Positions 1 through 64,000 of a stretch of 64,000 nucleotides of DNA are shown piece after piece. Below the pieces are notes generated by a model. That model was not told where the DNA came from and searched no databases. It saw nothing but the letters and a program-made list of their open reading frames with translations. Within the stretch, counting starts at the first letter, position 1. Each line of letters opens with the position of its first letter. A program made the translations under genes and the position numbers. The DNA is from Devosia sp. (lineage in GTDB: Bacteria; Pseudomonadota; Alphaproteobacteria; Rhizobiales; Devosiaceae). Location of the stretch: NCBI GenBank assembly GCA_030680995.1, contig JAUXUM010000082.1, positions 1,392-65,391 of the forward strand, in the 5' to 3' direction.

Positions 1-527
1 GGCCCGAATTCGACCGCCATCTGCCGCGTCATCGCCATGACGGCGCCCTTGGCGCCGGCATAGGCGGTCCAGCCGTCCAGCCCGATATGTCCCTGCGCCG
101 ACGCCATGTTCACGATCGAGCCGTGCTTCTGGCGGATCATGTGTGGCAATGCGTATTTGCAGCCGCGGAACACGCTGGTGAGGTTGACCGCGATGAGCCG
201 GTGCCACTGCTCGTCGGTCATTTCGTAGACCGGCATGCCGCCGATGGCGATCGCGGCGTTGTTGACGAGGATGTCGAGCCGGCCGGTCTTGTCCACTGCC
301 GTTGCGATCAGGGCGGCAATATCCCTGTCCTCGGCGACGTCGCAGTGGACGTAGTCGGCCTGGCGGCCGGCACCGCGCAGGTATTCCACGAACGCGGCGC
401 CCTTTGCGTCATTGATGTCGGAGACGAAGACATGCGCGCCCTCGCGGCTCATGGCCTCGCTGATCGCGTGGCCGATGCCGTCGGCTCCGCCGGTGACGAT
501 GGCGATCTTTCCCTCTAGGCGTCCCAT
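1..527 (-). CDS. short-chain dehydrogenase/reductase (SDR); C-terminal end lies beyond the window edge
   Basis: Reverse translation from ATG at 525-527 reads MGRLEGKIAIVTGGADGIG (TGxxxGIG), then NNAA and YAGAKGAV (YxxxK). The frame stays open to position 1. Confidence 0.8.
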   Translation of the reverse strand, partial: MGRLEGKIAIVTGGADGIGHAISEAMSREGAHVFVSDINDAKGAAFVEYLRGAGRQADYVHCDVAEDRDIAALIATAVDKTGRLDILVNNAAIAIGGMPVYEMTDEQWHRLIAVNLTSVFRGCKYALPHMIRQKHGSIVNMASAQGHIGLDGWTAYAGAKGAVMAMTRQMAVEFG

Positions 528-538
528 TTACATAGCTC

Positions 539-1537
539 CTACTTGGCCCGGCGTTTCAGCTCGTCGAAGGCGACTGCCGCAATGATGATGAGGCCGGTGG
601 TCACCAGCTGCCATTCGGTGGCGATGTTCAGCATCCCGAGCCCGTTGGCCAGGAAAGACAGGATGAGCACGCCAAGCGCCACGCCGAACAGACTGCCGAT
701 GCCTCCGGCGAGGCTGACGCCGCCGAGCACCACCGCGGCCACGACCTGGAATTCGAAGCCGAGGCCGGCGACGTGAACGGCCGAGCCGAGCCGCGAGGAC
801 AGCAGGATCCCGGAGATGCCGGCGAGCAGCGAGCAAATGACGAAGGCGATGAACTTGACGCGCTTCACGTCGTAGCCGGCGAGCCGGGCTACTTCGGGGT
901 TGCCGCCGACGGCGTAGAGCTTCCGGCCGAACGGACGGTGCCGCATCAGGTAGATGAAGGCAGAGAGCAGGACGATCGCGACCAAGGCCGGATAGGAGAT
1001 CGCGCCGAACAGCCGGCCATTGCCGATCTGGTAGAAGCTCTCCAGCATCAGATCATCGGGAATGGCCTTCTGGCCGGTGTAGAGATAGACGGCGCCGCGG
1101 ATCACGAACATGCTGCCGAGCGTGACGATCAGCGAGTTGATGCCGATATAGGCGGCAAGGAAGCCATTGACGACGCCGACGCAGAGCGCCAGCAGCAGCG
1201 CGCCGGCGATGCCGAGCTCCAATGAGCCAGTCATGTTCATGATCACCACCAGCGGAATGCCGACGGCGCCGGCGAGAGAACCGATCGAGACATCGATCTC
1301 GCCCGAGATCACCAGCACGCCGACGCCGATGCCGGCAACCATGGCAAGCGAGGCCTGGCCCAGCACGTTGGTGATGTTGCGGGTCGTGAGGAAGCTGTCC
1401 GACGCCAGCGAGAAGAACACGATCAGCGCCACAAGACTGAGCAGCAGCGCGATCTCGTTGCGGCGGAACAGCGCCCGCAGCCACTCGGAAGGGCGCTTCG
1501 GTCCGGCCGCGGCGGAAAGGCTAAGCGATTGCGGCAT
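539..1537 (-). CDS. sugar ABC transporter permease (RbsC/CUT2-type)
   Basis: 332 aa ORF that is multi-pass hydrophobic. It overlaps the upstream ATPase stop, so the two are probably operonic. Confidence 0.8.
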   Translation of the reverse strand: MPQSLSLSAAAGPKRPSEWLRALFRRNEIALLLSLVALIVFFSLASDSFLTTRNITNVLGQASLAMVAGIGVGVLVISGEIDVSIGSLAGAVGIPLVVIMNMTGSLELGIAGALLLALCVGVVNGFLAAYIGINSLIVTLGSMFVIRGAVYLYTGQKAIPDDLMLESFYQIGNGRLFGAISYPALVAIVLLSAFIYLMRHRPFGRKLYAVGGNPEVARLAGYDVKRVKFIAFVICSLLAGISGILLSSRLGSAVHVAGLGFEFQVVAAVVLGGVSLAGGIGSLFGVALGVLILSFLANGLGMLNIATEWQLVTTGLIIIAAVAFDELKRRAK

Positions 1538-3047
1538 TCAGAATCTTCTCCTGGGTGGCATCGTCGCGCGACATGGTCGCGGTGATCCGGCCTTCCGCCA
1601 TCACGGCGATGCGGTCGCTGAGGCCGAGCAGCTCCGGCATCTCGGAGGTCATCATGATCACGGCGAGGCCTTGTGCCGCCAATTGGTCGATGAGCGCGAA
1701 AATCTCCGATTTCGCGCCGACGTCGATGCCGCGCGTCGGCTCGTCGACGACAATAACCTTCAGGCCCCGCATCAGCCAGCGGGCGAGCAGCACCTTCTGC
1801 TGGTTGCCACCCGACAGGTTCTTGATCTGCTGGCCGAGGCCGGGCGTCTTGATCCGGAAGCGGTCAACGAATGCCTGCACCGCGCTCTTTTCGCGCTTCT
1901 CGTCGACAAAGCCGGCGCGCGCGAACTGCTCCAGCGAGGCGAGGCTGGCGTTCTGCAGGACGGGCAGTTCCAGCATCAGGCCCTCGGTCTTGCGATCCTC
2001 GCTGAGAAGACCGATGCCGAGCGACACGCCGGTGCGGGTGTTGTGCGGGCTGAGCGGCTGGCCGGCAATCGTGATCCGGCCCGTCTTTATGGGGTCGTAG
2101 CCGACGATGGCCTTGGCAAGCTCGGTTCGACCGGCGCCCATCAAGCCGAAGAAGCCCAGAACCTCGCCAGCCCGTGCTTCGAAGGACACGTCCTTGAGCT
2201 TGCTGTCGGTCGAAAGCCCTTCGACCTTGACCACAACGTCATCGCGCGCGACGCCGCGCGAGCGCGGGAACAGGTTCTCGATGCGGCGGCCGATCATGTC
2301 CTGGATCAGGCTGTCGTGCGTATGCTCGCCGACCGGCTTCGTCGAGATGCGCCGGCCGTCGCGCAGCACCGTGACGGTGTCGGCGATCTCGAAAATCTCG
2401 TCGAGCTTGTGGCTGACATAGACCACCGCGATGCCCAGGCTGGCGAGGCGGCGGATCACGCCGAACAGCAGCGCCACTTCATTGGGCGTCAGCGACGAGG
2501 TGGGCTCGTCCATGACAACGATGCGGGCCTCGTGGGCGAGAGCGCGCGCGATCTCGACCATCTGCTGCTGGCTGACCGGCAGATCGCCGACCTTTGCCGC
2601 CGGATCGACGTTGAAGCCGATGCGCTCGAACAGCGCGGCGGCGTCCCTTCTGATGGTTTTCCAGCTGATCGAGCCGACGCCGTTGACCGGATACTCCTCG
2701 ATGAAGATGTTCTCGGCCACGGTGAATTCCGAAATCAGCGCGATCTCCTGGAAGACCACCTTGATGCCCTGCCGCAGCGCGTCGCGCGGCGAGCGCAAGT
2801 CCGTTTCGACGCCGCCGATGCGGATGGCGCCCGCATCCTTCTGATAGACACCGGCGAGGATCTTGATCAGCGTCGACTTGCCGGCGCCATTCTCGCCCAT
2901 CAGCGCGTGGACCTTGCCCGGTTCCAGCGTCAGGCCGACGTTCTCGAGCGCGAGAACGCCAGGGAAGCGCTTGCCGATGCCGGTCATTTCCATGGCGGGG
3001 TCGATGGTGGCGACCGCCGGCTCGTCGATTGTCGCGTCAGCGTGCAT
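1521..3047 (-). CDS. sugar ABC transporter ATP-binding protein (duplicated NBD, CUT2)
   Basis: Has GENGAGKST Walker A, LSGGNQQK signature and a second NBD. The start was chosen at MHADAT (3047), which overlaps the upstream permease stop. The ORF track extends to 3083. Confidence 0.85.
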   Translation of the reverse strand: MHADATIDEPAVATIDPAMEMTGIGKRFPGVLALENVGLTLEPGKVHALMGENGAGKSTLIKILAGVYQKDAGAIRIGGVETDLRSPRDALRQGIKVVFQEIALISEFTVAENIFIEEYPVNGVGSISWKTIRRDAAALFERIGFNVDPAAKVGDLPVSQQQMVEIARALAHEARIVVMDEPTSSLTPNEVALLFGVIRRLASLGIAVVYVSHKLDEIFEIADTVTVLRDGRRISTKPVGEHTHDSLIQDMIGRRIENLFPRSRGVARDDVVVKVEGLSTDSKLKDVSFEARAGEVLGFFGLMGAGRTELAKAIVGYDPIKTGRITIAGQPLSPHNTRTGVSLGIGLLSEDRKTEGLMLELPVLQNASLASLEQFARAGFVDEKREKSAVQAFVDRFRIKTPGLGQQIKNLSGGNQQKVLLARWLMRGLKVIVVDEPTRGIDVGAKSEIFALIDQLAAQGLAVIMMTSEMPELLGLSDRIAVMAEGRITATMSRDDATQEKILNAAIA

Positions 3048-4017
3048 CGGCCCGCCTCCGAACCAGATCGAGGTAGGTCGCAAGCACGATGACGACGCCC
3101 GGGACGATCATCTGCAGGTTCTGATCCCAGCGCAGGATGATGATGCCGTTGTCGATGACCTTGAGGATCAGCACGCCGAGCAGCGTGCCGAGCAGCGTGC
3201 CGCGTCCGCCCAGCAGGCTGGTGCCGCCGAGGATGACGGCCGCGATGACGGTGAGTTCGAAGCCGCGGCCGGCCGTGGGTTGTCCGGTGTTCATCAGCGA
3301 GGCAAGGATCAGCCCGGTGAGACCGGCAAGCAGGCCGGTGACGACGAACACCAGAAGCTTCAGTTGCTCGGGCCGCCTGCCGGAGAGGCGCGCCGCCTTG
3401 GCATTGGCACCCACCGCATAGATGTAGCGACCGAGCGTCGTGTACCGCAGCGCCACGTAGGCGCACGCGAAGACGGCGGCGGCGATAATCACGGGAAGCG
3501 GGATCGGGCCCAGATAGCCGGTCGAGATATCGGTGAAGGCCGGCTGCTGGTGCTTATTCTGCACGGCCTCGCGCGTGTAGAGGAATACGCCGCCCTGCAG
3601 GATCATCATGGTGGCGATGGTGGCGATCAGCGAGTTCACCTTGAGCCGGGTAACGACGAGGCCGTTGAACAGGCCGACCAGGCCGCCGAAGAGAATACCC
3701 GCCAGGGCGCCGAGGAAGACGCTTCCGGTCTTGTTGGTCACGTCCATGGCGACACAGCCGGAGAATGCGAGCGAGGCGCCGACCGACAGGTCTACTTCGC
3801 CAGCGATCAGCAGCATGGTCATGCCGGCGCCGACGATCAGCACCAGCGAGCACTGGCGCAGGATCGCGATGACGTTCTCGACCGAGTAGAACTGCGCGGC
3901 GCTGAGTGAGATGCCGATACAGAGGACGACCAGAAGGGCGAGGAGCACGATCTGGCTGTTGTTGGCGAGCCTGCCGGCGACGGGACCACTCTTGGCCGGT
4001 TGGGTGATTTCGCTCAT
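3037..4017 (-). CDS. sugar ABC transporter permease (CUT2)
   Basis: 326 aa hydrophobic ORF, paralogous in pattern to 539-1537. Confidence 0.8.
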   Translation of the reverse strand: MSEITQPAKSGPVAGRLANNSQIVLLALLVVLCIGISLSAAQFYSVENVIAILRQCSLVLIVGAGMTMLLIAGEVDLSVGASLAFSGCVAMDVTNKTGSVFLGALAGILFGGLVGLFNGLVVTRLKVNSLIATIATMMILQGGVFLYTREAVQNKHQQPAFTDISTGYLGPIPLPVIIAAAVFACAYVALRYTTLGRYIYAVGANAKAARLSGRRPEQLKLLVFVVTGLLAGLTGLILASLMNTGQPTAGRGFELTVIAAVILGGTSLLGGRGTLLGTLLGVLILKVIDNGIIILRWDQNLQMIVPGVVIVLATYLDLVRRRADAR

Positions 4018-4090
4018 GGGACGCCGCTCGAAGAAGTAACGGAGGCCGGGACGCCCGAGGGCGTTCCGGCTTGGTTCTGGGAGGCTGAAC

Positions 4091-5134
4091 CTAGAGATCG
4101 GCCGCGGTCTTCATGCACTGCTCGGCCGGCTGGACGGCGTTGACGGCATCCCAGTTGATGGTGCGCGTTGTGCCGTCCACCGAGTAGTATTGCTTCCATC
4201 CGTCGGAGCCGATCATCGGGGTGGTCGGCGACACGATGTGCTGGGGCACTTCCTCGTCGTTGAACAGCTTGACCGCCGCGTCGATGGCGGTGAAGCCGAC
4301 CTTCTCGGGGAACATCGCGGCTTCGATCTGATAGGAGGGCTCGGTGTTCATCATGTTGATGAAGCCCAGGCCCTCGCCGCCGGTACCGACCACGAGCAGG
4401 CCGTCCTGCGACCGGCCGCTGGCCTTCCAGGCCTGCAGACCGCCCTGCGACGACGAGTCGTTGATGCCGTAGATGATGTTGATGTCGCTGTTCTGGGCGA
4501 GCGCCGCGGCCGAGATTTCGAGCGCGCGGTCCGGGTTGCCGCCGCCATCGAGGTCGTGGACCATCGTGGCGTCGGGAATCTCGGTCTTCAGCCCGTCCAT
4601 GAAGCCGTTCGAACGGAGCACCGTGGCCGAGAGCAGCGGCAGGCCGACATTCATCACCTTGGCGACGCCGCCGAGATGCCCCTTGGCATATTTGCCCGCC
4701 TCGACGCCGGCGTGATAGCCCGTGTCGTAGTCGCAGATCGCGACCATGGTGGTCATGCCCTTGACGGGGTTGCCCTCGAGCACGAGCGGCAGGCCTTCTT
4801 CCTTGGCGCGGCGGACCAGCGGCACGACGCCCTCTTCATTCACCGGCGTGATGATGAGCACGTCGACGCCCCGGGACATGAAGTCCTCGGCGGCCGACAC
4901 TTGTTTGTTTACGTCGAGGTTGGCATCGCGCACCTCAAGCTCGATGCCGAGCTGCTGGGCGCGATCCTGCATGCCCTTGATGACGTTCTGGTACCACTCG
5001 TGCGTGGCATAGTTGGTCACGTAGCCGATCTTCTTGGGCATTTCGGCGGCTATCGCCGACGCCGACATGACCGCGACCGCGGCTGACGTTGCGAGCAAGG
5101 TGGCTAAGAATTTGGTCACTGTGATCCTCCCCAT
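4091..5134 (-). CDS. periplasmic sugar-binding protein (CUT2 ABC)
   Basis: Signal-peptide-like N-terminus MGRITVTKFLATLLATSAAVAVMSASAIA. It is the first gene of the transporter operon. Confidence 0.8.
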   Translation of the reverse strand: MGRITVTKFLATLLATSAAVAVMSASAIAAEMPKKIGYVTNYATHEWYQNVIKGMQDRAQQLGIELEVRDANLDVNKQVSAAEDFMSRGVDVLIITPVNEEGVVPLVRRAKEEGLPLVLEGNPVKGMTTMVAICDYDTGYHAGVEAGKYAKGHLGGVAKVMNVGLPLLSATVLRSNGFMDGLKTEIPDATMVHDLDGGGNPDRALEISAAALAQNSDINIIYGINDSSSQGGLQAWKASGRSQDGLLVVGTGGEGLGFINMMNTEPSYQIEAAMFPEKVGFTAIDAAVKLFNDEEVPQHIVSPTTPMIGSDGWKQYYSVDGTTRTINWDAVNAVQPAEQCMKTAADL

Positions 5135-5233
5135 TTCGGACTTGTTGCAGCCCGGCCTGCGTGGAAGCGCGCGCCTCGCGCTCGACTTCCCGAAGGCCAT
5201 CGCCGTCTACCGGCCATTGACCGGACTTGGATG

Positions 5234-5245
5234 CTAATATATTAG
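5234..5245. promoter_or_regulatory. perfect 12-bp palindrome CTAATATATTAG in a divergent promoter region (candidate GntR operator)
   Basis: Read directly from the sequence. It lies between the SBP start (5134, minus strand) and the GntR start (5287, plus strand). Confidence 0.3.
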
Positions 5246-5286
5246 TGTGCATGACTTGTCCAGCGCTCGAGGCGCGGCTGCTACGA

Positions 5287-5970
5287 ATGTTTGATAACTC
5301 GCCACCGCCGACGCTGAGGCCACGCTCGACCGCTCAGAACGTCTACGAGCTGTTGCGCGGTGACATCGTGCTGGGTGTGTTGCAGCCGCTGCAGGCGATC
5401 CGCGAGAGCGAGATCGCCGAGCGCCTGGGCGTGTCGCGCACCCCCGTCCGCGAGGCCCTCCTGCGGCTCGCCAACCTGGGGCTGGTGGACATCTATCCGC
5501 AGAGCGGCACCCGCGTGTCGCCGAGCCGGCTCGAGAAGGTCCGCGCCGCCCAGTTGATTCGCGAAGCCGTGGAAGTCGAGGTCGCGCGCCGCGCCTGTGG
5601 CTGCATTACCGACCGCCAGATCGCCGGGCTCCGTCATCTGATCGAGGATCAGAGCGTCGCCGCGCGGCGCAACGACACGCGGCGGCTGTTCGAGCTCGAC
5701 GAGGAGTTCCATCGCGCCATCTATGCTGCCGCCGGGCTCCTCGCCGTCGCCGACGAGCTGGAGGATGTGAAGGTTCACCTCAACCGGCTGCGCTACGTCT
5801 CGGTCAATTGGCCTCGCGGCGGCGAAAAGATCACCGGCGAGCACGAGGCGATCCTTGCGGCCCTGCAATCGCGCGACGAAGACAAAGCCGCCGCCGCCAT
5901 GACCGTCCACCTGCGCGCGGTGCTGCCGGTGCTCGACCGCATGGCCCAAGGCGGCACACCGCCCGCCTAG
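5287..5970 (+). CDS. GntR-family transcriptional regulator (FadR/FCD type)
   Basis: N-terminal winged helix ([28 protein letters not shown]) followed by a helical FCD-like C-terminus. Start chosen at MFDNS. Confidence 0.8.
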
Positions 5971-6019
5971 CACCCCGCTTCGCCGCCGTCTGCGGCCTGA
6001 TATTCCTGGGAGTTCCGCA

Positions 6020-7249
6020 TTGAAGATTGTCGATATCCGCGCGACCACCGTCGCAATGCCCCTCGAGGCGCCGCTACGCCATGCCGGCGGCGCCCATTGG
6101 GGCCGCTTCATCCGCACCGTCGTCGAGCTGGTCACCGACGAGGGCATCGTGGGCCTCGGCGAACTCGGCGGCGGCGGCGAGTCGGCGGAAGCGGCGGTGC
6201 GCGGGCTCTTGCCCTATCTCAAGGGGCACGACCCGCTGCAGCTTGAGCAGCTGCGCTGGAAGATCATGAATCCCACCGCCTCGCTCTACAACAACCGGCT
6301 GCAAATCCATGCCGCGATCGAGATGGCCTGCCTCGACGCGGCGGGCAAGAAGCTCGGCATCCGCGCCTGCGACCTGCTCGGCGGGGCCGTGCGCGAGCGC
6401 GTGCCCTTCGCCAGCTACATCTTCTATCGTTTGCCCGACGAGAAGACCGTCCGCGGCGGCGAAACCTCGCCCGATGAGATCGTCGCCCACGCCCGCGACC
6501 TCGTGGCGCGCCATGGCTTCAAGACCCACAAGCTGAAGGGCGGTGTCTTCCACCCCGACCACGACGTCGAAGTGATGCGCGCGCTCGGCGCGGCCTTCCC
6601 CAATGACGGCCTGCGGCTCGATCCCAATGCCGCCTGGTCGGTCGAGCAGGCGATCCGCGTCGGCCAGGCCATCGAGGGCCTGAAGAACGACTATTTCGAG
6701 GATCCGACCTGGGGCCTAGAAGGCATGCGCCGATTGCGCCAGTTCGTGCGCATCCCCACCGCGACCAACACAGTGGTGGTGAATTTCGAGCAGCTCGCGG
6801 CCAATATCCGCCTCGAGGCGATCGACGTCGTGCTCCTCGACACCACCTTCTGGGGCGGCCTGCGCCAAGCCTACAAGGCCGGCCTCGTGCTCGAAACCTT
6901 CCAGTACGGCGCCTCGGTGCATTCCTCGGGCGAGCTCGGCATCCAGCTCGCCTCGATGCTGCATCTGGGCGCGGCGCTGCCCAACCTGAGCTTCGCGGCG
7001 GACGCGCACTACCACCACCTCATCGACGACGTCATCAAGGGCGGCCCGATGCGCTATGTCGATGGCGAGATCGCCGTGCCCAGCGGGTCCGGGCTAGGTG
7101 TCGAACTCGACCGGGACAAGCTCGCGAAATATGCCGAATACTATCGCGAGGTCGGCGGCTATACCTACGACCGCGACCCGACCCGGCCGGATTGGTACGC
7201 GATGCTGCCGGAACAGCGCTGGGCCGATCCCGGCCAGGTCTATCTCTGA
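6020..7249 (+). CDS. enolase-superfamily enzyme (mandelate racemase/muconate lactonizing family; glucarate-dehydratase-like)
   Basis: 409 aa with the MR/MLE N-terminal pattern ([22 protein letters not shown]..) and a barrel domain. TTG start as given in the track. Confidence 0.7.
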
Positions 7250-7252
7250 GGG

Positions 7253-7930
7253 CTACATCACCCCGAAGGTGTCGAAGGCCTCGCGCGTGCTCATGCCGTT
7301 GCGGATCGCGACGGCAACCTTGTTCTCGGTGCGCACCTTCTCGATGGCCCGGGTCACGGCTTCCTGTTCGACCGCGCGCGGAATGACGAGCACGCCTTCG
7401 CGGTCACCGAACAGCAGGTCGCCGGGCTCGATCCGGATACCCTCGATTTCGATCGGGCAGCGATAGTCCATGACTTTGCCGCGCGGCCCCTGATCCTGGG
7501 CGTAGGTGCCCCGGCCGAACACGGTGAAGCCCAGCGCCTCGATCTCGTTACTGTCGCGCACGAAGCCGTCGAGCACGGCGCCGGCCGCTTTGAGGTGGAT
7601 GGCGCGCGTCGACATCAGCCCGCCCCACAGCGCGTAGCGCAGTGATGAACCGGTGGCGACATAGACCTCGCCTTCCTTGAGGTCGTCGAGCGCCTCAAGC
7701 AAAAGTCCGAACGGCTTGCCGGCCAATGGACCGACGGAGTCGTTGCTGGCGGAAAACACGTCGGCTTCCAGCACCGGCATGGCGCGGCCGACAACTCGCA
7801 TCTGCGTGGTGAGCGGCATGATGCCGGGCGGCAGGAACTGATGCTGGAAGCCGAGACCATCGAGCACATCGCCCACGACAGCGGTGAACAGTTCACCTCT
7901 GATGAGCGCGAAAAGATCGGTGTCGTTCAT
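7253..7930 (-). CDS. RraA-family protein (HMG/CHA-aldolase-like)
   Basis: 225 aa with TAVVGDVLDGLG..MRVVGRAMPV and the GDLLFGDREGVLVIP pattern typical of the RraA/aldolase fold. Confidence 0.65.
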   Translation of the reverse strand: MNDTDLFALIRGELFTAVVGDVLDGLGFQHQFLPPGIMPLTTQMRVVGRAMPVLEADVFSASNDSVGPLAGKPFGLLLEALDDLKEGEVYVATGSSLRYALWGGLMSTRAIHLKAAGAVLDGFVRDSNEIEALGFTVFGRGTYAQDQGPRGKVMDYRCPIEIEGIRIEPGDLLFGDREGVLVIPRAVEQEAVTRAIEKVRTENKVAVAIRNGMSTREAFDTFGVM

Positions 7931-9684
7931 GCCATCGCCTCTACGATGCGGCGGGTGCCTTCGGCGTCCCGCGCGAGGATTTCGTCGAGCAGCGCACCAC
8001 GCTCCCTGGCGCCGACGAACTCCAGCCGCCGCAGCCCGAGAGGATCGATGACGTCGCGAAGGGTGCCGAGCGTCGCCGCGTCAGGCACCTCCATCTCGCG
8101 GCAATCCTCGGCGAAGAGCACCGTGAATCCGGTCTCGGCGATAACCGCGTCGCGCGTTACCCCGGGCATGGTCTCGACCACCACGAGCTGCCCGGCGCGC
8201 TCGTCGTACCTGAAGACGCAGAGATTCGTGACCAGCCACACATCACCTGGCTGATAACCTGCGCGCTGCCGCTCTTCGGCGAAGATCAGCCCCCGGCCAG
8301 AGCTCACCACCGCGACAGTTTTGACCAGCGTCGCCGGGCTGTGGCGCGGGACGTAGACCACGTAGTTCTTGTGCATGTTGGCAACATCCGACATACCCCC
8401 CTGCCCCGGCAGCCGCAGCAGGCCGCCCGACGGCTTGGAGAGTTCGAGATTGTTGGTCCGGCCACGCGCGTCGATCTGCGCGGCGCCGATAATCTCGTGG
8501 GTGACCAGCCCGGCCTGATAGAAGGTCGAGTAGGTGTCGTCACCGCCGCAATGCGCAACGGCCGAGCCCGCATCCATGGCTTCCAGGAGGCTGAGCGTCA
8601 TGGTGCCGGCTGCCACATCCACATGGCCGCAGCTGAACGTGCTGATCAACAGGCGCGGCGCGTGGGTTGCCTTGGCCAGCCGGTAGGCGACATTGCCGAG
8701 CGGCGACACCGCGCCGGCGCTGGCGAAGGACTCGTTGTCGAGCATGTGCGCGATGCGGACGGCCATCACCTCGTCAATCGTCGCGTCCCCTGCCGGGGCC
8801 GTCGACCGGAACGGAGCGGAAATCACCGCCGCGTCGGGAACCCTCGCCGCCTTGCGGAGGACCGGCGACGGCCGATCTGGCGGTCGCTGCAGCGATTCGG
8901 CGAGCGGCCCGTGCTGCCCCTCCAGTATCTCGCGGATGCGGATGTAGTCGGTGGCATAGTGGGGCAGGCACGAAGTGGGATAGGCGCCGCCCGGGACCTC
9001 CGCGATTGCCGTCACCAGATTTCGGGTGAGGATCGTCTGCCGGCCATTGCGCTGCAGCGTCCCTGACGGCACAATTTCCTCGACGGTCACCAGCACCTGC
9101 CGCGCCGCGCCCGCCAGCGCCAGATCGAGCGCCCGCGCCCCATGGATTTCGACATTGCCGTTGGCATCGGCGCGAGATGCATGCAGCAGCAACGTGTCGA
9201 TGGTCTGTGCTTCCACCAGGCCGATCAGCCGGCCGGTCCGCTCGTCGCGATGAAACCTGAGGGCGGGGCAGCGCTCGGCCATGGTCGAGCCGGCGGGCAA
9301 CTGCACCGGCATGAAGGGCAGATTTTGCTGCGCGGCGCGCAACCCCTGGATCATGCTCAGCGCCGGCCAGTCGACGATCGGCAACCCGCGAGTCTCGGCC
9401 GCCTCGCGGAATCGCGGGGCAAGGCCGAAGATGTCGAGACTGGAAAAACAGATATCGATGCTGCTGATGGCGCCGGCCTCCAGAAGCAGTTCGAGCGGCA
9501 GTCCACCCGCCCAGGCGAAATAGTTGAGCCCAGAGACGCCGCGGGCGGCGATCTCCCGCAGCAGCGCGATCGGCAGCCGCGCGAAATGATGCCCCCCGAC
9601 GGACAATCGCGTGCCGTTGCCGACGCGGCGCGCCAGCGCGTCGAGCGATTCCACTTCGGGTCGATTGGATTTCGCCAGCGACAT
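7927..9684 (-). CDS. family I CoA-transferase, fused A+B subunits (glutaconate/3-oxoacid CoA-transferase-like)
   Basis: About 585 aa from MSLAKSN. The N-terminal half resembles subunit A and the C-terminal half resembles subunit B. ATGA-type overlap with the RraA-like gene. Confidence 0.6.
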   Translation of the reverse strand: MSLAKSNRPEVESLDALARRVGNGTRLSVGGHHFARLPIALLREIAARGVSGLNYFAWAGGLPLELLLEAGAISSIDICFSSLDIFGLAPRFREAAETRGLPIVDWPALSMIQGLRAAQQNLPFMPVQLPAGSTMAERCPALRFHRDERTGRLIGLVEAQTIDTLLLHASRADANGNVEIHGARALDLALAGAARQVLVTVEEIVPSGTLQRNGRQTILTRNLVTAIAEVPGGAYPTSCLPHYATDYIRIREILEGQHGPLAESLQRPPDRPSPVLRKAARVPDAAVISAPFRSTAPAGDATIDEVMAVRIAHMLDNESFASAGAVSPLGNVAYRLAKATHAPRLLISTFSCGHVDVAAGTMTLSLLEAMDAGSAVAHCGGDDTYSTFYQAGLVTHEIIGAAQIDARGRTNNLELSKPSGGLLRLPGQGGMSDVANMHKNYVVYVPRHSPATLVKTVAVVSSGRGLIFAEERQRAGYQPGDVWLVTNLCVFRYDERAGQLVVVETMPGVTRDAVIAETGFTVLFAEDCREMEVPDAATLGTLRDVIDPLGLRRLEFVGARERGALLDEILARDAEGTRRIVEAMA

Positions 9685-9686
9685 GA

Positions 9687-10535
9687 TCACGCCTTCTTCC
9701 GGCCGGCGGCATCGGCAATCGGTGCGCGCGTTCCCGCACCCAGATCGGTGGAGATTGCCCGGCTTGCCTCGATGGCGAGGCCACAAACCACTTCGAGGGA
9801 GACGTTGGCCGCGCGCTGCGGCATGTAGGGTACGGTGAGCGCCGCCACGACATGGCCGAGATAGTCGAAGACCGGCACCGAGATATTGGTGACGCCATCG
9901 ACCGCGAGCGATTTCTTCACTTCGCAGCCCTCGGCGATGATCGCCCGCGCCCTTGCGGCGACCGCTTCGAGCTCGCTGGCCGGCCGGCCGTCCTGCCGCA
10001 GCCAGGCATCCAACTGCTCGCGCACTCCCTGCGAGGAGTAGGCGTAGATCACGACGCCGGAACTGGTTTCCGCGAAGTCGAACTTGGCGCCCAGCATGAC
10101 CGAGTAGCGCATGGGCAGCGGGGAATCGATCTGCAGCACGATCAGTGCCTCGTGCCCGCTCAGCACGGCAAGATGACAGGATTGCTGCGCGGCGGGCGCA
10201 AGCGCCTGCATGACCGGCAGCGCCGAATCCGTCAGCTGGCGTACCGAGGGGGTCTGGTGGGCGAGCTCGAAGAGCTTGAGCGACAGCCGGTAGCGGTCGG
10301 AACCGGCTCGGCGGTACAGGTAGCCGCGCGCCTCGAGCACGAGGATCACCCGGTAGAGCTCATGGACCGACCGGCCCAGTGCGCCCGCAATTTCGGTCAG
10401 GGTCAGGCCGTCCGGCTGGCCGGCCATGAATTCGAGGATGTCCAGGGCCTTTTCGGCGGCCGGAACGGAGTAGCTGCGCTTGCCGGCGCTCGCACCCTCG
10501 GTGTCCTCGACCTCGCCTGCTTCCGAAGTCGCCAT
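9687..10535 (-). CDS. IclR-family transcriptional regulator
   Basis: The segment ALDILEFMAGQPDGLTLTEIAGALGRSVHELYRVILVLEARGYL is a typical IclR HTH, followed by an effector domain. Confidence 0.85.
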   Translation of the reverse strand: MATSEAGEVEDTEGASAGKRSYSVPAAEKALDILEFMAGQPDGLTLTEIAGALGRSVHELYRVILVLEARGYLYRRAGSDRYRLSLKLFELAHQTPSVRQLTDSALPVMQALAPAAQQSCHLAVLSGHEALIVLQIDSPLPMRYSVMLGAKFDFAETSSGVVIYAYSSQGVREQLDAWLRQDGRPASELEAVAARARAIIAEGCEVKKSLAVDGVTNISVPVFDYLGHVVAALTVPYMPQRAANVSLEVVCGLAIEASRAISTDLGAGTRAPIADAAGRKKA

Positions 10536-10536
10536 G

Positions 10537-11700
10537 TCAGGCCGCTCCCCGCGCCGCGCGCGGCCGGATGGTATCGTAGCGCGCATTGAGCCAGTTGACG
10601 AAAGGCGGCAGCGGCGCGCCCTCGAACACCACGGCGGCCAGCTTCAGCGTGGCATCGCGGAAGAACGGCACGAAGCCGGGATGCGTCGGCCGCAGATAGG
10701 CCTCACCCATTATCGGCAGCGTGTTGCGGAAGAAGCCGTTCGTCGCGGCGTTGCAGGTATCGGAGAGCCATGCGGTCCGGCTTCCGGGCTGTCCGCCAAA
10801 GGCGACATAGGCGCCGGACTGATAGGCCGGCGAGCACAGGTACATTGCATAGTCGAACGCCGCCTTCGGGCTCGCCGACCTGGCGCTGACCCCGATCCCA
10901 GCGCCACCCAGCAGCGTGCGTGCCGGCTTGCCGGCGGCGACGGCGGGAGCGGCGCCGAACGTGATCGGCCGCGCCGCCTGGCCGCTGGAGTAGTTCACGT
11001 AGTTGAAGAGATAGGGCACGTAGGCGACGTCGTCGCTTGCCGACATGTGGTCGAGGCAGCGGATCGGGTTCCACTGCTTCGAGCCGGGATGGGCCACCCT
11101 CGCAAGGGCCTTGAGATGATCGACGACGATCCTGGCATCGGCCGCCTCGAGGAAATCGCCGTCGCTGTGCCCGGGCGTGAGGCCGAGGCTCGCGGCGACG
11201 GACACAAGGGTGCACATCAGATCCGTCGGAACCGATGGCCAGCCGATGCCGAGGCCGTGCGGCGCGCCCCGATCCGCGAGCGCCAGGACGTCATCGAGCG
11301 TGCGGGGCACGCCGAGGTCGTGCCGTTCGAGCAGGTCGCCGCGCCACGCCGCGGTCTGCGCCGCCGTATCGACCGGCAGGGCCCAGATGCCGCCGTCATA
11401 GGCGTAGGACTGCCAGGAGGCGCCCACCTCGTCGCGATCGAACAGCGCCTTGTCCTCGCTCGTCAGTAACTTGTCGAGGTCTACGAACCATCCGTTCGCG
11501 CAAGCATCGCCCACGAAAGGATGATCGAAAATGACAACATCGTACTTGTCCGCGTAGGTGCCCAAATCGCCCTCGCCGAAGCTGTAGAGGCTTCTCCGGT
11601 CCCAGCGCACCTGCTCGCCGCTCAGCAGGCGATAGGGTTCCACGCTCGCCTCGAGCGGCCCCCAGCAGCGTCGGTGATCCCACGCGATACCCGTAATCAA
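10537..11700 (-). CDS. solute-binding-protein-like protein with no recognisable signal peptide
   Basis: The C-terminal 388 codons of the 632 aa track ORF. A TTG at 11700 is preceded by GGAGG with a 6-nt spacer. The upstream part of the track ORF overlaps the SDR on the other strand. Confidence 0.45.
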   Translation of the reverse strand: MITGIAWDHRRCWGPLEASVEPYRLLSGEQVRWDRRSLYSFGEGDLGTYADKYDVVIFDHPFVGDACANGWFVDLDKLLTSEDKALFDRDEVGASWQSYAYDGGIWALPVDTAAQTAAWRGDLLERHDLGVPRTLDDVLALADRGAPHGLGIGWPSVPTDLMCTLVSVAASLGLTPGHSDGDFLEAADARIVVDHLKALARVAHPGSKQWNPIRCLDHMSASDDVAYVPYLFNYVNYSSGQAARPITFGAAPAVAAGKPARTLLGGAGIGVSARSASPKAAFDYAMYLCSPAYQSGAYVAFGGQPGSRTAWLSDTCNAATNGFFRNTLPIMGEAYLRPTHPGFVPFFRDATLKLAAVVFEGAPLPPFVNWLNARYDTIRPRAARGAA

Positions 11701-11811
11701 GACGTTCCTCCCCTGGCTCGATCGCGGTCCCGATAATGCAATGGAGTTTTTGCTTGTGCAAACCATTTTTATGAGAGAAAAATTGAACACGAATGGGGGG
11801 AGGTTCTGACG

Positions 11812-12582
11812 ATGAAGCGTGTGCTGGTGACCGGAGCTGCGAAGGGGATCGGCAGGGCTGTGGCCGAGCAGTTCGCGCGCGAGGGCGCCGCATTGGTTCT
11901 TCTCGACGTCGACGCCCCGGGTCTCGGCGCTGCCGCGTCCGCCATCGGTGACCTGGGCGCGAAGGTTGAAACCGTTGCGGGTTCGGTCGCGAGCATTGCC
12001 GATTGCGAGGCCGCGGCGGCGCGGGCACGACGTGCCTTCGGCGGGCTCGACGTCCTGTCCCATAATGCCGGCATCCAGCGCTACGGCACGGTGGAAACGA
12101 CGAGCTACGAGCTTTGGAACGAGGTGATCGCCGTCAACCTCACCGGTGCCTTTCAGATTTCCAAGGCGACCATGCCGATGTTGCGGGAAAGCCGGGGCAG
12201 CATCATCCACATGAGTTCGGTGCAAGGCCTCGCGAGCCAGACGGGCGTGGTCGCCTATTCCGTCGCCAAGCACGGCTTGATCGGTCTCGTGCATGCCATG
12301 GCGGTCGATGCCGCTCCCTTCGGCGTGCGCGTCAATGGAGTGGCGCCGGGCTCGGTGGATACGCCAATGCTGCGGGACGCGGTCGCCTCCGCGGAGGACC
12401 CGGACGCATTGTGGCAGGTCATCAACGAGATGCACCCGCTCGGCCGGAGCGCGCGACCCGAAGAGGTGGCCGACCTCGTTAGTTACCTTGCGTCCGACCG
12501 CGCCTCTTTCATCACCGGCGAGATCGTGCGCATCGACGGCGGCATGCTGGCTCGCATCGGCGGTTCGCCCAAGAAGGAATAG
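11812..12582 (+). CDS. SDR-family oxidoreductase
   Basis: VLVTGAAKGIG Rossmann motif, NAG, YSVAKHG (YxxxK), and a strong SD upstream. Confidence 0.85.
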   Translation: MKRVLVTGAAKGIGRAVAEQFAREGAALVLLDVDAPGLGAAASAIGDLGAKVETVAGSVASIADCEAAAARARRAFGGLDVLSHNAGIQRYGTVETTSYELWNEVIAVNLTGAFQISKATMPMLRESRGSIIHMSSVQGLASQTGVVAYSVAKHGLIGLVHAMAVDAAPFGVRVNGVAPGSVDTPMLRDAVASAEDPDALWQVINEMHPLGRSARPEEVADLVSYLASDRASFITGEIVRIDGGMLARIGGSPKKE

Positions 12583-12961
12583 CCCTCAGCGGCAAGCCCC
12601 ATGAGGGTTGCGCGGACAGGGGATTCGCCCAGATCCGGTGGAGAGCGACTTGAACTTGCGCCGATGAGCCTCAGCTGAACAGCCCATTGCGGATCGAAGA
12701 GCCAGCCTGGCCGGCGGATGCCGAGCGGCGAAAGGCCATGGTTGATTGGCCCATGCTCCGTGCACGGCCGAGGCCCGGTTCGCCCTCATCTTCGGTGAGC
12801 GTTTCACCCGGGCAGCGGCTGCGTGATGTTCAACCGGCCGCCCGCATACGAAATTCCTGCCATGTCCCCGCTATCGCGCCTATCCCCGACCTTGCCGCTT
12901 TCCTCAAACCGTCATCATCCAGTTTCCGCCATGGCTCCCGAGCAGCCGGGCGATCACCCTG

Positions 12962-13837
12962 TCATGAGACCTCGACGCGCTCGAACATGGACCGAACGAT
13001 CGCGAGCCGCTCGATAGCCCTCGCGGCAAACATCTGCGCGCGATCGCGGTCAGCGGCGGAGGCCAAGGTCTCTCCCGCCTCGATATAGCATTCTACGAGA
13101 AATTCGCAGAGCGTATCGACCGTGTCGATCGAGCCTGCGGCAGGGTTTGCAATCGACCCGGCGCCTCCAAGCGGGGCCGTCGTCAACTCGCCCGCCAGCG
13201 CCCGCGCCTCGTCGGCAAAGCCCTTGAGGACTTCGGCGTTCCCGGCTGCGGCGGACTTGACGCGTTCATCGAGTCGGGTGGCGAGCAATCCTTCCATCTC
13301 CGCGAGATTCCGCGTCGTCCCGCCCGCCGCGCGAGCGGCGCGGTCGACCGAAAACGCGCGCCTGCGCTGCTGCCTGAGAGTCGCGGCATGTGCCAGCTCG
13401 TCGCGCGCCATCTGCTCGGCCGCCATCCGGATGTCTTCCGAGGGAGCCTGGGCGGCCACGTAGGTCCAGAATGCAAAGGCGCGTTCCTCGTTGCGCACCG
13501 CCATGGCAAAGGACTTGTATGCGCTCAGAAGCTGGGGCGAAACGGCGGCGGCTCCCTCATCGTCGAAGGTGCCTTCCGGGATCCAGCGAACTTCCCGAAG
13601 GTCGGGCTTGCCGCCGCTAACGTCCTCGGACCAACGAACCACGTTGTCGATATGTCTGTTTTCTTCGCTTGCGAGCAGATCGAACACCGCGGCAAGCGCA
13701 ACCTGACCCTCGTTGCGCGTTCGCGTGGCCAGTTCCGTGTATCTGCCGACGGCCTCCTGTTCCATCGCATAGGCGATGGCGAGCAGCTCTTCCATGGACT
13801 CCACAGCCGCGAATGGCTCAGCTTTCAGAAACGACAT
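12962..13837 (-). CDS. ferritin-like/rubrerythrin-like di-iron protein
   Basis: Two E...ExxH pairs (EQEAVGRY...EENRH and NEERAFAFW...DELAH). AGGAGG SD before the ATG at 13837. Confidence 0.55.
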   Translation of the reverse strand: MSFLKAEPFAAVESMEELLAIAYAMEQEAVGRYTELATRTRNEGQVALAAVFDLLASEENRHIDNVVRWSEDVSGGKPDLREVRWIPEGTFDDEGAAAVSPQLLSAYKSFAMAVRNEERAFAFWTYVAAQAPSEDIRMAAEQMARDELAHAATLRQQRRRAFSVDRAARAAGGTTRNLAEMEGLLATRLDERVKSAAAGNAEVLKGFADEARALAGELTTAPLGGAGSIANPAAGSIDTVDTLCEFLVECYIEAGETLASAADRDRAQMFAARAIERLAIVRSMFERVEVS

Positions 13838-13890
13838 GGCCCCCCCTCCTGAAATTGCATTGTATTGCCAACATAACATTCGGCTTCGGT

Positions 13891-13904
13891 TTGCGCTGTG
13901 TCAA
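13891..13904. promoter_or_regulatory. candidate Crp/FNR-family (FixK/NnrR-type) box TTGCGCTGTGTCAA
   Basis: Matches the TTG-N8-CAA architecture. Centred about 60 nt upstream of the ferritin-like ATG, in the intergenic region shared with nosR. Confidence 0.4.
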
Positions 13905-14244
13905 AGACGCATGACCGCAATCGCCTTATGCTGGTTAATATGCAATCTCCAAGAGGCTGGCTCGCGGGGAGATTTGCGGAGGTACTGCGGCGTGATTCAA
14001 GATGGCGAGTGATGGAGGTTCGCCATGCGGGTTGCGGCTCGGGTTGATATTGGCGCGCCGCAACTGCGGGTTTTTGCAAGCGAGACCCATGTCCGTCGGA
14101 GTGCGAGAATGGACGCACCGGTTCCAGTCAGCGGGACCTGGTATGAGGTTGCCGAAGCAGCGTTGCCGATCGGGGCTGGCGCGAGGACAATTTGCTACTG
14201 AGTGCATTTTGAAGAATCCGCTAAGCTGAACCGGACGATCCATC

Positions 14245-16560
14245 TTGAACAACGCGCGCTCCACTCCCTCAACATCGCTGGCCGCCGGCGCCCTGCGGAC
14301 TTTCTTGGCGTTTGCCGCAGTCCTCCTCTTCCTTCTCGCATTGCCGTTTCAGGCGTCGGCGGCCGACCGGCTCGAGGAATTCCTCCCAAAGGCGCAGCCC
14401 GGTGAGATCTTCGAAGGCGCTGACCGGTTCGGTGAAATACAGGGCGCGCCGCCGATCGTTCCGGTCTATCGCGGCCATGAAATCGCCGGGTACGTCTATC
14501 TCAATTCGGATTTCACGAATTCGATCGGATATTCCGGCAAGCCGATCCACATCCTGGTAGGCATCGACCCCGAAGGCATAATCCGCGGTTTCAAACTCGT
14601 CGATCACAAGGAGCCGATCGTCCTGATCGGCATTCCCGAGGAAAAGGTCGTAGCCTCGCTGAATTCGTTGGTCGGCAAGGACATGGGCCGCGTGTCGGCT
14701 GGCTCGGAACGCCCCCCGCAGGTCGATATCGTCAGCGGAGCCACAGTTACCGTGCTGGTCATGGGCGACAGCATCGTGCGCTCGGCGGTTCAACTGATCC
14801 GCAGCAATCGGCTGGGCGGAGATGTCGTGGCCGGCGCGGCGCCACCAGTCACGGAAGAAAAGCAACTCGATCTGGCGCGGACCGAAATCCGCGATTGGGA
14901 AACTCTTGTCGGCGATGGCTCGGTGCGAAGCCTGCGCCTCGTCGTCGGCGAAGTCACCGGTGCCTTCGAGCAAGCCGGCCAGATACAGGCAGCGGGACGT
15001 CCCGAGACGGAAAATCCCGAAGACCGTTTCATCGACCTCTATGTGGCGCCAGTCAGCGTACCCTCCATTGGGCTCAGCCTTCTTGGCCAGCGCGGCTACG
15101 AGCGGCTGCGGCAGAAGCTGGCGCCCGGTCAGCACGCCATTGTCGTTGCCGGCGACGGGGCCTATTCCTTCAAGGGATCGGGCTATGTACGGGGCGGTAT
15201 CTTCGATCGCATCGAGTTGCTGCAGGACGGTCAGGGGGTGCGGTTCCGCGACCGCAATCATGCGCGGCTCGGCGACCTCGCCGCTGTGGGCGCGCCGAAG
15301 CTGCGTGAGATCGCGCTGTTCGTCGTTCCCGAGGAATTCGCCTTGAACGTCACCGAGCCCTGGGAACTGCAATTGCTGGTCCAGCGCAGCTTCGGGGCAC
15401 ACCAAAAGGCCACGCTGCCCTTCAATCTCGGTTACACGCTTCCGGATCGGTATGTGGCGGTGGAGCAGGCGCCGGAACCCGCGCCGCGGCCCGAAGCGTC
15501 GCCGACCGGGCCGTCTGCCGTTCAATCCGGCGCCGGGAACGGCGCCGAGCCGTTTCTGGACGAAGAACCGCTCTGGACAAAGATGTGGAAGATGAACGCG
15601 GTGTCGATCGGCATAACCGTGTTCGCGCTCCTTGTTCTGACGGCGATCTTCTTCTTCCAGAACTGGCTGGTGCGGCGCCCCAAGCTGTTCCGTTGGGTTC
15701 GCCGGGGCTACCTGCTGTTCACCTTGGTCTGGCTCGGCTGGCTTGCCAATGCGCAGCTTTCGGTGGTGAACGTGCTCACCTTCGCCAATGCGCTGATCAC
15801 CGACTTCAGCTGGGAGTTCTTCCTCTCCGCACCGCTGGTTTTCGTCCTCTGGGCGGCGGTGGCGGTCGGGCTGCTGTTCTGGGGCCGAGGCCCATTCTGC
15901 GGGTGGCTCTGCCCGTTTGGCGCGCTTCAGGAACTGACCAACAACATCGCCCAGCGGCTGAAGGTGCCGCAGATCGAGGTGCCCTTCTGGCTCCACGAGC
16001 GGCTGTGGCCAATCAAGTACATCATCTTCCTCGGCCTTTTCGGCCTGTCGTTCTATTCGGTGGCGCTGGCGGAAATGTTCGCGGAGGTCGAGCCGTTCAA
16101 AACCTCCATCGTCCTGAAGTTCGCAAGGGAATGGCCCTTTGTGATCTTTGCGCTGACCGTACTGTCGGCCGGACTGTTCATCGAGCGCTTCTATTGCCGC
16201 TATCTCTGTCCCCTCGGCGCGGCCTTGGCCATTCCCGGTCGCATCCGGATGTTCGAATGGCTGAAGCGTTGGCCCGAATGCGGTTCTCCCTGCCAGCGCT
16301 GCGCCAAGGAATGCCCGGTTCAAGCTATCCATCCCGAGGGCCAGATCAACGTCAACGAGTGCATCTACTGCATGAATTGTCAGGAACTCTATCACGACGA
16401 CCAGCGTTGCCCGCGCATGATTCAGGTACGACTCAAACGCGAAAAGTTCGCGGCGCTTTCGTCTCCCTCATTGCGCGACGGCAATAACCGCGGTCCAGCC
16501 AGGCTGGTGATCACTCGCAACGGCGCTCCAACCCGCACCAGCGGGGAAGAGCGCGCCTAG
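14245..16560 (+). CDS. nosR: NosR, membrane-bound regulator/electron donor for N2O reductase
   Basis: 771 aa with a signal/TM segment, a periplasmic FMN-binding-like domain, multiple TM helices, and C-terminal Cys clusters (CPFGALQE, CRYLCPLG, CPVQAIHP..CIYCMNC). Directly precedes nosZ. Confidence 0.9.
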   Translation: MNNARSTPSTSLAAGALRTFLAFAAVLLFLLALPFQASAADRLEEFLPKAQPGEIFEGADRFGEIQGAPPIVPVYRGHEIAGYVYLNSDFTNSIGYSGKPIHILVGIDPEGIIRGFKLVDHKEPIVLIGIPEEKVVASLNSLVGKDMGRVSAGSERPPQVDIVSGATVTVLVMGDSIVRSAVQLIRSNRLGGDVVAGAAPPVTEEKQLDLARTEIRDWETLVGDGSVRSLRLVVGEVTGAFEQAGQIQAAGRPETENPEDRFIDLYVAPVSVPSIGLSLLGQRGYERLRQKLAPGQHAIVVAGDGAYSFKGSGYVRGGIFDRIELLQDGQGVRFRDRNHARLGDLAAVGAPKLREIALFVVPEEFALNVTEPWELQLLVQRSFGAHQKATLPFNLGYTLPDRYVAVEQAPEPAPRPEASPTGPSAVQSGAGNGAEPFLDEEPLWTKMWKMNAVSIGITVFALLVLTAIFFFQNWLVRRPKLFRWVRRGYLLFTLVWLGWLANAQLSVVNVLTFANALITDFSWEFFLSAPLVFVLWAAVAVGLLFWGRGPFCGWLCPFGALQELTNNIAQRLKVPQIEVPFWLHERLWPIKYIIFLGLFGLSFYSVALAEMFAEVEPFKTSIVLKFAREWPFVIFALTVLSAGLFIERFYCRYLCPLGAALAIPGRIRMFEWLKRWPECGSPCQRCAKECPVQAIHPEGQINVNECIYCMNCQELYHDDQRCPRMIQVRLKREKFAALSSPSLRDGNNRGPARLVITRNGAPTRTSGEERA

Positions 16561-16590
16561 GAAACTACCATGAACGAAAAGGAGGTTCAT

Positions 16591-18516
16591 ATGTCGGACG
16601 AGCAGATCAACAAACCAATGAACAGGCGTCAACTACTCGGCACCACGGCGTTCGCCGCGGCGGCGGGCGCAGGCGGAGTGGCCGGGGTACTGGCGCTCTC
16701 GGGGGGAATCGTCTCGCCGGTAGCGGCACAGAGCGCGCCGGCCGCAGGGAACAATTATGAAGTAAAGCCCGGCGAACTCGACGAGTATTATGTCTTTTTC
16801 TCCGGCGGTCACTCCGGGGAAATCCGTATCGTCGGCGTTCCGTCGATGCGCGAAATCATGCGCATTCCGGTTTTCAATCGCGACAGCGCCACTGGCTGGG
16901 GACAGACCAACGAAAGCCGGAAGGTGCTGACCGAGGGCCTCTTGCCCGAGACCAGGGAGTTCCTGGAGGACAGGGGCGGCATCTATCTCAATGGAGACCT
17001 GCACCATCCGCATCCGTCCTTCACCGACGGCACCTATGACGGCCGCTATCTCTACGCCAACGACAAGGCGAACACGCGCGTCTGCCGCATCCGTCTCGAT
17101 GTGATGAAATGCGACAAGATCATAGAGTTGCCGAACCAGCATACGGTGCACGGTCTGCGCGTCCAGAAATATCCGAAGACCGGCTATGTGTTCTGCAACG
17201 GCGAGGACCGCGTGCCGATCCCGAACGACGGCAAAGTGCTGGACGACAAGACCCAGTATCACGCGATTTTCACCGCCGTCGACGGCGAGACCATGAAGAT
17301 CGCCTGGCAGGTTATGGTCGACGGCAACCTCGACAATGTCGATGCCGACTATCAGGGCAAATACTGCTTCGCCACCTGCTACAACTCGGAAGAGGGCGTG
17401 AACCTCGCCGAGATGATGGAGAAGGAACAGGATTGGGTCGTCATCTTCAACCTCAGGCGCATCGAGGAAGCCGTCGCCAAGGGCGACTATCAGACGATCA
17501 ACGGCGTACCGGTGATCGATGGTCGCCACGGCTCGCCCTATACGCGCTACGTTCCGGTTCCGAACAGTCCGCACGGCATGAATACCGCGCCGGACGGAAT
17601 CCACGTCGTGGCCAACGGCAAGCTGTCGCCCACCGTGACGGTGTTCGACGTGCGCAAGTTCGACGACCTGTTCGACGACAAGATCGAGCCGCGCGACACG
17701 GTCGTCGCCGAGCCCGAACTGGGCCTCGGACCGTTGCACACGGCCTATGACGGCAGAGGCAACGCCTACACGACCCTGTTCATCGACAGCCAGGTCTGCA
17801 AGTGGAATATCGAGGACGCCAGACGGGCATATCAGGGCGAGGCCGTGGATCCGATCAAGCATAAGCTCGATGTCCACTACCAGCCTGGCCATAACCATAC
17901 CTCGATGGGACAGACGAAAGAAGCAGACGGCAAGTGGCTGATTTCGCTGAACAAGTTCTCCAAGGACCGCTACCTGAACGTGGGTCCGCTCAAGCCGGAG
18001 AGCGATCAACTCATCGACATCTCCGGTGACCAGATGGTGCTCGTGCACGACAATCCGACCTTCGCGGAACCGCACGACGCCACGATTGTGCACCGCTCCA
18101 AGATCGATCCAGTGCATTTGTGGAACCGCGACGACCCGTTTTTCGCCGACGCGGTGAAGCAGGCGGAAGCCGACGGTATCGATCTGACGTCGGCGGCGGA
18201 CGTCGTCCGCGACGGCAACAAGGTTCGCGTCTACATGACCTCAATGGCTCCCGCGTTCAGCCTTGAGAGCTTCACGGTCAAGCAGGGCGACGAGGTCACG
18301 GTCTATGTCACCAATATCGACGAAGTGGAGGATCTGACTCACGGCTTCAGCATCGTCAACTACGGCATCAATATGGAGGTCGCTCCGCAGGCGACCGCCT
18401 CGGTGACCTTCGCGGCGCGCAAGCCCGGCGTTTACTGGTACTACTGCTCCTGGTTCTGCCATGCCATGCACATGGAAATGAAGGGCCGGATGTTTGTCGA
18501 GCCGCAAGGCGCCTGA
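16591..18516 (+). CDS. nosZ: nitrous-oxide reductase NosZ (clade I, Tat-exported)
   Basis: Tat motif [19 protein letters not shown] and the CuA motif [12 protein letters not shown] at the C-terminus. AAGGAGG precedes the ATG at 16591. Confidence 0.95.
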
Positions 18517-18520
18517 GGCA

Positions 18521-19900
18521 ATGGCTCGTTCGAGCATCGAAGCGATAATGGGGATGGCGGCGCTTCTAGCCGCCATCCTCACTTCGCCCGCGTGGGCGGA
18601 GCGCGTCGTGGTGACCGCTGGCGGCGCGCATTTTCAGGCCGTTCTCGACGCTGCGTCGCCAGGAGACGTGGTCACGCTCGAAGCCGGAGAACATAAAGGT
18701 CCCGTCACCATCGACAAGGCGCTGACGCTCGAGGGGGAGCCGGGCGCGGTGGTTTTGGGAAACGGCCGGGGTAGCGTCGTTACGATCGAGGCGCGGGACG
18801 TCGTGGTGCGCAATCTGGAAATACGCGGCTCCGGAACGAATCTCGAGGCCATGGACGCCGGCGTGTTCGTAACCAAGACGGCAACGGCGGCGCTCATCGA
18901 GGGGAATACGATCGTCGGCAATCTCTACGGCATCTACCTTCACGGGGCTCAGGACGCCATCGCCAAAGGCAACCGCATCGTCGGGATCCGCGAGGGCCGC
19001 ATGAACGAAACCGGGAACGGCGTCTCGGTCTGGAACGCGCCTGGGGCCAAGGTGATCGGCAACGAAATCAGTTTCGGGCGCGACGGCATCTTCGCCGTTA
19101 CCAGCAAGCGCAATGTCTTCAGCGGCAACCGCTTCCACGATGTCCGCTTCGCCATCCACTATATGTACACTAACGATAGCGAGATCAGCGACAATGTTTC
19201 GGTTGGCAATGCCGTCGGCTACGCAATCATGTATTCCAGCAGGCTGAGGATTACCGGCAATTTGTCGGACGGTGATCGCGACCACGGCCTTCTCCTCAAC
19301 TACGTCAACGGCTCCGAGATCGCCGGCAATGTCGTGCGCGGCCGCGCGCAATCGAATGAGCGATGGCAGACGGCGGGCCGGCAGGGCGGAGATCGCGGCG
19401 CGCAACCGGCCGCGGGGACCGAAGCGCGGCGGATCGCGGCCGGCATGCGCATCGGCCCGGAAAAATGCGTCTTCATCTACAATGCGAACAAGAACCGGTT
19501 CAGCGGCAACTGGTTCGAGGGCTGCGAGATCGGCATCCACTTCACCGCTGGTTCCGAAGGCAATACGATGACAGGGAATGCCTTCATCAGGAACCGCAAT
19601 CAGGTCAAATATGTCGGCACGCGCTATCTCGACTGGTCTTCCGGCGGGCGCGGCAACTACTGGAGCGACAATCCGGCCTTCGATCTCAACGGCGACGGCA
19701 TCGCCGACACCGCCTATCGGCCGAACGATCTGGTCGACAAGGTGCTGTGGACGGCGCCGCAGGCGAAGGTTCTCATTAACAGCCCGGCGGTCCAGGTGAT
19801 CCGCTGGGCGCAAGCCCAATTCCCGGCTTTGTTGCCTGGCGGGGTGGTGGACAGCCACCCGCTGATGGCGCCGCCGGAACAGGTGCAAACGGGGCAATAA
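18521..19900 (+). CDS. nosD: NosD, periplasmic beta-helix accessory protein
   Basis: Signal peptide followed by repeated N-x-I/V-x-G-N beta-helix repeats. Position is between nosZ and nosF. Confidence 0.9.
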   Translation: MARSSIEAIMGMAALLAAILTSPAWAERVVVTAGGAHFQAVLDAASPGDVVTLEAGEHKGPVTIDKALTLEGEPGAVVLGNGRGSVVTIEARDVVVRNLEIRGSGTNLEAMDAGVFVTKTATAALIEGNTIVGNLYGIYLHGAQDAIAKGNRIVGIREGRMNETGNGVSVWNAPGAKVIGNEISFGRDGIFAVTSKRNVFSGNRFHDVRFAIHYMYTNDSEISDNVSVGNAVGYAIMYSSRLRITGNLSDGDRDHGLLLNYVNGSEIAGNVVRGRAQSNERWQTAGRQGGDRGAQPAAGTEARRIAAGMRIGPEKCVFIYNANKNRFSGNWFEGCEIGIHFTAGSEGNTMTGNAFIRNRNQVKYVGTRYLDWSSGGRGNYWSDNPAFDLNGDGIADTAYRPNDLVDKVLWTAPQAKVLINSPAVQVIRWAQAQFPALLPGGVVDSHPLMAPPEQVQTGQ

Positions 19901-20820
19901 TGGCGGAAACTGTTTGCATCGATGGGGTGACCAAGTCCTACGGCGGAGTCGCCGCCGTCAGGGATGTGTCCTTTACGCTGAGAGAAGGCGAAACGATCGC
20001 GCTCGTCGGCCACAATGGCGCTGGCAAGACCACTCTCATCAAGCTCATGCTGGGGTTGATCCGTCCGGGCGCGGGAACGGTGAGCGTTCTGGGGGACAAC
20101 CCCGCTGCGGGCGAATTCGCGGCGCGGAAACGGCTGGGCTATCTGCCGGAGAATGTTTCCTTCAACATGGCGCTGACGGGGCGCGAAACGCTCGCCTTCT
20201 ACGCGAGGCTCAAGCGCGCGCGTTCCGGCGATGTCCCGGGCCTGCTCGATCGTGTGGGATTGACAGCGGCGGCGGACCGTCGTGTCGGCGCCTATTCCAA
20301 GGGCATGCGCCAGCGTCTCGGGCTGGCTCAGGCGCTGCTGGGCGATCCGAAGGTGTTGCTTCTCGACGAGCCGACGACCGGGCTCGACCCGGCTTTGCGG
20401 CGCAGTTTTTACGGCATCATCGACGAATTGCGGGCCAAGGGGGCCACGGTCCTGTTGTCGTCCCACGCCCTCACGGAACTTGAGGGCAAGGCAGACCGGG
20501 TCATCATTCTCAACCGCGGCGTCAAGATCGCGGACGGCACGATCGAAGAACTGCGCGGCATTGCCCGGCTGTCGACGCGTATCCGTATCAGGCTCGCGGA
20601 TTGCGAACCGGGCAGGGTGGAAGACTGGATGAAAAGAACGGGCGGGTGGCGACGCGTTAACGGCCATATGCTCGAAATCGACGCCGCGCCGGAAGAAAAG
20701 ATCATGCTCCTGCGCGGCGCGACCGCGATTGACGCGCCGGTGGCCGATCTCGACATTATCCCGCCGACGCTCGACGAGCTTTATGCCCACTTCCTGGGCG
20801 GGCAGGAGACGATCCAATGA
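19900..20820 (+). CDS. nosF: NosF, ABC ATPase
   Basis: GHNGAGKTT Walker A, YSKGMRQRL signature, LLLDEPT Walker B. TAATG overlap with nosD. Confidence 0.9.
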   Translation: MAETVCIDGVTKSYGGVAAVRDVSFTLREGETIALVGHNGAGKTTLIKLMLGLIRPGAGTVSVLGDNPAAGEFAARKRLGYLPENVSFNMALTGRETLAFYARLKRARSGDVPGLLDRVGLTAAADRRVGAYSKGMRQRLGLAQALLGDPKVLLLDEPTTGLDPALRRSFYGIIDELRAKGATVLLSSHALTELEGKADRVIILNRGVKIADGTIEELRGIARLSTRIRIRLADCEPGRVEDWMKRTGGWRRVNGHMLEIDAAPEEKIMLLRGATAIDAPVADLDIIPPTLDELYAHFLGGQETIQ

Positions 20821-21644
20821 GGACTATCCTGATCGTGGCGCGCAAGGAAATTCAGGAAGGCCTGCGCAACCGCTGGGTTCTCGCCACGACCCTGCTGCTT
20901 GCCGCGCTGGCGCTGACACTTACATTCCTCGGCAGCGCGCCGACGGGCAATGTCGGCGCTGGAGCGCTGGATGTGGTGATTGTCAGCCTGTCCAGCCTCA
21001 CGATCTTTCTGGTGCCGCTGATCGCTCTCCTGATCTCGCACGACGCCATCGTCGGCGAGATGGAGCGCGGCACCATGCTCCTGCTTCTCAGCTATCCCGT
21101 CGGCCGTTGGCAGGTGATCTTCGGCAAATTCGCGGGGCATCTGGCGATCCTGGCCTTCGCCACGCTTCTCGGTTATGGCGCGTCCGCGGCCGTATTGGCG
21201 GCGACCGGGGTTTCGATAGATGCGGCGACCTGGTCGGCGTTCCTGTCCATGATCCTGTCCTCGGTCATGCTCGGCGCCGTATTCATCGCCATCGGCTATC
21301 TGGTGAGCGCGCTGGTCGCCGAGCGCGGCACCGCCGGCGGAATCGCGATCGGAATATGGCTGTTTTTCGTGCTCATCTACGATATGGCGCTGCTCGGCAT
21401 ACTGGTCGTCGATCAGGGCCGGACGGTGACAGGCGACATGCTGAATGTTCTCCTGCTGCTCAATCCGGCCGACGCCTACCGGCTGCTGAACCTCGGTTCG
21501 GGAAGCGTCGGCTCGCTTTCCGGCATGGGCGGCATCGCCGCGAATGCGGCGCTGAGCCCGGCCATGCTGATTGCCGCGCTCGCCGCGTGGGCGCTCGCGC
21601 CCCTGGCGGCGGCGACCCTGGTGTTTTCAAGGAGAGAATTATGA
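20817..21644 (+). CDS. nosY: NosY, ABC-2 type permease
   Basis: 275 aa six-TM-like ORF that overlaps the nosF stop. Confidence 0.9.
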   Translation: MRTILIVARKEIQEGLRNRWVLATTLLLAALALTLTFLGSAPTGNVGAGALDVVIVSLSSLTIFLVPLIALLISHDAIVGEMERGTMLLLLSYPVGRWQVIFGKFAGHLAILAFATLLGYGASAAVLAATGVSIDAATWSAFLSMILSSVMLGAVFIAIGYLVSALVAERGTAGGIAIGIWLFFVLIYDMALLGILVVDQGRTVTGDMLNVLLLLNPADAYRLLNLGSGSVGSLSGMGGIAANAALSPAMLIAALAAWALAPLAAATLVFSRREL

Positions 21645-22195
21645 GGCCGGCGGCCATCGTGGCATATTTGGTGGCTGCCCTGATTCTTGGCGGCTGCGGC
21701 GGTGGAGAACGGGCGCAGACGCCCGGACCTTTTGCGCTGACGGAGAGCGCCATCGGCCGCTATTGCGGGATGAATGTGCTGGAGCATCCGGGGCCGAAAG
21801 GGCAGATCATTCTCAGCCGGGCACAGGAACCGATCTGGTTCTCCTCGGCGCGCGACGCGGTCGCCTTCACCATGCTGCCGGAGGAGCCGAAGAATTTGGC
21901 GGCGGTCTATGTCTCGGACATGGCCAAGGCCCCGAGCTGGGAGGAGCCGGGAGCGGAGAACTGGATCGACGCCACGCAGGCGTTCTTTGTGATTGGCAGT
22001 TCCATGCGGGGCGGGATGGGCGCGGCGGAGACGGTTCCCTTTTCAACGGAAACCGCCGCCAGAAGTTTTGCGGACGAAAATGGCGGCGAGGTCGTCGGCT
22101 TTGCCGAAATCCCCCGCGACTATGTGCTCGGAAGCACGCCGGACAATTTCAGTCCGGGCGAAGAATCCACGCCGTCCGCCAGCGGCATGAACTGA
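21641..22195 (+). CDS. nosL: NosL, copper-chaperone lipoprotein
   Basis: MRPAAIVAYLVAALILGGC lipobox and the GRYCGMNV motif. Internal start within the long track ORF 20729-22195, preceded by GGAGA. Confidence 0.85.
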   Translation: MRPAAIVAYLVAALILGGCGGGERAQTPGPFALTESAIGRYCGMNVLEHPGPKGQIILSRAQEPIWFSSARDAVAFTMLPEEPKNLAAVYVSDMAKAPSWEEPGAENWIDATQAFFVIGSSMRGGMGAAETVPFSTETAARSFADENGGEVVGFAEIPRDYVLGSTPDNFSPGEESTPSASGMN

Positions 22196-22206
22196 GGGGG
22201 AGTATC

Positions 22207-23205
22207 ATGGCTCAACCCCTGAACCGCCGCCGTGTGATCGGAATAACCGCCGCCGCCGCCGGTCTGAGCCTGCTGCCTTTCGGGCGCGAAAGCACCGGCG
22301 AAGCGCTTGCCGTCACGTGGCGGGGACAGGCGCTGGGAGCACAGGCGACTCTTCTGATCCACCATGACGACCGGGCGCTGGCGCTGAGTCTTGTCGAAGG
22401 GGTCACGGCCGAAGTCCGGCGTCTGGAGCGAATCTTCAGCCTTTACCGCGACGATTCCGATTTGGTTTCGTTGAACCGACGGCACGCGATTGCCGCTCCG
22501 CCAATCGAACTGGTGGAGCTCCTGCAGAAATGTCGTTCTTTGTGGGAACTGACCGGCGGCGCCTTCGATCCGACCGTCCAGCCGCTGTGGACAATCTACC
22601 AAAGGCACTTCTCTGATCCTGATGCCGACCCGGCGGGACCTTCCCCACGCCTTCTTCGCGATACCCTGGATCGGGTTGGTTTCGATGGGGTCTTGTCCAG
22701 TAGGGACCGGGTCGAATTCCTACGGCCCGGAATGGCCTTGACGCTAAACGGCATAGCCCAAGGCTACATTACCGATCGAATTGTGGAACTGTTGAGGGCG
22801 GGGGGCATAGATCGCTGCCTCGTGGACATGGGTGAAACCCGCGCTGTCGGCTCGCGTCCGGATGGTCGCGAATGGCGGGTAGCGATCGCCGACCCGAATG
22901 AACCCGGCCGTGATCTCGCGGTTCTGGATGTCGTGGATCGCGCGGTGGCGACCTCCACTCCCTACGGATTCAGATTTGACCGGAAGGGTCGGTTCAATCA
23001 TCTCGTCGATCCGCGCAGTGGCCAGACGTCGCATCGCTACGAGAGCGTCACGGTGGTCGCTTCGGATGCCGCCGATGCCGACGCCCTGGCAACCGCCTTC
23101 AGCCTTATGGATACCGGCGCCATCGCGAAAATCGTTGCAATGCTCGGAAAAATGGAAGTCTACCTCGCGCCATACTCGGGAGAGCATTTGGTGCTGCGCT
23201 CGTGA
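22207..23205 (+). CDS. nosX: NosX / ApbE-family FAD:protein FMN transferase (Tat signal)
   Basis: MAQPLNRRRVIGITAAAAGLSLLP Tat-like leader plus ApbE-like motifs (FDPTVQPLW, LNGIAQGY). Last gene of the nos cluster. Confidence 0.85.
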   Translation: MAQPLNRRRVIGITAAAAGLSLLPFGRESTGEALAVTWRGQALGAQATLLIHHDDRALALSLVEGVTAEVRRLERIFSLYRDDSDLVSLNRRHAIAAPPIELVELLQKCRSLWELTGGAFDPTVQPLWTIYQRHFSDPDADPAGPSPRLLRDTLDRVGFDGVLSSRDRVEFLRPGMALTLNGIAQGYITDRIVELLRAGGIDRCLVDMGETRAVGSRPDGREWRVAIADPNEPGRDLAVLDVVDRAVATSTPYGFRFDRKGRFNHLVDPRSGQTSHRYESVTVVASDAADADALATAFSLMDTGAIAKIVAMLGKMEVYLAPYSGEHLVLRS

Positions 23206-23291
23206 CCCGTATGTTTCGGGAAGGAACGAACCGATACGCGCTACGCGATGGGAGGCCGGGGCAATTGCAGACAGGATCCCCCGGATCCGGG

Positions 23292-24542
23292 TTATCCGGC
23301 TATTGCTGCGTTGCTCGCCAGGAGCACCGCGATCTCCGAATCCGAAAGTCCGGCTTCGCGCAACACTTCGAGAGTATGCGCGCCATAGGCTGGAGCAGGC
23401 CGGAGAGCAGGTTGCGGGTCGTCGGAAAAGCGGATGGCGGGCGCCACCGTGGTATATTCGCCTCCCAGCGGATGGCGGATCCGAGCCAGGTATGACTGGG
23501 TCTGCGGATGCGCGAGGAACGCATCGTAGTCCAGGACGATGCCGCACCAGATGCCCCTTTCGGTTAGGATCGTATCCCAGTGCGCAACGACTTTCGTCGC
23601 CAGCCTGGCGGCGATGGCGTCGTATATTGCATCGCGCCACCGGCCGAGCGCCGCGACATCGGCCTGCGCCGGACGCGAGGCCTTCAGCGTCGCGAGCTCC
23701 GGCACGCCAATGATCTCGCCGATCACCGCGATGTCGCCCTGGGCCAAGGCAATATGGCCGGTCTTGCCGGCATAGATGCCATAGGGCGGCTCCATCCAGA
23801 TCGAGGCGGCCGGGCTCCCGGAACGCCTCGGTGCCGCGTCGGTCGCCATGTGCGAGGTGAGTTCCTGGATCTGCATCTCCATGATCGCGGCGATCATCGA
23901 GACCTTGACCTCCTGGCCCTTGCCGGTCCGGCCGCGTGCCACCAGCGCCGCAAGGATACCCTCGCAGGCGAGGTGCGAGGCGGAGGTGTCGACCATGTAG
24001 AGCGGCGATGGGTGCGGCAGGCCCGAGGCGCTGCCGGCATTCATGGTGAGGCCGGTAAAGCTTTGCAGCAGCAGGTCCTGCCCCGGCCTGTCCTGCAGCG
24101 GGCCCTCGTCGCCGTAGCCACTGATCGCGCACCAGACCAGTGCCGGATTGATCGCCTTGAGCATCTGATAGTCGATGCCGAGCTTGCCGGCGACGCGTGG
24201 ACGGAAGTTCTGGATCAGCACGTCGGCATCCCTGGCCAACCTTTACAGCACCTCGCGTCCGGCAACCGACTTGAGGTCGAGGATCACCGAGCGCTTGTTG
24301 CGGTTGAGCGTGACGAAGCAGGTGGAATCGCCGAACCTGGTTATCCCCGCCATCGGCGACTTGCGCGAAAAATCGCCGCCGCCCGGCGCCTCGATCTTGA
24401 TGATCTCGGCCCCCATCTCACCCATCCGCTGCGTGCAGAGGGGCCCCGCCATGGCGATCGTCAAATCCAGCACGCGGATGCCGGCGAGCGGACCGTGGCC
24501 AGTCTTTGAGATGCGGTTCATATTCTGTTGGTTTCCGTTCAT
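23292..24542 (-). pseudogene. family III (CaiB/BaiF) CoA-transferase interrupted by an in-frame TAA
   Basis: Track ORFs 24243-24971 and 23292-24239 are in the same frame. The read-through is ...KSVAGREVL*RLARDADVLIQNFRPRVAGKLGIDY, with the stop at 24243-24245. The N-terminus GPLAGIRVLDLT is typical of the family. Confidence 0.75.
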
Positions 24543-25330
24543 CAGCGCCCGCGGAACACCGGCTCGCGCTTCTCGCCGAAGGCCCGGATACCCTCGGCCG
24601 CATCCTCGGTGGACATGCAGAAGGTGTAGCCGTCGTTCTCCCAGGCGAGTCCTTGGGCAATCGAGGTCCCCTGACTCTGCCGGATAATGTTTTTGGCCGA
24701 TTGCACCGCGATTGGCGGGTTCCTGGCCAGCCGCTCTGCGATCGCATTTACCCGCGGCCACAGGTCTTCGACGCCGACCAAATCCTGAACGAAACCAACG
24801 CGATGCGCCTCGGTCGCCGGGAAAATGTCGCCGGTCAGGATCCAGCGCGCCGCGTTGCCGTAGCCGATCAGCCGCGGCAGGATCGAGGTATTGCCGGACC
24901 CTGCGTGCCAGCCGCGCCGGACCTCGGGAGCCCCGAAGCTCGAGCGTTCCGTAGCCACGCGGATGTCGCACGCCATCGCCACCTCCAGCCCGCCGCCGAG
25001 GCAGTATCCATCGATCGCTGCGATCGCCGGCTTCCTGAGTTTCAGGAGCGGGGCAATGTAGTCCCGGTCGTACTCGGCACGGTTACGCTGCTCCCACGGC
25101 TCCCCGAGGTCGTCGAGCGCATTGACGTCGCTGCCGGCTGAGAAGGCTCGCCCTCCTGCTCCTGAGACGACCAGCACCTTGATATCGTCTCGTAAGTCGA
25201 CTTCACGGCAAATGCGAACGAACTCACCGCCCATCGCCGCGGTGATGGCGTTCAGCTTCTTGGGCCGGTTCATCGTGAGTTGCGCGACGCCGTTTTCGAC
25301 GGTGTAGAGAATGTGCGGTTCTTCGGTCAT
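24542..25330 (-). CDS. enoyl-CoA hydratase/isomerase (crotonase) family
   Basis: From MTEEPHILYTVENGVAQLTMNRPKKLNA, with later GGG..A..CD and FGAPEV motifs. ATGA overlaps on both sides. Confidence 0.85.
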   Translation of the reverse strand: MTEEPHILYTVENGVAQLTMNRPKKLNAITAAMGGEFVRICREVDLRDDIKVLVVSGAGGRAFSAGSDVNALDDLGEPWEQRNRAEYDRDYIAPLLKLRKPAIAAIDGYCLGGGLEVAMACDIRVATERSSFGAPEVRRGWHAGSGNTSILPRLIGYGNAARWILTGDIFPATEAHRVGFVQDLVGVEDLWPRVNAIAERLARNPPIAVQSAKNIIRQSQGTSIAQGLAWENDGYTFCMSTEDAAEGIRAFGEKREPVFRGR

Positions 25331-26271
25331 TTGGATCGGGTCCGTGGCCTTGGTCGGGGTTTTGATGTTTCGGGAAGCATTGCATGATCGAGAGTGAGGG
25401 TGACAGCCCATCGCTTCGCGCCTCCGGGGGCAAGCATCAGTGCGGTGCCGTTGGCGATGGCTCCGCCCAGATCATCGACCGGAGCGGTGGTCGGCTCGAT
25501 GGCGATATGGCGCACCGCGCCGGGCTCTGGCCAGCCGCCATAGTTGAGCCACAGCCCGACATGGGCGAGCTCGTCCGCGTTCCATGCGATGGTAAGATAG
25601 CCGCCATCATTGCCTACCGATGCGCTCGCGATCCCCACATCGCTGGCATAGAGTTTCGCGGCAAACTGCTCGGCGACCGGATGGACGGCGTCCAGCCCGA
25701 TCGGCATGCCCGGTCCGGGACCGGGCCAGCGGAAATTGCCGATCGGAAGCGACCGTCCGCCATGCGCGAGATACGTCGCGTCGACGCCCTTGAGCGAAGG
25801 CAGGACGATGCGGTCATCGGGGGTCACGCGCAGCAGCGCATGTAGCGCCCACATGGCGGGCAGGCCGGCGGCACCGCGATTTTCGACTTCGTATTCCGCA
25901 TTGAGCACAGTGCCGCGCAACGCGAGCCGGCGCCTGAAGCTGAACTCCCCCGTCTCGTAGGCCGTCGCAAGTGCGGACAAACTTGCGCCCTCGACAGCCC
26001 AGGGGCGGCCCCACAAGTCACCGTGGTCCCGCAGGACGCGCGCCCATGCGGTGCCCGTTGCATCCCAGGGCGCCACGGTCGGGAAGCACTCGTCCCAACC
26101 GACCGCTTCGTCTGCGAGATAGACCGCGTCTTCGCCGGTGGCAGGGCTCTCGCCTCCCGGCGCGATCCAGTCGCGGCCTGTCGCTTTGTCCACGAGGCTC
26201 GTGACGCGCGCGCCATAGGCCGGGTTGACGCCGACCCGCATCGCCTCATTTTCGAGCCAGACGACCGTCAC
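25327..26271 (-). CDS. aldose-1-epimerase-superfamily (mutarotase-like) protein
   Basis: The GTG at 26271 overlaps the TGA of the upstream permease (GTGA). The alternative ATG is at 26241. Sequence is beta-sandwich-like; the family call comes from recalled patterns. Confidence 0.45.
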   Translation of the reverse strand: MTVVWLENEAMRVGVNPAYGARVTSLVDKATGRDWIAPGGESPATGEDAVYLADEAVGWDECFPTVAPWDATGTAWARVLRDHGDLWGRPWAVEGASLSALATAYETGEFSFRRRLALRGTVLNAEYEVENRGAAGLPAMWALHALLRVTPDDRIVLPSLKGVDATYLAHGGRSLPIGNFRWPGPGPGMPIGLDAVHPVAEQFAAKLYASDVGIASASVGNDGGYLTIAWNADELAHVGLWLNYGGWPEPGAVRHIAIEPTTAPVDDLGGAIANGTALMLAPGGAKRWAVTLTLDHAMLPETSKPRPRPRTRSK

Positions 26272-27335
26272 GGCGCGATTCCCCGGTGTCCGCCCGCCGC
26301 AAGGGCCTGCGCCCTTTCGGAACGGGCCATGCGCCATTGCCCGATGGCCACGGCGACCACCAGCAGGAAACCCTTGGCGACCAACTGGTAGAATGTCGGA
26401 ATACCCAGAAGATTCATGCCGTTGCTCAGCGTTGCCAGCAACACCACGGCCAGCATGGTGCCAAAAATTGTGCCTTTGCCGCCGGCAAGGATGGCGCCGC
26501 CGAGGAACACCGCCGTTATGGCCTCGAGTTCGAGGCCCTGGGTACCCGAGGCCGGCTGGCCCGAACTGGTGCGCGCGGTGACCAGCACGCCAGCCAGACC
26601 TGCAAGCGCCCCGGATATGGTGAAGATGTAGAATTTCATCCTGGTGAGGTTGATGCCGGCGAGGCGCGCCGCCGCCGGGTTGCCACCCATCGAATAGACC
26701 GAACGCCCGAACACGGTGGAACTCATCACGAAATGGCCGATGAAGGCAATGACAAGGAGCAGTATCAGCGAGATCGGAATTCCTGGAAAGCCAGCCGTCT
26801 CGAACACGCGGCCCGAACCGAGCAGCGCGAAGTTCTGGTCCAGCACGCCGATCGGACGGCCTTCGGGCGCGATCAGGAAGGCGAGCCCGCGATAGGCGGA
26901 AAGCGCGGCGAGTGTCGCCACCACCGCATTGACCCTGAGATAGGAAATGATCGCCGCATTGACCACGCCGAGCGCCGCGCCGGCCAGGATGCCGGCGAAG
27001 ATGCCGCCGGCGACGGTTCCGGCATAGGTCACCAGAATGGCCGAGACCACCGAAGCGACTCCGGCGATCGAGCCGACGGAAATGTCCAGTGCTCCGGAGA
27101 CAATGACAATGGTCATGCCGACCCCGAGCAACCCGACAACAGACAGGTTCATGCCGATATTCATCAGATTCCGGGGCGCGAAGAAGAAAGGCGTCTGGCT
27201 GGCGATCAGCGCCACGAGCAGGATCAGCGCGATGATCAGCGACAGGTTCTCGGCGCCAACGAAGCGGGTCATTGCCTTCAGTGGGCTGCCACCGCGCCCC
27301 GCCACGGCCTTGGATTGGGAGATACTTTTCATCAC
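26268..27335 (-). CDS. sugar ABC transporter permease (CUT2)
   Basis: 355 aa hydrophobic RbsC-like ORF. Confidence 0.8.
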   Translation of the reverse strand: MMKSISQSKAVAGRGGSPLKAMTRFVGAENLSLIIALILLVALIASQTPFFFAPRNLMNIGMNLSVVGLLGVGMTIVIVSGALDISVGSIAGVASVVSAILVTYAGTVAGGIFAGILAGAALGVVNAAIISYLRVNAVVATLAALSAYRGLAFLIAPEGRPIGVLDQNFALLGSGRVFETAGFPGIPISLILLLVIAFIGHFVMSSTVFGRSVYSMGGNPAAARLAGINLTRMKFYIFTISGALAGLAGVLVTARTSSGQPASGTQGLELEAITAVFLGGAILAGGKGTIFGTMLAVVLLATLSNGMNLLGIPTFYQLVAKGFLLVVAVAIGQWRMARSERAQALAAGGHRGIAP

Positions 27336-27358
27336 ACACCCCGAGGAGAATTGCCAAG

Positions 27359-28858
27359 CTATGCGGCGTGTTGGCCAATCGCGAAGCTGAGGATGCGTTC
27401 TTCCGACGCGTCCAGCTTCTCGATCGGGCTCGAAATGGCGCCGCCTTGCATGACGACGATGCGATCCGCGAGGGCCAGCAGTTCCGGCATCTCGGAAGAG
27501 ATCAGCATGATGGCGATACCGCTCTTGGCCAGATTGTCGATCAGCCGGTAGATCTCAGCCTTGGCGCCCACGTCGACCGCCCGGGTCGGCTCGTCGAGGA
27601 TCAGCACCTTCGGCTTGGCGGCGAGCCAGCGTGCCAGCACCACCTTCTGCTGGTTGCCGCCCGAAAGTTTTCCGACCTCCTGCTCGAGCGAAGGTGTCTT
27701 GATCTCGAGGCTCGCGATCAACGGCGAAACCATATCGATCATCATCTTCGAGCGCAGCACGCCCCAGCGGCTAAGCGAGGAAAAGACGGCCATCGAGGCG
27801 TTCTCGATCACCGAGCGCACAAGGATGAGGCCCTCGCCCTTTCGGTCCTCGGGGGCAAAGCCGATATTGGCGCGGATGGCGTCGGACGGCGACTTGATGT
27901 TGACCGGTATGCCGCCAACGCGCACCTCCCCGCTTCGCTTCGGCAAATCACCGAAGATCACCTTGGCAAGTTCGGTGCGCCCCGCGCCGACGAGGCCGGC
28001 GAAGCCGAGAATCTCGCCCGCACGGATCGTGAAGCTGATGTTCCGGTGCCAGCGGCTCGACAGGTCGCTAACCTCAAGCGCTGCGTCGCTGCGGGTCGTC
28101 TCCTGACGGACGAAGCCATAGGAGAGATCGCGACCGACCATCATACGCACCACATCATCCGGCGCGGTGGCAGCGGTCTCGGTGACCCCAACCAAGCGCC
28201 CGTCGCGCAGGATAACGATGCGATCGGAAATCGCCATCACCTCATGCAGACGATGCGTTACGTAGATCACGCCAAGGCCGCGAGCGCGGAGACCGCGGAC
28301 GAGCTTGAAGAGCCGTTGGGTCTCGTCGGCAGTGAGCGAGGAGGTCGGCTCGTCGAAGGCGATTACCTTGACGCCAGGCTTCAACGCCCTTGCAATCTCT
28401 ACAATATGACGCTGCGCCGGCGACAGGCTGTCGCCGCTGGCGTTGAGATCGAGGAGGCCGGCAAAGCCGCATTCCTCGAGCAACGCCTTGGCATCCGCGC
28501 GCAATTTTTCGAAGTCCACGACCCCGCGCTTCTGTGGCAGTTCACCAACGTAGATGTTCTCGGCGGCGCTCACATGCGGGACGATCTCCGGTTCCTGGCG
28601 AACGAGGCGGAAACCGGCCTTGCGGGCTTGACTGGGATCGACGTGGCTGACTTCCTGCCCATCCAGCAGCACTGTACCTTCGTCGAGGCGGTAGTCGCCG
28701 GCGAGAATTTTGAGCAATGTCGACTTGCCGGCGCCATTTTCGCCCACAAAAGCCATGACTTCGCCGCGGCGCACACCGAAGCTCAGGTCGGCAAGGGCGC
28801 GTACATTCGGAAACGCCTTGCCGACGCCAAGGATTTCAAGAATAGGTGTGTCGCTCAT
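27359..28858 (-). CDS. sugar ABC transporter ATP-binding protein (double NBD)
   Basis: GENGAGKST, LSGGNQQK, LILDEPT. Confidence 0.85.
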   Translation of the reverse strand: MSDTPILEILGVGKAFPNVRALADLSFGVRRGEVMAFVGENGAGKSTLLKILAGDYRLDEGTVLLDGQEVSHVDPSQARKAGFRLVRQEPEIVPHVSAAENIYVGELPQKRGVVDFEKLRADAKALLEECGFAGLLDLNASGDSLSPAQRHIVEIARALKPGVKVIAFDEPTSSLTADETQRLFKLVRGLRARGLGVIYVTHRLHEVMAISDRIVILRDGRLVGVTETAATAPDDVVRMMVGRDLSYGFVRQETTRSDAALEVSDLSSRWHRNISFTIRAGEILGFAGLVGAGRTELAKVIFGDLPKRSGEVRVGGIPVNIKSPSDAIRANIGFAPEDRKGEGLILVRSVIENASMAVFSSLSRWGVLRSKMMIDMVSPLIASLEIKTPSLEQEVGKLSGGNQQKVVLARWLAAKPKVLILDEPTRAVDVGAKAEIYRLIDNLAKSGIAIMLISSEMPELLALADRIVVMQGGAISSPIEKLDASEERILSFAIGQHAA

Positions 28859-28929
28859 GGCCCTGGATTTCCGGGTTTGGAACTGGGACGGACTGTCAGG
28901 AGATCGGCCCGTCCCTTGCGATCATGCCC

Positions 28930-29910
28930 TTAGGTGCAGGGCATGCTGTCCTTGTAGTTGCTCGGATCGACGATCGAGGTGTTGGCCACGGTGTTCGGCG
29001 GCAAGGGCGCGCCGGTTTCGATCGAGTTGATCAGGGCACGCGCGGCGGCGTCGCCCACGTCGATGCCGCTGATGTAGAGCGCGGCCTTGAATCCGGTCGG
29101 CTGGCCGGCGGCCCATGGACGGCAGGCTTCATAGGCGCCGAGACCCACGGCGATGATGTCGTCCGGCGAGAAGCCGGCATTGGCGAGGGCGTTCACCGTA
29201 CCGAGCGCGCCTTCGTCGTTGCAGGCGAACACCACCCACTTTTCGACGTCCGGATGCGCGGTGATGACCGGGCCGGCCGCTTCGAGCGAGGCATTGGTGG
29301 TGCCATCATAGGCCACCGGGAAGATCTTGGCCGCGTCGGCCCCGGCCTTGGCGACTTCGTCACGCGAGGCGTCGGTACGGTCGTTGCAGACCGAGAGGGT
29401 CTGTACTTCGACCGACAGGATGCCGTAATTGCCACCATCGAGCCAGCCCGAGGCCTTGAGCAGGTCCGCGGCGGCGATGCCGACCTTGGTGCCCATGTCC
29501 TTGCCGTCGAAGCCGACATAAGGAACCGCATTGCCGGCACCATCCCTGAGCGAGTCGTCGGTGGCGACGAGCAGCACATTGGCGTCAGCCGCGACCTTGG
29601 TGACGGCCGGCCCGATCGCCTGGTCCGGGGCGGTAATGCCGATGCCCTTGGCGCCCGAGGCGATGGCGTCGGTGATGGCGCTGATGGCGAGATTGGCGTC
29701 GAGTTCGACGTTGATGATCTTGGACTGGTAGCCGAGTTCCTTGGCGGCCTTGGCGAAGCCGGCGGCTTCATCGATAAAATACTGCTGCGTGCCGCTCTTG
29801 TAGATGCCGACGATCAGCTTGTCCTGGGCGAGGGCGGAGTTTGCGAAAACTGCGCCGATCAGGCCCACGGCCACGATCGAGTGGCCGAGCAGGCGGGTCA
29901 TTTTGGTCAT
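28930..29910 (-). CDS. periplasmic sugar-binding protein (CUT2)
   Basis: MTKMTRLLGHSIVAVGLIGAVFANSALA signal peptide. GGGAGGA SD before the ATG at 29910. Confidence 0.8.
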   Translation of the reverse strand: MTKMTRLLGHSIVAVGLIGAVFANSALAQDKLIVGIYKSGTQQYFIDEAAGFAKAAKELGYQSKIINVELDANLAISAITDAIASGAKGIGITAPDQAIGPAVTKVAADANVLLVATDDSLRDGAGNAVPYVGFDGKDMGTKVGIAAADLLKASGWLDGGNYGILSVEVQTLSVCNDRTDASRDEVAKAGADAAKIFPVAYDGTTNASLEAAGPVITAHPDVEKWVVFACNDEGALGTVNALANAGFSPDDIIAVGLGAYEACRPWAAGQPTGFKAALYISGIDVGDAAARALINSIETGAPLPPNTVANTSIVDPSNYKDSMPCT

Positions 29911-30006
29911 TTGGTCCTCCCTGACCGATGTAACGTTCATCCGCACGGCCCTTTCGTGCATCGCTGCAAGGGCCTTGTCCGGTTGACGTCAAGGACGATT
30001 ATCTGT

Positions 30007-30020
30007 TTATCATACAAAGT
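30007..30020. promoter_or_regulatory. TTATCATACAAAGT motif, candidate GntR operator (copy 1)
   Basis: Matches 33783-33796 at 13 of 14 positions. Lies in the divergent SBP/SDR promoter region and contains a GT..AC-type GntR core on the reverse strand (TTGTATGATAA). Confidence 0.35.
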
Positions 30021-30065
30021 CAACACATCTGCAATAATCGGGTGCGGGGAATTGAGGAGGGCATT

Positions 30066-30839
30066 TTGAACCGATTGAGAGAGAAGGTCGCCATCGTGAC
30101 AGGCGCGGGCCAGGGCATTGGCGAAGCAATTGCGCGCCGCTTCGCCGACGAGGGAGCCCATGTGGTTGTCGCCGAACTCAATCCGGAGCTTGGCGAGCGT
30201 GTCGCCCGCGACTTGCGCGAAGGCTCCGGCACCGAAGCGATTTTCATCAAGACCGACGTAGCCGACGCCAGGAGTGTCGACGCAATGACGGCAGAGACGG
30301 TCGAACGCCTGGGCCGGCCGGATATCCTGGTCAACAACGCTGGCATCGCCGTTTTCGGCGATCCACTCGAAATCACCGATGGCGACTGGGCGCGGTGCAT
30401 GTCGGTGGACCTGGATGGCGCCTGGTTCTGCTGCCGCGCGGCCCTGCCGCACATGCTGGCAAAGGGCCAGGGCGCGATCGTCAACATCGCCTCCAACCAC
30501 TCCTTCCAGGTCATCCGCAACACCTTCCCCTACCCTGTCGCCAAGCACGGCCTGCTCGGGCTGACCCGGTCCTTGGCGATCGAGTATGCGGACAAGGGAA
30601 TCACCGTGAACGCGATCTCGCCGGGTTACATCGCGACGCCGCTCAACGACCGCCTCTTTGCCGAAAACCTCGATCCAGATGCCCGCGCCAAAGTCGAGGC
30701 CAGGCAGCCGGTCAAGCGACTCGGCAAGCCGGAGGAGATCGCCGCGGTCGCCGCCATGCTGGCCTCCGATGAAGCCCGCTTCATCGTCGGGGCCAATATC
30801 GTCGTCGATGGCGGCGTGACCATCAGGATGTATGAATAA
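30066..30839 (+). CDS. SDR-family oxidoreductase
   Basis: VAIVTGAGQGIG, NNAG, YPVAKHG. TTG at 30066 follows GAGGAGGG; the track start is 30042. Confidence 0.85.
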   Translation: MNRLREKVAIVTGAGQGIGEAIARRFADEGAHVVVAELNPELGERVARDLREGSGTEAIFIKTDVADARSVDAMTAETVERLGRPDILVNNAGIAVFGDPLEITDGDWARCMSVDLDGAWFCCRAALPHMLAKGQGAIVNIASNHSFQVIRNTFPYPVAKHGLLGLTRSLAIEYADKGITVNAISPGYIATPLNDRLFAENLDPDARAKVEARQPVKRLGKPEEIAAVAAMLASDEARFIVGANIVVDGGVTIRMYE

Positions 30840-30853
30840 GCGAGGAGAAGAAA

Positions 30854-31753
30854 ATGAGCATAGCTGTTTCCATCGCCGTGGCATGCGCCAACGTCCTTGG
30901 CGAAGGCGCCTGCTGGGATGCGGCCGGCGGCAGACTCTGGTGGGTGGACGTGCCGCTCCCGTCGCGGCTCCATCGGCTGGATCCGGCAAGCGGCGCGGTG
31001 CACCACCACGACATGCCGGAAATGATCACCGGTATCCGCGCGACAAAGGATGGCAATGGCCTGATCGTCGCCTGCCATAGCGGCATAAGCCGTTTCGATT
31101 TCAGCTCCGGACGGCTGACGCACCTCCTCGATCCGGAGCCGCAGAAGCCCTACAACCGCTCGAACGACGCCGGGACCGACGCGCGCGGCCGTTTCTGGTT
31201 CGGCACCATGCAGAACAACATTGCGCCCAATGGCGCCGGGATCGACCTGGTCTCGGCGGCGGGCACGCTTTTTCGGCTAGATCCCGACATGAAGCTGACC
31301 GCGGCCGAAAGCGGCATCTGGATCTCCAACACCATCTGCTGGAGCCCCGACAACCGGACGATGTACTTCTGCGATACCGCCTCGGGCGTGATCTCGGCCT
31401 ACGATTTCGATCTCGACGACGGGGTGATCACCAACAAGCGGCCGTTTGCCGGATTCGATCGCGGCGTGCCGGACGGATCATGCGTGGATGCGGACGGGTG
31501 CCTTTGGAACGCCCGCTGGGACGGCGGTTGCGTCGTCCGCTTCACGCCCGACGGCAAGGTCGACACCGTCGTTGAACTGCCCGTCGCGAAGGCGACCAGT
31601 TGCGCCTTCGGCGGCCCCGGCCTTGAGGACCTTTACGTCACCACGGCGCGCTACGGGATGAGCGAAGGCGACCTTGCCGCCGCTCCGGATTCGGGACATC
31701 TCTTTGTCTGCCGTCCGGGGGCCAAGGGGCTGGTTGCGCCTGCGTTCGGCTGA
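30854..31753 (+). CDS. SMP-30/gluconolactonase/LRE-family lactonase
   Basis: LGEGACWD..LWWVD, NDAGTDARGRFWFGTM and PDGSCVDADG patterns of the six-bladed propeller lactonases. Confidence 0.75.
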   Translation: MSIAVSIAVACANVLGEGACWDAAGGRLWWVDVPLPSRLHRLDPASGAVHHHDMPEMITGIRATKDGNGLIVACHSGISRFDFSSGRLTHLLDPEPQKPYNRSNDAGTDARGRFWFGTMQNNIAPNGAGIDLVSAAGTLFRLDPDMKLTAAESGIWISNTICWSPDNRTMYFCDTASGVISAYDFDLDDGVITNKRPFAGFDRGVPDGSCVDADGCLWNARWDGGCVVRFTPDGKVDTVVELPVAKATSCAFGGPGLEDLYVTTARYGMSEGDLAAAPDSGHLFVCRPGAKGLVAPAFG

Positions 31754-31773
31754 ACGGCTGGGCGTCTCCGCCC

Positions 31774-32859
31774 CTAGAGGTCCACCTGCTGGCGCGCTAG
31801 CGCGGCGGTCAGCACCGGCCCCTGTCCCCAGGGCACGATGAAATTGACCGGCACGTACCAATAGTGCTCCTCGGCCAGCGCCGAGTAGACGGCGGCGGAA
31901 ACACCCCGGAGATCGCCATTGCCGTCAAGATTGGCGAGCATGGCATCGTAGGCGCGGTCGGCCGCCGGCCGGAACGTCGCTTCCGGAAGGATGCCCAGCT
32001 TGATGCCGCGGTAGAAGGCTGTCGCCATGAAGGCAGCCGTCGACGATTCCGCACCGGACTTCGGCTCATGCACCAGCGCGTGCCAGTTGCCGTCCGCAAG
32101 CTGATGCCGCACCATGCTTTCGGAAAGCTCCCGTGCCCTGGCGACGACTGCGTCATAGCCTTTCGATTGGGGCGAGGCATATTTGATCACGTCGAGAAGG
32201 CCCAGCAGGGCCCAGCCCTGGCCTCGGCCCCAGCCGCGGGTATAACCCCGCCCGGTCTTTTCCAGCCAGAAGTGGCGATAGAGCTGCAACTCAGGGTCCC
32301 GGAGAAGATCGGAATACCCCAAAATCTCGTCCACCGCCCGCTGCGACCAGTGCTCGCCCTGTCCAATATGATGCAGGTGCGCAAAGAACGGCGGGTCAAA
32401 ATGCATGCAGTCCAGATAGATGCCCTCGCCCGGGTCCTTCAGGAGTTCGGTCTCTTCGGCGGTCATCTTCACGCCGCCATAGGGCTCGCGCAGCGCCCGG
32501 CGCGTGTCCCTGAAGGTGATCGAGACATTGTTGATCCGCCGCCGGGAGCCGAGATGCTCGGCCAGCTTCACCACCGCCTGGCGCAGCACCGTATCGCCGG
32601 TGCGCCGGACGATCTCGCACATCATATGGCCGGGCGCCGTGTTGTCGTCGGGCTGGAAAGGTTCCATCCGTGTTGCCCAGGCGCGGAAGAATCCATGTGA
32701 GAAATCCTGCCAGTTGCGCACCCCGAGCAGGTCGCCAGCGGCGATCAGGCCCTCGAAGCCGATGGAATCCCCGTAGAACCAACCCTTGAATTCGTGTTGC
32801 TGCAGTCTCTCCGCCACTCGCTTGAACAGCTGGCGTCGCCCTTCGGTCGGCTTGGTCAT
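31774..32859 (-). CDS. glycoside hydrolase family 88/105-like (unsaturated uronyl hydrolase)
   Basis: 361 aa with alpha/alpha-barrel-like patterns such as GWGRGQGWALLGL. Family call is from memory. Confidence 0.55.
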   Translation of the reverse strand: MTKPTEGRRQLFKRVAERLQQHEFKGWFYGDSIGFEGLIAAGDLLGVRNWQDFSHGFFRAWATRMEPFQPDDNTAPGHMMCEIVRRTGDTVLRQAVVKLAEHLGSRRRINNVSITFRDTRRALREPYGGVKMTAEETELLKDPGEGIYLDCMHFDPPFFAHLHHIGQGEHWSQRAVDEILGYSDLLRDPELQLYRHFWLEKTGRGYTRGWGRGQGWALLGLLDVIKYASPQSKGYDAVVARARELSESMVRHQLADGNWHALVHEPKSGAESSTAAFMATAFYRGIKLGILPEATFRPAADRAYDAMLANLDGNGDLRGVSAAVYSALAEEHYWYVPVNFIVPWGQGPVLTAALARQQVDL

Positions 32860-32879
32860 CTCATCCCTTTGCGGGCCGG

Positions 32880-33683
32880 CTATTCGGTAAGCGCGAAGCC
32901 CTTGTTGGCGTCCAGTATGGCGCGCTGGATCAGGTAACGCATGGCCGCCTCGGCCCGATCGGCGTCATTGGCGGCAAAGGCGTCGTAAACATCCTGATGC
33001 AGTTGGTTGGTCTCCTCCATCCCGACGAGCGTGGTAGTCGATCCCCGGGTCTGCATCTGAACGTCGATCATGAGGGCCAAGGCCGCTTCGATCACGGAGA
33101 ACAGTTGCCCGAGGATTTCCGACCCCACCGCCGCCAGGAACGCGCGGTGAAATTCGAGATCGGTGATGATAAAGTGCTCTCGCTGTTCGTGCGGGCTGAA
33201 CTTGGAAGCGTCGAGGACCGCGGTCTTGGCCTGCCAGGCGGCATGAATACGCGCCTTCGCCGCCGCCGAACCATAGCTCGTAGCCGTCCACACGACGCCT
33301 GGCTCGAGCACGAGGCGGACCTGCAACAGATCCTTCAGCAGGACATCGCGATCCGCTGCCTGCATCCGCCACTGGATGAGATCGGGGTCGAGCAGCCGCC
33401 ATTCGGCGCGCGGCATGACCTTGGTCCCCTCCATCTGGCGGCTGCGCACCAGCCCCTTGGCGTTGAGGATACGCATGGCCTCGCGAACCACGGACCGGCC
33501 TACCGTGAGCTGGTCCATCAGTTCGGCTTCGGTCGGCAGGATTTCGCCCGACTTCCATTCGCCGGCGACGATCCGGCAGCCCAGATCGCCGACGACTCCA
33601 CCGAGAATGCCTCGCACCTGCATCAGGCCGGCGAGACGACCTTCCGCCCGATTCAGCGGGGGCTTGTTTATCACCTTCGTCAT
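32880..33683 (-). CDS. GntR-family regulator (FCD type)
   Basis: GEILPTEAELMDQLTVGRSVVREAMRILNAKGLV HTH plus a helical C-terminal domain. Confidence 0.8.
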   Translation of the reverse strand: MTKVINKPPLNRAEGRLAGLMQVRGILGGVVGDLGCRIVAGEWKSGEILPTEAELMDQLTVGRSVVREAMRILNAKGLVRSRQMEGTKVMPRAEWRLLDPDLIQWRMQAADRDVLLKDLLQVRLVLEPGVVWTATSYGSAAAKARIHAAWQAKTAVLDASKFSPHEQREHFIITDLEFHRAFLAAVGSEILGQLFSVIEAALALMIDVQMQTRGSTTTLVGMEETNQLHQDVYDAFAANDADRAEAAMRYLIQRAILDANKGFALTE

Positions 33684-33782
33684 TGCGAACCGCATCTCCC
33701 GATGTTCCTTTGATCCCATGCGCAGAGCGCCCGCATTTATCTCCTTTTTCCAAATTGCCCGACACTTTTCTAGAAGGTCAGA

Positions 33783-33796
33783 TTATCATATAAAGT
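33783..33796. promoter_or_regulatory. TTATCATATAAAGT motif, candidate GntR operator (copy 2, autoregulatory position)
   Basis: Lies about 100 nt upstream of the GntR start at 33683. Matches 30007-30020 at 13 of 14 positions. Confidence 0.35.
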
Positions 33797-33941
33797 AGCT
33801 GTACCCGTTGCAACCGGCAATGCCGCCGGCACAAGAAATTCCGGGAGACGCGATTTGGACAGACCTCACGGCATCGCACCAGAGGACGGTTTGCAGCGCC
33901 CCCAACGAAGCCTTCGCACGACACCCGTCGTCGTGAAATAA

Positions 33942-34706
33942 TCAGCCAGCGAACCGGGCGCCGAGCCCGCCATCGACCCGCCAGTTGGCGCCGGTGACAA
34001 AAGAGGCTTCGTCCGAGAGCAGGAACACCACGCAATTGGCGATCTCGCCCGGTTGTGCCATGCGCCCCATCGGGTGGACGTCGAGCACCTTCTGCCGCAG
34101 TTCCGGATCGTTGCGGTCGAAGAATTCCTTGACGAGGAAGGTCTCGGTGTAGCCGGGCGACAGCGCATTGACGCGCACCTGATGCGGCCCCACTTCGAGC
34201 GCCATCGAGCGGGTCAGCCCGACGAGACCGGATTTCGCGGCGGCATAGGGGAACATGCTCGGGTAGGTCATGTCGGCGTGGATCGAGGCGATGTTGACGA
34301 TCGAACCGTGCCGCGCCGCGATCATTCCCGGCAGCACCGCGCGGGCCACCAGCCAGGCGGATTTGAGATCGACGCTGAAGACGTCGTCCCATTGCGCCTC
34401 GGTCATGGTCACCGGATCGGCGTAGGAGTTCTTGCCCGCATTGTTGCAGAGCCCGGTCACCGGCCCGAGCTTTCTGACCGCCGCGTCATGCGCCGCCGCG
34501 ATCTCGTCGGCCACACGGATATCGGCACGCTGGAAGAACACGCGGTCGGGCGCGTCAAGTCCGTCGGCGAAGGCGCGGCCGGCTTCCGCCTCGATATCGA
34601 TGAAGGAGACCCTTGCGCCTTCCCTGAGCGATTTTTCGACGATCGCCGCGCCGATGCCGCGGCTGCCGCCGGTGACGAGGATATGCTGCCCGTCCAATCT
34701 TGCCAT
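33942..34706 (-). CDS. SDR-family oxidoreductase
   Basis: From MARLDGQHILVTGGSRGIG, with NNAG and YAAAKSG. The start is 1 nt from the dehydratase stop. Confidence 0.85.
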   Translation of the reverse strand: MARLDGQHILVTGGSRGIGAAIVEKSLREGARVSFIDIEAEAGRAFADGLDAPDRVFFQRADIRVADEIAAAHDAAVRKLGPVTGLCNNAGKNSYADPVTMTEAQWDDVFSVDLKSAWLVARAVLPGMIAARHGSIVNIASIHADMTYPSMFPYAAAKSGLVGLTRSMALEVGPHQVRVNALSPGYTETFLVKEFFDRNDPELRQKVLDVHPMGRMAQPGEIANCVVFLLSDEASFVTGANWRVDGGLGARFAG

Positions 34707-34707
34707 G

Positions 34708-35871
34708 CTACCAATCCGCCACGCTGCCGTCATGATGATACCACTGGATCGGCCCCACTTCCTCGAAGGGGTGCTTCGCCGCCGCCGCAAGGTCGATCTC
34801 GATGCCGATGCCTGGCGCCATGCCCGGCGCGACATGGCCGTCGATGATCGGAGTCGCCCCCGACACGACCTCGTCGCGCCAGGGCACATCGGCCCGCATC
34901 ACTTCCTGGATGAGAAAGTTCGGGGTGGCGAAGCCGAGATGGATATTGACCATGGTCGCGATCGGCCCCAACGGATTGTGCGGCGCCATCGATACCCCGA
35001 ACGTGTCGCAGAGCGCGGCGATCCGCCGCGTCTCGGTGAGTCCGCCGGCATGGCAGACGTCCGGCTGCGCCACGGCGATCCCGCCGGCCTGCAGCAGCGG
35101 CAGGAATTCGTGCCGATGTACGAGCCTTTCGCCGGATGCGATGGGGATGGAGGTGGCGTGCGCGACCCGCGCGATGCCCCGCCAATCCTCGGGCTGGCAC
35201 GGCTCCTCGAGGAAGAACGGCCGGTAGGGCTCGAGCACTTTCGCGTATTCGATGGCCATGGCCGCCGTGGTGCGGCCATGCAGATCGACCATGATGTCCA
35301 TGTCGTCGCCGGCGCCCTCGCGCGCCGCCGCCATCAGCGCCTCGGCGCTCTTGAGCGCCGCATACCCATCGAGCGGCGCCGTCTTGCCGACGGCGAGGAT
35401 TTTCACCGCGGTGAAGCCGTCGGCTTTCGAGCGCGCCGCCTTCTCCGCAAACGAACCCGCCACCGCGCTTTCGTAGACCGCGGTGGAATCGCCGCCCCCG
35501 AGATGATCGTACATCCTGAGCCGCTTGCGGCTCAACCCGCCGATCAACTGCCAGAGCGGGACGCCGAGATCCTTGGCCTTGAGGTCGTAGAGCGCCTGAT
35601 CGATGCCCGAGAGCGCCGACATGGTGACGATTCCGCCCTTGAAGAACGGATGCCGGAACATCACCTGCCAGAGGTGCTCGATGTTGCGCGGGTCCTCGCC
35701 CATGATCAGCAGCGAGAGGTCCTCGACCGCCCCGACCACCGCGCGGGTCTGGAACTCCAGCGTCGCTTCGCCGAGCCCGTAGAGGCCGGGGATATCGGTT
35801 TCGACCCGCACGAAGATCCAGTTCCTCAGCCGCGCGTTGACCACCTGGGTCTTGATGGATGTGATCTTCAC
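34708..35871 (-). CDS. enolase-superfamily sugar-acid dehydratase (galactonate/mannonate dehydratase-like)
   Basis: MKITSIKTQVV..WIFVRVETDIPGLYGLGEATL..SGIDQALYDLKAKDLGVPLWQLIGG closely follows the DgoD/ManD N-terminal pattern. Confidence 0.75.
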   Translation of the reverse strand: MKITSIKTQVVNARLRNWIFVRVETDIPGLYGLGEATLEFQTRAVVGAVEDLSLLIMGEDPRNIEHLWQVMFRHPFFKGGIVTMSALSGIDQALYDLKAKDLGVPLWQLIGGLSRKRLRMYDHLGGGDSTAVYESAVAGSFAEKAARSKADGFTAVKILAVGKTAPLDGYAALKSAEALMAAAREGAGDDMDIMVDLHGRTTAAMAIEYAKVLEPYRPFFLEEPCQPEDWRGIARVAHATSIPIASGERLVHRHEFLPLLQAGGIAVAQPDVCHAGGLTETRRIAALCDTFGVSMAPHNPLGPIATMVNIHLGFATPNFLIQEVMRADVPWRDEVVSGATPIIDGHVAPGMAPGIGIEIDLAAAAKHPFEEVGPIQWYHHDGSVADW

Positions 35872-35908
35872 GCCGCCGCCCCTTCGAAATGCCGCGCGAA
35901 CGCCGTCG

Positions 35909-36934
35909 TCACCGTCCGGTCAGCGACTGCCGGCGAATGCGCCGCTCGATGACCGTCTGCGACACCACCGAGATGACGATGACGAGCCCGAAGCAGAGCT
36001 GGGTGTAGAAGGCATTGATGCCGGCCGACACGATCCCCGCATTGATGGCCCCGATGATGAAGGCGGCAACGAACGAGCCCACCACCGAGCCGGTGCCGCC
36101 GAACACGGAGGTGCCGCCAAGAAACACCGAGGCGATGGTATAGAGAAGGAACCCGTCGCCCGTCGTGGGCCAGAAATAGTAGCCGTAGATCGAGGTCATC
36201 AGGCCCGCGAAGACCGCCATCACCCCCACCAGCACAAAGGCCCGAGTTTTCACCGACACCACATTGATGCCCATTAGCCGCGCACTTGTCGGGTTGTCGC
36301 CGACGAGGAACACATGCGCCCCGAACCGGGTGCGGTTGAGCAGCACCCAGAGCACGAAGGCGAGGACGATCATCCACAGCGTCTGCACCGGGAACCCGAA
36401 CACCGGCTCGCGGAAGATCTTGTGCATCTCGGGGAACTTGTCGGCGGTCAGCGGCACGCCGGTGCCGTTCATCAACACCAGCTCGAGCCCGCGATAGAGG
36501 AACGACGTACCGATGGTGATGACCAACGAGGGGATACTGAGCTTGGCGACCAGCAACCCGTTGATAAGCCCGCAGGCGGCGCCGGTGGCGAAGGCCACCA
36601 CCAGCCCCAGATACCAGGGTGCTCCGCCATAGGCGGTGACGAGGCAGAAGGCGGCCGTGCCCAGCGCCATGATCGAGGGGAAGCTGAGGTCGATCTCGCC
36701 GGTGATGACCACGAAGGTCAGCGCCAGCGCGATGATGCCGAATTGCGGCGTGGTCTGCGCGAAGGCGTTGTAGATGTTGAGATTGGTGAACACGGCCGGC
36801 GCGGCAATGACGAAGGTCAGCCACATGGCGAAGCCGACGCCGATGATGCCGAGCTGGCTGCCGTGGCGTCGGAGCATCGATGGCGGCGCGACGCGGTTGT
36901 TGAGCGGTTTGCCGGTAGCGGTTTCGGTTGCCAT
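35909..36934 (-). CDS. sugar ABC transporter permease (CUT2)
   Basis: 341 aa hydrophobic ORF. Confidence 0.8.
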   Translation of the reverse strand: MATETATGKPLNNRVAPPSMLRRHGSQLGIIGVGFAMWLTFVIAAPAVFTNLNIYNAFAQTTPQFGIIALALTFVVITGEIDLSFPSIMALGTAAFCLVTAYGGAPWYLGLVVAFATGAACGLINGLLVAKLSIPSLVITIGTSFLYRGLELVLMNGTGVPLTADKFPEMHKIFREPVFGFPVQTLWMIVLAFVLWVLLNRTRFGAHVFLVGDNPTSARLMGINVVSVKTRAFVLVGVMAVFAGLMTSIYGYYFWPTTGDGFLLYTIASVFLGGTSVFGGTGSVVGSFVAAFIIGAINAGIVSAGINAFYTQLCFGLVIVISVVSQTVIERRIRRQSLTGR

Positions 36935-36943
36935 GGACTTCCC

Positions 36944-37747
<804 letters not shown>

Positions 37748-37819
37748 GCTGCCCTCACCTTGCTGAAGACGCGGGGCGGCGTGCGCCCCGCGCCATTGTC
37801 GTCGTCCGAGAATTCCGGT

Positions 37820-38830
37820 CTAGCGGATTTCGAGGGCCGCAAGCGGCGCGACGGCATCGACATTGGTCGCGTCGACGAAGGCGCCGGCGGTGTTGATATC
37901 CAGCCCCGAGAAGCCGTACTTCTTGGTCAGGCAGATATTGAGGATGGGGATATAGCCCTGCAGGAACGGCTGCTGGTCGATCACCAGGTTCTGGAACCCT
38001 TCCTTGACCGCCTGGGCGGTGTTGGGCGACATGTCGAAGCCGGCGAAATACACCTGCCCGGGGGTAAGCGAGGCGGCCTTGGCGTAGACGCCGACATTCG
38101 AGGTCAGCCCGCCATGGTCGGTGACCACGATCTTGATGCCGGGATTGGCGCCCATCACGCCGACGAAAGTCGCGGTGCCGGAGTTCGGGTCGGCATTGGT
38201 CGCGGCGTCGATCTCCTGGTAGATCACCTCGGCCCCGACCTCGGTGAAGGCATCGATCACGCCCACCGTGCGCTGGCCGCGGTCGCCGCCCTGGCCCTTG
38301 AGACCCCAGACGAAGACCTTGTCACCCGCGGCCAGATTGGCGCGCCGGGCCGATTCGGCGCCCAGCGCATGGCCGGCGGCGTAGTTGGGGGCGCCGACAT
38401 AGCCGAGACCCGAAGCCGAGTATTTCTTCTGGCTGTCGGGCAGCGCGGTATTGAGCGTGGTGAAGATGATGCCCTGGGCATAGGCCTGATCGACCACCGG
38501 ACCCGTCGCCGCCTCACCGGCAAAACCGTAAGTTGCGATGCCATCGACCTGGGTCGCCACCGCCTGCTGAATCTGGGTCAGCATCTTGTTCGGATCCCAG
38601 TCCGAGAAGTAGTAGGTCACGGTCGGCCCGAGGTCGAGCTCGGCCTGACGGAAACCGTTATAGACGTTGTTGGCGAACACGCCGCCCTGCGGCCCGCCCG
38701 GGAACGCCGCGATCTTCACCCCTTCGCACCATTTGGCGGTCGGGTCGAGCGCCACGGCGCCGGATGCGCCGAACAACGTCAGCGCCACAGCGCCGACCAG
38801 CGGCGTGAGCCGCGCAAAACCAGTTTTCAT
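37820..38830 (-). CDS. periplasmic sugar-binding protein
   Basis: MKTGFARLTPLVGAVALTLFGASGAVA signal peptide. First gene of the operon. Confidence 0.8.
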   Translation of the reverse strand: MKTGFARLTPLVGAVALTLFGASGAVALDPTAKWCEGVKIAAFPGGPQGGVFANNVYNGFRQAELDLGPTVTYYFSDWDPNKMLTQIQQAVATQVDGIATYGFAGEAATGPVVDQAYAQGIIFTTLNTALPDSQKKYSASGLGYVGAPNYAAGHALGAESARRANLAAGDKVFVWGLKGQGGDRGQRTVGVIDAFTEVGAEVIYQEIDAATNADPNSGTATFVGVMGANPGIKIVVTDHGGLTSNVGVYAKAASLTPGQVYFAGFDMSPNTAQAVKEGFQNLVIDQQPFLQGYIPILNICLTKKYGFSGLDINTAGAFVDATNVDAVAPLAALEIR

Positions 38831-39156
38831 GATGTCCTCCCATTGTCGCGCCGCCCTCCCGGACCGCGCGCGCCTCCTAAGCGCGGCTCAATCGTTAAGG
38901 GAATATGATATGTCTGTAAAGATGCCTTCGATTAGCCTCATTCGGAGGACGAACGGGCCGCGCGTCGATCTCCAACCTGACGCACCAGCGCACGGTACCG
39001 GTCGTCCGGATAGTGGCGGATTGCGCCCATTGTAGTCCGCTGTTTGCCATTGTCGGGCAATGCGGTTATCGTCCCGGTTGACCCAAATACATCGAATGGC
39101 CTTCTCGTCGCGCCGCCCATCGCCGCAAAACGTATGTTATAAGTCAGGAGAGCTGC

Positions 39157-39912
39157 ATGAACGATGCTGCCCCACGCAAGCGCGACGAGGGCGGGACCGC
39201 GACATCCAATGTCGCGGATGAACTGGTGCGCATGATTTTGGGCGAACTCACCCCGGGCGCGAGCCTGCCCAGCGAGGCGGAGCTCGCCCTCCAGCACGGG
39301 GTGAGCCGGGTGACCGTCCGCGAGGCGGTGAAGATGGTGGCGGGCCGCGGGCTACTCGAACTGGCGCGCGGCCGCCGGGCGGTCGTGCGCGAACCCAGCG
39401 GCGTGGCCCTCGGCGAGTACATGACCTGGATCTTGCAGCACGATCCCAAGGGCGTATTCGATCTCGTGGAAGTGCGGATGTCGCTGGAGGTGCAGTCCGT
39501 GGGCCTTGCGGCGAAGCGCGCGACGCGTCCGGCGATCGCCGCGATCGAAAGCACGCTCGCCGCCATGCGCGAGGCGGCGGCGGCGATGGACGAGGCCGAC
39601 GGCGACGAGGATGCCGAGCTTGCCTTCCACCGCGCCGATGTCGGTTTTCACGAAGCCATCGCGCTGGCGGGCGGCAATCGTATCCTCGTCAGCCTGTTCG
39701 AGGCGATGGCGCAGTCGCTTCAGCGCTCGTTCTTCATGACCCGCCGTGGCCGGCAATTGCGCGGGCAGACCTCCTGCGACACCATCATGTCCCACCAGCG
39801 TATCCTCAACTGCATCAAGATAGGCGATGTGCCTGGAGCGGAGGCGGCAATGCGCGTGCACCTAACCGATGCCGCACAGGACATGCGCGCAGCCCTGGTC
39901 GGGACGTTCTGA
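39157..39912 (+). CDS. GntR-family regulator (FCD type)
   Basis: LPSEAELALQHGVSRVTVREAVKMVAGRGLL HTH. Divergent from the 38830-33942 operon. Confidence 0.8.
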   Translation: MNDAAPRKRDEGGTATSNVADELVRMILGELTPGASLPSEAELALQHGVSRVTVREAVKMVAGRGLLELARGRRAVVREPSGVALGEYMTWILQHDPKGVFDLVEVRMSLEVQSVGLAAKRATRPAIAAIESTLAAMREAAAAMDEADGDEDAELAFHRADVGFHEAIALAGGNRILVSLFEAMAQSLQRSFFMTRRGRQLRGQTSCDTIMSHQRILNCIKIGDVPGAEAAMRVHLTDAAQDMRAALVGTF

Positions 39913-40140
39913 CTCAGAAGGCCGGCAGCTGAGGATTGCAGGCTGGGCTTGTCAGGACCAGCCTGTCACCCGATCGGCGGACCCACGACATCGCCTGGGT
40001 ACAGTCGGACAACGACCGCAAATTCGTCGATCCGCACTTCGTCGAGGTGATGGCCGGCGCGCTGCGCGGCGCCCGCGCCGGGCTGATCGGCGAACTGATC
40101 CGCCAATGCGAGGAAGGCGGCCCCGGCAAGGGGCACATCA

Positions 40141-40217
40141 TCCCCTCGAGTTTCCACGTGGCCCCGGGGATGGACGCGCGGGTGCTGGAGGAACCGCTTC
40201 CGGGGAACAGAAGCTAG
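40141..40217 (+). repeat. 77-nt repeat, copy 1 (ends in TAG; forms the tail of track ORF 39936-40217)
   Basis: Ungapped hand alignment to 44769-44845 gives 62 of 77 identical positions. Both copies end with TAG in the same frame. Confidence 0.7.
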
Positions 40218-40457
40218 AGCACGCGCAGACGCGGGTACCAGCCGGACACGCAAAGCGGGACCAGTGACCGCCGCCTGTCAACTGCGCGGTCAGCTATGCG
40301 CCGTAACCGGATATTCGAGGACGCAATAGGTTCTGGGTCCATTGAGAGCGGAAGGTATCGGCCACTGGGACAGCGGCCTTGCCGCCGCGCAGGTTGCGCG
40401 GCAGGCCTCCAGTACCGCTTCGGCCGGAGGCCAATCATCCAGGATCCAAGTAACGGC

Positions 40458-40982
40458 TTATCTCGAGAACGGCACTCTAGCGGTCAGGATCTCGCCGGAA
40501 TCGTTGAACTCAACCTCGAAGTCGACCGTGATGGTGTCGCCGACCAACTGAATGCGGGAACCAATGCGGACATCGGTGCCGCCGCGATCAACCTGCCTTT
40601 CAGCCAGATCGAAACTGATCTGGTTGCCCTGCTTTCGGCCAATTGCATGGCCGGTAAATCCTGCATTCGAGCTCATCACAGCCTGGTAACGCTGCGCCGC
40701 GTCGTCGAATGCGATGGTTCCGGCTACCGAGAGGTTCATGTTGACCAGGGTGCAGCGGCCCGAATAGTTGATCTTGGCCTGATTGCCCTTGGCTACCGTC
40801 AGCCGGCAGCGGAAGGGTTCTGGAGCCTTGCCACCCACCAGCACGCCCGCCCCGCTCCACTTTCCGATATAGGATGTGAGCAGGTCGAGTTCGACCTTTC
40901 CCGATTGCGCCGGCGCAGCTATAAGGCTGGACAGCATGATCGCGGCAATCGCCGTCACGGCATGCAGACGCCTTCTCGACAT
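40458..40982 (-). CDS. hypothetical secreted protein
   Basis: MSRRRLHAVTAIAAIMLSSLIAAPAQS signal-like N-terminus followed by a beta-rich sequence. No family recognised. Confidence 0.5.
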   Translation of the reverse strand: MSRRRLHAVTAIAAIMLSSLIAAPAQSGKVELDLLTSYIGKWSGAGVLVGGKAPEPFRCRLTVAKGNQAKINYSGRCTLVNMNLSVAGTIAFDDAAQRYQAVMSSNAGFTGHAIGRKQGNQISFDLAERQVDRGGTDVRIGSRIQLVGDTITVDFEVEFNDSGEILTARVPFSR

Positions 40983-41121
40983 TTCAGACGCTCTCCGATT
41001 ACCTTGGCGCTTCCCAAACAACTCTATAATCTGCCAGAGTTTGGCCGATGGACTCCGCTGCATCCTTGGCTTGCCCGCGGCGGCGGTGCCAGAGGTCTCC
41101 CCTGGGTCGAAAGGCTAGTTT

Positions 41122-41946
41122 GTGAACGAAATGCAAGGCGCCGGTGTCCCCAATGACCAGGCCGCACAATCTTTTGGTTTGTCCCGTCCGGCAAGTCAAC
41201 AGATTGCGTTAGGCCAAGATTCCGAATCGGGCTCAGCGCCCCCCTCCGGCACGCCGGTCATTGCTGTGTCCGGTGTGAACTACACCTTGAATATCGCCGA
41301 GCGGCCTCTCCACATCCTCAGGAATATCGCGTTCCGGGTGGAGGCGGCCGAAGTCGTCGCTATCGTCGGACCTTCGGGGAGCGGCAAGACGTCCCTGCTG
41401 ATGCTCCTCGCGGGTCTCGAGCGCGCGAACTCCGGTCGGATCGTCGTAGCCGGTCGGAATCTCTCGGAGCTGAGTGAAGACGATCTGGCCCTTTTCCGGC
41501 GCAATACTCTCGGCATCGTGTTTCAGAGTTTCCACCTTATCCCATCTTTGTCCGCGTTGGACAATGTCGGTCTTGCTCTTGAAATTGCTTCTCCGCACCT
41601 CTCCCGTGTACAAACGCGTGAGGCGTCGGCTGCGGCGCTTACAGCGGTCGGGCTGGGCGATCGGCTCAATCACCGCCCTGCCGCGCTGTCCGGCGGCGAA
41701 CAGCAGCGGGTCGGATTGGCGCGCGCCATGATAGCCAAGCCGCGCTTGCTCCTTGCCGACGAGCCTACCGGTAATCTCGATCAGAAAACCGGCGCGCTTG
41801 TCATCGAACTGATGTTCGATCTCGCCCGCCAGCAGCGCACGGCTGTTGTCCTGATCACCCATGATCCGGCGCTTGCGACGCGAGCCGACCGGGTCCTCAC
41901 CATGACGCAGGGCGAATTGACCGAAGCCGAGCCGGTGCGCGCCTGA
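41122..41946 (+). CDS. ABC transporter ATP-binding protein (YbbA/LolD-like)
   Basis: [28 protein letters not shown]. Alternative ATG at 41131. Confidence 0.85.
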
Positions 41947-44501
41947 TGCGGGGTTTTTGGACGGCTATCCGCATCGGCCTTCTGGACATGCGCGGCGATA
42001 TGCACCGCTTTGGCCTTCTTGTCGCCTGTCTTGCCGTTGGCACCGCCCTGATTGCGGGCGTCAGTTCGGTCGGCACGAGCATAAGGCAGGCGGTCGAGCG
42101 GGACGCCGCGGCGTTGATGGGCGGCGATCTCGAACTTTCGCGGGCCGATCGGGGGGCGACCGACGGGGAGCTGGCGCTCTTGGCAACGTTCGGGCGGGTG
42201 TCGAACGTCATCGACACCAACGTCCGCGCCGAGGCGGGCGAACGCGATGCCTTTGTCGATCTGGTATCGATCGGAGAGACCTACCCACTGCTCGGGCAGA
42301 TCGACAGTCCCGAACTGCCGGCCGGCGAGACGCCATTCGAATTCCTGTCCGAGCGCGAGGGAGTCTATGGCGCCCTCGTCGATCCGCTCATGCTCGACCA
42401 GCTTGGCATAACGGTCGGCGACACGCTGAGGATCGGGGGCACCCCCTTCGAGGCGCGAGGCGCCCTGCGCGGGCTGCCCGATGCTCCGGTTCGCGGGTTC
42501 AGGCTCGGCCTCCCCGCGGTCATCACCATCGAAGCCCTCGCCCATCTTGGCGATCGGACCTCGCCCCTGCCGGGACTTGGCACCTTCTTCCGCTACAAGC
42601 TGCTGCTCGACGGACTCGATGCCGAAGCCGGCAGAGTGGCGGTCGAGACAGCCCTGGCCGATCCCAGCTGGACGGCGCGCACGGCCCGCGACGGGCTGGG
42701 GCCGATGGTGCGCTACTACGACCTGTTCATGCGCTTCCTGGTGATCGTCGGCCTGGCCTCGTTGCTGATCGGCGGCGTCAGTGTCTGGACCGGCATATCC
42801 GCCTATGTCGCCGAGCGGGCCAATGTCATCGCCATCCTGCGCAGCATGGGTGCGGGCAAGGCCCGCATCTTTCTGCATTTCTTCTCCCAGGTTGCTGCCC
42901 TTGCCGCCATCGGGGTCGGCACAGGGCTTCTGGCCGGCGCCAGCATGGCGCTGCTGGCGCTGCCGATCGTGGGCCAGGCAGTCGGGGTCAACCTTCCCCC
43001 GACGCTGCACGTCCAGCCTTTGCTGGTTGCGGCGGGCGTCGGCCTGCTCACCGCCTTCGCCTTCTCCTACCTGCCTTTGCAGCAGGCCCAGAGCATCAGT
43101 CCGGTGACCCTGTTCCGCTCGAAGGGCCTGGCGGCTCCGCCCATCGACTGGCGCGCGCTGTTCGGTTCGCTCCAGATCGCGCCGCTCATCCTGTCGGCGG
43201 CGGGCATTATCTGGCTCGCCGTCATCATGACCAACGATCCGATGCTGGTGGCCGCCTTCGCCCTGGTGAGCGTGCTGGCGGTGGTGCTGTTCAGGATTGC
43301 TCTTGCCATCGCCAGCTACGCGCTCGGGCGCCTGCCCGAACCGAAGAACCGTGTCCTGCGCTACGCCTTGCGCGACATTTCGGGCTCAGGTTCGAACGCC
43401 CCGTCCGTCGTCGTCTCGGTCGGTTTGGCCCTGGCCATGCTGGTGGTGGTCCTCGTGCTCGAGGTCAATCTGCGCAACGAGTATCTTGGGGCCTCGGTGT
43501 TCGATGCGCCGACGCTCGTCGCGTCCGACCTCTTCGACGATGAAGTCGAAGCCCTCGAGGCCCTCAAGAACGACGGGGGCGATATTACCCGCTTCACCGC
43601 AACGCCCATGCTGCGCGGCGCCCTGACGGCGGTCAACGGAACCCCCGCCGGCGCGCTGCGGCCCCGTGGCCCGGAAGCCTCGTTCCTGTTGTCGGGCGAA
43701 GTTCCCCTCACCTTCCGGCAGGAATTGCCGTCAACCTCCAGGCTCGTCGCGGGCCAATGGTGGCCGGCCGGCTATCAGGGCCCCGCATTGGTGTCGCTGC
43801 ATCAAAGCCTGCGCTCGGGCCTGGGCGTAGACATCGGCGACCAGCTGACCTTCACCATTTTCGGGGAGGACATCAGCGCTGAAGTCGCCAACTTCCGCGA
43901 CTATTCCTGGCAGGGCGGGATCGATTTCCTCGCCACCTTCTCTCCCGGCGTTCTCGAAGCCTACCCCGCGACGCTTCTGGGCGCGGTCACGGCGGCGCCC
44001 GGCCGCGAGGAAGCCGTCGAACGCCATCTGGCCGGGGCATTCCCCGATGTGCGATACATTGCCATTTGCGAAACGCTCGAGCAGATCACGGCCGCGCTGG
44101 GCCAGCTTTCCCTTGCCGCGTCGCTGGTGGGAGGCCTTGCGGTCGGCAACGGCCTCCTGGTCCTGGTCGGCAGCCTTGCGACCGGTCGCCGGCAGCGCCA
44201 GGCCGATGCGGTGATCACCAAGGTCCTCGGCGCGAAGCGCATCGAAGTGCTTGCGGTTTCCGTCGTGCACTACTTGCTGCTTGCGGCCTCCGCCGCCCTG
44301 GTCGCAAACCCGCTCGGAATCGCTCTTGCGTGGATTCTGACGATGGTGCTGCTCGAGGTCGATTTCACGCTCGATGCGATTACGCTCGCCGCCGTCGATG
44401 TCGGAGCGATCGCCATCACCGGCCTGCTCGGGGCCACGACAATCTTGAGGGCACTGTCGCCGCGGCCCGCGCTTCTTCTGCGCGAGCTTGGCGCCGAATA
44501 G
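41946..44501 (+). CDS. FtsX-family ABC permease (YbbP-like, duplicated FtsX domains)
   Basis: 851 aa with multiple TM blocks and large periplasmic loops. Overlaps the ATPase stop. Confidence 0.8.
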   Translation: MRGFWTAIRIGLLDMRGDMHRFGLLVACLAVGTALIAGVSSVGTSIRQAVERDAAALMGGDLELSRADRGATDGELALLATFGRVSNVIDTNVRAEAGERDAFVDLVSIGETYPLLGQIDSPELPAGETPFEFLSEREGVYGALVDPLMLDQLGITVGDTLRIGGTPFEARGALRGLPDAPVRGFRLGLPAVITIEALAHLGDRTSPLPGLGTFFRYKLLLDGLDAEAGRVAVETALADPSWTARTARDGLGPMVRYYDLFMRFLVIVGLASLLIGGVSVWTGISAYVAERANVIAILRSMGAGKARIFLHFFSQVAALAAIGVGTGLLAGASMALLALPIVGQAVGVNLPPTLHVQPLLVAAGVGLLTAFAFSYLPLQQAQSISPVTLFRSKGLAAPPIDWRALFGSLQIAPLILSAAGIIWLAVIMTNDPMLVAAFALVSVLAVVLFRIALAIASYALGRLPEPKNRVLRYALRDISGSGSNAPSVVVSVGLALAMLVVVLVLEVNLRNEYLGASVFDAPTLVASDLFDDEVEALEALKNDGGDITRFTATPMLRGALTAVNGTPAGALRPRGPEASFLLSGEVPLTFRQELPSTSRLVAGQWWPAGYQGPALVSLHQSLRSGLGVDIGDQLTFTIFGEDISAEVANFRDYSWQGGIDFLATFSPGVLEAYPATLLGAVTAAPGREEAVERHLAGAFPDVRYIAICETLEQITAALGQLSLAASLVGGLAVGNGLLVLVGSLATGRRQRQADAVITKVLGAKRIEVLAVSVVHYLLLAASAALVANPLGIALAWILTMVLLEVDFTLDAITLAAVDVGAIAITGLLGATTILRALSPRPALLLRELGAE

Positions 44502-44518
44502 CGCGCGCCGATGCGCCC

Positions 44519-44716
44519 GAGCGGCCACGGCTCGACTGTTTCGTAGCCTATATGCGGCGCCATCGGCTTTTCGCCGCAGGCCAGCCATTTCCAGAAATCG
44601 GGATAGAACGGAATTCTTGGAAACTCGCGCTTGAGGTTGAGCGCGTATTTTTCGCGGTAGAGCGGGTCGTGCGGCACGCCATAGACGTAGTGGAAGATAT
44701 CGTCCTCGGTGAGCTG
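44519..44716 (-). pseudogene. remnant of the C-terminal domain of a Type ISP-like restriction-modification enzyme
   Basis: The segment QLTEDDIFHYVYGVPHDPLYREKYALNLKREFPRIPFYPDFWKWLACGEKPMAPHIGYETVEPWPL matches the recalled Type_ISP_C signature (DIFyYiYavLHsp.YRe.Ya.nLk.e.PRIP...FW). There is no upstream methylase or helicase part. The remnant abuts the ftsX-like stop. Confidence 0.5.
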
Positions 44717-44727
44717 GCGCTTCCTCC

Positions 44728-44750
44728 CTTCTCCCCTTGAGGGAGAAGGA
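44728..44750. repeat. REP-like hairpin CCTTCTCCC-cttga-GGGAGAAGG
   Basis: 9-bp perfect stem read directly. Related CCCCTTGCGGGAGA...GGGTGAGGGGTC elements occur at 52144-52195 and 55126-55226. Confidence 0.6.
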
Positions 44751-44768
44751 AGACCGGCGCCCGCCTCG

Positions 44769-44845
44769 TCCCCTCGCACTTCCACGTCGCCCCGGCGATG
44801 GGCACGCGCGTGCTGGACGAGCCGTTGCCGGGGAACCGGAGGTAG
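44769..44845 (+). repeat. 77-nt repeat, copy 2
   Basis: About 80% identical to 40141-40217, same orientation. Sits at the left border of island 1. Confidence 0.7.
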
Positions 44846-44883
44846 GGGATAGGGCGGTGCACAGTTTTAAATGTGCCCGCGTG

Positions 44884-45297
44884 CTATTCTAAGAATTCAA
44901 GGAGCCTTTCGCCCAGTGCCTCTATGTCTTTGGTCTCACACTCCCACACAACAAGGACCTGCCAGCCCATTTCTATCAAGGTGAGGCGGACGCGCTCGTC
45001 GCGCTCTACATTGGTTCGAAGTTTGTTGTTCCAGTAGTCGAGTCGGGTTTTCGGTGCTCTTCCGTCAAGACAACCTGTCTTGTCATGCTGATGCCAAAAG
45101 CAACCATGTACAAAGATGACCTTCCGCCTTGATCCGAAGACGATGTCCGGCTTCCCGGGTAGCCCTTTCTTGTGAAGGCGATAGCGGTAGCCCTTGCAAT
45201 GCAGCCATTTCCGGACACGCAATTCGGGCAGCATATCCCTTGAACGGATAGCCGCCATATTTCTCGATCGCTCAAAGGGGGTCAGCCGATCAGCCAC
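44884..45297 (-). CDS. vsr: very-short-patch repair endonuclease Vsr
   Basis: 137 aa with RSRNMAAIRSRD..PE, GYRYRLH, GKPDIVF and FVHGCFWH motifs. Overlaps the upstream REase stop. Confidence 0.9.
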   Translation of the reverse strand: MADRLTPFERSRNMAAIRSRDMLPELRVRKWLHCKGYRYRLHKKGLPGKPDIVFGSRRKVIFVHGCFWHQHDKTGCLDGRAPKTRLDYWNNKLRTNVERDERVRLTLIEMGWQVLVVWECETKDIEALGERLLEFLE

Positions 45298-46159
45298 GGC
45301 GTTTGAAGAACCGGCTTTCAGCTACGATGGCCCGATCGGCCTGCGTCATTTTGTGCGCAATGTGCTCGTCAGACTCACATTGAGGAAGCCCGAATGCAGC
45401 AATCAGTGAATTGTGATATGCACCCGACAGCAATGCAATACCATCATCGAATAACTGGTCTCGCGCACCGTGATTACCTCGCAGCCGCTTCATGTAGTCC
45501 CGCTGATCGAACAATAACGACTGCACAACTGATCGATGGACTGGATGGTCCAGATTCTCTCTGAAGAAACTTGCGGCACGGAGTGAACCACCTCGCAGCT
45601 TCCTTAGCTCCCTGAATCTTGCCATGTCGATACCTACCCAGCGGCTGTCAGGAAGGCGCTCTTTCTCTATCAGCCAGCGGATGTGCGCTCGGGCGCTTGC
45701 GCTGACAGATCGCTTGGTATCTCGGTTTTCGCCCGGTCGCAGGTATTCGGGCTTCGCTACCATTAGTCCGACCGAACAGTGGCCGAGGGCGTCAGCTATC
45801 AGGAACAAAAGTACAGGTTCCGAGTTCCGGTAAGTCTCCGGCGGAATGGTCCACGTCGTTCCAACCGTGTTTTTGATGTCTACGTCGATGCCATCAATCG
45901 ACAAGTCCCGAATGCCCTTTGGCACATCGATGAAGTCTCGAAAGAAGTGCTCAACTTTCAATCCGACAAAGGTTTTTTCAACATTGTCGAGGTCAACGAT
46001 ACGAGTTCGAGCGGTTCTAACCGGATCTATGACGAAATCTATCGCATCTTGAACGATTTCGGGCATACGAAACCGAAGCCGCTCAACACCACCCGCTCGC
46101 CGCACGATTGCTTCGGCGATTGGTTCCAATATATCGTAGTCAGGGTGTGATCTGTCCAC
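45290..46159 (-). CDS. Type II restriction endonuclease, NaeI-family-like
   Basis: Three segments parallel recalled NaeI blocks: VEKTFVGLKVEHFFRDF..IDGIDVDIKNTVGTTWTIPPE, ENRDTKRSVSASARAHIRWL and DQRDYMKRLRGNHGARD (NaeI: TEKTHMGTLVE..VDCKF..W.LPPE; NRD.K; DDFMKRVRG.GGAR). Lies between the C5-MTase and vsr. Confidence 0.65.
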   Translation of the reverse strand: MDRSHPDYDILEPIAEAIVRRAGGVERLRFRMPEIVQDAIDFVIDPVRTARTRIVDLDNVEKTFVGLKVEHFFRDFIDVPKGIRDLSIDGIDVDIKNTVGTTWTIPPETYRNSEPVLLFLIADALGHCSVGLMVAKPEYLRPGENRDTKRSVSASARAHIRWLIEKERLPDSRWVGIDMARFRELRKLRGGSLRAASFFRENLDHPVHRSVVQSLLFDQRDYMKRLRGNHGARDQLFDDGIALLSGAYHNSLIAAFGLPQCESDEHIAHKMTQADRAIVAESRFFKRRG

Positions 46160-46174
46160 AGAAATCCGCGCAAT

Positions 46175-47143
46175 TCAGGCCAAGGCTCGCACCGCGAATA
46201 TAGTGCGACGCTCCACGGCTGTTCTTAGCCGTTTCGCCACAGCCTCCGCAACCGGTGGTGGAAAGGCGTTGCCAACCTGCCGATAGGCAGCTGTCTTACG
46301 CCCATGAAAATGCCACTCATCGTCGAATCCTTGAATCCGTGCTGCCATTCGAACGGTTAGGCGTGGCATCCCCACAAAGTCCCAGTCGGGCGCTTCTTCG
46401 GCAATCGATCTTCCATCAACGCCAAGTGAGGCCCACGCCTTACGCGCTCTCGTCGGTCCAAGGTCCGGTCCGCCATGCTTCTTGCTTCCACCCACCAGAG
46501 TTGGGGCGATTTCGTTGGCTTGGATGATCCAGCGGCGAGCACGTATCCAGCCTCTTTCCGCCATTAGATCACCTATCGCCTGACCGACGGTAGGCGCGTC
46601 ATGCGGCATCGGCGTTGGCCATTCGAAGGCGTCTTTTATGTCGTTTCTAAGCGCAACTATCACGACGCGTGGCCGCAATTGGGGCACGCCGAAATCTGAC
46701 GCATTTAGAAGTCGCCAGTGTGTCTCATATCCCAGCTTGGCAAGCGCACCCTTAATGAAACCTCGGTAATCCTCAAAGACCGCATCAAGGAAGCCCCGAA
46801 CATTTTCGATCATAACAGCTTTGGGTCTTGTCTCATCGACAAGGCGAATGGCAGCGGGGAATAGATTTCTCTCATCGTCTGCACCAAGCTGCTTTCCTGC
46901 TATCGAAAAGGGCGGGCATGGCAGACCGCCAGCAAGCAGATCGACACCCCTGTAACCAGTGCCGTCAAACTGATTCAAATCTTGCTCATGGATCGTCCAG
47001 TCCGGCCTGTTGAGACGGAGAGTCTTGCAGCAGTCGGCGTCAAGCTCGACGGCGCCCTTGTGGGAGAACCCGGCTAGTTCAAGTCCCCGCGCCTGGCCGC
47101 CAGCTCCAGCGCAAACTTCAAGTGAAGAAAGATTTCCCGTCAT
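46175..47143 (-). CDS. DNA (cytosine-5)-methyltransferase
   Basis: Motif I CAGAGG, IV GLPCPPFS, VI ENVRG, VIII QLRPRV, X GNAFPPPV. Confidence 0.9.
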   Translation of the reverse strand: MTGNLSSLEVCAGAGGQARGLELAGFSHKGAVELDADCCKTLRLNRPDWTIHEQDLNQFDGTGYRGVDLLAGGLPCPPFSIAGKQLGADDERNLFPAAIRLVDETRPKAVMIENVRGFLDAVFEDYRGFIKGALAKLGYETHWRLLNASDFGVPQLRPRVVIVALRNDIKDAFEWPTPMPHDAPTVGQAIGDLMAERGWIRARRWIIQANEIAPTLVGGSKKHGGPDLGPTRARKAWASLGVDGRSIAEEAPDWDFVGMPRLTVRMAARIQGFDDEWHFHGRKTAAYRQVGNAFPPPVAEAVAKRLRTAVERRTIFAVRALA

Positions 47144-47362
47144 TCGACCCCCACAATGCCCGAATCAATCGACGGCACAAACCAAGAACAAATTACCCGT
47201 TCGGATAGTGGCGCGCAATCAAAACCTGTCCGCCCCAAACAGCTACGTACGCATTCTTCCCGAGGCCGCCGCGCCGCGTCGGACGGGCTCGTCCCGCTGG
47301 CTTATCCCCCACCCCTTCTCGCGCCCCTACACTCCGCCGCAACCCCACTGCACGGAGTACCC

Positions 47363-47750
47363 ATGTCCGACACACCTGACCCCGCCCCCGACCCGCGCCA
47401 TCGCTGGCCGTCGCGCGCCATGGTGCGCTTCGGCGAGACGGCGGACGGGCTCAAAGCGATGATGAAGGAGGTGGGCCGACACCTGCGACCGGCAGAAGCC
47501 GGTGGAGCGGCGCCATGTCGTGCGCGCCGCGGCGCTGCTCGGCGAAGTCCGGCGCCTGCTCTCGCGCAGCTCGTTCTACGCCGAGATCGAGCCGCTGCAC
47601 CCCGAGGCCAATGTGGTGCCGGGCGACCTCTACATCCGCCTGCTCAAATCGCGGCATTTCCTCGCGCTCTACACCCGCGACATCGAGTTATCCCCCTGGT
47701 GCCCACGCCGTAGCGGGGTGCGCCTGTCCCTTCGCCGGGCGAGGCAGTGA
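47363..47750 (+). pseudogene. hypothetical gene with an apparent +1/-1 frame break near 47480-47500
   Basis: An ATG with a GGAG SD gives MSDTPDPAPDPRHRWPSRAMVRFGETADGLKAMMKEVGRHL. The protein-like sequence then continues only in another frame (VERRHVVRAAALLGEVRRLLSRSSFYAEIEPLHPEANVVPGDLYIRLLKSRHFLALYTRDIEL). The original frame turns Arg/Ala/Pro-rich. Confidence 0.3.
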
Positions 47751-47973
47751 CGAGCTGCCGGCGACCGGCGTCTTTGCCATGCCGGTCGCACCGGCGAGGC
47801 GAAGCCTCACCTTGCTGCGGACCACCCGCTCGAGGCCCAGCCTCGCCGGAGCCGCTTCACTACCCCCGCAACCGATAGGCGAAAGCCGAGGCGGCGTCTT
47901 GGCATGTGTGGAGGAAGGGAACAGCGTGCGGCCCACCCATTTGCCATCACCCACAGATCCGTCACCCCCGGGC

Positions 47974-47996
47974 GACCCCCGGACTTGATCCGGGGG
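47974..47996. repeat. REP-like hairpin GACCCCCGGACTTGATCCGGGGG
   Basis: Exact 23-nt reverse-complement copy at 55244-55266. Stem CCCCGGA/TCCGGGG. Confidence 0.75.
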
Positions 47997-48150
47997 GAGA
48001 CCTCGGGGGCCCAGCCGCGCGACGTCCGTCGCGAGAGAGAATGGTCTTTGGCGCCGCCGACGCGGCGCCGCTGGGTCCTCGGCTCTCGCCAAGGCTCGGC
48101 CGAGGATGACGGTCCGTGGCTGGGGTCCGCCGATAGCGGCCCGACATCCC

Positions 48151-49344
48151 CTACTTCACGCTCCCCGACAGCAGCCCGCGCACGAAATAGCGCTGCAGCG
48201 AGAAGAAGACGATGAGCGGCACGACGATGGTGATGAAGGCGCCGGCGGTGAGAATTTCCCAGTTGTTGCCGCGCGAGCCGAGCAGGCTCACCAGCTTGCC
48301 GGTCAAGACCAGCTTGCTCTCCTGGGCGCCCAGGAACACCATGGCCACCAGCAGATCGTTCCACACCCAGAGGAACTGGAAGATCGAGAACGAGGCGAGC
48401 GCCGGGAAGCTCAGCGGCAGCACCATGCCGGTGAAGATCTTGAAGTGGGAGGCGCCGTCGATGCGGGCCGATTCCATGATCTCCTTGGGCAGCCCCGCCA
48501 TGTAGTTGCGCAACAGGTAGATGGCGAGCGGCAGCCCGAAGGCGGTATGGGCCAGCCAGATGCCGAGATAGGTCTTGCCGTCCTCGGCGCCGAAGGCGTT
48601 GGCGATGCCGTTATAGAGGCTGAGCAGCGGGATCAGCGACATTTGCAGCGGCACCACCAGCAGCCCCACCACCAGGGCGACGATTGGCCCGCGGAAGGGG
48701 AAGCGCATCCAGGCCAGGGCATAGGCGGCGAAGGCTGCCATCAGGATGGGGATGATGGTCGCCGGTATGGTGACGGTGAAGGAATTGATGAAGGAGCGGC
48801 CGACCCCGGCGGCGGTCAGCACCTCGATGTAATTGTCCACGGTGAAGCGCGGCGCGATATTGGCCACGTAGAAGACGCGCGGCCCGCGGGTGTGGGTGAA
48901 GGCGGCGTCCGAGACCCATTCGAAGCCGCCGTCGGCCGCGACGGTGATGGCGCCGCCGTCGGCCATCGGCAGGCTCTGGCCGGCGGCGGCGGCGGCCGGG
49001 GCGGCGTTGGAGAGCCCGAAGCTTTCGATGGCTTTGTTGGTGTCGGTGCCGAACAGATTGCCGCGGATGACGAAGCGGCCGCCCTCCTCGATCTGCATTT
49101 CGGCGGTGCCGACGCGGGTGACGCCCTGGGTGACCGAGGTGGTGAGCGCCGTCCACCAGCCGGAGACCGCGAGCTGATCCTTGTCGCGCAGCGACGAGAT
49201 CAGCAGGCCCGCCGTCGGGAAGGTCCAGAGCGCCACCAGCAGCAGCAGCGAGAGATGGGCGAGGAGCTTGCCCATGTCGACGCGGGCAAGCCAGCCAGGC
49301 GCGGGGCGCGGGAGTTCGCGGGCTCTGTCGACGGCGGCGGTCAT
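48151..49344 (-). CDS. carbohydrate ABC transporter permease (CUT1, MalG-like, with a long periplasmic loop)
   Basis: The start MTAAVDRA at 49344 overlaps the upstream stop (ATGA). C-terminal EAA-loop-type region ESARIDGAS..F. Confidence 0.8.
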   Translation of the reverse strand: MTAAVDRARELPRPAPGWLARVDMGKLLAHLSLLLLVALWTFPTAGLLISSLRDKDQLAVSGWWTALTTSVTQGVTRVGTAEMQIEEGGRFVIRGNLFGTDTNKAIESFGLSNAAPAAAAAGQSLPMADGGAITVAADGGFEWVSDAAFTHTRGPRVFYVANIAPRFTVDNYIEVLTAAGVGRSFINSFTVTIPATIIPILMAAFAAYALAWMRFPFRGPIVALVVGLLVVPLQMSLIPLLSLYNGIANAFGAEDGKTYLGIWLAHTAFGLPLAIYLLRNYMAGLPKEIMESARIDGASHFKIFTGMVLPLSFPALASFSIFQFLWVWNDLLVAMVFLGAQESKLVLTGKLVSLLGSRGNNWEILTAGAFITIVVPLIVFFSLQRYFVRGLLSGSVK

Positions 49345-50366
49345 CAGCGGGTCCCTTCTTCCGCGTTGGCGCGCCGGATGTTCCAGATCATGATCGGGAG
49401 CACCGCCAGCATGATGATCACGGCGATGGTCGAGCCGCGCCCGTAGTCGAAATTGACGAACATCCACTTGAACATGAGGTTGGCCAGCACCTCGGTGTCC
49501 CACTGGCCGTTGGTCATGGCGAAGATGATGTCGAACACCTTGAGCACGACGATGGTGATGGTGGTCCAGACCACCACGATGGTGCCCCGGATCTGGGGGA
49601 TCATGATGCCGAAGAAGATCTGGAAATCGTTGGCGCCGTCGATGCGGGCAGCCTCCAGCGTCTCCTCGGGAATGCCGCGCAGCGCGGCCGAGAGGATGAC
49701 CATGGCGAAGCCGGTCTGGATCCAGATCAGGATCACCATCAGAAGGATCGAGTTCCAGAACGGGATGGTGATCCAGGCCTGCGGCGGCAGGCCCAGGCCG
49801 GTGACGACGGCGTTGAGCAGGCCGATCTGCTCGGCGCCCTCGGCGCGGTAGTCATAGACGAATTTCCAGATCACCGAGGCGCCGACGAAGGAGATCGCCA
49901 TCGGCATGAACACCAGCGATTTGGCGATATTGCCCCACCAGAGCCGGTCGGCCAGCACCGCGATCACCAGCCCGAAGGCGGTGGCGAAGGAGGGCACGAC
50001 GATCAGCCAGACGATGTTGTTGACGATCGAGCGCTGGAAATTGCCGTCGCCGAGGGCCCAGAAATAGTTGGAGAAGCCGATGAAGGTCCTGCCGGTCTTG
50101 TCGAACAGGCTCAGCCGGAAGGTCTCGATCACCGGATAGATCAGATAGACCGAGAGGAACAGCAGCGCCGGGAGCAGGAACAGCCAGGGGCGGATCCGGC
50201 TGCGCAGATTGTCGCGCCGGGTGATTTCGCGGCCGGACATCCGCGTGCCGGTGCCGAGCACCTTGTCGAGCAGCCAGTTGCTGCCCCAGAAGTAGGCGAC
50301 GGCCCCGCCCAGCGCGATGGCGATGGCGAATACGGCGCCGACCACCTGCTGCACAATATCGCTCAT
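49344..50366 (-). CDS. carbohydrate ABC transporter permease (CUT1, MalF-like)
   Basis: 340 aa with the EAARIDGANDFQIF EAA loop. Confidence 0.85.
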   Translation of the reverse strand: MSDIVQQVVGAVFAIAIALGGAVAYFWGSNWLLDKVLGTGTRMSGREITRRDNLRSRIRPWLFLLPALLFLSVYLIYPVIETFRLSLFDKTGRTFIGFSNYFWALGDGNFQRSIVNNIVWLIVVPSFATAFGLVIAVLADRLWWGNIAKSLVFMPMAISFVGASVIWKFVYDYRAEGAEQIGLLNAVVTGLGLPPQAWITIPFWNSILLMVILIWIQTGFAMVILSAALRGIPEETLEAARIDGANDFQIFFGIMIPQIRGTIVVVWTTITIVVLKVFDIIFAMTNGQWDTEVLANLMFKWMFVNFDYGRGSTIAVIIMLAVLPIMIWNIRRANAEEGTR

Positions 50367-50450
50367 GGACTGCCTCTCCCCGCGAGTCCCGCCTCAGTCT
50401 TGCGGAAGCCCGGCGCCGCGGCGCCGGACTCCCTTGCGCGCCATGTCGAA

Positions 50451-51812
50451 TTATTTGATCGCGTCCCAGCTGGCCTGGATCTGGTCGGCGACTTCCCGGG
50501 CGGACTTGCCGCCGACGAAATCGACCATGCCGGTCCAGAAGCTGCCGGCGCCGACCGCGCCGGGCATCAGGTCCGAACCGTCGAAGCGGAAGGTGGTCGC
50601 CTGGAGCAGGATCTGGCCTTCGCCCTTGAGCGTATCGTTGCCGTAGGTTTCGACATTGGCCGACTTCAGGGTCGAAAGGAACCCCGACTGGGCCATCCAG
50701 ATCTCGTTGGAAATCGGATTGCCGAGGAAGTCGATGAAGGCGCGGGCCGCACCGGAATCCTTGGTGATGGTGGCCAGCGTACCGGCGCCGAGCACCGGCT
50801 TGCCGAGGTCCTTGCCGGCGAAGGCCGGGAAGTAGAAGAAGTCGGCGTCTTCGCCCAGCACCGTGCCCTCGGGGAAGAAGGACGGGATGAACGAAGCCTG
50901 GTGGTGCATGAAGCAGGCCGGCGGCACCGAGAACAGGCCGAGCGGGCTTTCGCGGAAGTCGGTGGTGCCCACGGCCGCGGCGCCGCCGGCGACCTTCTTG
51001 TCGTCCTTGGCGAACCAGCCGAAGAGCTCGAGCGCCTCGACGATCTTGGGGTCGTTGAACTTCAGATCGTTGGAGACCCAGGCGTCGTAGTCCTCGGGGC
51101 TCTGGGTGCGGAGCATGATGTCTTCCACCCAGTCGGTGGCCGGCCAGCCGGTGGCGCCGCCCGAACCCAGCCCGATGCACCAGGGCGTGTTGCCGTCGGC
51201 GACCATCTTCTCGGTCAGGGCCTGCAGGTCCTCGAAGGTCTGCGGCACTTCATAGCCGGCGTCGGCGAAGTTGTCGGGCGAGTACCAGACCAGCGACTTC
51301 AGGTCGGACTTGTAGGGCACCGCATAGAAGGTCGCATTGCCGTTCTTGTCGTTATAGGTGCCCAGGCTGACGAAGCTCTCGCCGGCCGCGTGGTTGTCGA
51401 GCACGAACTGCCTGGCTTCGTCGCCGAGCGGCACCAGGTAGCCCTTGGACGCCATGTCGGCGAGCAGGCCGGGCTGCGGCAGGATGGTGACGTTGGCCGG
51501 CGAGCCGGCGGCGGCGTCGATCTGGGCCTGCTGTTCGTAGTTTTCCGAGGAGCCGTATTCGACGGCGATGCCGGTGGCGTCGGTGAAGTAGGCGAGCACG
51601 GTCAGGAACTGCTCCTGGTCGCCGCCTTCGCGCCACGGACCCCAGATGGTGAGCTTCTGGCCTTCGAGACCCTTGTGGGAGTCCGCGAAGGTCTGGAGCG
51701 CATCCCAGCTGAAAGCGCCCTCGCCCTTGGGGAATTTGAAATCCTGGGCATTGGCGCCGGAAGCCAGGGCAATAGCAATGACGGAAACCCCCGCCAGAAG
51801 GTATTTGTGCAT
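50451..51812 (-). CDS. extracellular sugar-binding protein (CUT1)
   Basis: MHKYLLAGVSVIAIALASGANA signal peptide. GGGAGGA SD before the ATG at 51812. Confidence 0.85.
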   Translation of the reverse strand: MHKYLLAGVSVIAIALASGANAQDFKFPKGEGAFSWDALQTFADSHKGLEGQKLTIWGPWREGGDQEQFLTVLAYFTDATGIAVEYGSSENYEQQAQIDAAAGSPANVTILPQPGLLADMASKGYLVPLGDEARQFVLDNHAAGESFVSLGTYNDKNGNATFYAVPYKSDLKSLVWYSPDNFADAGYEVPQTFEDLQALTEKMVADGNTPWCIGLGSGGATGWPATDWVEDIMLRTQSPEDYDAWVSNDLKFNDPKIVEALELFGWFAKDDKKVAGGAAAVGTTDFRESPLGLFSVPPACFMHHQASFIPSFFPEGTVLGEDADFFYFPAFAGKDLGKPVLGAGTLATITKDSGAARAFIDFLGNPISNEIWMAQSGFLSTLKSANVETYGNDTLKGEGQILLQATTFRFDGSDLMPGAVGAGSFWTGMVDFVGGKSAREVADQIQASWDAIK

Positions 51813-51962
51813 GTAGTCCTCCCATCGCACATTCAGTCTTTCCGGTTCCGAAGGTTCGAACCCGGTCTTGTTTTCTTCCCGCAAGATGCATCCGGATCGG
51901 CGCTAGCGCCCCGGGCACCGTGCGGCAGGACGCGGCCTGCGCGCCCCCGCCTGCCCGGCGTT

Positions 51963-51993
51963 TCCAAAACGTTTTGGAACCAAAACGTTTTGG
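51963..51993. promoter_or_regulatory. two tandem palindromes CCAAAACGTTTTGG (LacI-family-type operators)
   Basis: TCCAAAACGTTTTGGA (51963-51978, a perfect 16-mer) and CCAAAACGTTTTGG (51980-51993), with centres 16 bp apart. They lie 150-180 nt upstream of the SBP gene. Confidence 0.5.
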
Positions 51994-52143
51994 GGGCCGA
52001 TTAATGAGCCTCGCGGGGCAGTTAGCGGTGGGTCAACGTCGCACAAAGCGCCGATCTTGCCAAGCCGGGTTTTGCGGCGCCCGGCGCCTATGGACGGGTA
52101 CGTACCTCAGGGGGCGAAGTCTTGGCCACTCTCGGCCGGGCCA

Positions 52144-52195
52144 CCCTTCCCCTTGCGGGAGAGGGGCGGCGCGTCAGCGCCGGGTGAGGGGTCGG
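52144..52195. repeat. REP-like element CCCTTCCCCTTGCGGGAGAGGGG...GGGTGAGGGGTCGG
   Basis: Shares both ends with 55126-55226 and the hairpin core with 44728-44750. Confidence 0.6.
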
Positions 52196-52332
52196 CGCGG
52201 GACCTGGCGCAGCCCAAGTCCGTCGCGCCGCCGGGTGGGGGGTATCGCCTGGCCCGTAGCCCGCTCGCCCCTCCCCGCCTTGCCAAACCGCCGAACGGCG
52301 CTAGGGTGGGGCGCGGGCGCGGGGGCAGTTCA

Positions 52333-52607
52333 TTGAGTTCGACAATCGAAGCATTCATAGCGCGCTGGCAGGGCCAGGAGGGCGGAGCGGAACGGGCCAA
52401 CTACGCGCTGTTCCTTTCCGAGCTCTGCGACGTGCTGGAAGTGCCGCGGCCCGCCCCGAACCCGCCTCGGCGGCGCACGAGCACAACGACTATGTGTTCG
52501 AGCGGGGCGGTTCAATCCGAAGCGAGGGCGGCGAGAGAAGCGCCAACAAGCGGATCGACCTCTACAAGAAGAACTACTTCATCCTCGAAGCCAAGCGGTC
52601 GCGGCAA
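52333..52607 (+). pseudogene. N-terminal remnant of a large Type IIG/IIL-like (MmeI-family-like) methyltransferase/restriction enzyme; frameshifted and truncated
   Basis: (L)[39 protein letters not shown] continues, after a one-nucleotide frame shift near 52450 (from the frame of track ORF 52057-52644 into that of 52494-53075), as [50 protein letters not shown] (D...EAK nuclease-like motif). The homology stops at about 52607. Confidence 0.55.
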
Positions 52608-52658
52608 CTACGAGTGTTCATGGCTTGTTCACGTCACGTTTTGATGCCATTGTTTCTT

Positions 52659-53075
52659 ATGGACACCCTTACGTCAGAGCAACGCAGCGAGCGGATGGGG
52701 CGCGTGAGGGGGCGCGACACCGGCACGGAAATGCGAGTTCGTCGACTTCTCTACCGACTTGGCTATCGCTACCGACTTCACGCCCGCGACCTTCCAGGAT
52801 GTCCGGACATTGTGTTTCGGCGGCGGAAAATCGCCGTGTTCGTGCACGGTTGTTTTTGGCATCGTCACACGGATCCAAACTGCAAGCTGGCTCGGCTACC
52901 CAAGTCGCGGTTGGATTTCTGGCTGCCAAAGCTTGAAGGCAATCGCCTGCGTGACCTCGAACGCCAGCGTGCGCTGAACGAACTCGGATGGCGGGTCCTG
53001 ATTGTCTGGGAATGCCAGACCCGGAACACAAGCGTGCTTGAAACAGTAATCCGTGAGAAATTGGGGGAACCATGA
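52659..53075 (+). CDS. vsr: very-short-patch repair endonuclease Vsr (second copy)
   Basis: SEQRSERMGRVRGRDT..E, GYRYRLH, GCPDIVF and FVHGCFWH. About 45% aa identity by eye to the copy at 44884-45297. Confidence 0.9.
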   Translation: MDTLTSEQRSERMGRVRGRDTGTEMRVRRLLYRLGYRYRLHARDLPGCPDIVFRRRKIAVFVHGCFWHRHTDPNCKLARLPKSRLDFWLPKLEGNRLRDLERQRALNELGWRVLIVWECQTRNTSVLETVIREKLGEP

Positions 53076-54283
53076 AGTCTATCGAGCTATTTGCGGGTGC
53101 CGGCGGCCTTGGGATGGGGGTGTCGCTTGCGGGCTTCGAGCCAATTCAGGTGGTCGAATGGGATAGTTATTGCTGTGACACCATTCGCGAGAATCGTGAG
53201 CGTGGAATAGCACCCATGGCTTCGTGGCCGCTTACGCAAGCTGATGTTCGCGCCGTTGATTTCGGAAGCAACGAAGGCAAAGTCGAGCTGGTCACCGGTG
53301 GCCCTCCATGTCAGCCGTTTTCCATAGGCGGCAGGCACCGCGCGTTCAACGATGCGCGTGACATGTTTCCTCAGGCCGTGCGCGCTCTGCGAGAGGTCAA
53401 GCCAAAGGCTTTCATCTTCGAGAATGTGAAAGGCCTTACTCGGCAGACATTCCGGAACTACTTCGAATACATCCGACTCCAAATGATACATCCAGAAGTC
53501 ACGGCTCGACACGATGAAAGTTGGGCGGGCCATCACGCCCGCTTGGAGCAGCACGAGAGTAGCGGCGGCCGATCGGGTCTGAGCTACAATGTGATAGTCC
53601 ATCTTGCTAACGCCGCCGACTATGGGGTGCCTCAACGTCGCGAAAGAGTTTTCTTCGTCGGCTTTCGGAGCGATCTTGGAATCGCATGGCGTTTTCCCGC
53701 TGAAACACATTCAGCTGACGCTCTCGCTTGGGCCCAGTATCGCGATGGCGAATATTGGGACCGCCACCGCGCCGGATGGCGCGAACGAGCGACATCGGAG
53801 CGCGCCCGCGTGCGGGCCTGGCGTCTTCGGGAACGACCGGCAACCGTCCCCTGGCGCACGGTAAGGGATGCCATCGCCGACCTACCCGATCCAGAAATAG
53901 GCTCGGCGCCACATCGATATTTGAACCACCGCTTTCAACCAGGAGCGCGATCTTATGCGGGACACACAGGGAGCCCGTTCGACGAACCGGCAAAGACGCT
54001 GAAGGCGGGTGTTCACGGTGTGCCTGGCGGCGAAAACATGTTGTTGAAGCCAGACGGCTCGGTCCGTTATTTTACCGTGAGGGAGAGCGCTCGTCTCCAA
54101 ACATTCCCGGACGAGTTCCGATTCCACGGTTCCTGGACGGAATCCATGCGCCAGTTGGGTAACGCCGTCCCTGTAACTCTCGCGCGAATTGTCGCAAACG
54201 ACGTAATGCGCCATTTGGAGAACATGCTTGACGATCGGACCCTACAATCCGCTGGACAAACTAAGCCTCGCGCGAAGCATTGA
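53072..54283 (+). CDS. DNA (cytosine-5)-methyltransferase
   Basis: Motif I FAGAGG, IV GGPPCQPFS, VI FENVKG, VIII PQRRERVF, X GNAVPV. ATGA overlap with vsr. Confidence 0.9.
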   Translation: MKSIELFAGAGGLGMGVSLAGFEPIQVVEWDSYCCDTIRENRERGIAPMASWPLTQADVRAVDFGSNEGKVELVTGGPPCQPFSIGGRHRAFNDARDMFPQAVRALREVKPKAFIFENVKGLTRQTFRNYFEYIRLQMIHPEVTARHDESWAGHHARLEQHESSGGRSGLSYNVIVHLANAADYGVPQRRERVFFVGFRSDLGIAWRFPAETHSADALAWAQYRDGEYWDRHRAGWRERATSERARVRAWRLRERPATVPWRTVRDAIADLPDPEIGSAPHRYLNHRFQPGARSYAGHTGSPFDEPAKTLKAGVHGVPGGENMLLKPDGSVRYFTVRESARLQTFPDEFRFHGSWTESMRQLGNAVPVTLARIVANDVMRHLENMLDDRTLQSAGQTKPRAKH

Positions 54284-54911
54284 GGCGGAGATTCTGTCGC
54301 GCGAGATCAAGCCGATGGACACAACCGAGATTATTTCCGGCGCGGGAGTGTACGTCATTTACTATCGCGGAGGCTTCGAGCCGTACTCGGTCCTTTCCGA
54401 GGCAAACAAGGATGACTGGAACCGCCCAATTTACGTTGGAAAGGCAATTCCAAAGGGCGGCCGGAAAGGCGGAATCAGGCGCGATGCCGCAGCTCGCGGC
54501 ACGGCACTTGGATCGCGGTTGCGCAAGCATGCCGAGTCCATTCGCGCGACCAGCAATTTGAAGATTGGCGACTTTGTATTTCGCCACATCGTGCTCGACG
54601 ACATCTGGATACCTCTTGGTGAGAATATCCTTATCGAGACGTTCAAGCCGCTTTGGAACGTTGCTATCGAGGGCTTTGGCATCAATGACCCGGGCGCGGG
54701 ACGGCTAAAGCAAATGCGCTCACCGTGGGATGTTCTACACCCAGGCCGCGGATACGCGGATCGCTTGACCGGGGGAGGACCTGACCTCGAGGCAGTTCTC
54801 GGTCGTGTGGAAGACTACTGCCAAGGGCGTCCGCTCAAACCGCTGCCCAAACGGCTGGAAGAAGCTGCTAAGATCGCCAGTGAGGATGACCGAGGTGAGG
54901 TAGAGGGCTAG
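54228..54911 (+). CDS. GIY-YIG-type Type II restriction endonuclease, Eco29kI-family-like
   Basis: GVYVIYY...PIYVGKAIPKGGRKG (GIY-YIG-like) and the C-terminal GINDPGAGRLKQMRSPWDVLHPGR resemble the recalled Eco29kI/NgoMIII family. A TTG start overlaps the MTase by 56 nt. Alternative ATG at 54315. Confidence 0.6.
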   Translation: MTIGPYNPLDKLSLARSIEAEILSREIKPMDTTEIISGAGVYVIYYRGGFEPYSVLSEANKDDWNRPIYVGKAIPKGGRKGGIRRDAAARGTALGSRLRKHAESIRATSNLKIGDFVFRHIVLDDIWIPLGENILIETFKPLWNVAIEGFGINDPGAGRLKQMRSPWDVLHPGRGYADRLTGGGPDLEAVLGRVEDYCQGRPLKPLPKRLEEAAKIASEDDRGEVEG

Positions 54912-54934
54912 GCAAAGCAAGATTGAACCAATCG

Positions 54935-55096
54935 CGCCGTTTCGACTCCTTCCCCTTCCCCTTCCCCGATCCCGACGAGCGACTGAAGGCCGACATCGCC
55001 GAAAAGCTCGATGCGCACCGCAAGTCGGTACAGGCGACGCATCCCGACATCACGCTGACCGAGATGTACAATTTGCTGGAGAAGCTGCGGGCGGGT
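54935..55096 (+). pseudogene. C-terminal remnant of the same Type IIG/IIL-like enzyme family
   Basis: RRFDSFPFPFPDPDERLKADIAEKLDAHRKSVQATHPDITLTEMYNLLEKLRAG matches the recalled C-terminal signature (CFETFPFP...L..HR......P.LTLT.LYN.L). It is followed by REP sequence rather than the rest of the gene. Confidence 0.5.
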
Positions 55097-55125
55097 TCCA
55101 AGCCGGCCGCATCCACCGGCTCCCC

Positions 55126-55226
55126 CTCTCCCCTTGCGGGACTTCGAGGCGGTAGCGAAGCCATCATTCGCTCCGGTGGAGCGAATGAAGCCGAAGAAGG
55201 TGCCCGAAGGGCGGGTGAGGGGTCGG
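55126..55226. repeat. REP-like composite element (CTCTCCCCTTGCGGGA...GGGTGAGGGGTCGG with an internal hairpin CATTCGC/GCGAATG)
   Basis: Ends match 52144-52195. Read directly. Confidence 0.55.
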
Positions 55227-55243
55227 GGAGGGTGGCAAGAGAC

Positions 55244-55266
55244 CCCTCATCCGCCCCCGGATCAAG
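55244..55266. repeat. REP-like hairpin CCCCCGGATCAAGTCCGGGGGTC
   Basis: Exact reverse complement of 47974-47996. Confidence 0.75.
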
Positions 55267-55350
55267 TCCGGGGGTCCCTCCCCTCGAGGGCATTTATATA
55301 CTTGACAAAGCATAGGGCAAGATTCATAACAGGGACAAGGAGTTACCGCC

Positions 55351-56301
55351 ATGCGCCTCGATCACCCGGTTTTCACCAACGTTGACGCAGCCCGCGCCCA
55401 TCTTGAGGCGCAGCGCTGGCCCAATGGGCCGGTGTGCCCGCACTGCGGCAATGTCGATCAGGCCAAGATCACGGCCATGCAGGGCAAGGCGCATCGCCCT
55501 GGCCTCTACAATTGCAAGGAATGCCGCGAACAGTTCTCGGTCACGGTCGGAACCGTGTTCGAACGTTCCAAGATCGCGCTCAATGTGTGGATGCTGGCGA
55601 CGTTCCTGCTTTCGTCCAGCAAGAAGGGCATGAGCGCGCATCAGCTGCATCGCATGTTAGGCGTCACGTATAAGACCGCTTGGTTCATGGCGCACCGTAT
55701 CCGCGAAGCAATGGCACCGCTCAAGTCCGAAACCGGCCCATTGGGCGGCGAAGGCAAGATCGTTGAAGCCGATACTACCTACATCGGCGGCAAAGAGAAA
55801 AACAAGCACGCTGGCAAGCGCGACGGCAAGGCCATCGGCGGCATGGGCAAGCAGATCGTCCACACTCTCGTTGAGCGCGGCGGTCACGCCCGCTCGCACC
55901 ATATTGCCAACGTCACCGGCGACACGTTGCGTCCGATCCTCTTTACTCAGGTTGACCGCAAGTCGTCGCTGATGACGGATACCGCTGGCGGCTATCACCG
56001 CTTGGGCAAGGAATTTGCCCGTCACGAAACCGTCGATCATGGCGCTGACGAATACGTGCGCGGCGATGCCTACTCAAACACGGTCGAAGGCTATTTCAGC
56101 ATCCTCAAGCGCGGCATCATCGGCATCTATCACCATGTCAGCGAGGCGCACCTTATGCGTTACCTTGCCGAGTTCGATTTCCGCTACAACCATCGTTCCG
56201 CGCTCAAGATCAGCGATACGGAGCGCACCGATGCGGCACTGGCTGGCATCGGAGGCAAACGTTTGACCTATCGGCGGATTGGTGAAGGCGCGAACGCCTA
56301 A
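55351..56301 (+). CDS. IS1595-family transposase
   Basis: N-terminal Zn-ribbon CPHCG...CKEC, the segment KKGMSAHQLHRMLGVTYKTAWFMAHRIREAM, and a DDE-type core (EADTTYIGG; MTDTAGGY; NTVEGYFSILKRG). AAGGAG SD upstream. Confidence 0.85.
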   Translation: MRLDHPVFTNVDAARAHLEAQRWPNGPVCPHCGNVDQAKITAMQGKAHRPGLYNCKECREQFSVTVGTVFERSKIALNVWMLATFLLSSSKKGMSAHQLHRMLGVTYKTAWFMAHRIREAMAPLKSETGPLGGEGKIVEADTTYIGGKEKNKHAGKRDGKAIGGMGKQIVHTLVERGGHARSHHIANVTGDTLRPILFTQVDRKSSLMTDTAGGYHRLGKEFARHETVDHGADEYVRGDAYSNTVEGYFSILKRGIIGIYHHVSEAHLMRYLAEFDFRYNHRSALKISDTERTDAALAGIGGKRLTYRRIGEGANA

Positions 56302-56869
56302 GCAAAGGCTCAAGAAGTTGAAGCAAGTCGGCAAGAAGTGGAAAACTTCCCGCCGACTCGACTCCAAGTAGTCATCGGCCTAATTCTGGATTCGCAACCC
56401 GAGGCAATGGGGGCTGGCGGACACCAGCTTAGCCGGAGCAGGTTGCAGTCCTTGTTCGAGACTGGAGCGCAGCCCTCAGACGGCCAAGCGCGAAAATCTC
56501 TCGATGTCCCGAGGACACTATGGATGCCGGTGCGCACCGATGCCCATGGGCCGATACACCAGCCAACGGCGGCAAAACCGTTCTGACTGGCATGACTCAC
56601 GAAACCCCAAAGGTTCCGTGGCCACGGGCCTAGGATTTCACCATGAAACCCAAGGTCTCCATCAAGTGGAAATATGACGTCGCCCTATGCCTCTTTGGCC
56701 TTGCGGCTACGCTTCACGGGCTCGCTGCGCTCGTGACTGCTTTCCACTCCTAAGCGGGGAGCGCTCGGCTTAGGCCGGGCGCTTTCGCTATGCGGCTTCG
56801 GCGGACTCGTGAGCATCCGCTTTAGCGTCTCGTTGAACTTGGTTTCGTCGTCTTTGGAGGAATTACCCA

Positions 56870-57517
56870 ATGTCCGAACCCATACCGCCGGAGTTGCTGG
56901 AACGACTTAAGACCCTCCATGAGGTTCGCGTCCCTCTCACAGTGGGTAGGGCAACCGTAGCATGGAACACGCTTTCTGGCTGCATCTTCGATCTGTTCAG
57001 TATGCTCTCTGAGATGGGGACCGACGCTGCCAAGGCGACGTTCTTCACGGTTGCCTCCGACCGTTCCCAACGAGACATGGTGAGCAACCTGGTTGAGCTA
57101 CGCATCGGCAAGCTCAACCCAAAACTCGCGAAAGATGCCCAGACCCTCCTAGGTGAGGCAAACAAACTCGCCGGGAAGCGCAACGACATCCTGCATGTGG
57201 TGTTCATTGACGACCTCGACCCCAGCAAGGTCAGTCAACTTCAGGAACGAGGGCATCTGCGCGGTAAGGCGGGGGCCGACCTGCTAGACGCAATAGATAC
57301 GTTCGCTATCGCGTCCCTCGATCTCTGTCTCAAGATTCAGCATCTACGGGGGGACCTGCTAGACATGCCTCTCTACCAAAACCGAATGATGGCCGTAGAA
57401 CTTCTTCGACGTAACGCTCAGCGAAAAGCGGCAGAATTGGCCAATCCGAGGGAATACGGTCTCCTAGATTTTCCTGCCACCACGCCACCGTCGCCGCTAG
57501 AAGACCAGCAGGAATAG
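56870..57517 (+). CDS. hypothetical helical protein with a HEPN-type Rx4H motif (candidate RNase/toxin), passenger of the IS element
   Basis: 215 aa with a strong GGAGGA SD. The motif K-R104-N-D-I-L-H109 (nt 57179-57196) is preceded by helical LLGEANKLAG. No family could be confirmed without a search. Confidence 0.45.
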   Translation: MSEPIPPELLERLKTLHEVRVPLTVGRATVAWNTLSGCIFDLFSMLSEMGTDAAKATFFTVASDRSQRDMVSNLVELRIGKLNPKLAKDAQTLLGEANKLAGKRNDILHVVFIDDLDPSKVSQLQERGHLRGKAGADLLDAIDTFAIASLDLCLKIQHLRGDLLDMPLYQNRMMAVELLRRNAQRKAAELANPREYGLLDFPATTPPSPLEDQQE

Positions 57518-57644
57518 CGGACGCATCTGTGGCGTCTGAAGAAACGTCGGCCTGTCGGCTCGAATCACTAGCAGGGGAGTTTTGCTTTGTCACGTATATA
57601 CTTCCCCCCTCGAGGGGAGGGGACCCGACTGAGAGTCTTCACCC

Positions 57645-58961
57645 TCACCGTTTATTGTGCAGCAGCCCCTGGAACGCCCGGTAGCTCGATTTGGGGGTGC
57701 GCTGCTGGGTGGCATAATCCACATGGACGATGCCGAAGCGCTTGTCGTAGCCCTCGGCCCATTCGTAATTGTCGAGCAGCGACCAGGCGAAATAGCCGCG
57801 CACGTCGGCGCCCTGTTCCTGCGCGGCGCGCACGGCTTTCAAGTGATCGTCGTAGTATCCGACGCGGCGCGGATCGTCGGCGCCCTCGACCTCGGCCATG
57901 CCGTTCTCGGTGACGTAGAGCGGCACCTTGGTGTAGTCGCGCGAGACGCGGACGAGCAGTTCCGTCAGCCCCTGCGGGTAGATCTCCCAGCCGATATCGG
58001 TCTTTTCCAGCGGCCCGTCGACCGCCTTGGCCGGGAAGCCGGGATTTGCCGGATCGTGCCGCAGGAGCGAGCGCGAATAGTAGTTGATGCCGGCCCAGTC
58101 GAGCGGGGCGGAAACCACTTCCATGTCGCTCTCGAAGCCCCGCGGCAGATGCGGGGCGAAGAGCTTGACGATGTCGGCCGGGTACTGGCCCTTGTAGAGC
58201 CCGTCCAGATACCAGCGGTTGAAGATACCGTCGAAAAGATCGGAGGCCTGCTGGTCTTCGGGCTTGTCCGAGGCCGGTTCGCATTTCTGCAGGTTGGTGA
58301 CGATGCCCAGGTTCTTGGCGCCTTCGGCCCGCAGCGCGCCGATGGCGGTGCCATGGGCGAAGAGCACGTGATGCATGGCGCGGGCGGCGGCGCGGACATC
58401 GCGATGACCCGGCGCGTGCTTGCCGAGGAAGTGGCTGAGGAAGGCCACGCACCAGGGCTCGTTGATGGTGGCGGTGGCATGCAACCGGTCGCCGAAATTG
58501 CGGGCGACCAGCGCGGCGTAGTCGGCGAACCAGTTGGCGATGTCGCGGTTCATCCAGCCGCCCTGGTCCTGCAGCGCGCTGGGCAGGTCCCAATGATAGA
58601 GCGTGGCGAAGGGCTTGATGCCGCGCGCCAGCATGCCGTCGATCAGCCGGTCGTAGAAATCGAGGCCGGCCTGGTTGACCGCGCCGGTGCCATCCGGGAT
58701 CAGCCGCGGCCAGGCGAAGGAGAAGCGGTAGCCATCGAAACCGCCGTCGCGGATCAGATCGAGGTCTTCGGGCCAGCGGTGGTAGTGGTCACAGGCGACG
58801 GCGCCGGTGTCGCCGTTCTTGACGTTGCCGGGGGTGGCCGAAAACGTGTCCCAGATCGAAGGGCCGCGGCCGCCGGTCTGGCCGCCTTCGATCTGGTAGG
58901 CGGCGGTGGCGGCGCCGAAAACGAAATTAGGGCCGAACTCGCTGCGGTTCGATGAAAACAT
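57645..58961 (-). CDS. GH1 beta-glucosidase
   Basis: FVFGAATAAYQIEG, acid/base TINEPW, nucleophile YVTENG. GGAGGG SD before the ATG at 58961. Confidence 0.9.
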   Translation of the reverse strand: MFSSNRSEFGPNFVFGAATAAYQIEGGQTGGRGPSIWDTFSATPGNVKNGDTGAVACDHYHRWPEDLDLIRDGGFDGYRFSFAWPRLIPDGTGAVNQAGLDFYDRLIDGMLARGIKPFATLYHWDLPSALQDQGGWMNRDIANWFADYAALVARNFGDRLHATATINEPWCVAFLSHFLGKHAPGHRDVRAAARAMHHVLFAHGTAIGALRAEGAKNLGIVTNLQKCEPASDKPEDQQASDLFDGIFNRWYLDGLYKGQYPADIVKLFAPHLPRGFESDMEVVSAPLDWAGINYYSRSLLRHDPANPGFPAKAVDGPLEKTDIGWEIYPQGLTELLVRVSRDYTKVPLYVTENGMAEVEGADDPRRVGYYDDHLKAVRAAQEQGADVRGYFAWSLLDNYEWAEGYDKRFGIVHVDYATQQRTPKSSYRAFQGLLHNKR

Positions 58962-59025
58962 TGTCGCGCCCTCCACGCTGAAATCCGATGTTCAGAAACC
59001 GTTCATCCGTGTGGCGACGGCATGA

Positions 59026-59039
59026 TGAAATCGATTTCA
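59026..59039. promoter_or_regulatory. perfect 14-bp palindrome TGAAATCGATTTCA (LacI/CcpA-type operator shape)
   Basis: Lies 65-78 nt upstream of the beta-glucosidase start. Has the central CG typical of LacI-family sites. Confidence 0.45.
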
Positions 59040-59076
59040 CATAGCAGCGCGAGGCGCGCCTGTCACCCCGCGACGA

Positions 59077-60150
59077 TCAGGCGCGGAACGATGGGCTGGC
59101 GTCGAGGATTTTGCGCGCAATGGCTTGAAATGCCTGGGCTTCCGGGCTTTGCGGGGCGCTGGCGACAACGGGGTTTCCGCTATCGGAGGTCTCGCGGATC
59201 GCCATCACCAGCGGCATCTCCCCGAGGAACGGCAAACCCATTGATTGCGCAGCGCTTTTCGCTCCGCCATGGCCGAAAATGTCGTAGCGCCGGCCGGTAT
59301 CCGGGGCGATGAAAAAGCTCATGTTTTCAATGAGGCCGAGCAGCGGCACGCCGGTCCGGCGCAGCATGTCGATGGCCTTTTTGGCGTCGATCAGCGCCAG
59401 GTCCTGCGGGGTGGAAACGATCACCGCCCCGGCGATAGGCACTTGTTGTACAAGGGAAATCTGGATGTCGCCGGTGCCGGGGGGGAGGTCGACCACCAGC
59501 ACGTCGAGTTCGCCCCAGTCGCTTTCGCGCAGCAGCTGGCGCAGCGCCGAGGTCGCCATCGGCCCGCGCCAGACCACCGCCTGATTGGGCGTGAGCATCG
59601 ATCCGATCGACATTATATTCAGGCCAAAGGCCTGATGCGGCGAGAAGATTCCGTCCTCACGCACCGCCGGCCTGCCTTCGAGACCGAGCAGCCTGGGGAT
59701 CGAGGGACCGTAAAGATCGGCATCGAGGATGCCGGTGCGCAAGCCCTCGGCGGCGAAGGCCAGCGCCAGATTCACCGCCACGGTGGACTTGCCCACCCCG
59801 CCCTTGCCGGAACCGACCGCGATGATGTTGCGAACGCCGGGCACCGCTTCCTTGGCCGGTGGGCCGGGACGATGGGCGTGGCCCTGCGCGGCGGTGGCCT
59901 TGTCGGAAGTCAATGAAACCATGACCTTACGGCCTTCGGCCACGCGCTCGGCCGCCTGCTGCGCCGCGGAGCGGGCCGGCCCGAAGGCTGCCTCCATGCC
60001 CGGCGCGACCGAGATGGCGAAGGCCACGGCGCCGGTGGTGACGATGATCTCGGACAGCCCACCATAACCGGAGAGGCTGCCGCCGCCGGGGATTTCGACC
60101 CCTGTCAAGGCCGCCTTGACGGCCTCGGCGATGATCGGGTTGTCCGCCAT
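59077..60150 (-). CDS. apbC: Mrp/NBP35 (ApbC) Fe-S cluster carrier ATPase
   Basis: The N-terminal domain begins at MADNP. Deviant Walker A GKGGVGKST and a CxxC-less C-terminus typical of the Mrp family. ATGA overlap with the upstream gene. Confidence 0.85.
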   Translation of the reverse strand: MADNPIIAEAVKAALTGVEIPGGGSLSGYGGLSEIIVTTGAVAFAISVAPGMEAAFGPARSAAQQAAERVAEGRKVMVSLTSDKATAAQGHAHRPGPPAKEAVPGVRNIIAVGSGKGGVGKSTVAVNLALAFAAEGLRTGILDADLYGPSIPRLLGLEGRPAVREDGIFSPHQAFGLNIMSIGSMLTPNQAVVWRGPMATSALRQLLRESDWGELDVLVVDLPPGTGDIQISLVQQVPIAGAVIVSTPQDLALIDAKKAIDMLRRTGVPLLGLIENMSFFIAPDTGRRYDIFGHGGAKSAAQSMGLPFLGEMPLVMAIRETSDSGNPVVASAPQSPEAQAFQAIARKILDASPSFRA

Positions 60151-60803
60151 CAGAGAATCGACTGGCCGGTGGCCTTCCAATCCTTGACGAAGTTCTCAAG
60201 CCCGATGGTTGTCAGCGGGTGGTCAGCAAGTTTGCGGATCACCGACGGCGGCATGGTCGCCACGTCGGCGCCGGCCATTGCCGCCTGCGTCACGTGATTG
60301 GGGGTGCGGATCGAAGCGGCGAGGATCTCGGTCGAGAAGGCATAGTTGTCGTAGATCGTGCGGATCTGCTCGATCAGTTCCATCCCTTCGAGATTGATGT
60401 CGTCCAGCCGGCCGATAAATGGCGAAACATAGGTCGCGCCAACCTTGGCTGCGAGCAGCGCCTGGTTGGGCGAGAAACAGAGCGTCACATTGGTCTTGAT
60501 GCCGGTGTCGGTGAAATGCTTGCAGGCCTTGAGGCCGGCCAGCGTCAACGGCACCTTGACCACCACATTGTCGGCGATTTTGGCGAGCCGCTCGCCCTCC
60601 TTGATCATGCCATCATAGTCGGTGGCGGCAACCTCGGCGGAGACCGGACCGGCCACGACCTTGCAGATATCGGCGATCAGTTCCTTGAAATCACGGCCGG
60701 ATTTGGCGACCAGCGAGGGGTTGGTGGTCACCCCGTCGAGCAGCCCGGTCTGGGACAGCTCCTCGATTTCCTTGAAATCACCAGTATCGACGAAAAACTT
60801 CAT
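60150..60803 (-). CDS. tal: transaldolase / fructose-6-phosphate aldolase (type 3B)
   Basis: [47 protein letters not shown]. 217 aa. Confidence 0.9.
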
Positions 60804-60945
60804 CGTTCCCCTCCAGGAAACTTGTTTCTTTTTGAGCGGACCGATTGTGCCTTGCGACGCCGCTGCGCCGCAAGGCCAATCGCCGCTCGTTCCATATGGT
60901 CCTTCCGGACCATCGCACCAAGCGGACAGCCCGGAAAACCGTGTG

Positions 60946-62130
60946 CTAGCGAATGGCAGCGAGCAAGTGGTCGGCCAGTTCACCAATGCGACCTTCGGGG
61001 ATGCCCGCGACATTGATGCGACTGTCGTTGATCATGTAGACGCCGTCCTTGGTCTTGAGTTCTTCGACCACATCCTGCGGCAAGCCCAGCAGCGAAAACA
61101 TGCCCGAATGCTCGGCGATGAAATCGAAATCCCTGGAATTCGATCGCTGCCGGATGGCGTCGGTCAATTTGACGCGCAAGCGCTTCATGCGTTCCCGCAT
61201 CTGCGTGAGTTCGGCCTGCCACTCGGCCCGCAGTTCCTCGTCTTCGAGGATGACGCGGACGATTTCGGCGCCATGATCGGGCGTCTGCGAGATGGTGGCG
61301 CGGATGACATTCTGCATCTGGCTCGAGACGATCTCGGCATCGGCCTCGTTCCTGCCGATGGCGATGGCGACACCGGCGCGCTCACGATAGAGGCCGAAAT
61401 TCTTGGAGGCCGAGAAGGCCACCATCGATTCGGGCACCGACGAGACCACCTTGCGGACCCCGTATGCATCCTCTTCAAGCCCGTCGCCGAAGCCCAGATA
61501 GGCAAGATCGATCAGCGGAAAGGCACCAGTGCGCTCGAGGCTTTCAACGACCGCATCCCACTGCCCGCGGGAAAGGTTGGCTCCGGTGGGATTATGGCAG
61601 CAGCCATGGATGAGCAGAACGTCGTCGGAGGTGAGATCATCGACCGCCCGCATCATGGCCTCGAAATCGACGCGCCGGCTCTGCGCGTCGAAATACGGGT
61701 AGAAATGCGGCTTCAGCCCGACCAGTTCGGCCATCGGCCAGTGATTCGGCCAGCTTGGGTCGGAAATGAAGATGCGGCCGCCGGGACGCGCCCGGCTCAG
61801 GACATTCATCAGGATCGACAGTGCACCAGTGCCGCCGGCGCCGTTGACGGTGCGAATGCGCTTCAAATCGACAACACCGCCCAGAGCGAGATCGACCACG
61901 GCTGCGGAAAAGCCCTTGTTGCCGACAACGCCCATGTAGGTCTTGGTTTTCGCCGCATCGAGGATGCGCTGCTCAGCCTTGCGGACCGAACTCATGATCG
62001 GGGTCAACCCCGTGTGGTCCTTGTAGACGCCGACGCCCAGATCGATCTTGTCGGTGCGGGGGTCGGCAGCGTACTCGGCCATCAGCACGAAAATCTTGTC
62101 GAGCGTGGCCTTCTTGAGGGTTTCGAACAT
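60946..62130 (-). CDS. class I aspartate/aromatic amino-acid aminotransferase
   Basis: [10 protein letters not shown], and [14 protein letters not shown] (PLP lysine motif). Confidence 0.85.
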
Positions 62131-62195
62131 CTGGGGATCCAGGCAAGGAAGGTGCGGCCGCTTTTATAGGCGGAGGGGCAGGATTTGCAATCGTC

Positions 62196-63140
62196 TCACC
62201 GTTTGACGCCCAAACGCTCCAACTCGGCGATCAGGGCCGGCACGATCTCGAACAGGTCGCCGACCAGCGCGTAGTCGGCCAGCTTGACCAGCGGCGCCTC
62301 CGGATCGGAATTGATGGCGATAATCTTCTTGGCGCCCTGGATGCCAGCCAGATGCTGCAATGCACCCGAAATCCCCACCGCAATGTAGAGATCCGGCGCG
62401 ATGATCTTGCCGGTCTGGCCGACCTGCCAGTCGTTCGGCGCATAGCCGGCGTCGACCGCCGCACGGGTGGCACCGACGGCGGCCCCGAGCTTGCCGGCGA
62501 GTTGCTCGACCAGTGCGAACTTTTCGGCCGAGCCAAGGGAGACGCCGCCGCCAACTACGATCTGAGCGGTGGAAAGATCCGGCAGGTCGCCCTCGGTGCG
62601 GTGCGCCGCGACGAAGCGCGCCACGGCCACGACACCGCTCGCGTCGACCGGCTCGATCAGCGCCGCATTGCCTTGCGCGGCAGGCCGGAAGGCTGAAGCC
62701 CGGATGGTCAGGAGGTGCCTGGGCTGGTTCGAGGTCACCGTCTCGATGGCGTTGCCGGCATAGATGGGACGCTCGAAGCGGTTGGGGCCGAGGATGGCGA
62801 TCACATCGGTCACCGGCATCAGATCGAGCTTTGCGGCAAGGCGGGGGATCACATCGCGACCGACAGAGGCCGCGGCAGCGATAACGTGCGTATAATCGGG
62901 CGCCAGGTGCTCAAGCAGCGGCGTCAATGCCTCGGCGGAGAGACCGTTCAACTCAGCGCTTTGCGCCACGCGCACATGCGCGACCCCGGCAATGGCCGCT
63001 GCGGCGATCGTGACCTGATCGACCCCTTCGCCCGCGACCAGGACGTCGACCGCTCCCAGTTCCGCTGCAGCTGCGACGATACGGGCGGTCGACGCAGAAA
63101 GTGTCCCCAGATCGTGCTCGGCCAGGACCAGAACGGCCAT
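62196..63140 (-). CDS. etfA: electron transfer flavoprotein subunit alpha
   Basis: 314 aa with the C-terminal FAD-binding pattern PDLYIAVGISGALQHLAG. Follows etfB with an overlap. Confidence 0.9.
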   Translation of the reverse strand: MAVLVLAEHDLGTLSASTARIVAAAAELGAVDVLVAGEGVDQVTIAAAAIAGVAHVRVAQSAELNGLSAEALTPLLEHLAPDYTHVIAAAASVGRDVIPRLAAKLDLMPVTDVIAILGPNRFERPIYAGNAIETVTSNQPRHLLTIRASAFRPAAQGNAALIEPVDASGVVAVARFVAAHRTEGDLPDLSTAQIVVGGGVSLGSAEKFALVEQLAGKLGAAVGATRAAVDAGYAPNDWQVGQTGKIIAPDLYIAVGISGALQHLAGIQGAKKIIAINSDPEAPLVKLADYALVGDLFEIVPALIAELERLGVKR

Positions 63141-63898
63141 CAGAGTGTCTCCAGCTGGGAGAGTTCGGCCGTTATGGCGGCGGCCAGTTCCGACACGCCG
63201 GTAACGATACGGCCCCCCTCGCGCTCCGGCGGCGGCGAGACCCTTTCGATCTCCAGGCGCGGCGCGATATCGACGCCGAACTCGGCAATTGAACGAACGG
63301 TCAGTGGCTTCTGCCGCGCCCTCATCACCATGGGCAGACCCGCATTGCGCGGCATATTGAGACGCAGATCCGCAGTCACCACCGCCGGCAGCGGGATGGC
63401 GATGGTCGTGCGGCCAAATTCCACTTCGCGGGTGACCTCGAGGCCGTTGCCAACCACCTTGATCCCGGAGGCGAAAGTCGCCTGCGGCCAGTCGAGCAAG
63501 CCGGCCAGCATCTGACCCACGTGGTTGCTGTCGTCGTCAACCGCCTGCTTGCCGAGCAGCACAAGATCAGGCCTCTCCTCGTCGGCGGCCGCCTTGAGCA
63601 GCTTGGCCACCGCAAGGGTTTCCAGCCTGCCCTCGGCTTCTATGAGGATGCCGCGATGCGCGCCCATGGCGAGCGCGGTAAGGATCACGTCGTTGGCCTG
63701 CTTCGGCCCAATGGAGACGATGACGATTTCGTCGGCGCGGCCCGCTTCGTTCAACGCCACGGCAGCCTCGACAGCGTGCTTGTCGAACGGGTTCATCGAC
63801 ATCCGCACATTGTCGGTCTCGACCCCGGAACGGTCGGGGCGGACGCGGACCCGCACCGCATGGTCGACGACGCGCTTGACGGCAACGAGAATCTTCAT
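63140..63898 (-). CDS. etfB: electron transfer flavoprotein subunit beta
   Basis: MKILVAVKRVVDHAVRVRV..NPFDKHAVEAAV is a typical EtfB N-terminus. Start chosen at 63898. Confidence 0.9.
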   Translation of the reverse strand: MKILVAVKRVVDHAVRVRVRPDRSGVETDNVRMSMNPFDKHAVEAAVALNEAGRADEIVIVSIGPKQANDVILTALAMGAHRGILIEAEGRLETLAVAKLLKAAADEERPDLVLLGKQAVDDDSNHVGQMLAGLLDWPQATFASGIKVVGNGLEVTREVEFGRTTIAIPLPAVVTADLRLNMPRNAGLPMVMRARQKPLTVRSIAEFGVDIAPRLEIERVSPPPEREGGRIVTGVSELAAAITAELSQLETL

Positions 63899-64000
63899 CG
63901 GCGCCTTGCTCCACCCGGAAAGCTGGCGCTTCTTTCGCAAATCCGGGTGTCATGGGCAAGGATCGGGGTGGAATATTCCAGCCGCGGCGTGGGCAAAGAT

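Follow-up and report, generated by a model that had tools for sequence, protein, structure and literature searches.

A vsr, cytosine-5 methyltransferase and Eco29kI-family nuclease cassette between two stubs of an MmeI-family restriction-modification gene in a Devosia contig

Results

Organisation of the locus

The window, that is the whole 64-kb stretch of Devosia DNA that was analysed, contains a compact three-gene restriction-modification (R-M) cassette that lies between two short stubs of a single MmeI-family Type IIL gene. REP/MITE-like repeats are found on both sides of this arrangement, and the right-hand one is split by an IS1595-family element. The features are given below with their strand, where one is assigned, and the evidence for each; designations beginning with L refer to homologous loci and contigs in other assemblies.

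50451 to 51884, minus strand: gene of an ABC sugar-transporter substrate-binding protein, left flank (ORF; core context, outside the island)
52141 to 52201: left copy of a GC-rich REP/MITE-like repeat (paired with 55122-55232 through direct repeats D2, D3 and D9)
52333 to 52607, plus strand: N-terminal stub of the MmeI-family Type IIL gene, residues ~1-93, frameshifted (tblastn, PF20464, DNA alignment)
52443 to 52447, plus strand: frame-shifting 5-nt insertion in the N-terminal stub (alignment against L003, L009, L007, L010 and L013, and pairwise differences)
52608 to 52658, plus strand: leader of 51 nt between the left junction and vsr
52659 to 53075, plus strand: vsr, very-short-patch repair endonuclease (TIGR00632, E-value 1.7e-42; PF03852, 2.9e-28)
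53072 to 54283, plus strand: cytosine-5 DNA methyltransferase, dcm (PF00145, E-value 1.5e-57; TIGR00675, 1.6e-50)
54228 to 54911, plus strand: Eco29kI-family GIY-YIG restriction endonuclease (PF09517, E-value 1.4e-58)
54930 to 55096, plus strand: internal, C-proximal stub of the same MmeI-family gene, residues ~921-983 (tblastn, DNA alignment)
55097 to 55290: REP/MITE-like element following ...LEKLRAG (alignment with L010; repeats D2, D3, D9 and I5; sequences P0122, P0123 and P0126)
55291 to 57606, plus strand: IS1595-family element in the REP hairpin loop (transposase at 55351-56301, passenger ORF215 at 56870-57517)
57607 to 57626: right half of the split REP palindrome (inverted repeat I2)

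Remnants of the MmeI-family gene

The N-terminal stub is read in two frames, 52333-52443 and 52446-52607, which tblastn aligns to residues 7-42 and 42-93 of a 1,151-residue Roseibium plasmid protein annotated as a 'DNA methyltransferase' (joint E-value 5e-25). In comparison with the intact Devosia homologue L009, the two frames have amino acid identities of 92% and 85%, respectively (joint E-value 2e-35). The first 42 residues match MmeI_N (PF20464) with an E-value of 2e-4 and 22.1 bits, which is under the cut-off of 27; L009, to whose N-terminus the stub is 85-92% identical, scores 92.2 bits for this PD-(D/E)XK domain, and the D-x-EAK nuclease motif is retained in the stub. The preliminary description had reported a frame shift of one nucleotide at this point. 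The shift is present; according to the alignment with relatives, however, it is a 5-nt insertion, the placement of which within GCCGCGGCCCGCCCCG is ambiguous. The stub also carries an in-frame insertion of 3 nt relative to close relatives.

As for the second stub, tblastn with full-length proteins places the region 54920-55102 at residues 921-977 of the Roseibium protein and 922-983 of a Paracoccus one (E-value 1.6e-14), and its amino acid identity to L009 is 77% (E-value 1e-22). DNA alignment reveals an additional TTCCCC unit and a 9-nt deletion in this stub. The full-length relatives of both stubs are MmeI-family (Type IIL) enzymes of 1,127-1,151 residues, for which the domain map of an intact homologue gives MmeI_N, MmeI_hel, MmeI_Mtase and MmeI_TRD. 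Both stubs match the same CDS in at least 20 plasmid records, where (e.g., in NZ_CP114788.1) they fall under one annotated CDS on one strand, about 2.8 kb apart. Thus, the proposal that two remnants of one large Type IIL enzyme lie here on the same strand and in N-to-C order agrees with tblastn, which places both on the same MmeI-family proteins. Regarding the parts of the protein that had been expected, the first stub corresponds to residues ~7-93 as anticipated, whereas the second is internal (~921-983) rather than C-terminal, with about 165 codons beyond it missing.

Residues ~94-920 are absent, and with them the remaining part of the nuclease domain as well as the helical spacer, methyltransferase and target-recognition domains; the old gene also lacks its last ~165 codons. 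In tblastn, residues ~94-920 and ~984-1151 of the full-length proteins have no match anywhere in the window, which bears out the earlier claim that the methyltransferase core is missing between the remnants. DNA matches between the window and L009, L010, L011 and L013 are confined to the two stubs, together with the REP element in the case of L010. Judged from its sequence, the old gene is a relic with no function as an MmeI-like enzyme, since only ~93 and ~63 residues are left.

The three-gene cassette

The cassette is ~2.3 kb long, has the same orientation as the old gene and consists of three intact genes with their catalytic motifs. The vsr gene starts at the ATG at 52659, 51 nt past the left junction; its product contains the motif FVHGCFWHRH and scores 144.5 bits for TIGR00632 (cut-off 97.85). 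The vsr stop overlaps the dcm start (ATGA). The methyltransferase reaches 195.9 bits for PF00145 and 172.6 bits for TIGR00675 (cut-off 100.65), and its motifs I, IV, VI, VIII and X (FAGAGG, PCQ, ENV, QRR and GNAV) are all found; it is one of two C5 methyltransferases in the window. An exact-protein look-up with it led to a single contig, 1.9 kb long. The nuclease gene overlaps dcm by 56 nt, and relatives of its product are conserved from residue 1. The nuclease scores 197.8 bits for RE_Eco29kI (PF09517, cut-off 30.8) and matches the Eco29kI structures 3mx4, 3nic and 3mx1 in phmmer (E-value 7e-38; 3mx4 over residues 31-197), with ~45% identical positions as counted by eye in the phmmer alignment. 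The GC content of the cassette is 0.578, compared with 0.637 in the window as a whole and 0.645-0.655 in its flanking regions. The gene content given in the preliminary description (vsr, a C5 methyltransferase and an Eco29kI-like nuclease) and the lower GC are therefore both supported, as is a remnant frame that runs without a stop into vsr: the ORF 52494-53075 is open from the second N-stub frame onwards.

In the alignments, the leader shows homology to neither the old gene nor the cassette relatives, and the right junction lies 18 nt past the coding end of the cassette. The three-gene module is also found in unrelated surroundings where no MmeI remnant is present (dcm identity 65-76%), and the similarity of the cassette to these relatives ends at the coding boundaries. 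The independent assembly L008 spans the left junction and shows 100% identity to the window over 52516-54405. A repeat search revealed no direct or inverted repeats and no target duplication bracketing 52608-54929, and the cassette has no integrase or transposase of its own. As for specificity, recognition of CCGCGG by the nuclease would be only a guess from sequence; this hexamer shows a mild deficit (60 occurrences, with 85 +/- 9 expected), a signal too weak and non-specific for avoidance to be used as a clue.

Flanking repeats and the IS1595-family element

The substrate-binding protein on the left has 99.8% amino acid identity in the sibling contigs L003-L006. The left REP/MITE-like copy lies ~130 nt upstream of the N-terminal stub. 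Exact copies of both REP/MITE motifs are found in the 64-kb window only at 52141-52201 and 55122-55232, with near-copies at 44732 and 55241, and other members of the MmeI-type family have a REP/MITE-like element at the position equivalent to that of the right-hand one. The right half of the split palindrome is 18 nt from the stop of a beta-glucosidase gene (57645-58976, minus strand).

The IS1595-family transposase scores 187.6 bits for NF033547 (cut-off 75) and also matches PF12762 and PF12760 (DDE, N-terminal zinc ribbon). The element is bounded by terminal inverted repeats (...TATATAC(T/G)TGACAAAGC...), its target CCCTCGAGGG is duplicated, and its left end matches IS copies of Mesorhizobium plasmids from query base 4. 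Because of the duplicated target and the terminal inverted repeats, it is a separate, simple and later insertion just downstream of the C-proximal stub. Loss of the 3' end of the old gene through an IS-mediated deletion was considered and rejected, since the target duplication is intact. The passenger ORF215 has no Pfam, NCBIfam or PADLOC match, and its confident structural model (pLDDT 89) has no significant PDB match. The only transposase is the one that belongs to this IS with its own target duplication.

Sibling haplotype and parallel cases

Over 50565-52536 the window shares 98% identity with the metagenome contigs L003-L006, which depart from it within the stub and continue with a different Type IIG gene. 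Their stub is cut at codon ~65 and is shorter than that of the window. Divergence between the window and these siblings is ~0.8-1.9% and rises to ~8% over the final ~100 nt leading up to the sibling junction, in a few clustered complex changes. A search for the right flank of the L003 haplotype did not recover it; the closest sequences had no more than 85% identity.

Five other stubs of the MmeI-type family adjoin five other R-M systems. L013 carries an N4/N6 methyltransferase and a BglII-like nuclease between N and C stubs, and L007, L106 and L107 have three further, different R-M cargos beside stubs; in the other stub-plus-cargo cases the cargo begins within a few tens of nucleotides of the junction. 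The window itself has a second case of a cassette beside a remnant, at 44.5-47.1 kb. Among the truncated copies examined, six independent stubs are accompanied by six different R-M systems, versus one IS insertion. The suggestion that defence genes turn over at a hot spot is in line with the other Type IIG cargo that follows the shared flank in L003-L006 and with the second case in the window.

According to the genome survey of the family, 52 of 80 loci are uninterrupted and 8 are cut merely by contig ends. None of 12 R-M probe proteins was found near an intact gene in the 80 loci. In the first protein search all matches had 68-163 residues, which could be taken for massive recurrent truncation; this reading was rejected, and the short-only list is attributed to a length bias of the tool, because of the 52 uninterrupted loci. 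Similarly, an apparent N-side breakpoint hot spot at codons 63-125 is an ascertainment effect, as only ORFs of at most 163 residues containing the whole query could be listed.

Discussion

Probable replacement of the gene interior

Most probably, the 2.3-kb R-M cassette replaced the interior of an older MmeI-family Type IIL gene and left both ends as stubs. The collinear stubs, the intact cassette and the junctions 51 and 18 nt from its coding ends all agree with the idea, already put forward in the preliminary description, of one R-M system in place of the interior of another. The lineage, probably Devosia, would once have had a full-length single-polypeptide Type IIL R-M gene of the MmeI family, with the sugar-transporter operon on one side and the beta-glucosidase gene on the other. 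A foreign 2.3-kb fragment with little beyond three overlapping genes would have entered this gene, presumably by illegitimate recombination (non-homologous or microhomology-mediated), and its entry would have removed ~2.5 kb of the interior (codons ~94-920). On the right, a REP/MITE element would have inserted after codon ~983, the last ~165 codons would have been lost, possibly via REP-REP recombination, and the IS1595-family element would then have landed in the adjacent downstream REP hairpin. The REP insertion may have inactivated the old gene even before the arrival of the cassette.

The cassette would now be an ordinary and presumably active Type IIP system, in which the methyltransferase is predicted to place m5C on a palindromic site, the nuclease to cut unmarked foreign DNA, and Vsr to repair T:G mismatches that arise from m5C deamination. 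The operon is most likely transcribed from the promoter of the dead gene, through the stub, because only 51 nt precede vsr and no promoter-like site is seen there; a scan for sigma-70-like promoters, not tuned to Alphaproteobacteria, gave none in the stub, the leader or upstream.

Two or more steps could have led to the same arrangement, if the cassette was simply inserted in or beside an intact MmeI-family gene and separate deletions later ran back to its edges. Internal deletions are frequent in the family (L054, L055, L077 and L092), this gene itself lost its 3' end separately, and selection would halt deletions at the edge of a functional cassette. However, two independent deletions are required, each ending 18-51 nt from the coding ends, and cargo lies close to the junction in the other cases as well, which is simpler if minimal cassettes integrate. 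This course of events is rather unlikely, although the observations would suit one-step replacement and insertion followed by deletion alike: neither a donor sequence nor a close relative with an intact gene at the exact locus, from which microhomology at the junctions might be read, was recovered.

It is improbable, too, that the stub-cassette-stub unit originated elsewhere and was acquired in one piece, with homologous recombination through the stub arms converting a resident intact allele. The confinement of the DNA matches with L009, L010, L011 and L013 to the stubs (and the REP element in L010) would suit such an import, as would the size of the unit, only 2.8 kb, the rise in window-sibling divergence towards the sibling junction, and one site at which the window has the family consensus while L003 and L009 share another state. 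However, a few clustered complex changes account for the extra divergence, a pattern that fits neutral pseudogene decay, and relatives of the cassette elsewhere lack stubs. Moreover, the stubs beside different cargos are as diverged as intact genes (55-87% amino acid identity), which points to independent origins rather than to one spreading scaffold. Finally, GC-rich REP-like sequence that can be translated into open frames is present on both sides, and the stubs might accordingly be chance or REP-derived ORFs, or the product of an assembly chimera. This is hardly credible, and the results refute it: with 77-92% identity to one intact Devosia protein (E-values from 1e-10 to 2e-35), order and strand are right, both fall in the same CDS in the plasmid records, and the independent contig crosses the left junction without a difference.

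Possible preference for R-M genes as targets

A more general and doubtful proposition is that large R-M genes encoding a single polypeptide (those of the MmeI family and perhaps ISP-like Type IIG genes) are preferred overwrite targets in Devosia and its relatives. The six stubs with six different R-M systems as opposed to one IS insertion, the second case in the window and the lack of R-M neighbours around intact copies would speak for it. If so, defence succession would be aimed at a gene and not at a chromosomal position, and its drivers would be a mechanistic bias or recombination through conserved gene ends. A preference of R-M cargo for resident R-M genes would amount to a specific route of defence turnover, for which promoter capture, homology arms and repair at restriction-induced breaks are candidates; if there is no preference, the locus is a tidy textbook example of defence-gene succession. 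The routes by which R-M cassettes that lack mobility genes pass from one genome to another are still little understood, and the sibling haplotype and the parallel cases in public data make donor-recipient reconstruction and a junction census feasible.

Comparison with known systems

Eco29kI is a plasmid-borne system with R upstream of M and is not known to include vsr. The nuclease of the window aligns with it over 167 residues, among them the GxY...YxG region, and is also paired with a C5 methyltransferase, whereas the gene order here is vsr-M-R. In defence islands, or the 'genomic sink', defence genes are said to pile up and succeed one another where insertion costs nothing. In contrast, the place in question here is a single gene family at several chromosomal loci, and intact copies of the family are found outside R-M-rich neighbourhoods.

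Regarding the replaced gene, the ancestral form shares with the MmeI family of Type IIL enzymes (Morgan et al. 2009, PMC2731913; Callahan et al. 2016, PMC4833311) the domain order MmeI_N, helical spacer, methyltransferase and TRD, and the stub retains D...EAK; unlike MmeI, its relatives of 1,127-1,151 residues have a long C-terminal extension. Insertion of R-M units with a long target duplication was described by Furuta et al. 2010 (PMC2853133), citing an earlier H. pylori genome comparison. There, likewise, a minimal R-M unit without a mobility gene enters the chromosome; the flanking pieces in the window, however, are different parts of a gene and not a target duplication.

Allelic substitution of R-M systems is already documented, and the locus probably adds another case. 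Furuta, Abe and Kobayashi (2010, Nucleic Acids Res 38:2428, PMC2853133) found non-homologous R-M genes at one locus with the same flanks in related genomes, classed 116 locus pairs as substitutions, and included a Rhodopseudomonas palustris pair with a Type II methyltransferase versus a Type IIG gene. On the left side, the window and L003-L006 follow the same pattern, with a 98% shared flank and different cargo. Unlike in those substitutions, the two ends of the replaced gene remain here, so that the event is placed inside one gene and both junctions within a few codons, and one gene family is struck repeatedly by different cargos.

Remnants of one MmeI-family gene

The low-GC stretch at ~52350-57600, between the genes for a sugar-transporter substrate-binding protein and a beta-glucosidase, holds an R-M cassette enclosed by two remnants of a single MmeI-family (Type IIL) gene; the preliminary description had read this arrangement correctly.

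Features of the locus
50451-51884, minus: sugar-transporter substrate-binding protein gene, left boundary
52333-52607: N-terminal piece
52659-53075: vsr (TIGR00632, 144.5 bits)
53072-54283: C5 methyltransferase gene (PF00145, E 1.5e-57; diagnostic motifs all present)
54228-54911: Eco29kI-family GIY-YIG nuclease gene (PF09517, E 1.4e-58; E 7e-38 to the solved Eco29kI)
~54930-55096: C-terminal piece, translated as NQSRRFDSFPFPFPDPDERLKADIAEKLDAHRKSVQATHPDITLTEMYNLLEKLRAG
55097-55290: REP/MITE-like element
55291-57606: IS1595-family element
57645-58976, minus: beta-glucosidase gene, right boundary

According to tblastn against plasmid records, both pieces match the same genes annotated as 'DNA methyltransferase', on one strand and ~2.8 kb apart (for example, 1,151 aa on a Roseibium plasmid and 1,145 aa on a Paracoccus plasmid). 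The N-terminal piece corresponds to residues 7-93 of these full-length proteins, close to the expected 1-95, and the C-terminal piece to residues 921-983, which places both stubs in one gene family. The latter piece, proposed to be the C-terminal domain, thus comes from the same protein but stops short of its end, the last ~165 codons being missing. Searching the full-length Roseibium and Paracoccus proteins against the window gave no matches beyond these two pieces.

Of the intact relatives found, a gene of a Devosia MAG (L009) is closest, with aa identity of 92% and 85% to the N-terminal piece and 77% to the C-terminal one. Its 1,127 residues comprise MmeI_N (4-232), a helical spacer (238-309), methyltransferase (404-662), and TRD (718-911). 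Taken with the residue mapping, this domain map implies that under half of the nuclease domain remains in the window, together with a short stretch across the TRD end; everything in between is absent, including the methyltransferase core, as had been noticed from the sequence. The N-terminal piece, confirmed in sequence and in its two frames, is read from TTG 52333 and then changes frame. The change, earlier taken for a one-nucleotide shift, is a 5-nt insertion near 52443-52447 in the alignment with relatives, which also reveals an additional in-frame 3-nt insertion.

Cassette and junctions

Profile matches and a GC content of 0.578 vs 0.637 for the window bear out the lower-GC cassette. The vsr and methyltransferase genes overlap by ATGA, and the methyltransferase and nuclease genes by 56 nt, so the three form one operon. 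A metagenome scan found the same module in unrelated contexts (methyltransferase identity 65-76%), in one case between housekeeping genes and in another beside ArdC and Mrr-helicase genes, with no MmeI remnants in any of these relatives. As remnants are lacking there and similarity to the cassette stops at the coding boundaries, the module is a self-contained mobile unit without a mobility gene of its own.

Old-gene homology ends at 52607, 51 nt ahead of the vsr start, and returns at ~54930, 18 nt past the nuclease stop; ~2.5 kb of the old gene was lost vs 2.32 kb gained. A repeat search of the window found no repeats bracketing the cassette. Evidence against a chimeric left junction comes from a contig of separate assembly with 100% identity over 52516-54405. 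According to the best-supported reading, illegitimate recombination put a minimal, promoter-poor R-M operon in place of the interior of a resident Type IIL gene. The cassette would then probably be expressed from the old gene's promoter, and its predicted present role is that of an ordinary Type IIP system accompanied by Vsr repair. Such a replacement footprint is already known in kind, and the locus is of moderate interest.

A number of independent rearrangement end points cluster within ~30 codons around the FDPFPFP motif (CCCCTTCCCCTTCCCC): window 54940-54970, L013 ~12074-12110, L092 ~7260-7290, and L103 ~8040-8070 (further loci with the gene), and protein P0123. They belong to two deletions (one of 12 aa), an inversion, and a cassette junction, and the region has three TTCCCC units in the window vs two in relatives. 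Fragility of a pyrimidine-rich tract could explain this, and so could ascertainment.

Loss of the 3' end

The REP/MITE-like element directly follows ...LEKLRAG of the C-terminal piece, and a similar one occupies exactly the same position in another Devosia copy (L010) and several other lineages, so its insertion is independent of the cassette. These GC-rich elements (translated ...SPLAGEG...) lie in MmeI-family genes right after LEKLR(A/T/E)G (window 55097-55290; L010 11575-11758; L042 3540-3750; L013 ~12290-12340; proteins P0122, P0123, and P0126), a possible hot spot for insertion or possibly a loop that tolerates it. The IS1595-family element, bounded by terminal inverted repeats and with CCCTCGAGGG duplicated, sits in the loop of a REP hairpin, the other half of the hairpin being 57607-57626. 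With its target duplication intact, it did not cause the loss of the 3' end, which happened separately, plausibly through recombination between REP copies.

A REP-like motif pair has just two exact copies in the 64-kb window; they lie in direct orientation at 52141-52201 and 55122-55232 and flank the stub-cassette-stub unit, which would be lost entirely if they recombined.

The IS1595-family element also carries a passenger ORF (56870-57517, 215 aa) from a small, unannotated family of 156 representative clusters, with no Pfam, NCBIfam, or PADLOC match. Its model is all-helical and confident (pLDDT 89), and comparison with PDB gave nothing significant. The invariant R104-N105-x3-H109 is similar to the HEPN-domain motif Rx4-6H, a motif-only hint.

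Turnover and recurrence

Four metagenome contigs from different sequencing runs (L003-L006), 99.8% identical among themselves, follow the window over 50565-52536 with 98% identity and part from it within the stub, near codon ~65. From there, 55 nt lead to the start of a different Type IIG gene that looks complete (PADLOC REase_MTase_IIG, E 1.9e-67). The shared left flank with different cargo thus represents two near-identical backgrounds with the same stub and two different R-M systems. On this side the locus fits the pattern described as 'allelic substitution' by Furuta et al. 2010 (PMC2853133), and the suggested defence-gene turnover is supported here. Upstream of the sugar-binding protein gene, two perfect copies of a 14-nt palindrome, CCAAAACGTTTTGG, stand 2 nt apart (51964-51993); the pair looks like a putative regulator binding site and is kept in L003-L006.

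Thirteen loci were covered: the window itself, two from the genome survey (L013 and L072), and ten contexts of short N-terminal ORFs chosen as the closest to the stub of the window.

Table. R-M cargo at truncated copies
Window: vsr, C5 methyltransferase, Eco29kI-family nuclease
L003: Type IIG gene
L007: C5 methyltransferase and MTaX1 protein, opposite strand
L013 (Devosia MAG): N4/N6 methyltransferase and BglII-like nuclease, between N (to ~125) and C (from ~908) stubs
L106: Type IIG gene with ISP-like domains
L107: EcoRII, Vsr, C5 methyltransferase, opposite strand

Truncated copies without R-M cargo comprise three plain frameshift/nonsense pseudogenes (L089, L094, and L108), one IS insertion (L072), one internal deletion (L092), and one bare truncation (L090/L091). 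The underlying protein searches used short queries (94 and 130 aa) and listed only proteins of similar length; abundant full-length homologues were absent, and the same bias brought up other remnants. The way the short-ORF list was compiled biases it, which makes the base rate uncertain. An unbiased survey of 80 genome loci gave 52 uninterrupted genes, 8 ended by contig edges, and R-M cargo in L013 only. A control search of the same loci with twelve R-M proteins (~10 kb each side of the gene start) yielded, besides L013's own cargo, only two weak matches, inside the MmeI-family gene itself (L012 and L066). Intact copies therefore do not lie among R-M genes of the probed kinds; R-M cargo occurs together with truncation.

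The stub of an Acetobacteraceae MAG (L053, 3467-3818) stops at residue 93, as in the window, and lies 85 nt from the contig end. L088 has a second partial N-terminal copy (14199-14843, residues 10-228) downstream of an intact gene.

Second case within the window

A further low-GC m5C cassette adjoins a Type IIG fragment at 44513-47143.

44513-44752, minus: 80-residue fragment of a Type ISP-like Type IIG enzyme (PF18135, E 4.7e-22)
44884-45297, minus: Vsr
45290-46159, minus: NaeI-like nuclease
46175-47143, minus: C5 methyltransferase

The fragment shares 71% aa and 80% nt identity with the Type IIG cargo that follows the MmeI stub in L106.

Follow-up and report, generated by a model that had tools for sequence, protein, structure and literature searches.

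How far does a mobile element reach when its transposase gene takes up less than half of the DNA between its apparent ends, and do the other genes in this space travel with it? The question is raised by a segment of about 2.3 kb in a 64,000-nucleotide stretch of Devosia sp. DNA (hereafter the window), which a sequence-only reading had described as an IS1595-family element with cargo, inserted in the centre of a REP-like palindrome. The gene at 55351-56301 on the plus strand encodes a DDE transposase of 316 aa with an N-terminal zinc ribbon and, as that reading had noted, it is the minor part of the segment, of which it fills 41%. The family assignment held in domain searches, in which the protein matched NF033547 with E=2.7e-55 over 215/215 model positions, as well as PF12762 (DDE_Tnp_IS1595, the ISXO2-like catalytic domain; E=1.8e-37) and PF12760 (Zn_ribbon_IS1595; E=3.1e-13, residues 12-61). 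A zinc ribbon at the N-terminus is found in all IS1595 groups but IS1016 (PMC8101967). The transposase is 55-73% identical to those of 80 alphaproteobacterial relatives. Altogether, we consider it highly probable that window positions 55289-57606 (2318 bp) form one transposable unit of the IS1595 family, i.e., a "transporter IS" with cargo.

The ends of this unit lie further out than had been proposed. The 18-bp inverted repeats were found as described, with TATATACTTGACAAAGCA (55295-55312) agreeing with the inverted TATATACGTGACAAAGCA (57583-57600) at 17/18 positions, and neither sequence has further copies across the 64-kb window. The extent derived from them had to be corrected, as tips reach 6 nt beyond each repeat and the element is 12 bp longer. 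The left inverted repeat comprises the tip GGCATT and the core TATATACTTGACAAAGCA (55289-55312, plus strand), and the right inverted repeat comprises the core TATATACGTGACAAAGCA and the tip GGGAAG, read on the minus strand (57583-57606); the two match at 20/24 positions. The left tip starts with GG, like those of Caulobacter/Brevundimonas-type relatives. In the window copy the left and right tips mismatch at 3/6 positions, a difference which suggests that this copy may no longer be mobile. A single copy of the element was seen. Megablast of the element against the PLSDB plasmids gave no match, and exact-protein look-ups with the transposase, the cargo and the neighbouring beta-glucosidase returned only SRR13727517, which holds the same locus, and neither a sister strain nor an empty site. 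The surrounding region is low in GC, with two restriction-modification systems nearby.

A direct repeat flanks the element, as had been claimed: CCCCTCGAGGG occurs at 55280 and 57606 and nowhere else. Of the 8-bp target duplication proposed within it, the length was right and the register, CCTCGAGG, was not; the duplicated sequence is CCCTCGAG, with its left copy at 55281-55288 and its right copy at 57607-57614. No other register places the two copies symmetrically about the element, and the offset is the one common to relatives. For comparison we used 80 related loci, 63 of which have clear inverted-repeat pairs. The duplication was scored, anchored on the repeat core, in a set of n=63 that consists of 60 of the relatives with repeat pairs, the window element and two Mesorhizobium copies. 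A perfect 8-bp duplication at the 6-nt tip offset was present in 50/63 elements, where any other offset gave 0 or 1 and a chance 8-bp match at a fixed offset has p ~1.5e-5; the relatives represent one genome per species and the counts are not independent of phylogeny. A 14-bp duplication (3+8+3) was also considered and rejected, as its outer 3 nt are lineage-conserved and belong to the inverted repeats.

Does the mobile unit include the cargo? In those 50/63 elements the 8-bp duplication brackets transposase and cargo together. None of the 63 relatives with clear inverted repeats ends directly after the transposase (lengths 1882-3914 bp, none of ~1 kb), each of them has an extra 1-2.5 kb, and no additional internal end was detected in the window element, so that the cargo is not trapped. 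As the relatives are long and the duplication surrounds the whole unit, the cargo is part of what moves, in agreement with the sequence-only reading. The small share of the segment that the transposase fills and the 3/6 differing tip positions could also be explained if the cargo were ordinary chromosomal DNA caught between a minimal IS on one side and an independent solo end or MITE on the other, i.e., a pseudo-compound structure. We give this explanation almost no credence, since the element has no end-like sequence inside, the duplication encloses all of it, the long architecture is common to the 63 relatives, and the same cargo family and transposase clade are joined in independent genomes and insertion sites. 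The boundaries could also be drawn further out, with the half-palindromes GGGTCCCTCCCCTCGAGGG and CCCTCGAGGGGAGGGGACCC as the outer part of the element's own inverted repeats of ~45 bp. They do score as a 20-nt, 90% inverted repeat and, as the TCGA loop is its own complement, the window copy alone does not tell direct from inverted repeats. In elements with asymmetric loops, however, the flanking repeats are direct (AACATATT in L007, ATTTTTTT in L002, and 48 more). Furthermore, flanks vary among elements whereas the 6-nt tips are lineage-conserved, and no duplication extends beyond 55271 and 57626, which makes such long repeats extremely improbable. We therefore retain a single unit with 24-bp ends.

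To our knowledge, the transposition mechanism of the IS1595 family has been little studied. In the sequence of events that we propose, the DDE transposase would recognise the 24-bp terminal inverted repeats and the whole unit would be integrated via an 8-bp staggered cut at the centre of a GC-rich hairpin downstream of the beta-glucosidase gene, by which CCCTCGAG would be duplicated. That gene lies at 57645-58961 on the minus strand, with the insertion site just downstream of it. When the element and one repeat copy are removed, the flanks join to give GGGTCCCTCCCCTCGAGGGGAGGGGACCC, a palindrome with one bulged C, as had been reported. Its left arm GGGGTCCCTC, outside the duplication at 55271-55280, then pairs with the right arm GGGAGGGGACCC at 57615-57626, 18 nt from the beta-glucosidase stop codon. 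Insertion at the apex of a palindrome, previously claimed for this copy, holds for the window and is a habit of the clade as a whole. The term "REP-like" is apt as far as shape and position are concerned, the site being a GC-rich extragenic imperfect palindrome, but the palindrome has no other copy in the 64-kb window, where one similar hairpin occurs at 44724-44752. The 650 kb surveyed near sister elements contain 18 uninterrupted hairpins of this class. The predicted empty-site junction would read ...GGGTCCCTC-CCCTCGAG-GGGAGGGG... and the expected empty allele ...CCGGGGGTCCCTCCCCTCGAGGGGAGGGGACCCGACTGAG...; an exact search of metagenome contigs with the reconstituted palindrome gave 0 matches. 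A true empty site was not found among related beta-glucosidase loci, which at <=81% identity are too distant; one of them (L104) has an analogous uninterrupted hairpin at the equivalent site downstream of its beta-glucosidase gene.

Across the clade, the target positions ±4 to ±7, counted from the centre, showed a complementarity of 0.62-0.82, compared with 0.31-0.40 in a shuffled-pairing control. The flanking 3 nt equal the element tip in 20-22/50 elements, among them nearly all of the CCT-tipped ones, and a sister lineage uses AT-rich AGG-N8-CCT sites. These patterns suggest a preference of the clade for palindromes organised as X'X'X'-N8-XXX, in which XXX would be the bases with which the element itself starts; for elements tipped with GG this would mean CCC-N8-GGG, as supplied by REP-like hairpins, and for those tipped with CCT it would mean AGG-N8-CCT. 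Insertion into REP sequences is known for IS1397/ISKpn1 (IS3), for IS621, ISPpu9, ISPpu10 and ISPa11 (IS110) and for ISRm22 (IS4); the families treated in that work are IS3, IS110, IS4, IS256 and IS5, with IS1595 not among them (Tobes and Pareja, 2006, PMC1525189). The window element resembles these ISs in its insertion into an extragenic GC-rich hairpin between genes and in a preference common to many related copies. In contrast to them, its clade seems to need a short tip-matching X'X'X'-N8-XXX, of which REP hairpins would be just one supplier.

The cargo gene at 56870-57517 on the plus strand had been described as a well-initiated unknown ORF. It is indeed intact and preceded by a GGAGG ribosome-binding site, and its 215-aa product has no significant profile match; it is less of an unknown in that it has a family of homologues tied to the IS clade and a RNxxxH motif. 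We found 36 homologues. The stretch R104-N-D-I-L-H109, with a polar residue after the R, is invariant among 34 close homologues, and in 34/63 elements a more distant homologue fills this slot as the last of the plus-strand ORFs. Among 34 of these distant proteins (12-21% identity; consensus RNxxxH), R104 and H109 are the sole invariant internal residues, and the family, as its sequences tell, is fast-diverging. Of nine contexts read for close homologues, eight are linked to an IS1595 transposase or a remnant of one (the window, L002, L004, L007, L009/L011, L095, L098 and duplicates), and the ninth (L099) has a weak antisense match only.

An AlphaFold2 model of the cargo protein (pLDDT 87) is all-helical, with the R104-N-D-x-x-H109 motif at the C-terminal end of the helix 84-108, followed by a loop and a helix at 135-164. 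This is the position that Anantharaman et al. (2013, PMC3710099) give for the Rx4-6H motif of HEPN proteins. Searches with the cargo gave no significant match in Pfam or NCBIfam, the distant set included, no match in PADLOC-DB v2 at E<=1 and none in PHROGs; PDB sequence profiles gave unrelated proteins only, at E > 0.03. By structure, Foldseek found a best E of 0.27 and no HEPN structure in PDB, and one unnamed match (3e-3) in BFVD. Sub-threshold Pfam matches were seen to HEPN_RiboL-PSP (0.03) and HEPN_Cthe2314 (0.048), each in 2 of 34 members. From the invariant RNxxxH motif and its place where this long helix ends we predict a HEPN-type RNase, an RxxxxH motif alone being weak evidence. HEPN RNase toxins and abortive-infection proteins share with the cargo family the R-N-x-x-x-H motif, an all-alpha structure (modelled for the cargo), rapid divergence and a neighbourhood of restriction-modification systems (PMC3710099). 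The cargo family differs from them in the lack of a significant profile or structure match. In the subfamily of the window the conserved upstream acidic residue is also absent, with serine in place of the glutamate that the distant homologues conserve. HEPN fold, RNase activity and a role in defence are thus putative attributes of the cargo.

Between the transposase and cargo genes, the interval 56302-56684 is a spacer with no convincing gene, although a 36-aa ORF was called there in Logan contig L001; at this position relatives carry variable middle ORFs, namely DUF1508, HNH, DUF3892 or BrnT genes. The spacer is followed on the minus strand by a small conserved ORF (56685-56870; 61 aa, TTG start) with the motif KFNETLKRMLTSPPKPH, containing TPPKPH, and a basic tail. 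This ORF was missing from the earlier reading of the segment. Its DNA core at 56791-56840 is conserved in 46 matches, always in the same orientation, its minus-strand translation is conserved, and gene calls elsewhere include homologues of 43-74 aa; Pfam gave no match for it. A structured RNA or recombination site had been considered for this conserved 50-nt segment upstream of the cargo. As the minus-strand peptide is conserved, the segment was treated as coding; a wobble-position test is blind between the strands here, because the third codon positions coincide. Rfam returned nothing for the element at E<=1, and promoter and terminator scans gave nothing beyond shuffled expectation.

In sister elements, models of PADLOC-DB v2 matched cargos in the same slot as AbiU (3e-111), PD-Lambda-5_A (6e-164) and PDC-S33 (2e-92), and a further one as NsnA (1e-19) / GmrSD_N; the slot is exchangeable. 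In L015 the transposase is 69% identical to that of the window and the cargo ~16%, and in L002 the respective figures are 57% and 56%, which shows that cargo identity is decoupled from transposase identity. As sister slots are filled by defence genes, the window cargo is most likely a toxin or abortive-infection gene riding on the IS.

Two other explanations of the cargo and its small neighbour have to be weighed against this assignment. Both the 215-aa gene and its small antisense neighbour could serve the IS itself in an accessory or regulatory capacity, controlling for instance transposase expression or target choice, and would then compare with the second gene of IS21- or IS66-family elements. 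The constant position and orientation of the 215-aa gene in 34/63 elements would agree with this, as would a small-ORF core kept in one orientation in all 46 matches, with DNA more conserved than that of the transposase, and a close cargo family never seen without a transposase or its remnant, L099 apart. However, the 215-aa gene is absent from 29/63 elements whose ends and duplications are intact; the genes found in its place are unrelated to it, and several are recognised defence genes that run on the opposite strand. Target duplications are likewise present in elements that have an AbiU, PD-Lambda-5, PDC-S33 or GmrSD-like gene and no small ORF, and the divergence of the cargo (12-21% identity) far exceeds, and is decoupled from, that of the transposase (55-73%). 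We regard an accessory function as quite improbable on these grounds. The arrangement of the two genes, divergent and adjacent with starts that abut at 56870, could instead indicate a toxin-antitoxin-type addiction pair that would mainly stabilise the IS, or the island around it, and not defend against phage. Small partners are common for HEPN toxins (PMC3710099), and genes of this type (BrnT, HicAB, M78 peptidase) occur in or beside related elements. Against such a pairing, 13 elements have the small ORF and no detectable HEPN-like gene, about 13 have such a gene and not the small ORF, the ORF resembles no known antitoxin, and the other slot cargos are defence genes and no classical toxin-antitoxin pairs. 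An addiction pair is therefore unlikely, although it retains some weight beside our preferred assignment of the cargo to toxins or abortive-infection genes.

The architecture as a whole belongs to a known kind of element. Transporter ISs (tIS) of the IS1595 family, of the ISNwi1 type with passenger genes, were described by Siguier, Gagnevin and Chandler (2009, Res Microbiol 160:232), as cited in PMC3129680 and PMC8101967. The window element has in common with them one DDE transposase that carries a zinc ribbon at its N-terminus, inverted repeats at both ends, a duplication of 8 bp, and extra genes that lie downstream of the transposase, within the ends, and move together with it. A tIS is also expected to carry genes unrelated to transposition, for which the exchange of slot contents, known defence genes among them, speaks indirectly. 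Set beside what we take to be the definition of the ISNwi1 subgroup (end consensus ggnnatTAT, a DDEK catalytic pattern and E-x3-R, ER4), the ends, GGCATT-TAT and GGGAAG-TAT, would fit, and the transposase shows, from its sequence and alignment, D141, D210, E246, K253 and E274-x3-R278; the length of the element is presumably within the range of passenger-carrying ISNwi1-type elements. Defence systems are also found among the cargo genes of Tn7-like transposons. As in these, a variable cargo slot stands beside a conserved transposition module, and sister slots hold recognised anti-phage genes. In contrast to the multi-gene Tn7-like transposons, the present elements are one-transposase ISs of 2-4 kb with one or two genes, and the cargo in the window does not count among the recognised defence genes. 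A literature search found no description of the RNxxxH helical cargo, of the small ORF in antisense, or of a preference for palindromic targets that match the tips.

For this locus, the gain lies in its annotation, i.e., the right boundaries, the right duplication and two unannotated genes. At the level of the clade we tentatively put forward, as a possibility with clearly less than an even chance, that it specialises in shuttling cassettes of one anti-phage or toxin gene, with a conserved backbone, a swappable slot and tip-directed insertion. If this were true, the backbone would consist of the transposase, the small TPPKPH protein and the 24-bp ends, and the slot would mostly hold an unrecognised, fast-evolving HEPN-type RNase family and otherwise AbiU, PD-Lambda-5, PDC-S33 or GmrSD-like genes. 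A 3-nt swap in the tip (GGG versus CCT) would then retarget the element, with insertion upstream of prophage terminase genes in place of insertion into REP hairpins. The 215-aa family would represent a new HEPN-like branch with a list of putative catalytic residues, and the covariation of tip and target flank would offer a simple, experimentally tractable rule of target choice. Besides large transposons and prophages, very small ISs may move single anti-phage genes among alphaproteobacteria.

In a search of the window, the left inverted-repeat core TATATACTTGACAAAGCA mapped to 55295-55312 and the inverted counterpart, TATATACGTGACAAAGCA, to 57583-57600; the two match at 17 of 18 positions and have no further copies in the window, while CCCCTCGAGGG occurs in the whole window only at 55280 and 57606. 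Both results bear out the sequence-only reading, which had described these inverted repeats and a flanking direct repeat. The ORF at 55351-56301, which the same reading assigned to an IS1595 transposase, matched NCBIfam NF033547 (E=2.7e-55) and the Pfam domains Zn_ribbon_IS1595 (3.1e-13) and DDE_Tnp_IS1595 (1.8e-37). The cargo ORF at 56870-57517 is intact, encodes 215 aa and has a GGAGG ribosome-binding site; it gave no match in Pfam or NCBIfam, in agreement with its earlier description as a well-initiated unknown ORF.

A 20-nt inverted repeat is also scored in the flanks of the window copy. Since the TCGA loop is its own reverse complement, this single copy is consistent both with a split palindromic target and with long inverted repeats owned by the element. 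We turned to relatives to set the limits. With the cargo protein as query, 36 homologues were retrieved at 41-66% identity; many come from contigs some 2-2.6 kb in length, and their contigs share the layout of the window element. The Mesorhizobium copy L002 carries an IS1595 transposase, a short ORF and a cargo homologue bounded by inverted repeats CCTAAT-TATATACTTGACGTACCA, and the second Mesorhizobium copy, L007, is the same unit interrupted by an IS21 insertion. Among other related loci, L009-L013 and L095-L097 have the gene order transposase, middle ORF, cargo and right end, L004-L006 and L098 retain only transposase remnants beside the cargo homologue, and L099, the last homologue context examined, shows a weak and antisense transposase match only. 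A wider scan with the transposase alignment against one genome per species yielded 80 loci (55-73% identity), all from Alphaproteobacteria or unclassified, with clear inverted-repeat pairs in 63 and element lengths of 1882-3914 bp. For 63 elements (60 of these 63 loci, the window copy, L002 and L007), the TATATAC core served as anchor while every tip length was tried. With a tip of 6 nt, 50 of the 63 show a perfect 8-bp direct repeat, whereas any other length yields one in 0 or 1. In relatives with asymmetric spacers the flanking repeats are clearly direct, e.g., AACATATT in L007 and ATTTTTTT in L002, and the 6-nt tips are conserved by lineage (CCTAAT, GGGAAT, GGCAGT and others).

The element thus delimited spans 55289-57606 (2318 bp). 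An 8-bp duplication had been proposed earlier as CCTCGAGG; its length holds, but the register was off by one base, and the correct sequence is CCCTCGAG, at 55281-55288 and 57607-57614. This duplication bounds transposase and cargo together, so that the right end does not belong to an unrelated solo end or MITE. None of the 63 relatives with clear inverted-repeat pairs is an element of about 1 kb ending right after the transposase, and a search of the window element revealed no internal end-like sequence, which places the cargo within the mobile unit as had been supposed. The tips of the window copy are GGCATT and GGGAAG, giving a match of 20/24 between the inverted repeats with tips, and with such divergent tips this copy may no longer be mobile. 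A same-sample contig is continuous across both junctions, which suggests that the element is present as a single copy in that sample's genome. Its GGnnatTAT ends and its D-D-E-K plus E-x3-R pattern would fit the ISNwi1 group, of which it may be a member.

In the close cargo family (34 aligned), V21, P22, G26, A28, W32, N33, S63, D64, R65, Q67, R68, R104, N105, D106, H109, R127, G128, G135 and L138 are invariant. An iterative search among the ORFs within the 63 elements identified distant homologues in 34 of them, in each case as the plus-strand ORF nearest to the right end; at 12-21% identity, R104 and H109 are the sole invariant internal residues, with the consensus RNxxxH. AlphaFold2 confidently models an all-helical protein (pLDDT 87) in which RNxxxH closes helix 84-108 at its C-terminus; a loop and helix 135-164 come next. 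The Rx4-6H motif of HEPN proteins occupies the equivalent position at a helix end, typically with a polar residue after the arginine (PMC3710099). In contrast, neither profile nor fold searches returned a significant HEPN match, and sub-threshold matches to two HEPN Pfam families came from four cargo-family members only. Weighing motif and helix position against these searches, we consider the protein probably HEPN-like.

The remaining 29 of the 63 elements carry different genes at the cargo position, and the recognizable ones are defence genes: AbiU/AIPR (L091, 3e-111), PD-Lambda-5_A (L081, 6e-164), PDC-S33 with a RelA_SpoT domain (L064, 2e-92) and an NsnA/GmrSD_N protein (L072). Cargo similarity does not track transposase similarity: relative to the window, L015 is 69% identical in the transposase and about 16% in the cargo, whereas L002 is 57% and 56% identical, respectively. 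This decoupling suggests that modules are exchanged between elements. The window copy lies in a stretch (52.8-57.6 kb) of 55-62% GC, against 64-68% in the flanks, that interrupts a beta-glucosidase/sugar ABC-transporter gene group. It adjoins an Eco29kI-type restriction-modification pair (plus strand; C5 methylase 53072-54283, endonuclease 54228-54911), with a NaeI-type pair at a distance of 8 kb (minus strand; endonuclease 45290-46159, C5 methylase 46175-47143). Given the slot exchange with defence genes, the low GC and the nearby restriction-modification genes, our best guess for the cargo is a toxin or abortive infection role.

A variable middle slot between transposase and small ORF holds other small genes, namely an HNH endonuclease (L014), DUF1508 (L018, L036), DUF3892 (L009-L013), a BrnT toxin (L099) and an M78 peptidase pair (L004). 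A 130-aa ORF without a Pfam match (54923-55315) begins at the end of the Eco29kI-type gene and extends into the IS. In its first half it resembles a C-terminal fragment of a larger protein, and the remainder spans hairpin repeats.

Just upstream of the cargo, a 50-nt stretch (56791-56840) is conserved in 46 hits across loci with constant orientation. Its minus-strand translation belongs to a small ORF of 61 aa (56685-56870) that runs antisense to the transposase, diverges from the cargo and has an acidic N-terminal part, the motif [F/G/R][N/D]E[T/V]L[K/R]R[M/L]LxTPPxP[H/K] and a Lys/Pro-rich tail; the window version has KFNETLKRMLTSPPKPH and a basic tail. Within the clade this DNA is better conserved than that of the transposase, and homologues of 43-74 aa are annotated elsewhere as hypothetical genes. 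A Pfam search gave no match, and no known family fits. The ORF occurs in some elements without the HEPN-like gene and is missing from those with recognized defence genes; it may be a regulator, an antitoxin or a transposition factor.

Insertion into the centre of a palindrome, as originally proposed, is supported by the rejoined flanks, GGGTCCCTCCCCTCGAGGGGAGGGGACCC, which form a palindrome with one bulged C, located 18 nt past the stop codon of the minus-strand gene for a GH1 beta-glucosidase (57645-58961). Reconstructed targets are palindromic across the 50 elements with perfect duplications (complementarity 0.70, 0.82, 0.68 and 0.62 at positions 4-7 from the centre, against 0.31-0.40 when left and right halves of different sites were paired). 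The 3 nt beside the duplication tend to match the element's own tip, with sites such as CCCTCCC-N8-GGGAGGG for GG-tipped and tAGG-(AT-rich N8)-CCTa for CCT-tipped elements. Uninterrupted hairpins of the GC-rich class number 18 in 650 kb surrounding sister elements, and at locus L104 one lies 3' of a related beta-glucosidase gene (78% identity). No further copy of the target hairpin was found in the 64-kb window, so it is only the hairpin's shape and position that warrant the term REP-like. A survey of ISs that target REPs covers the IS3, IS110, IS4, IS256 and IS5 families, with IS1595 absent (PMC1525189).

Other contexts also recur. In L020, L041, L047 and L056 the element, CCT-tipped, sits directly beside another copy's ends (…TATATAATTAGG + 8 bp, or 8 bp + CCTAATTATATA…), which points to insertion into a junction of two ends with 8-bp spacing; the spacer ATTATTTT recurs in L041, L047, L093, L020 and, inverted, L009. 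A third context, not a GC-rich hairpin, is the flank TCAAGAACAAAA immediately after the duplication in several GG-tipped elements, those of L031, L034 (inverted), L036, L049 and L065. CCT-tipped (Rhizobiales) elements, in either orientation, are repeatedly found no more than 2.7 kb from phage terminase genes (L002, L004, L009, L020, L022, L024, L033, L053, L056, L071), and the right flank CCTTGAC(A/G)(C/T)CGT recurs in L009, L042, L053 and L056, together suggesting a preferred site upstream of the terminase operon of a prophage-like or GTA-like region. In the window, more hairpins lie immediately left of the insertion site at 55209-55256 (GGGCGGGTGAGGGGTC…GACCCCTCATCCGCCC) and 55254-55276 (CCCCCGGATCAAGTCCGGGGG); the latter recurs, inverted, as an exact 23-nt copy at 47974-47996, so this genome carries repeats of at least one type of hairpin. 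Just upstream of a solute-binding-protein gene (51884 downwards) lies TCCAAAACGTTTTGGAACCAAAACGTTTTGGG (51963-51994), an AT-rich tandem palindrome that resembles an operator site.

Transporter ISs, which carry passenger genes, were defined on the IS1595 family (Siguier et al. 2009, cited in PMC3129680), and the element is a further example of this class, sharing the family's 8-bp duplication, zinc ribbon and DDE domain (PMC8101967). The wider patterns that merit testing, none of them described in the literature searched, are the cargo slot of defence type, the HEPN-like family, the small ORF conserved in the clade, and the palindromic targets matched to the element tips.
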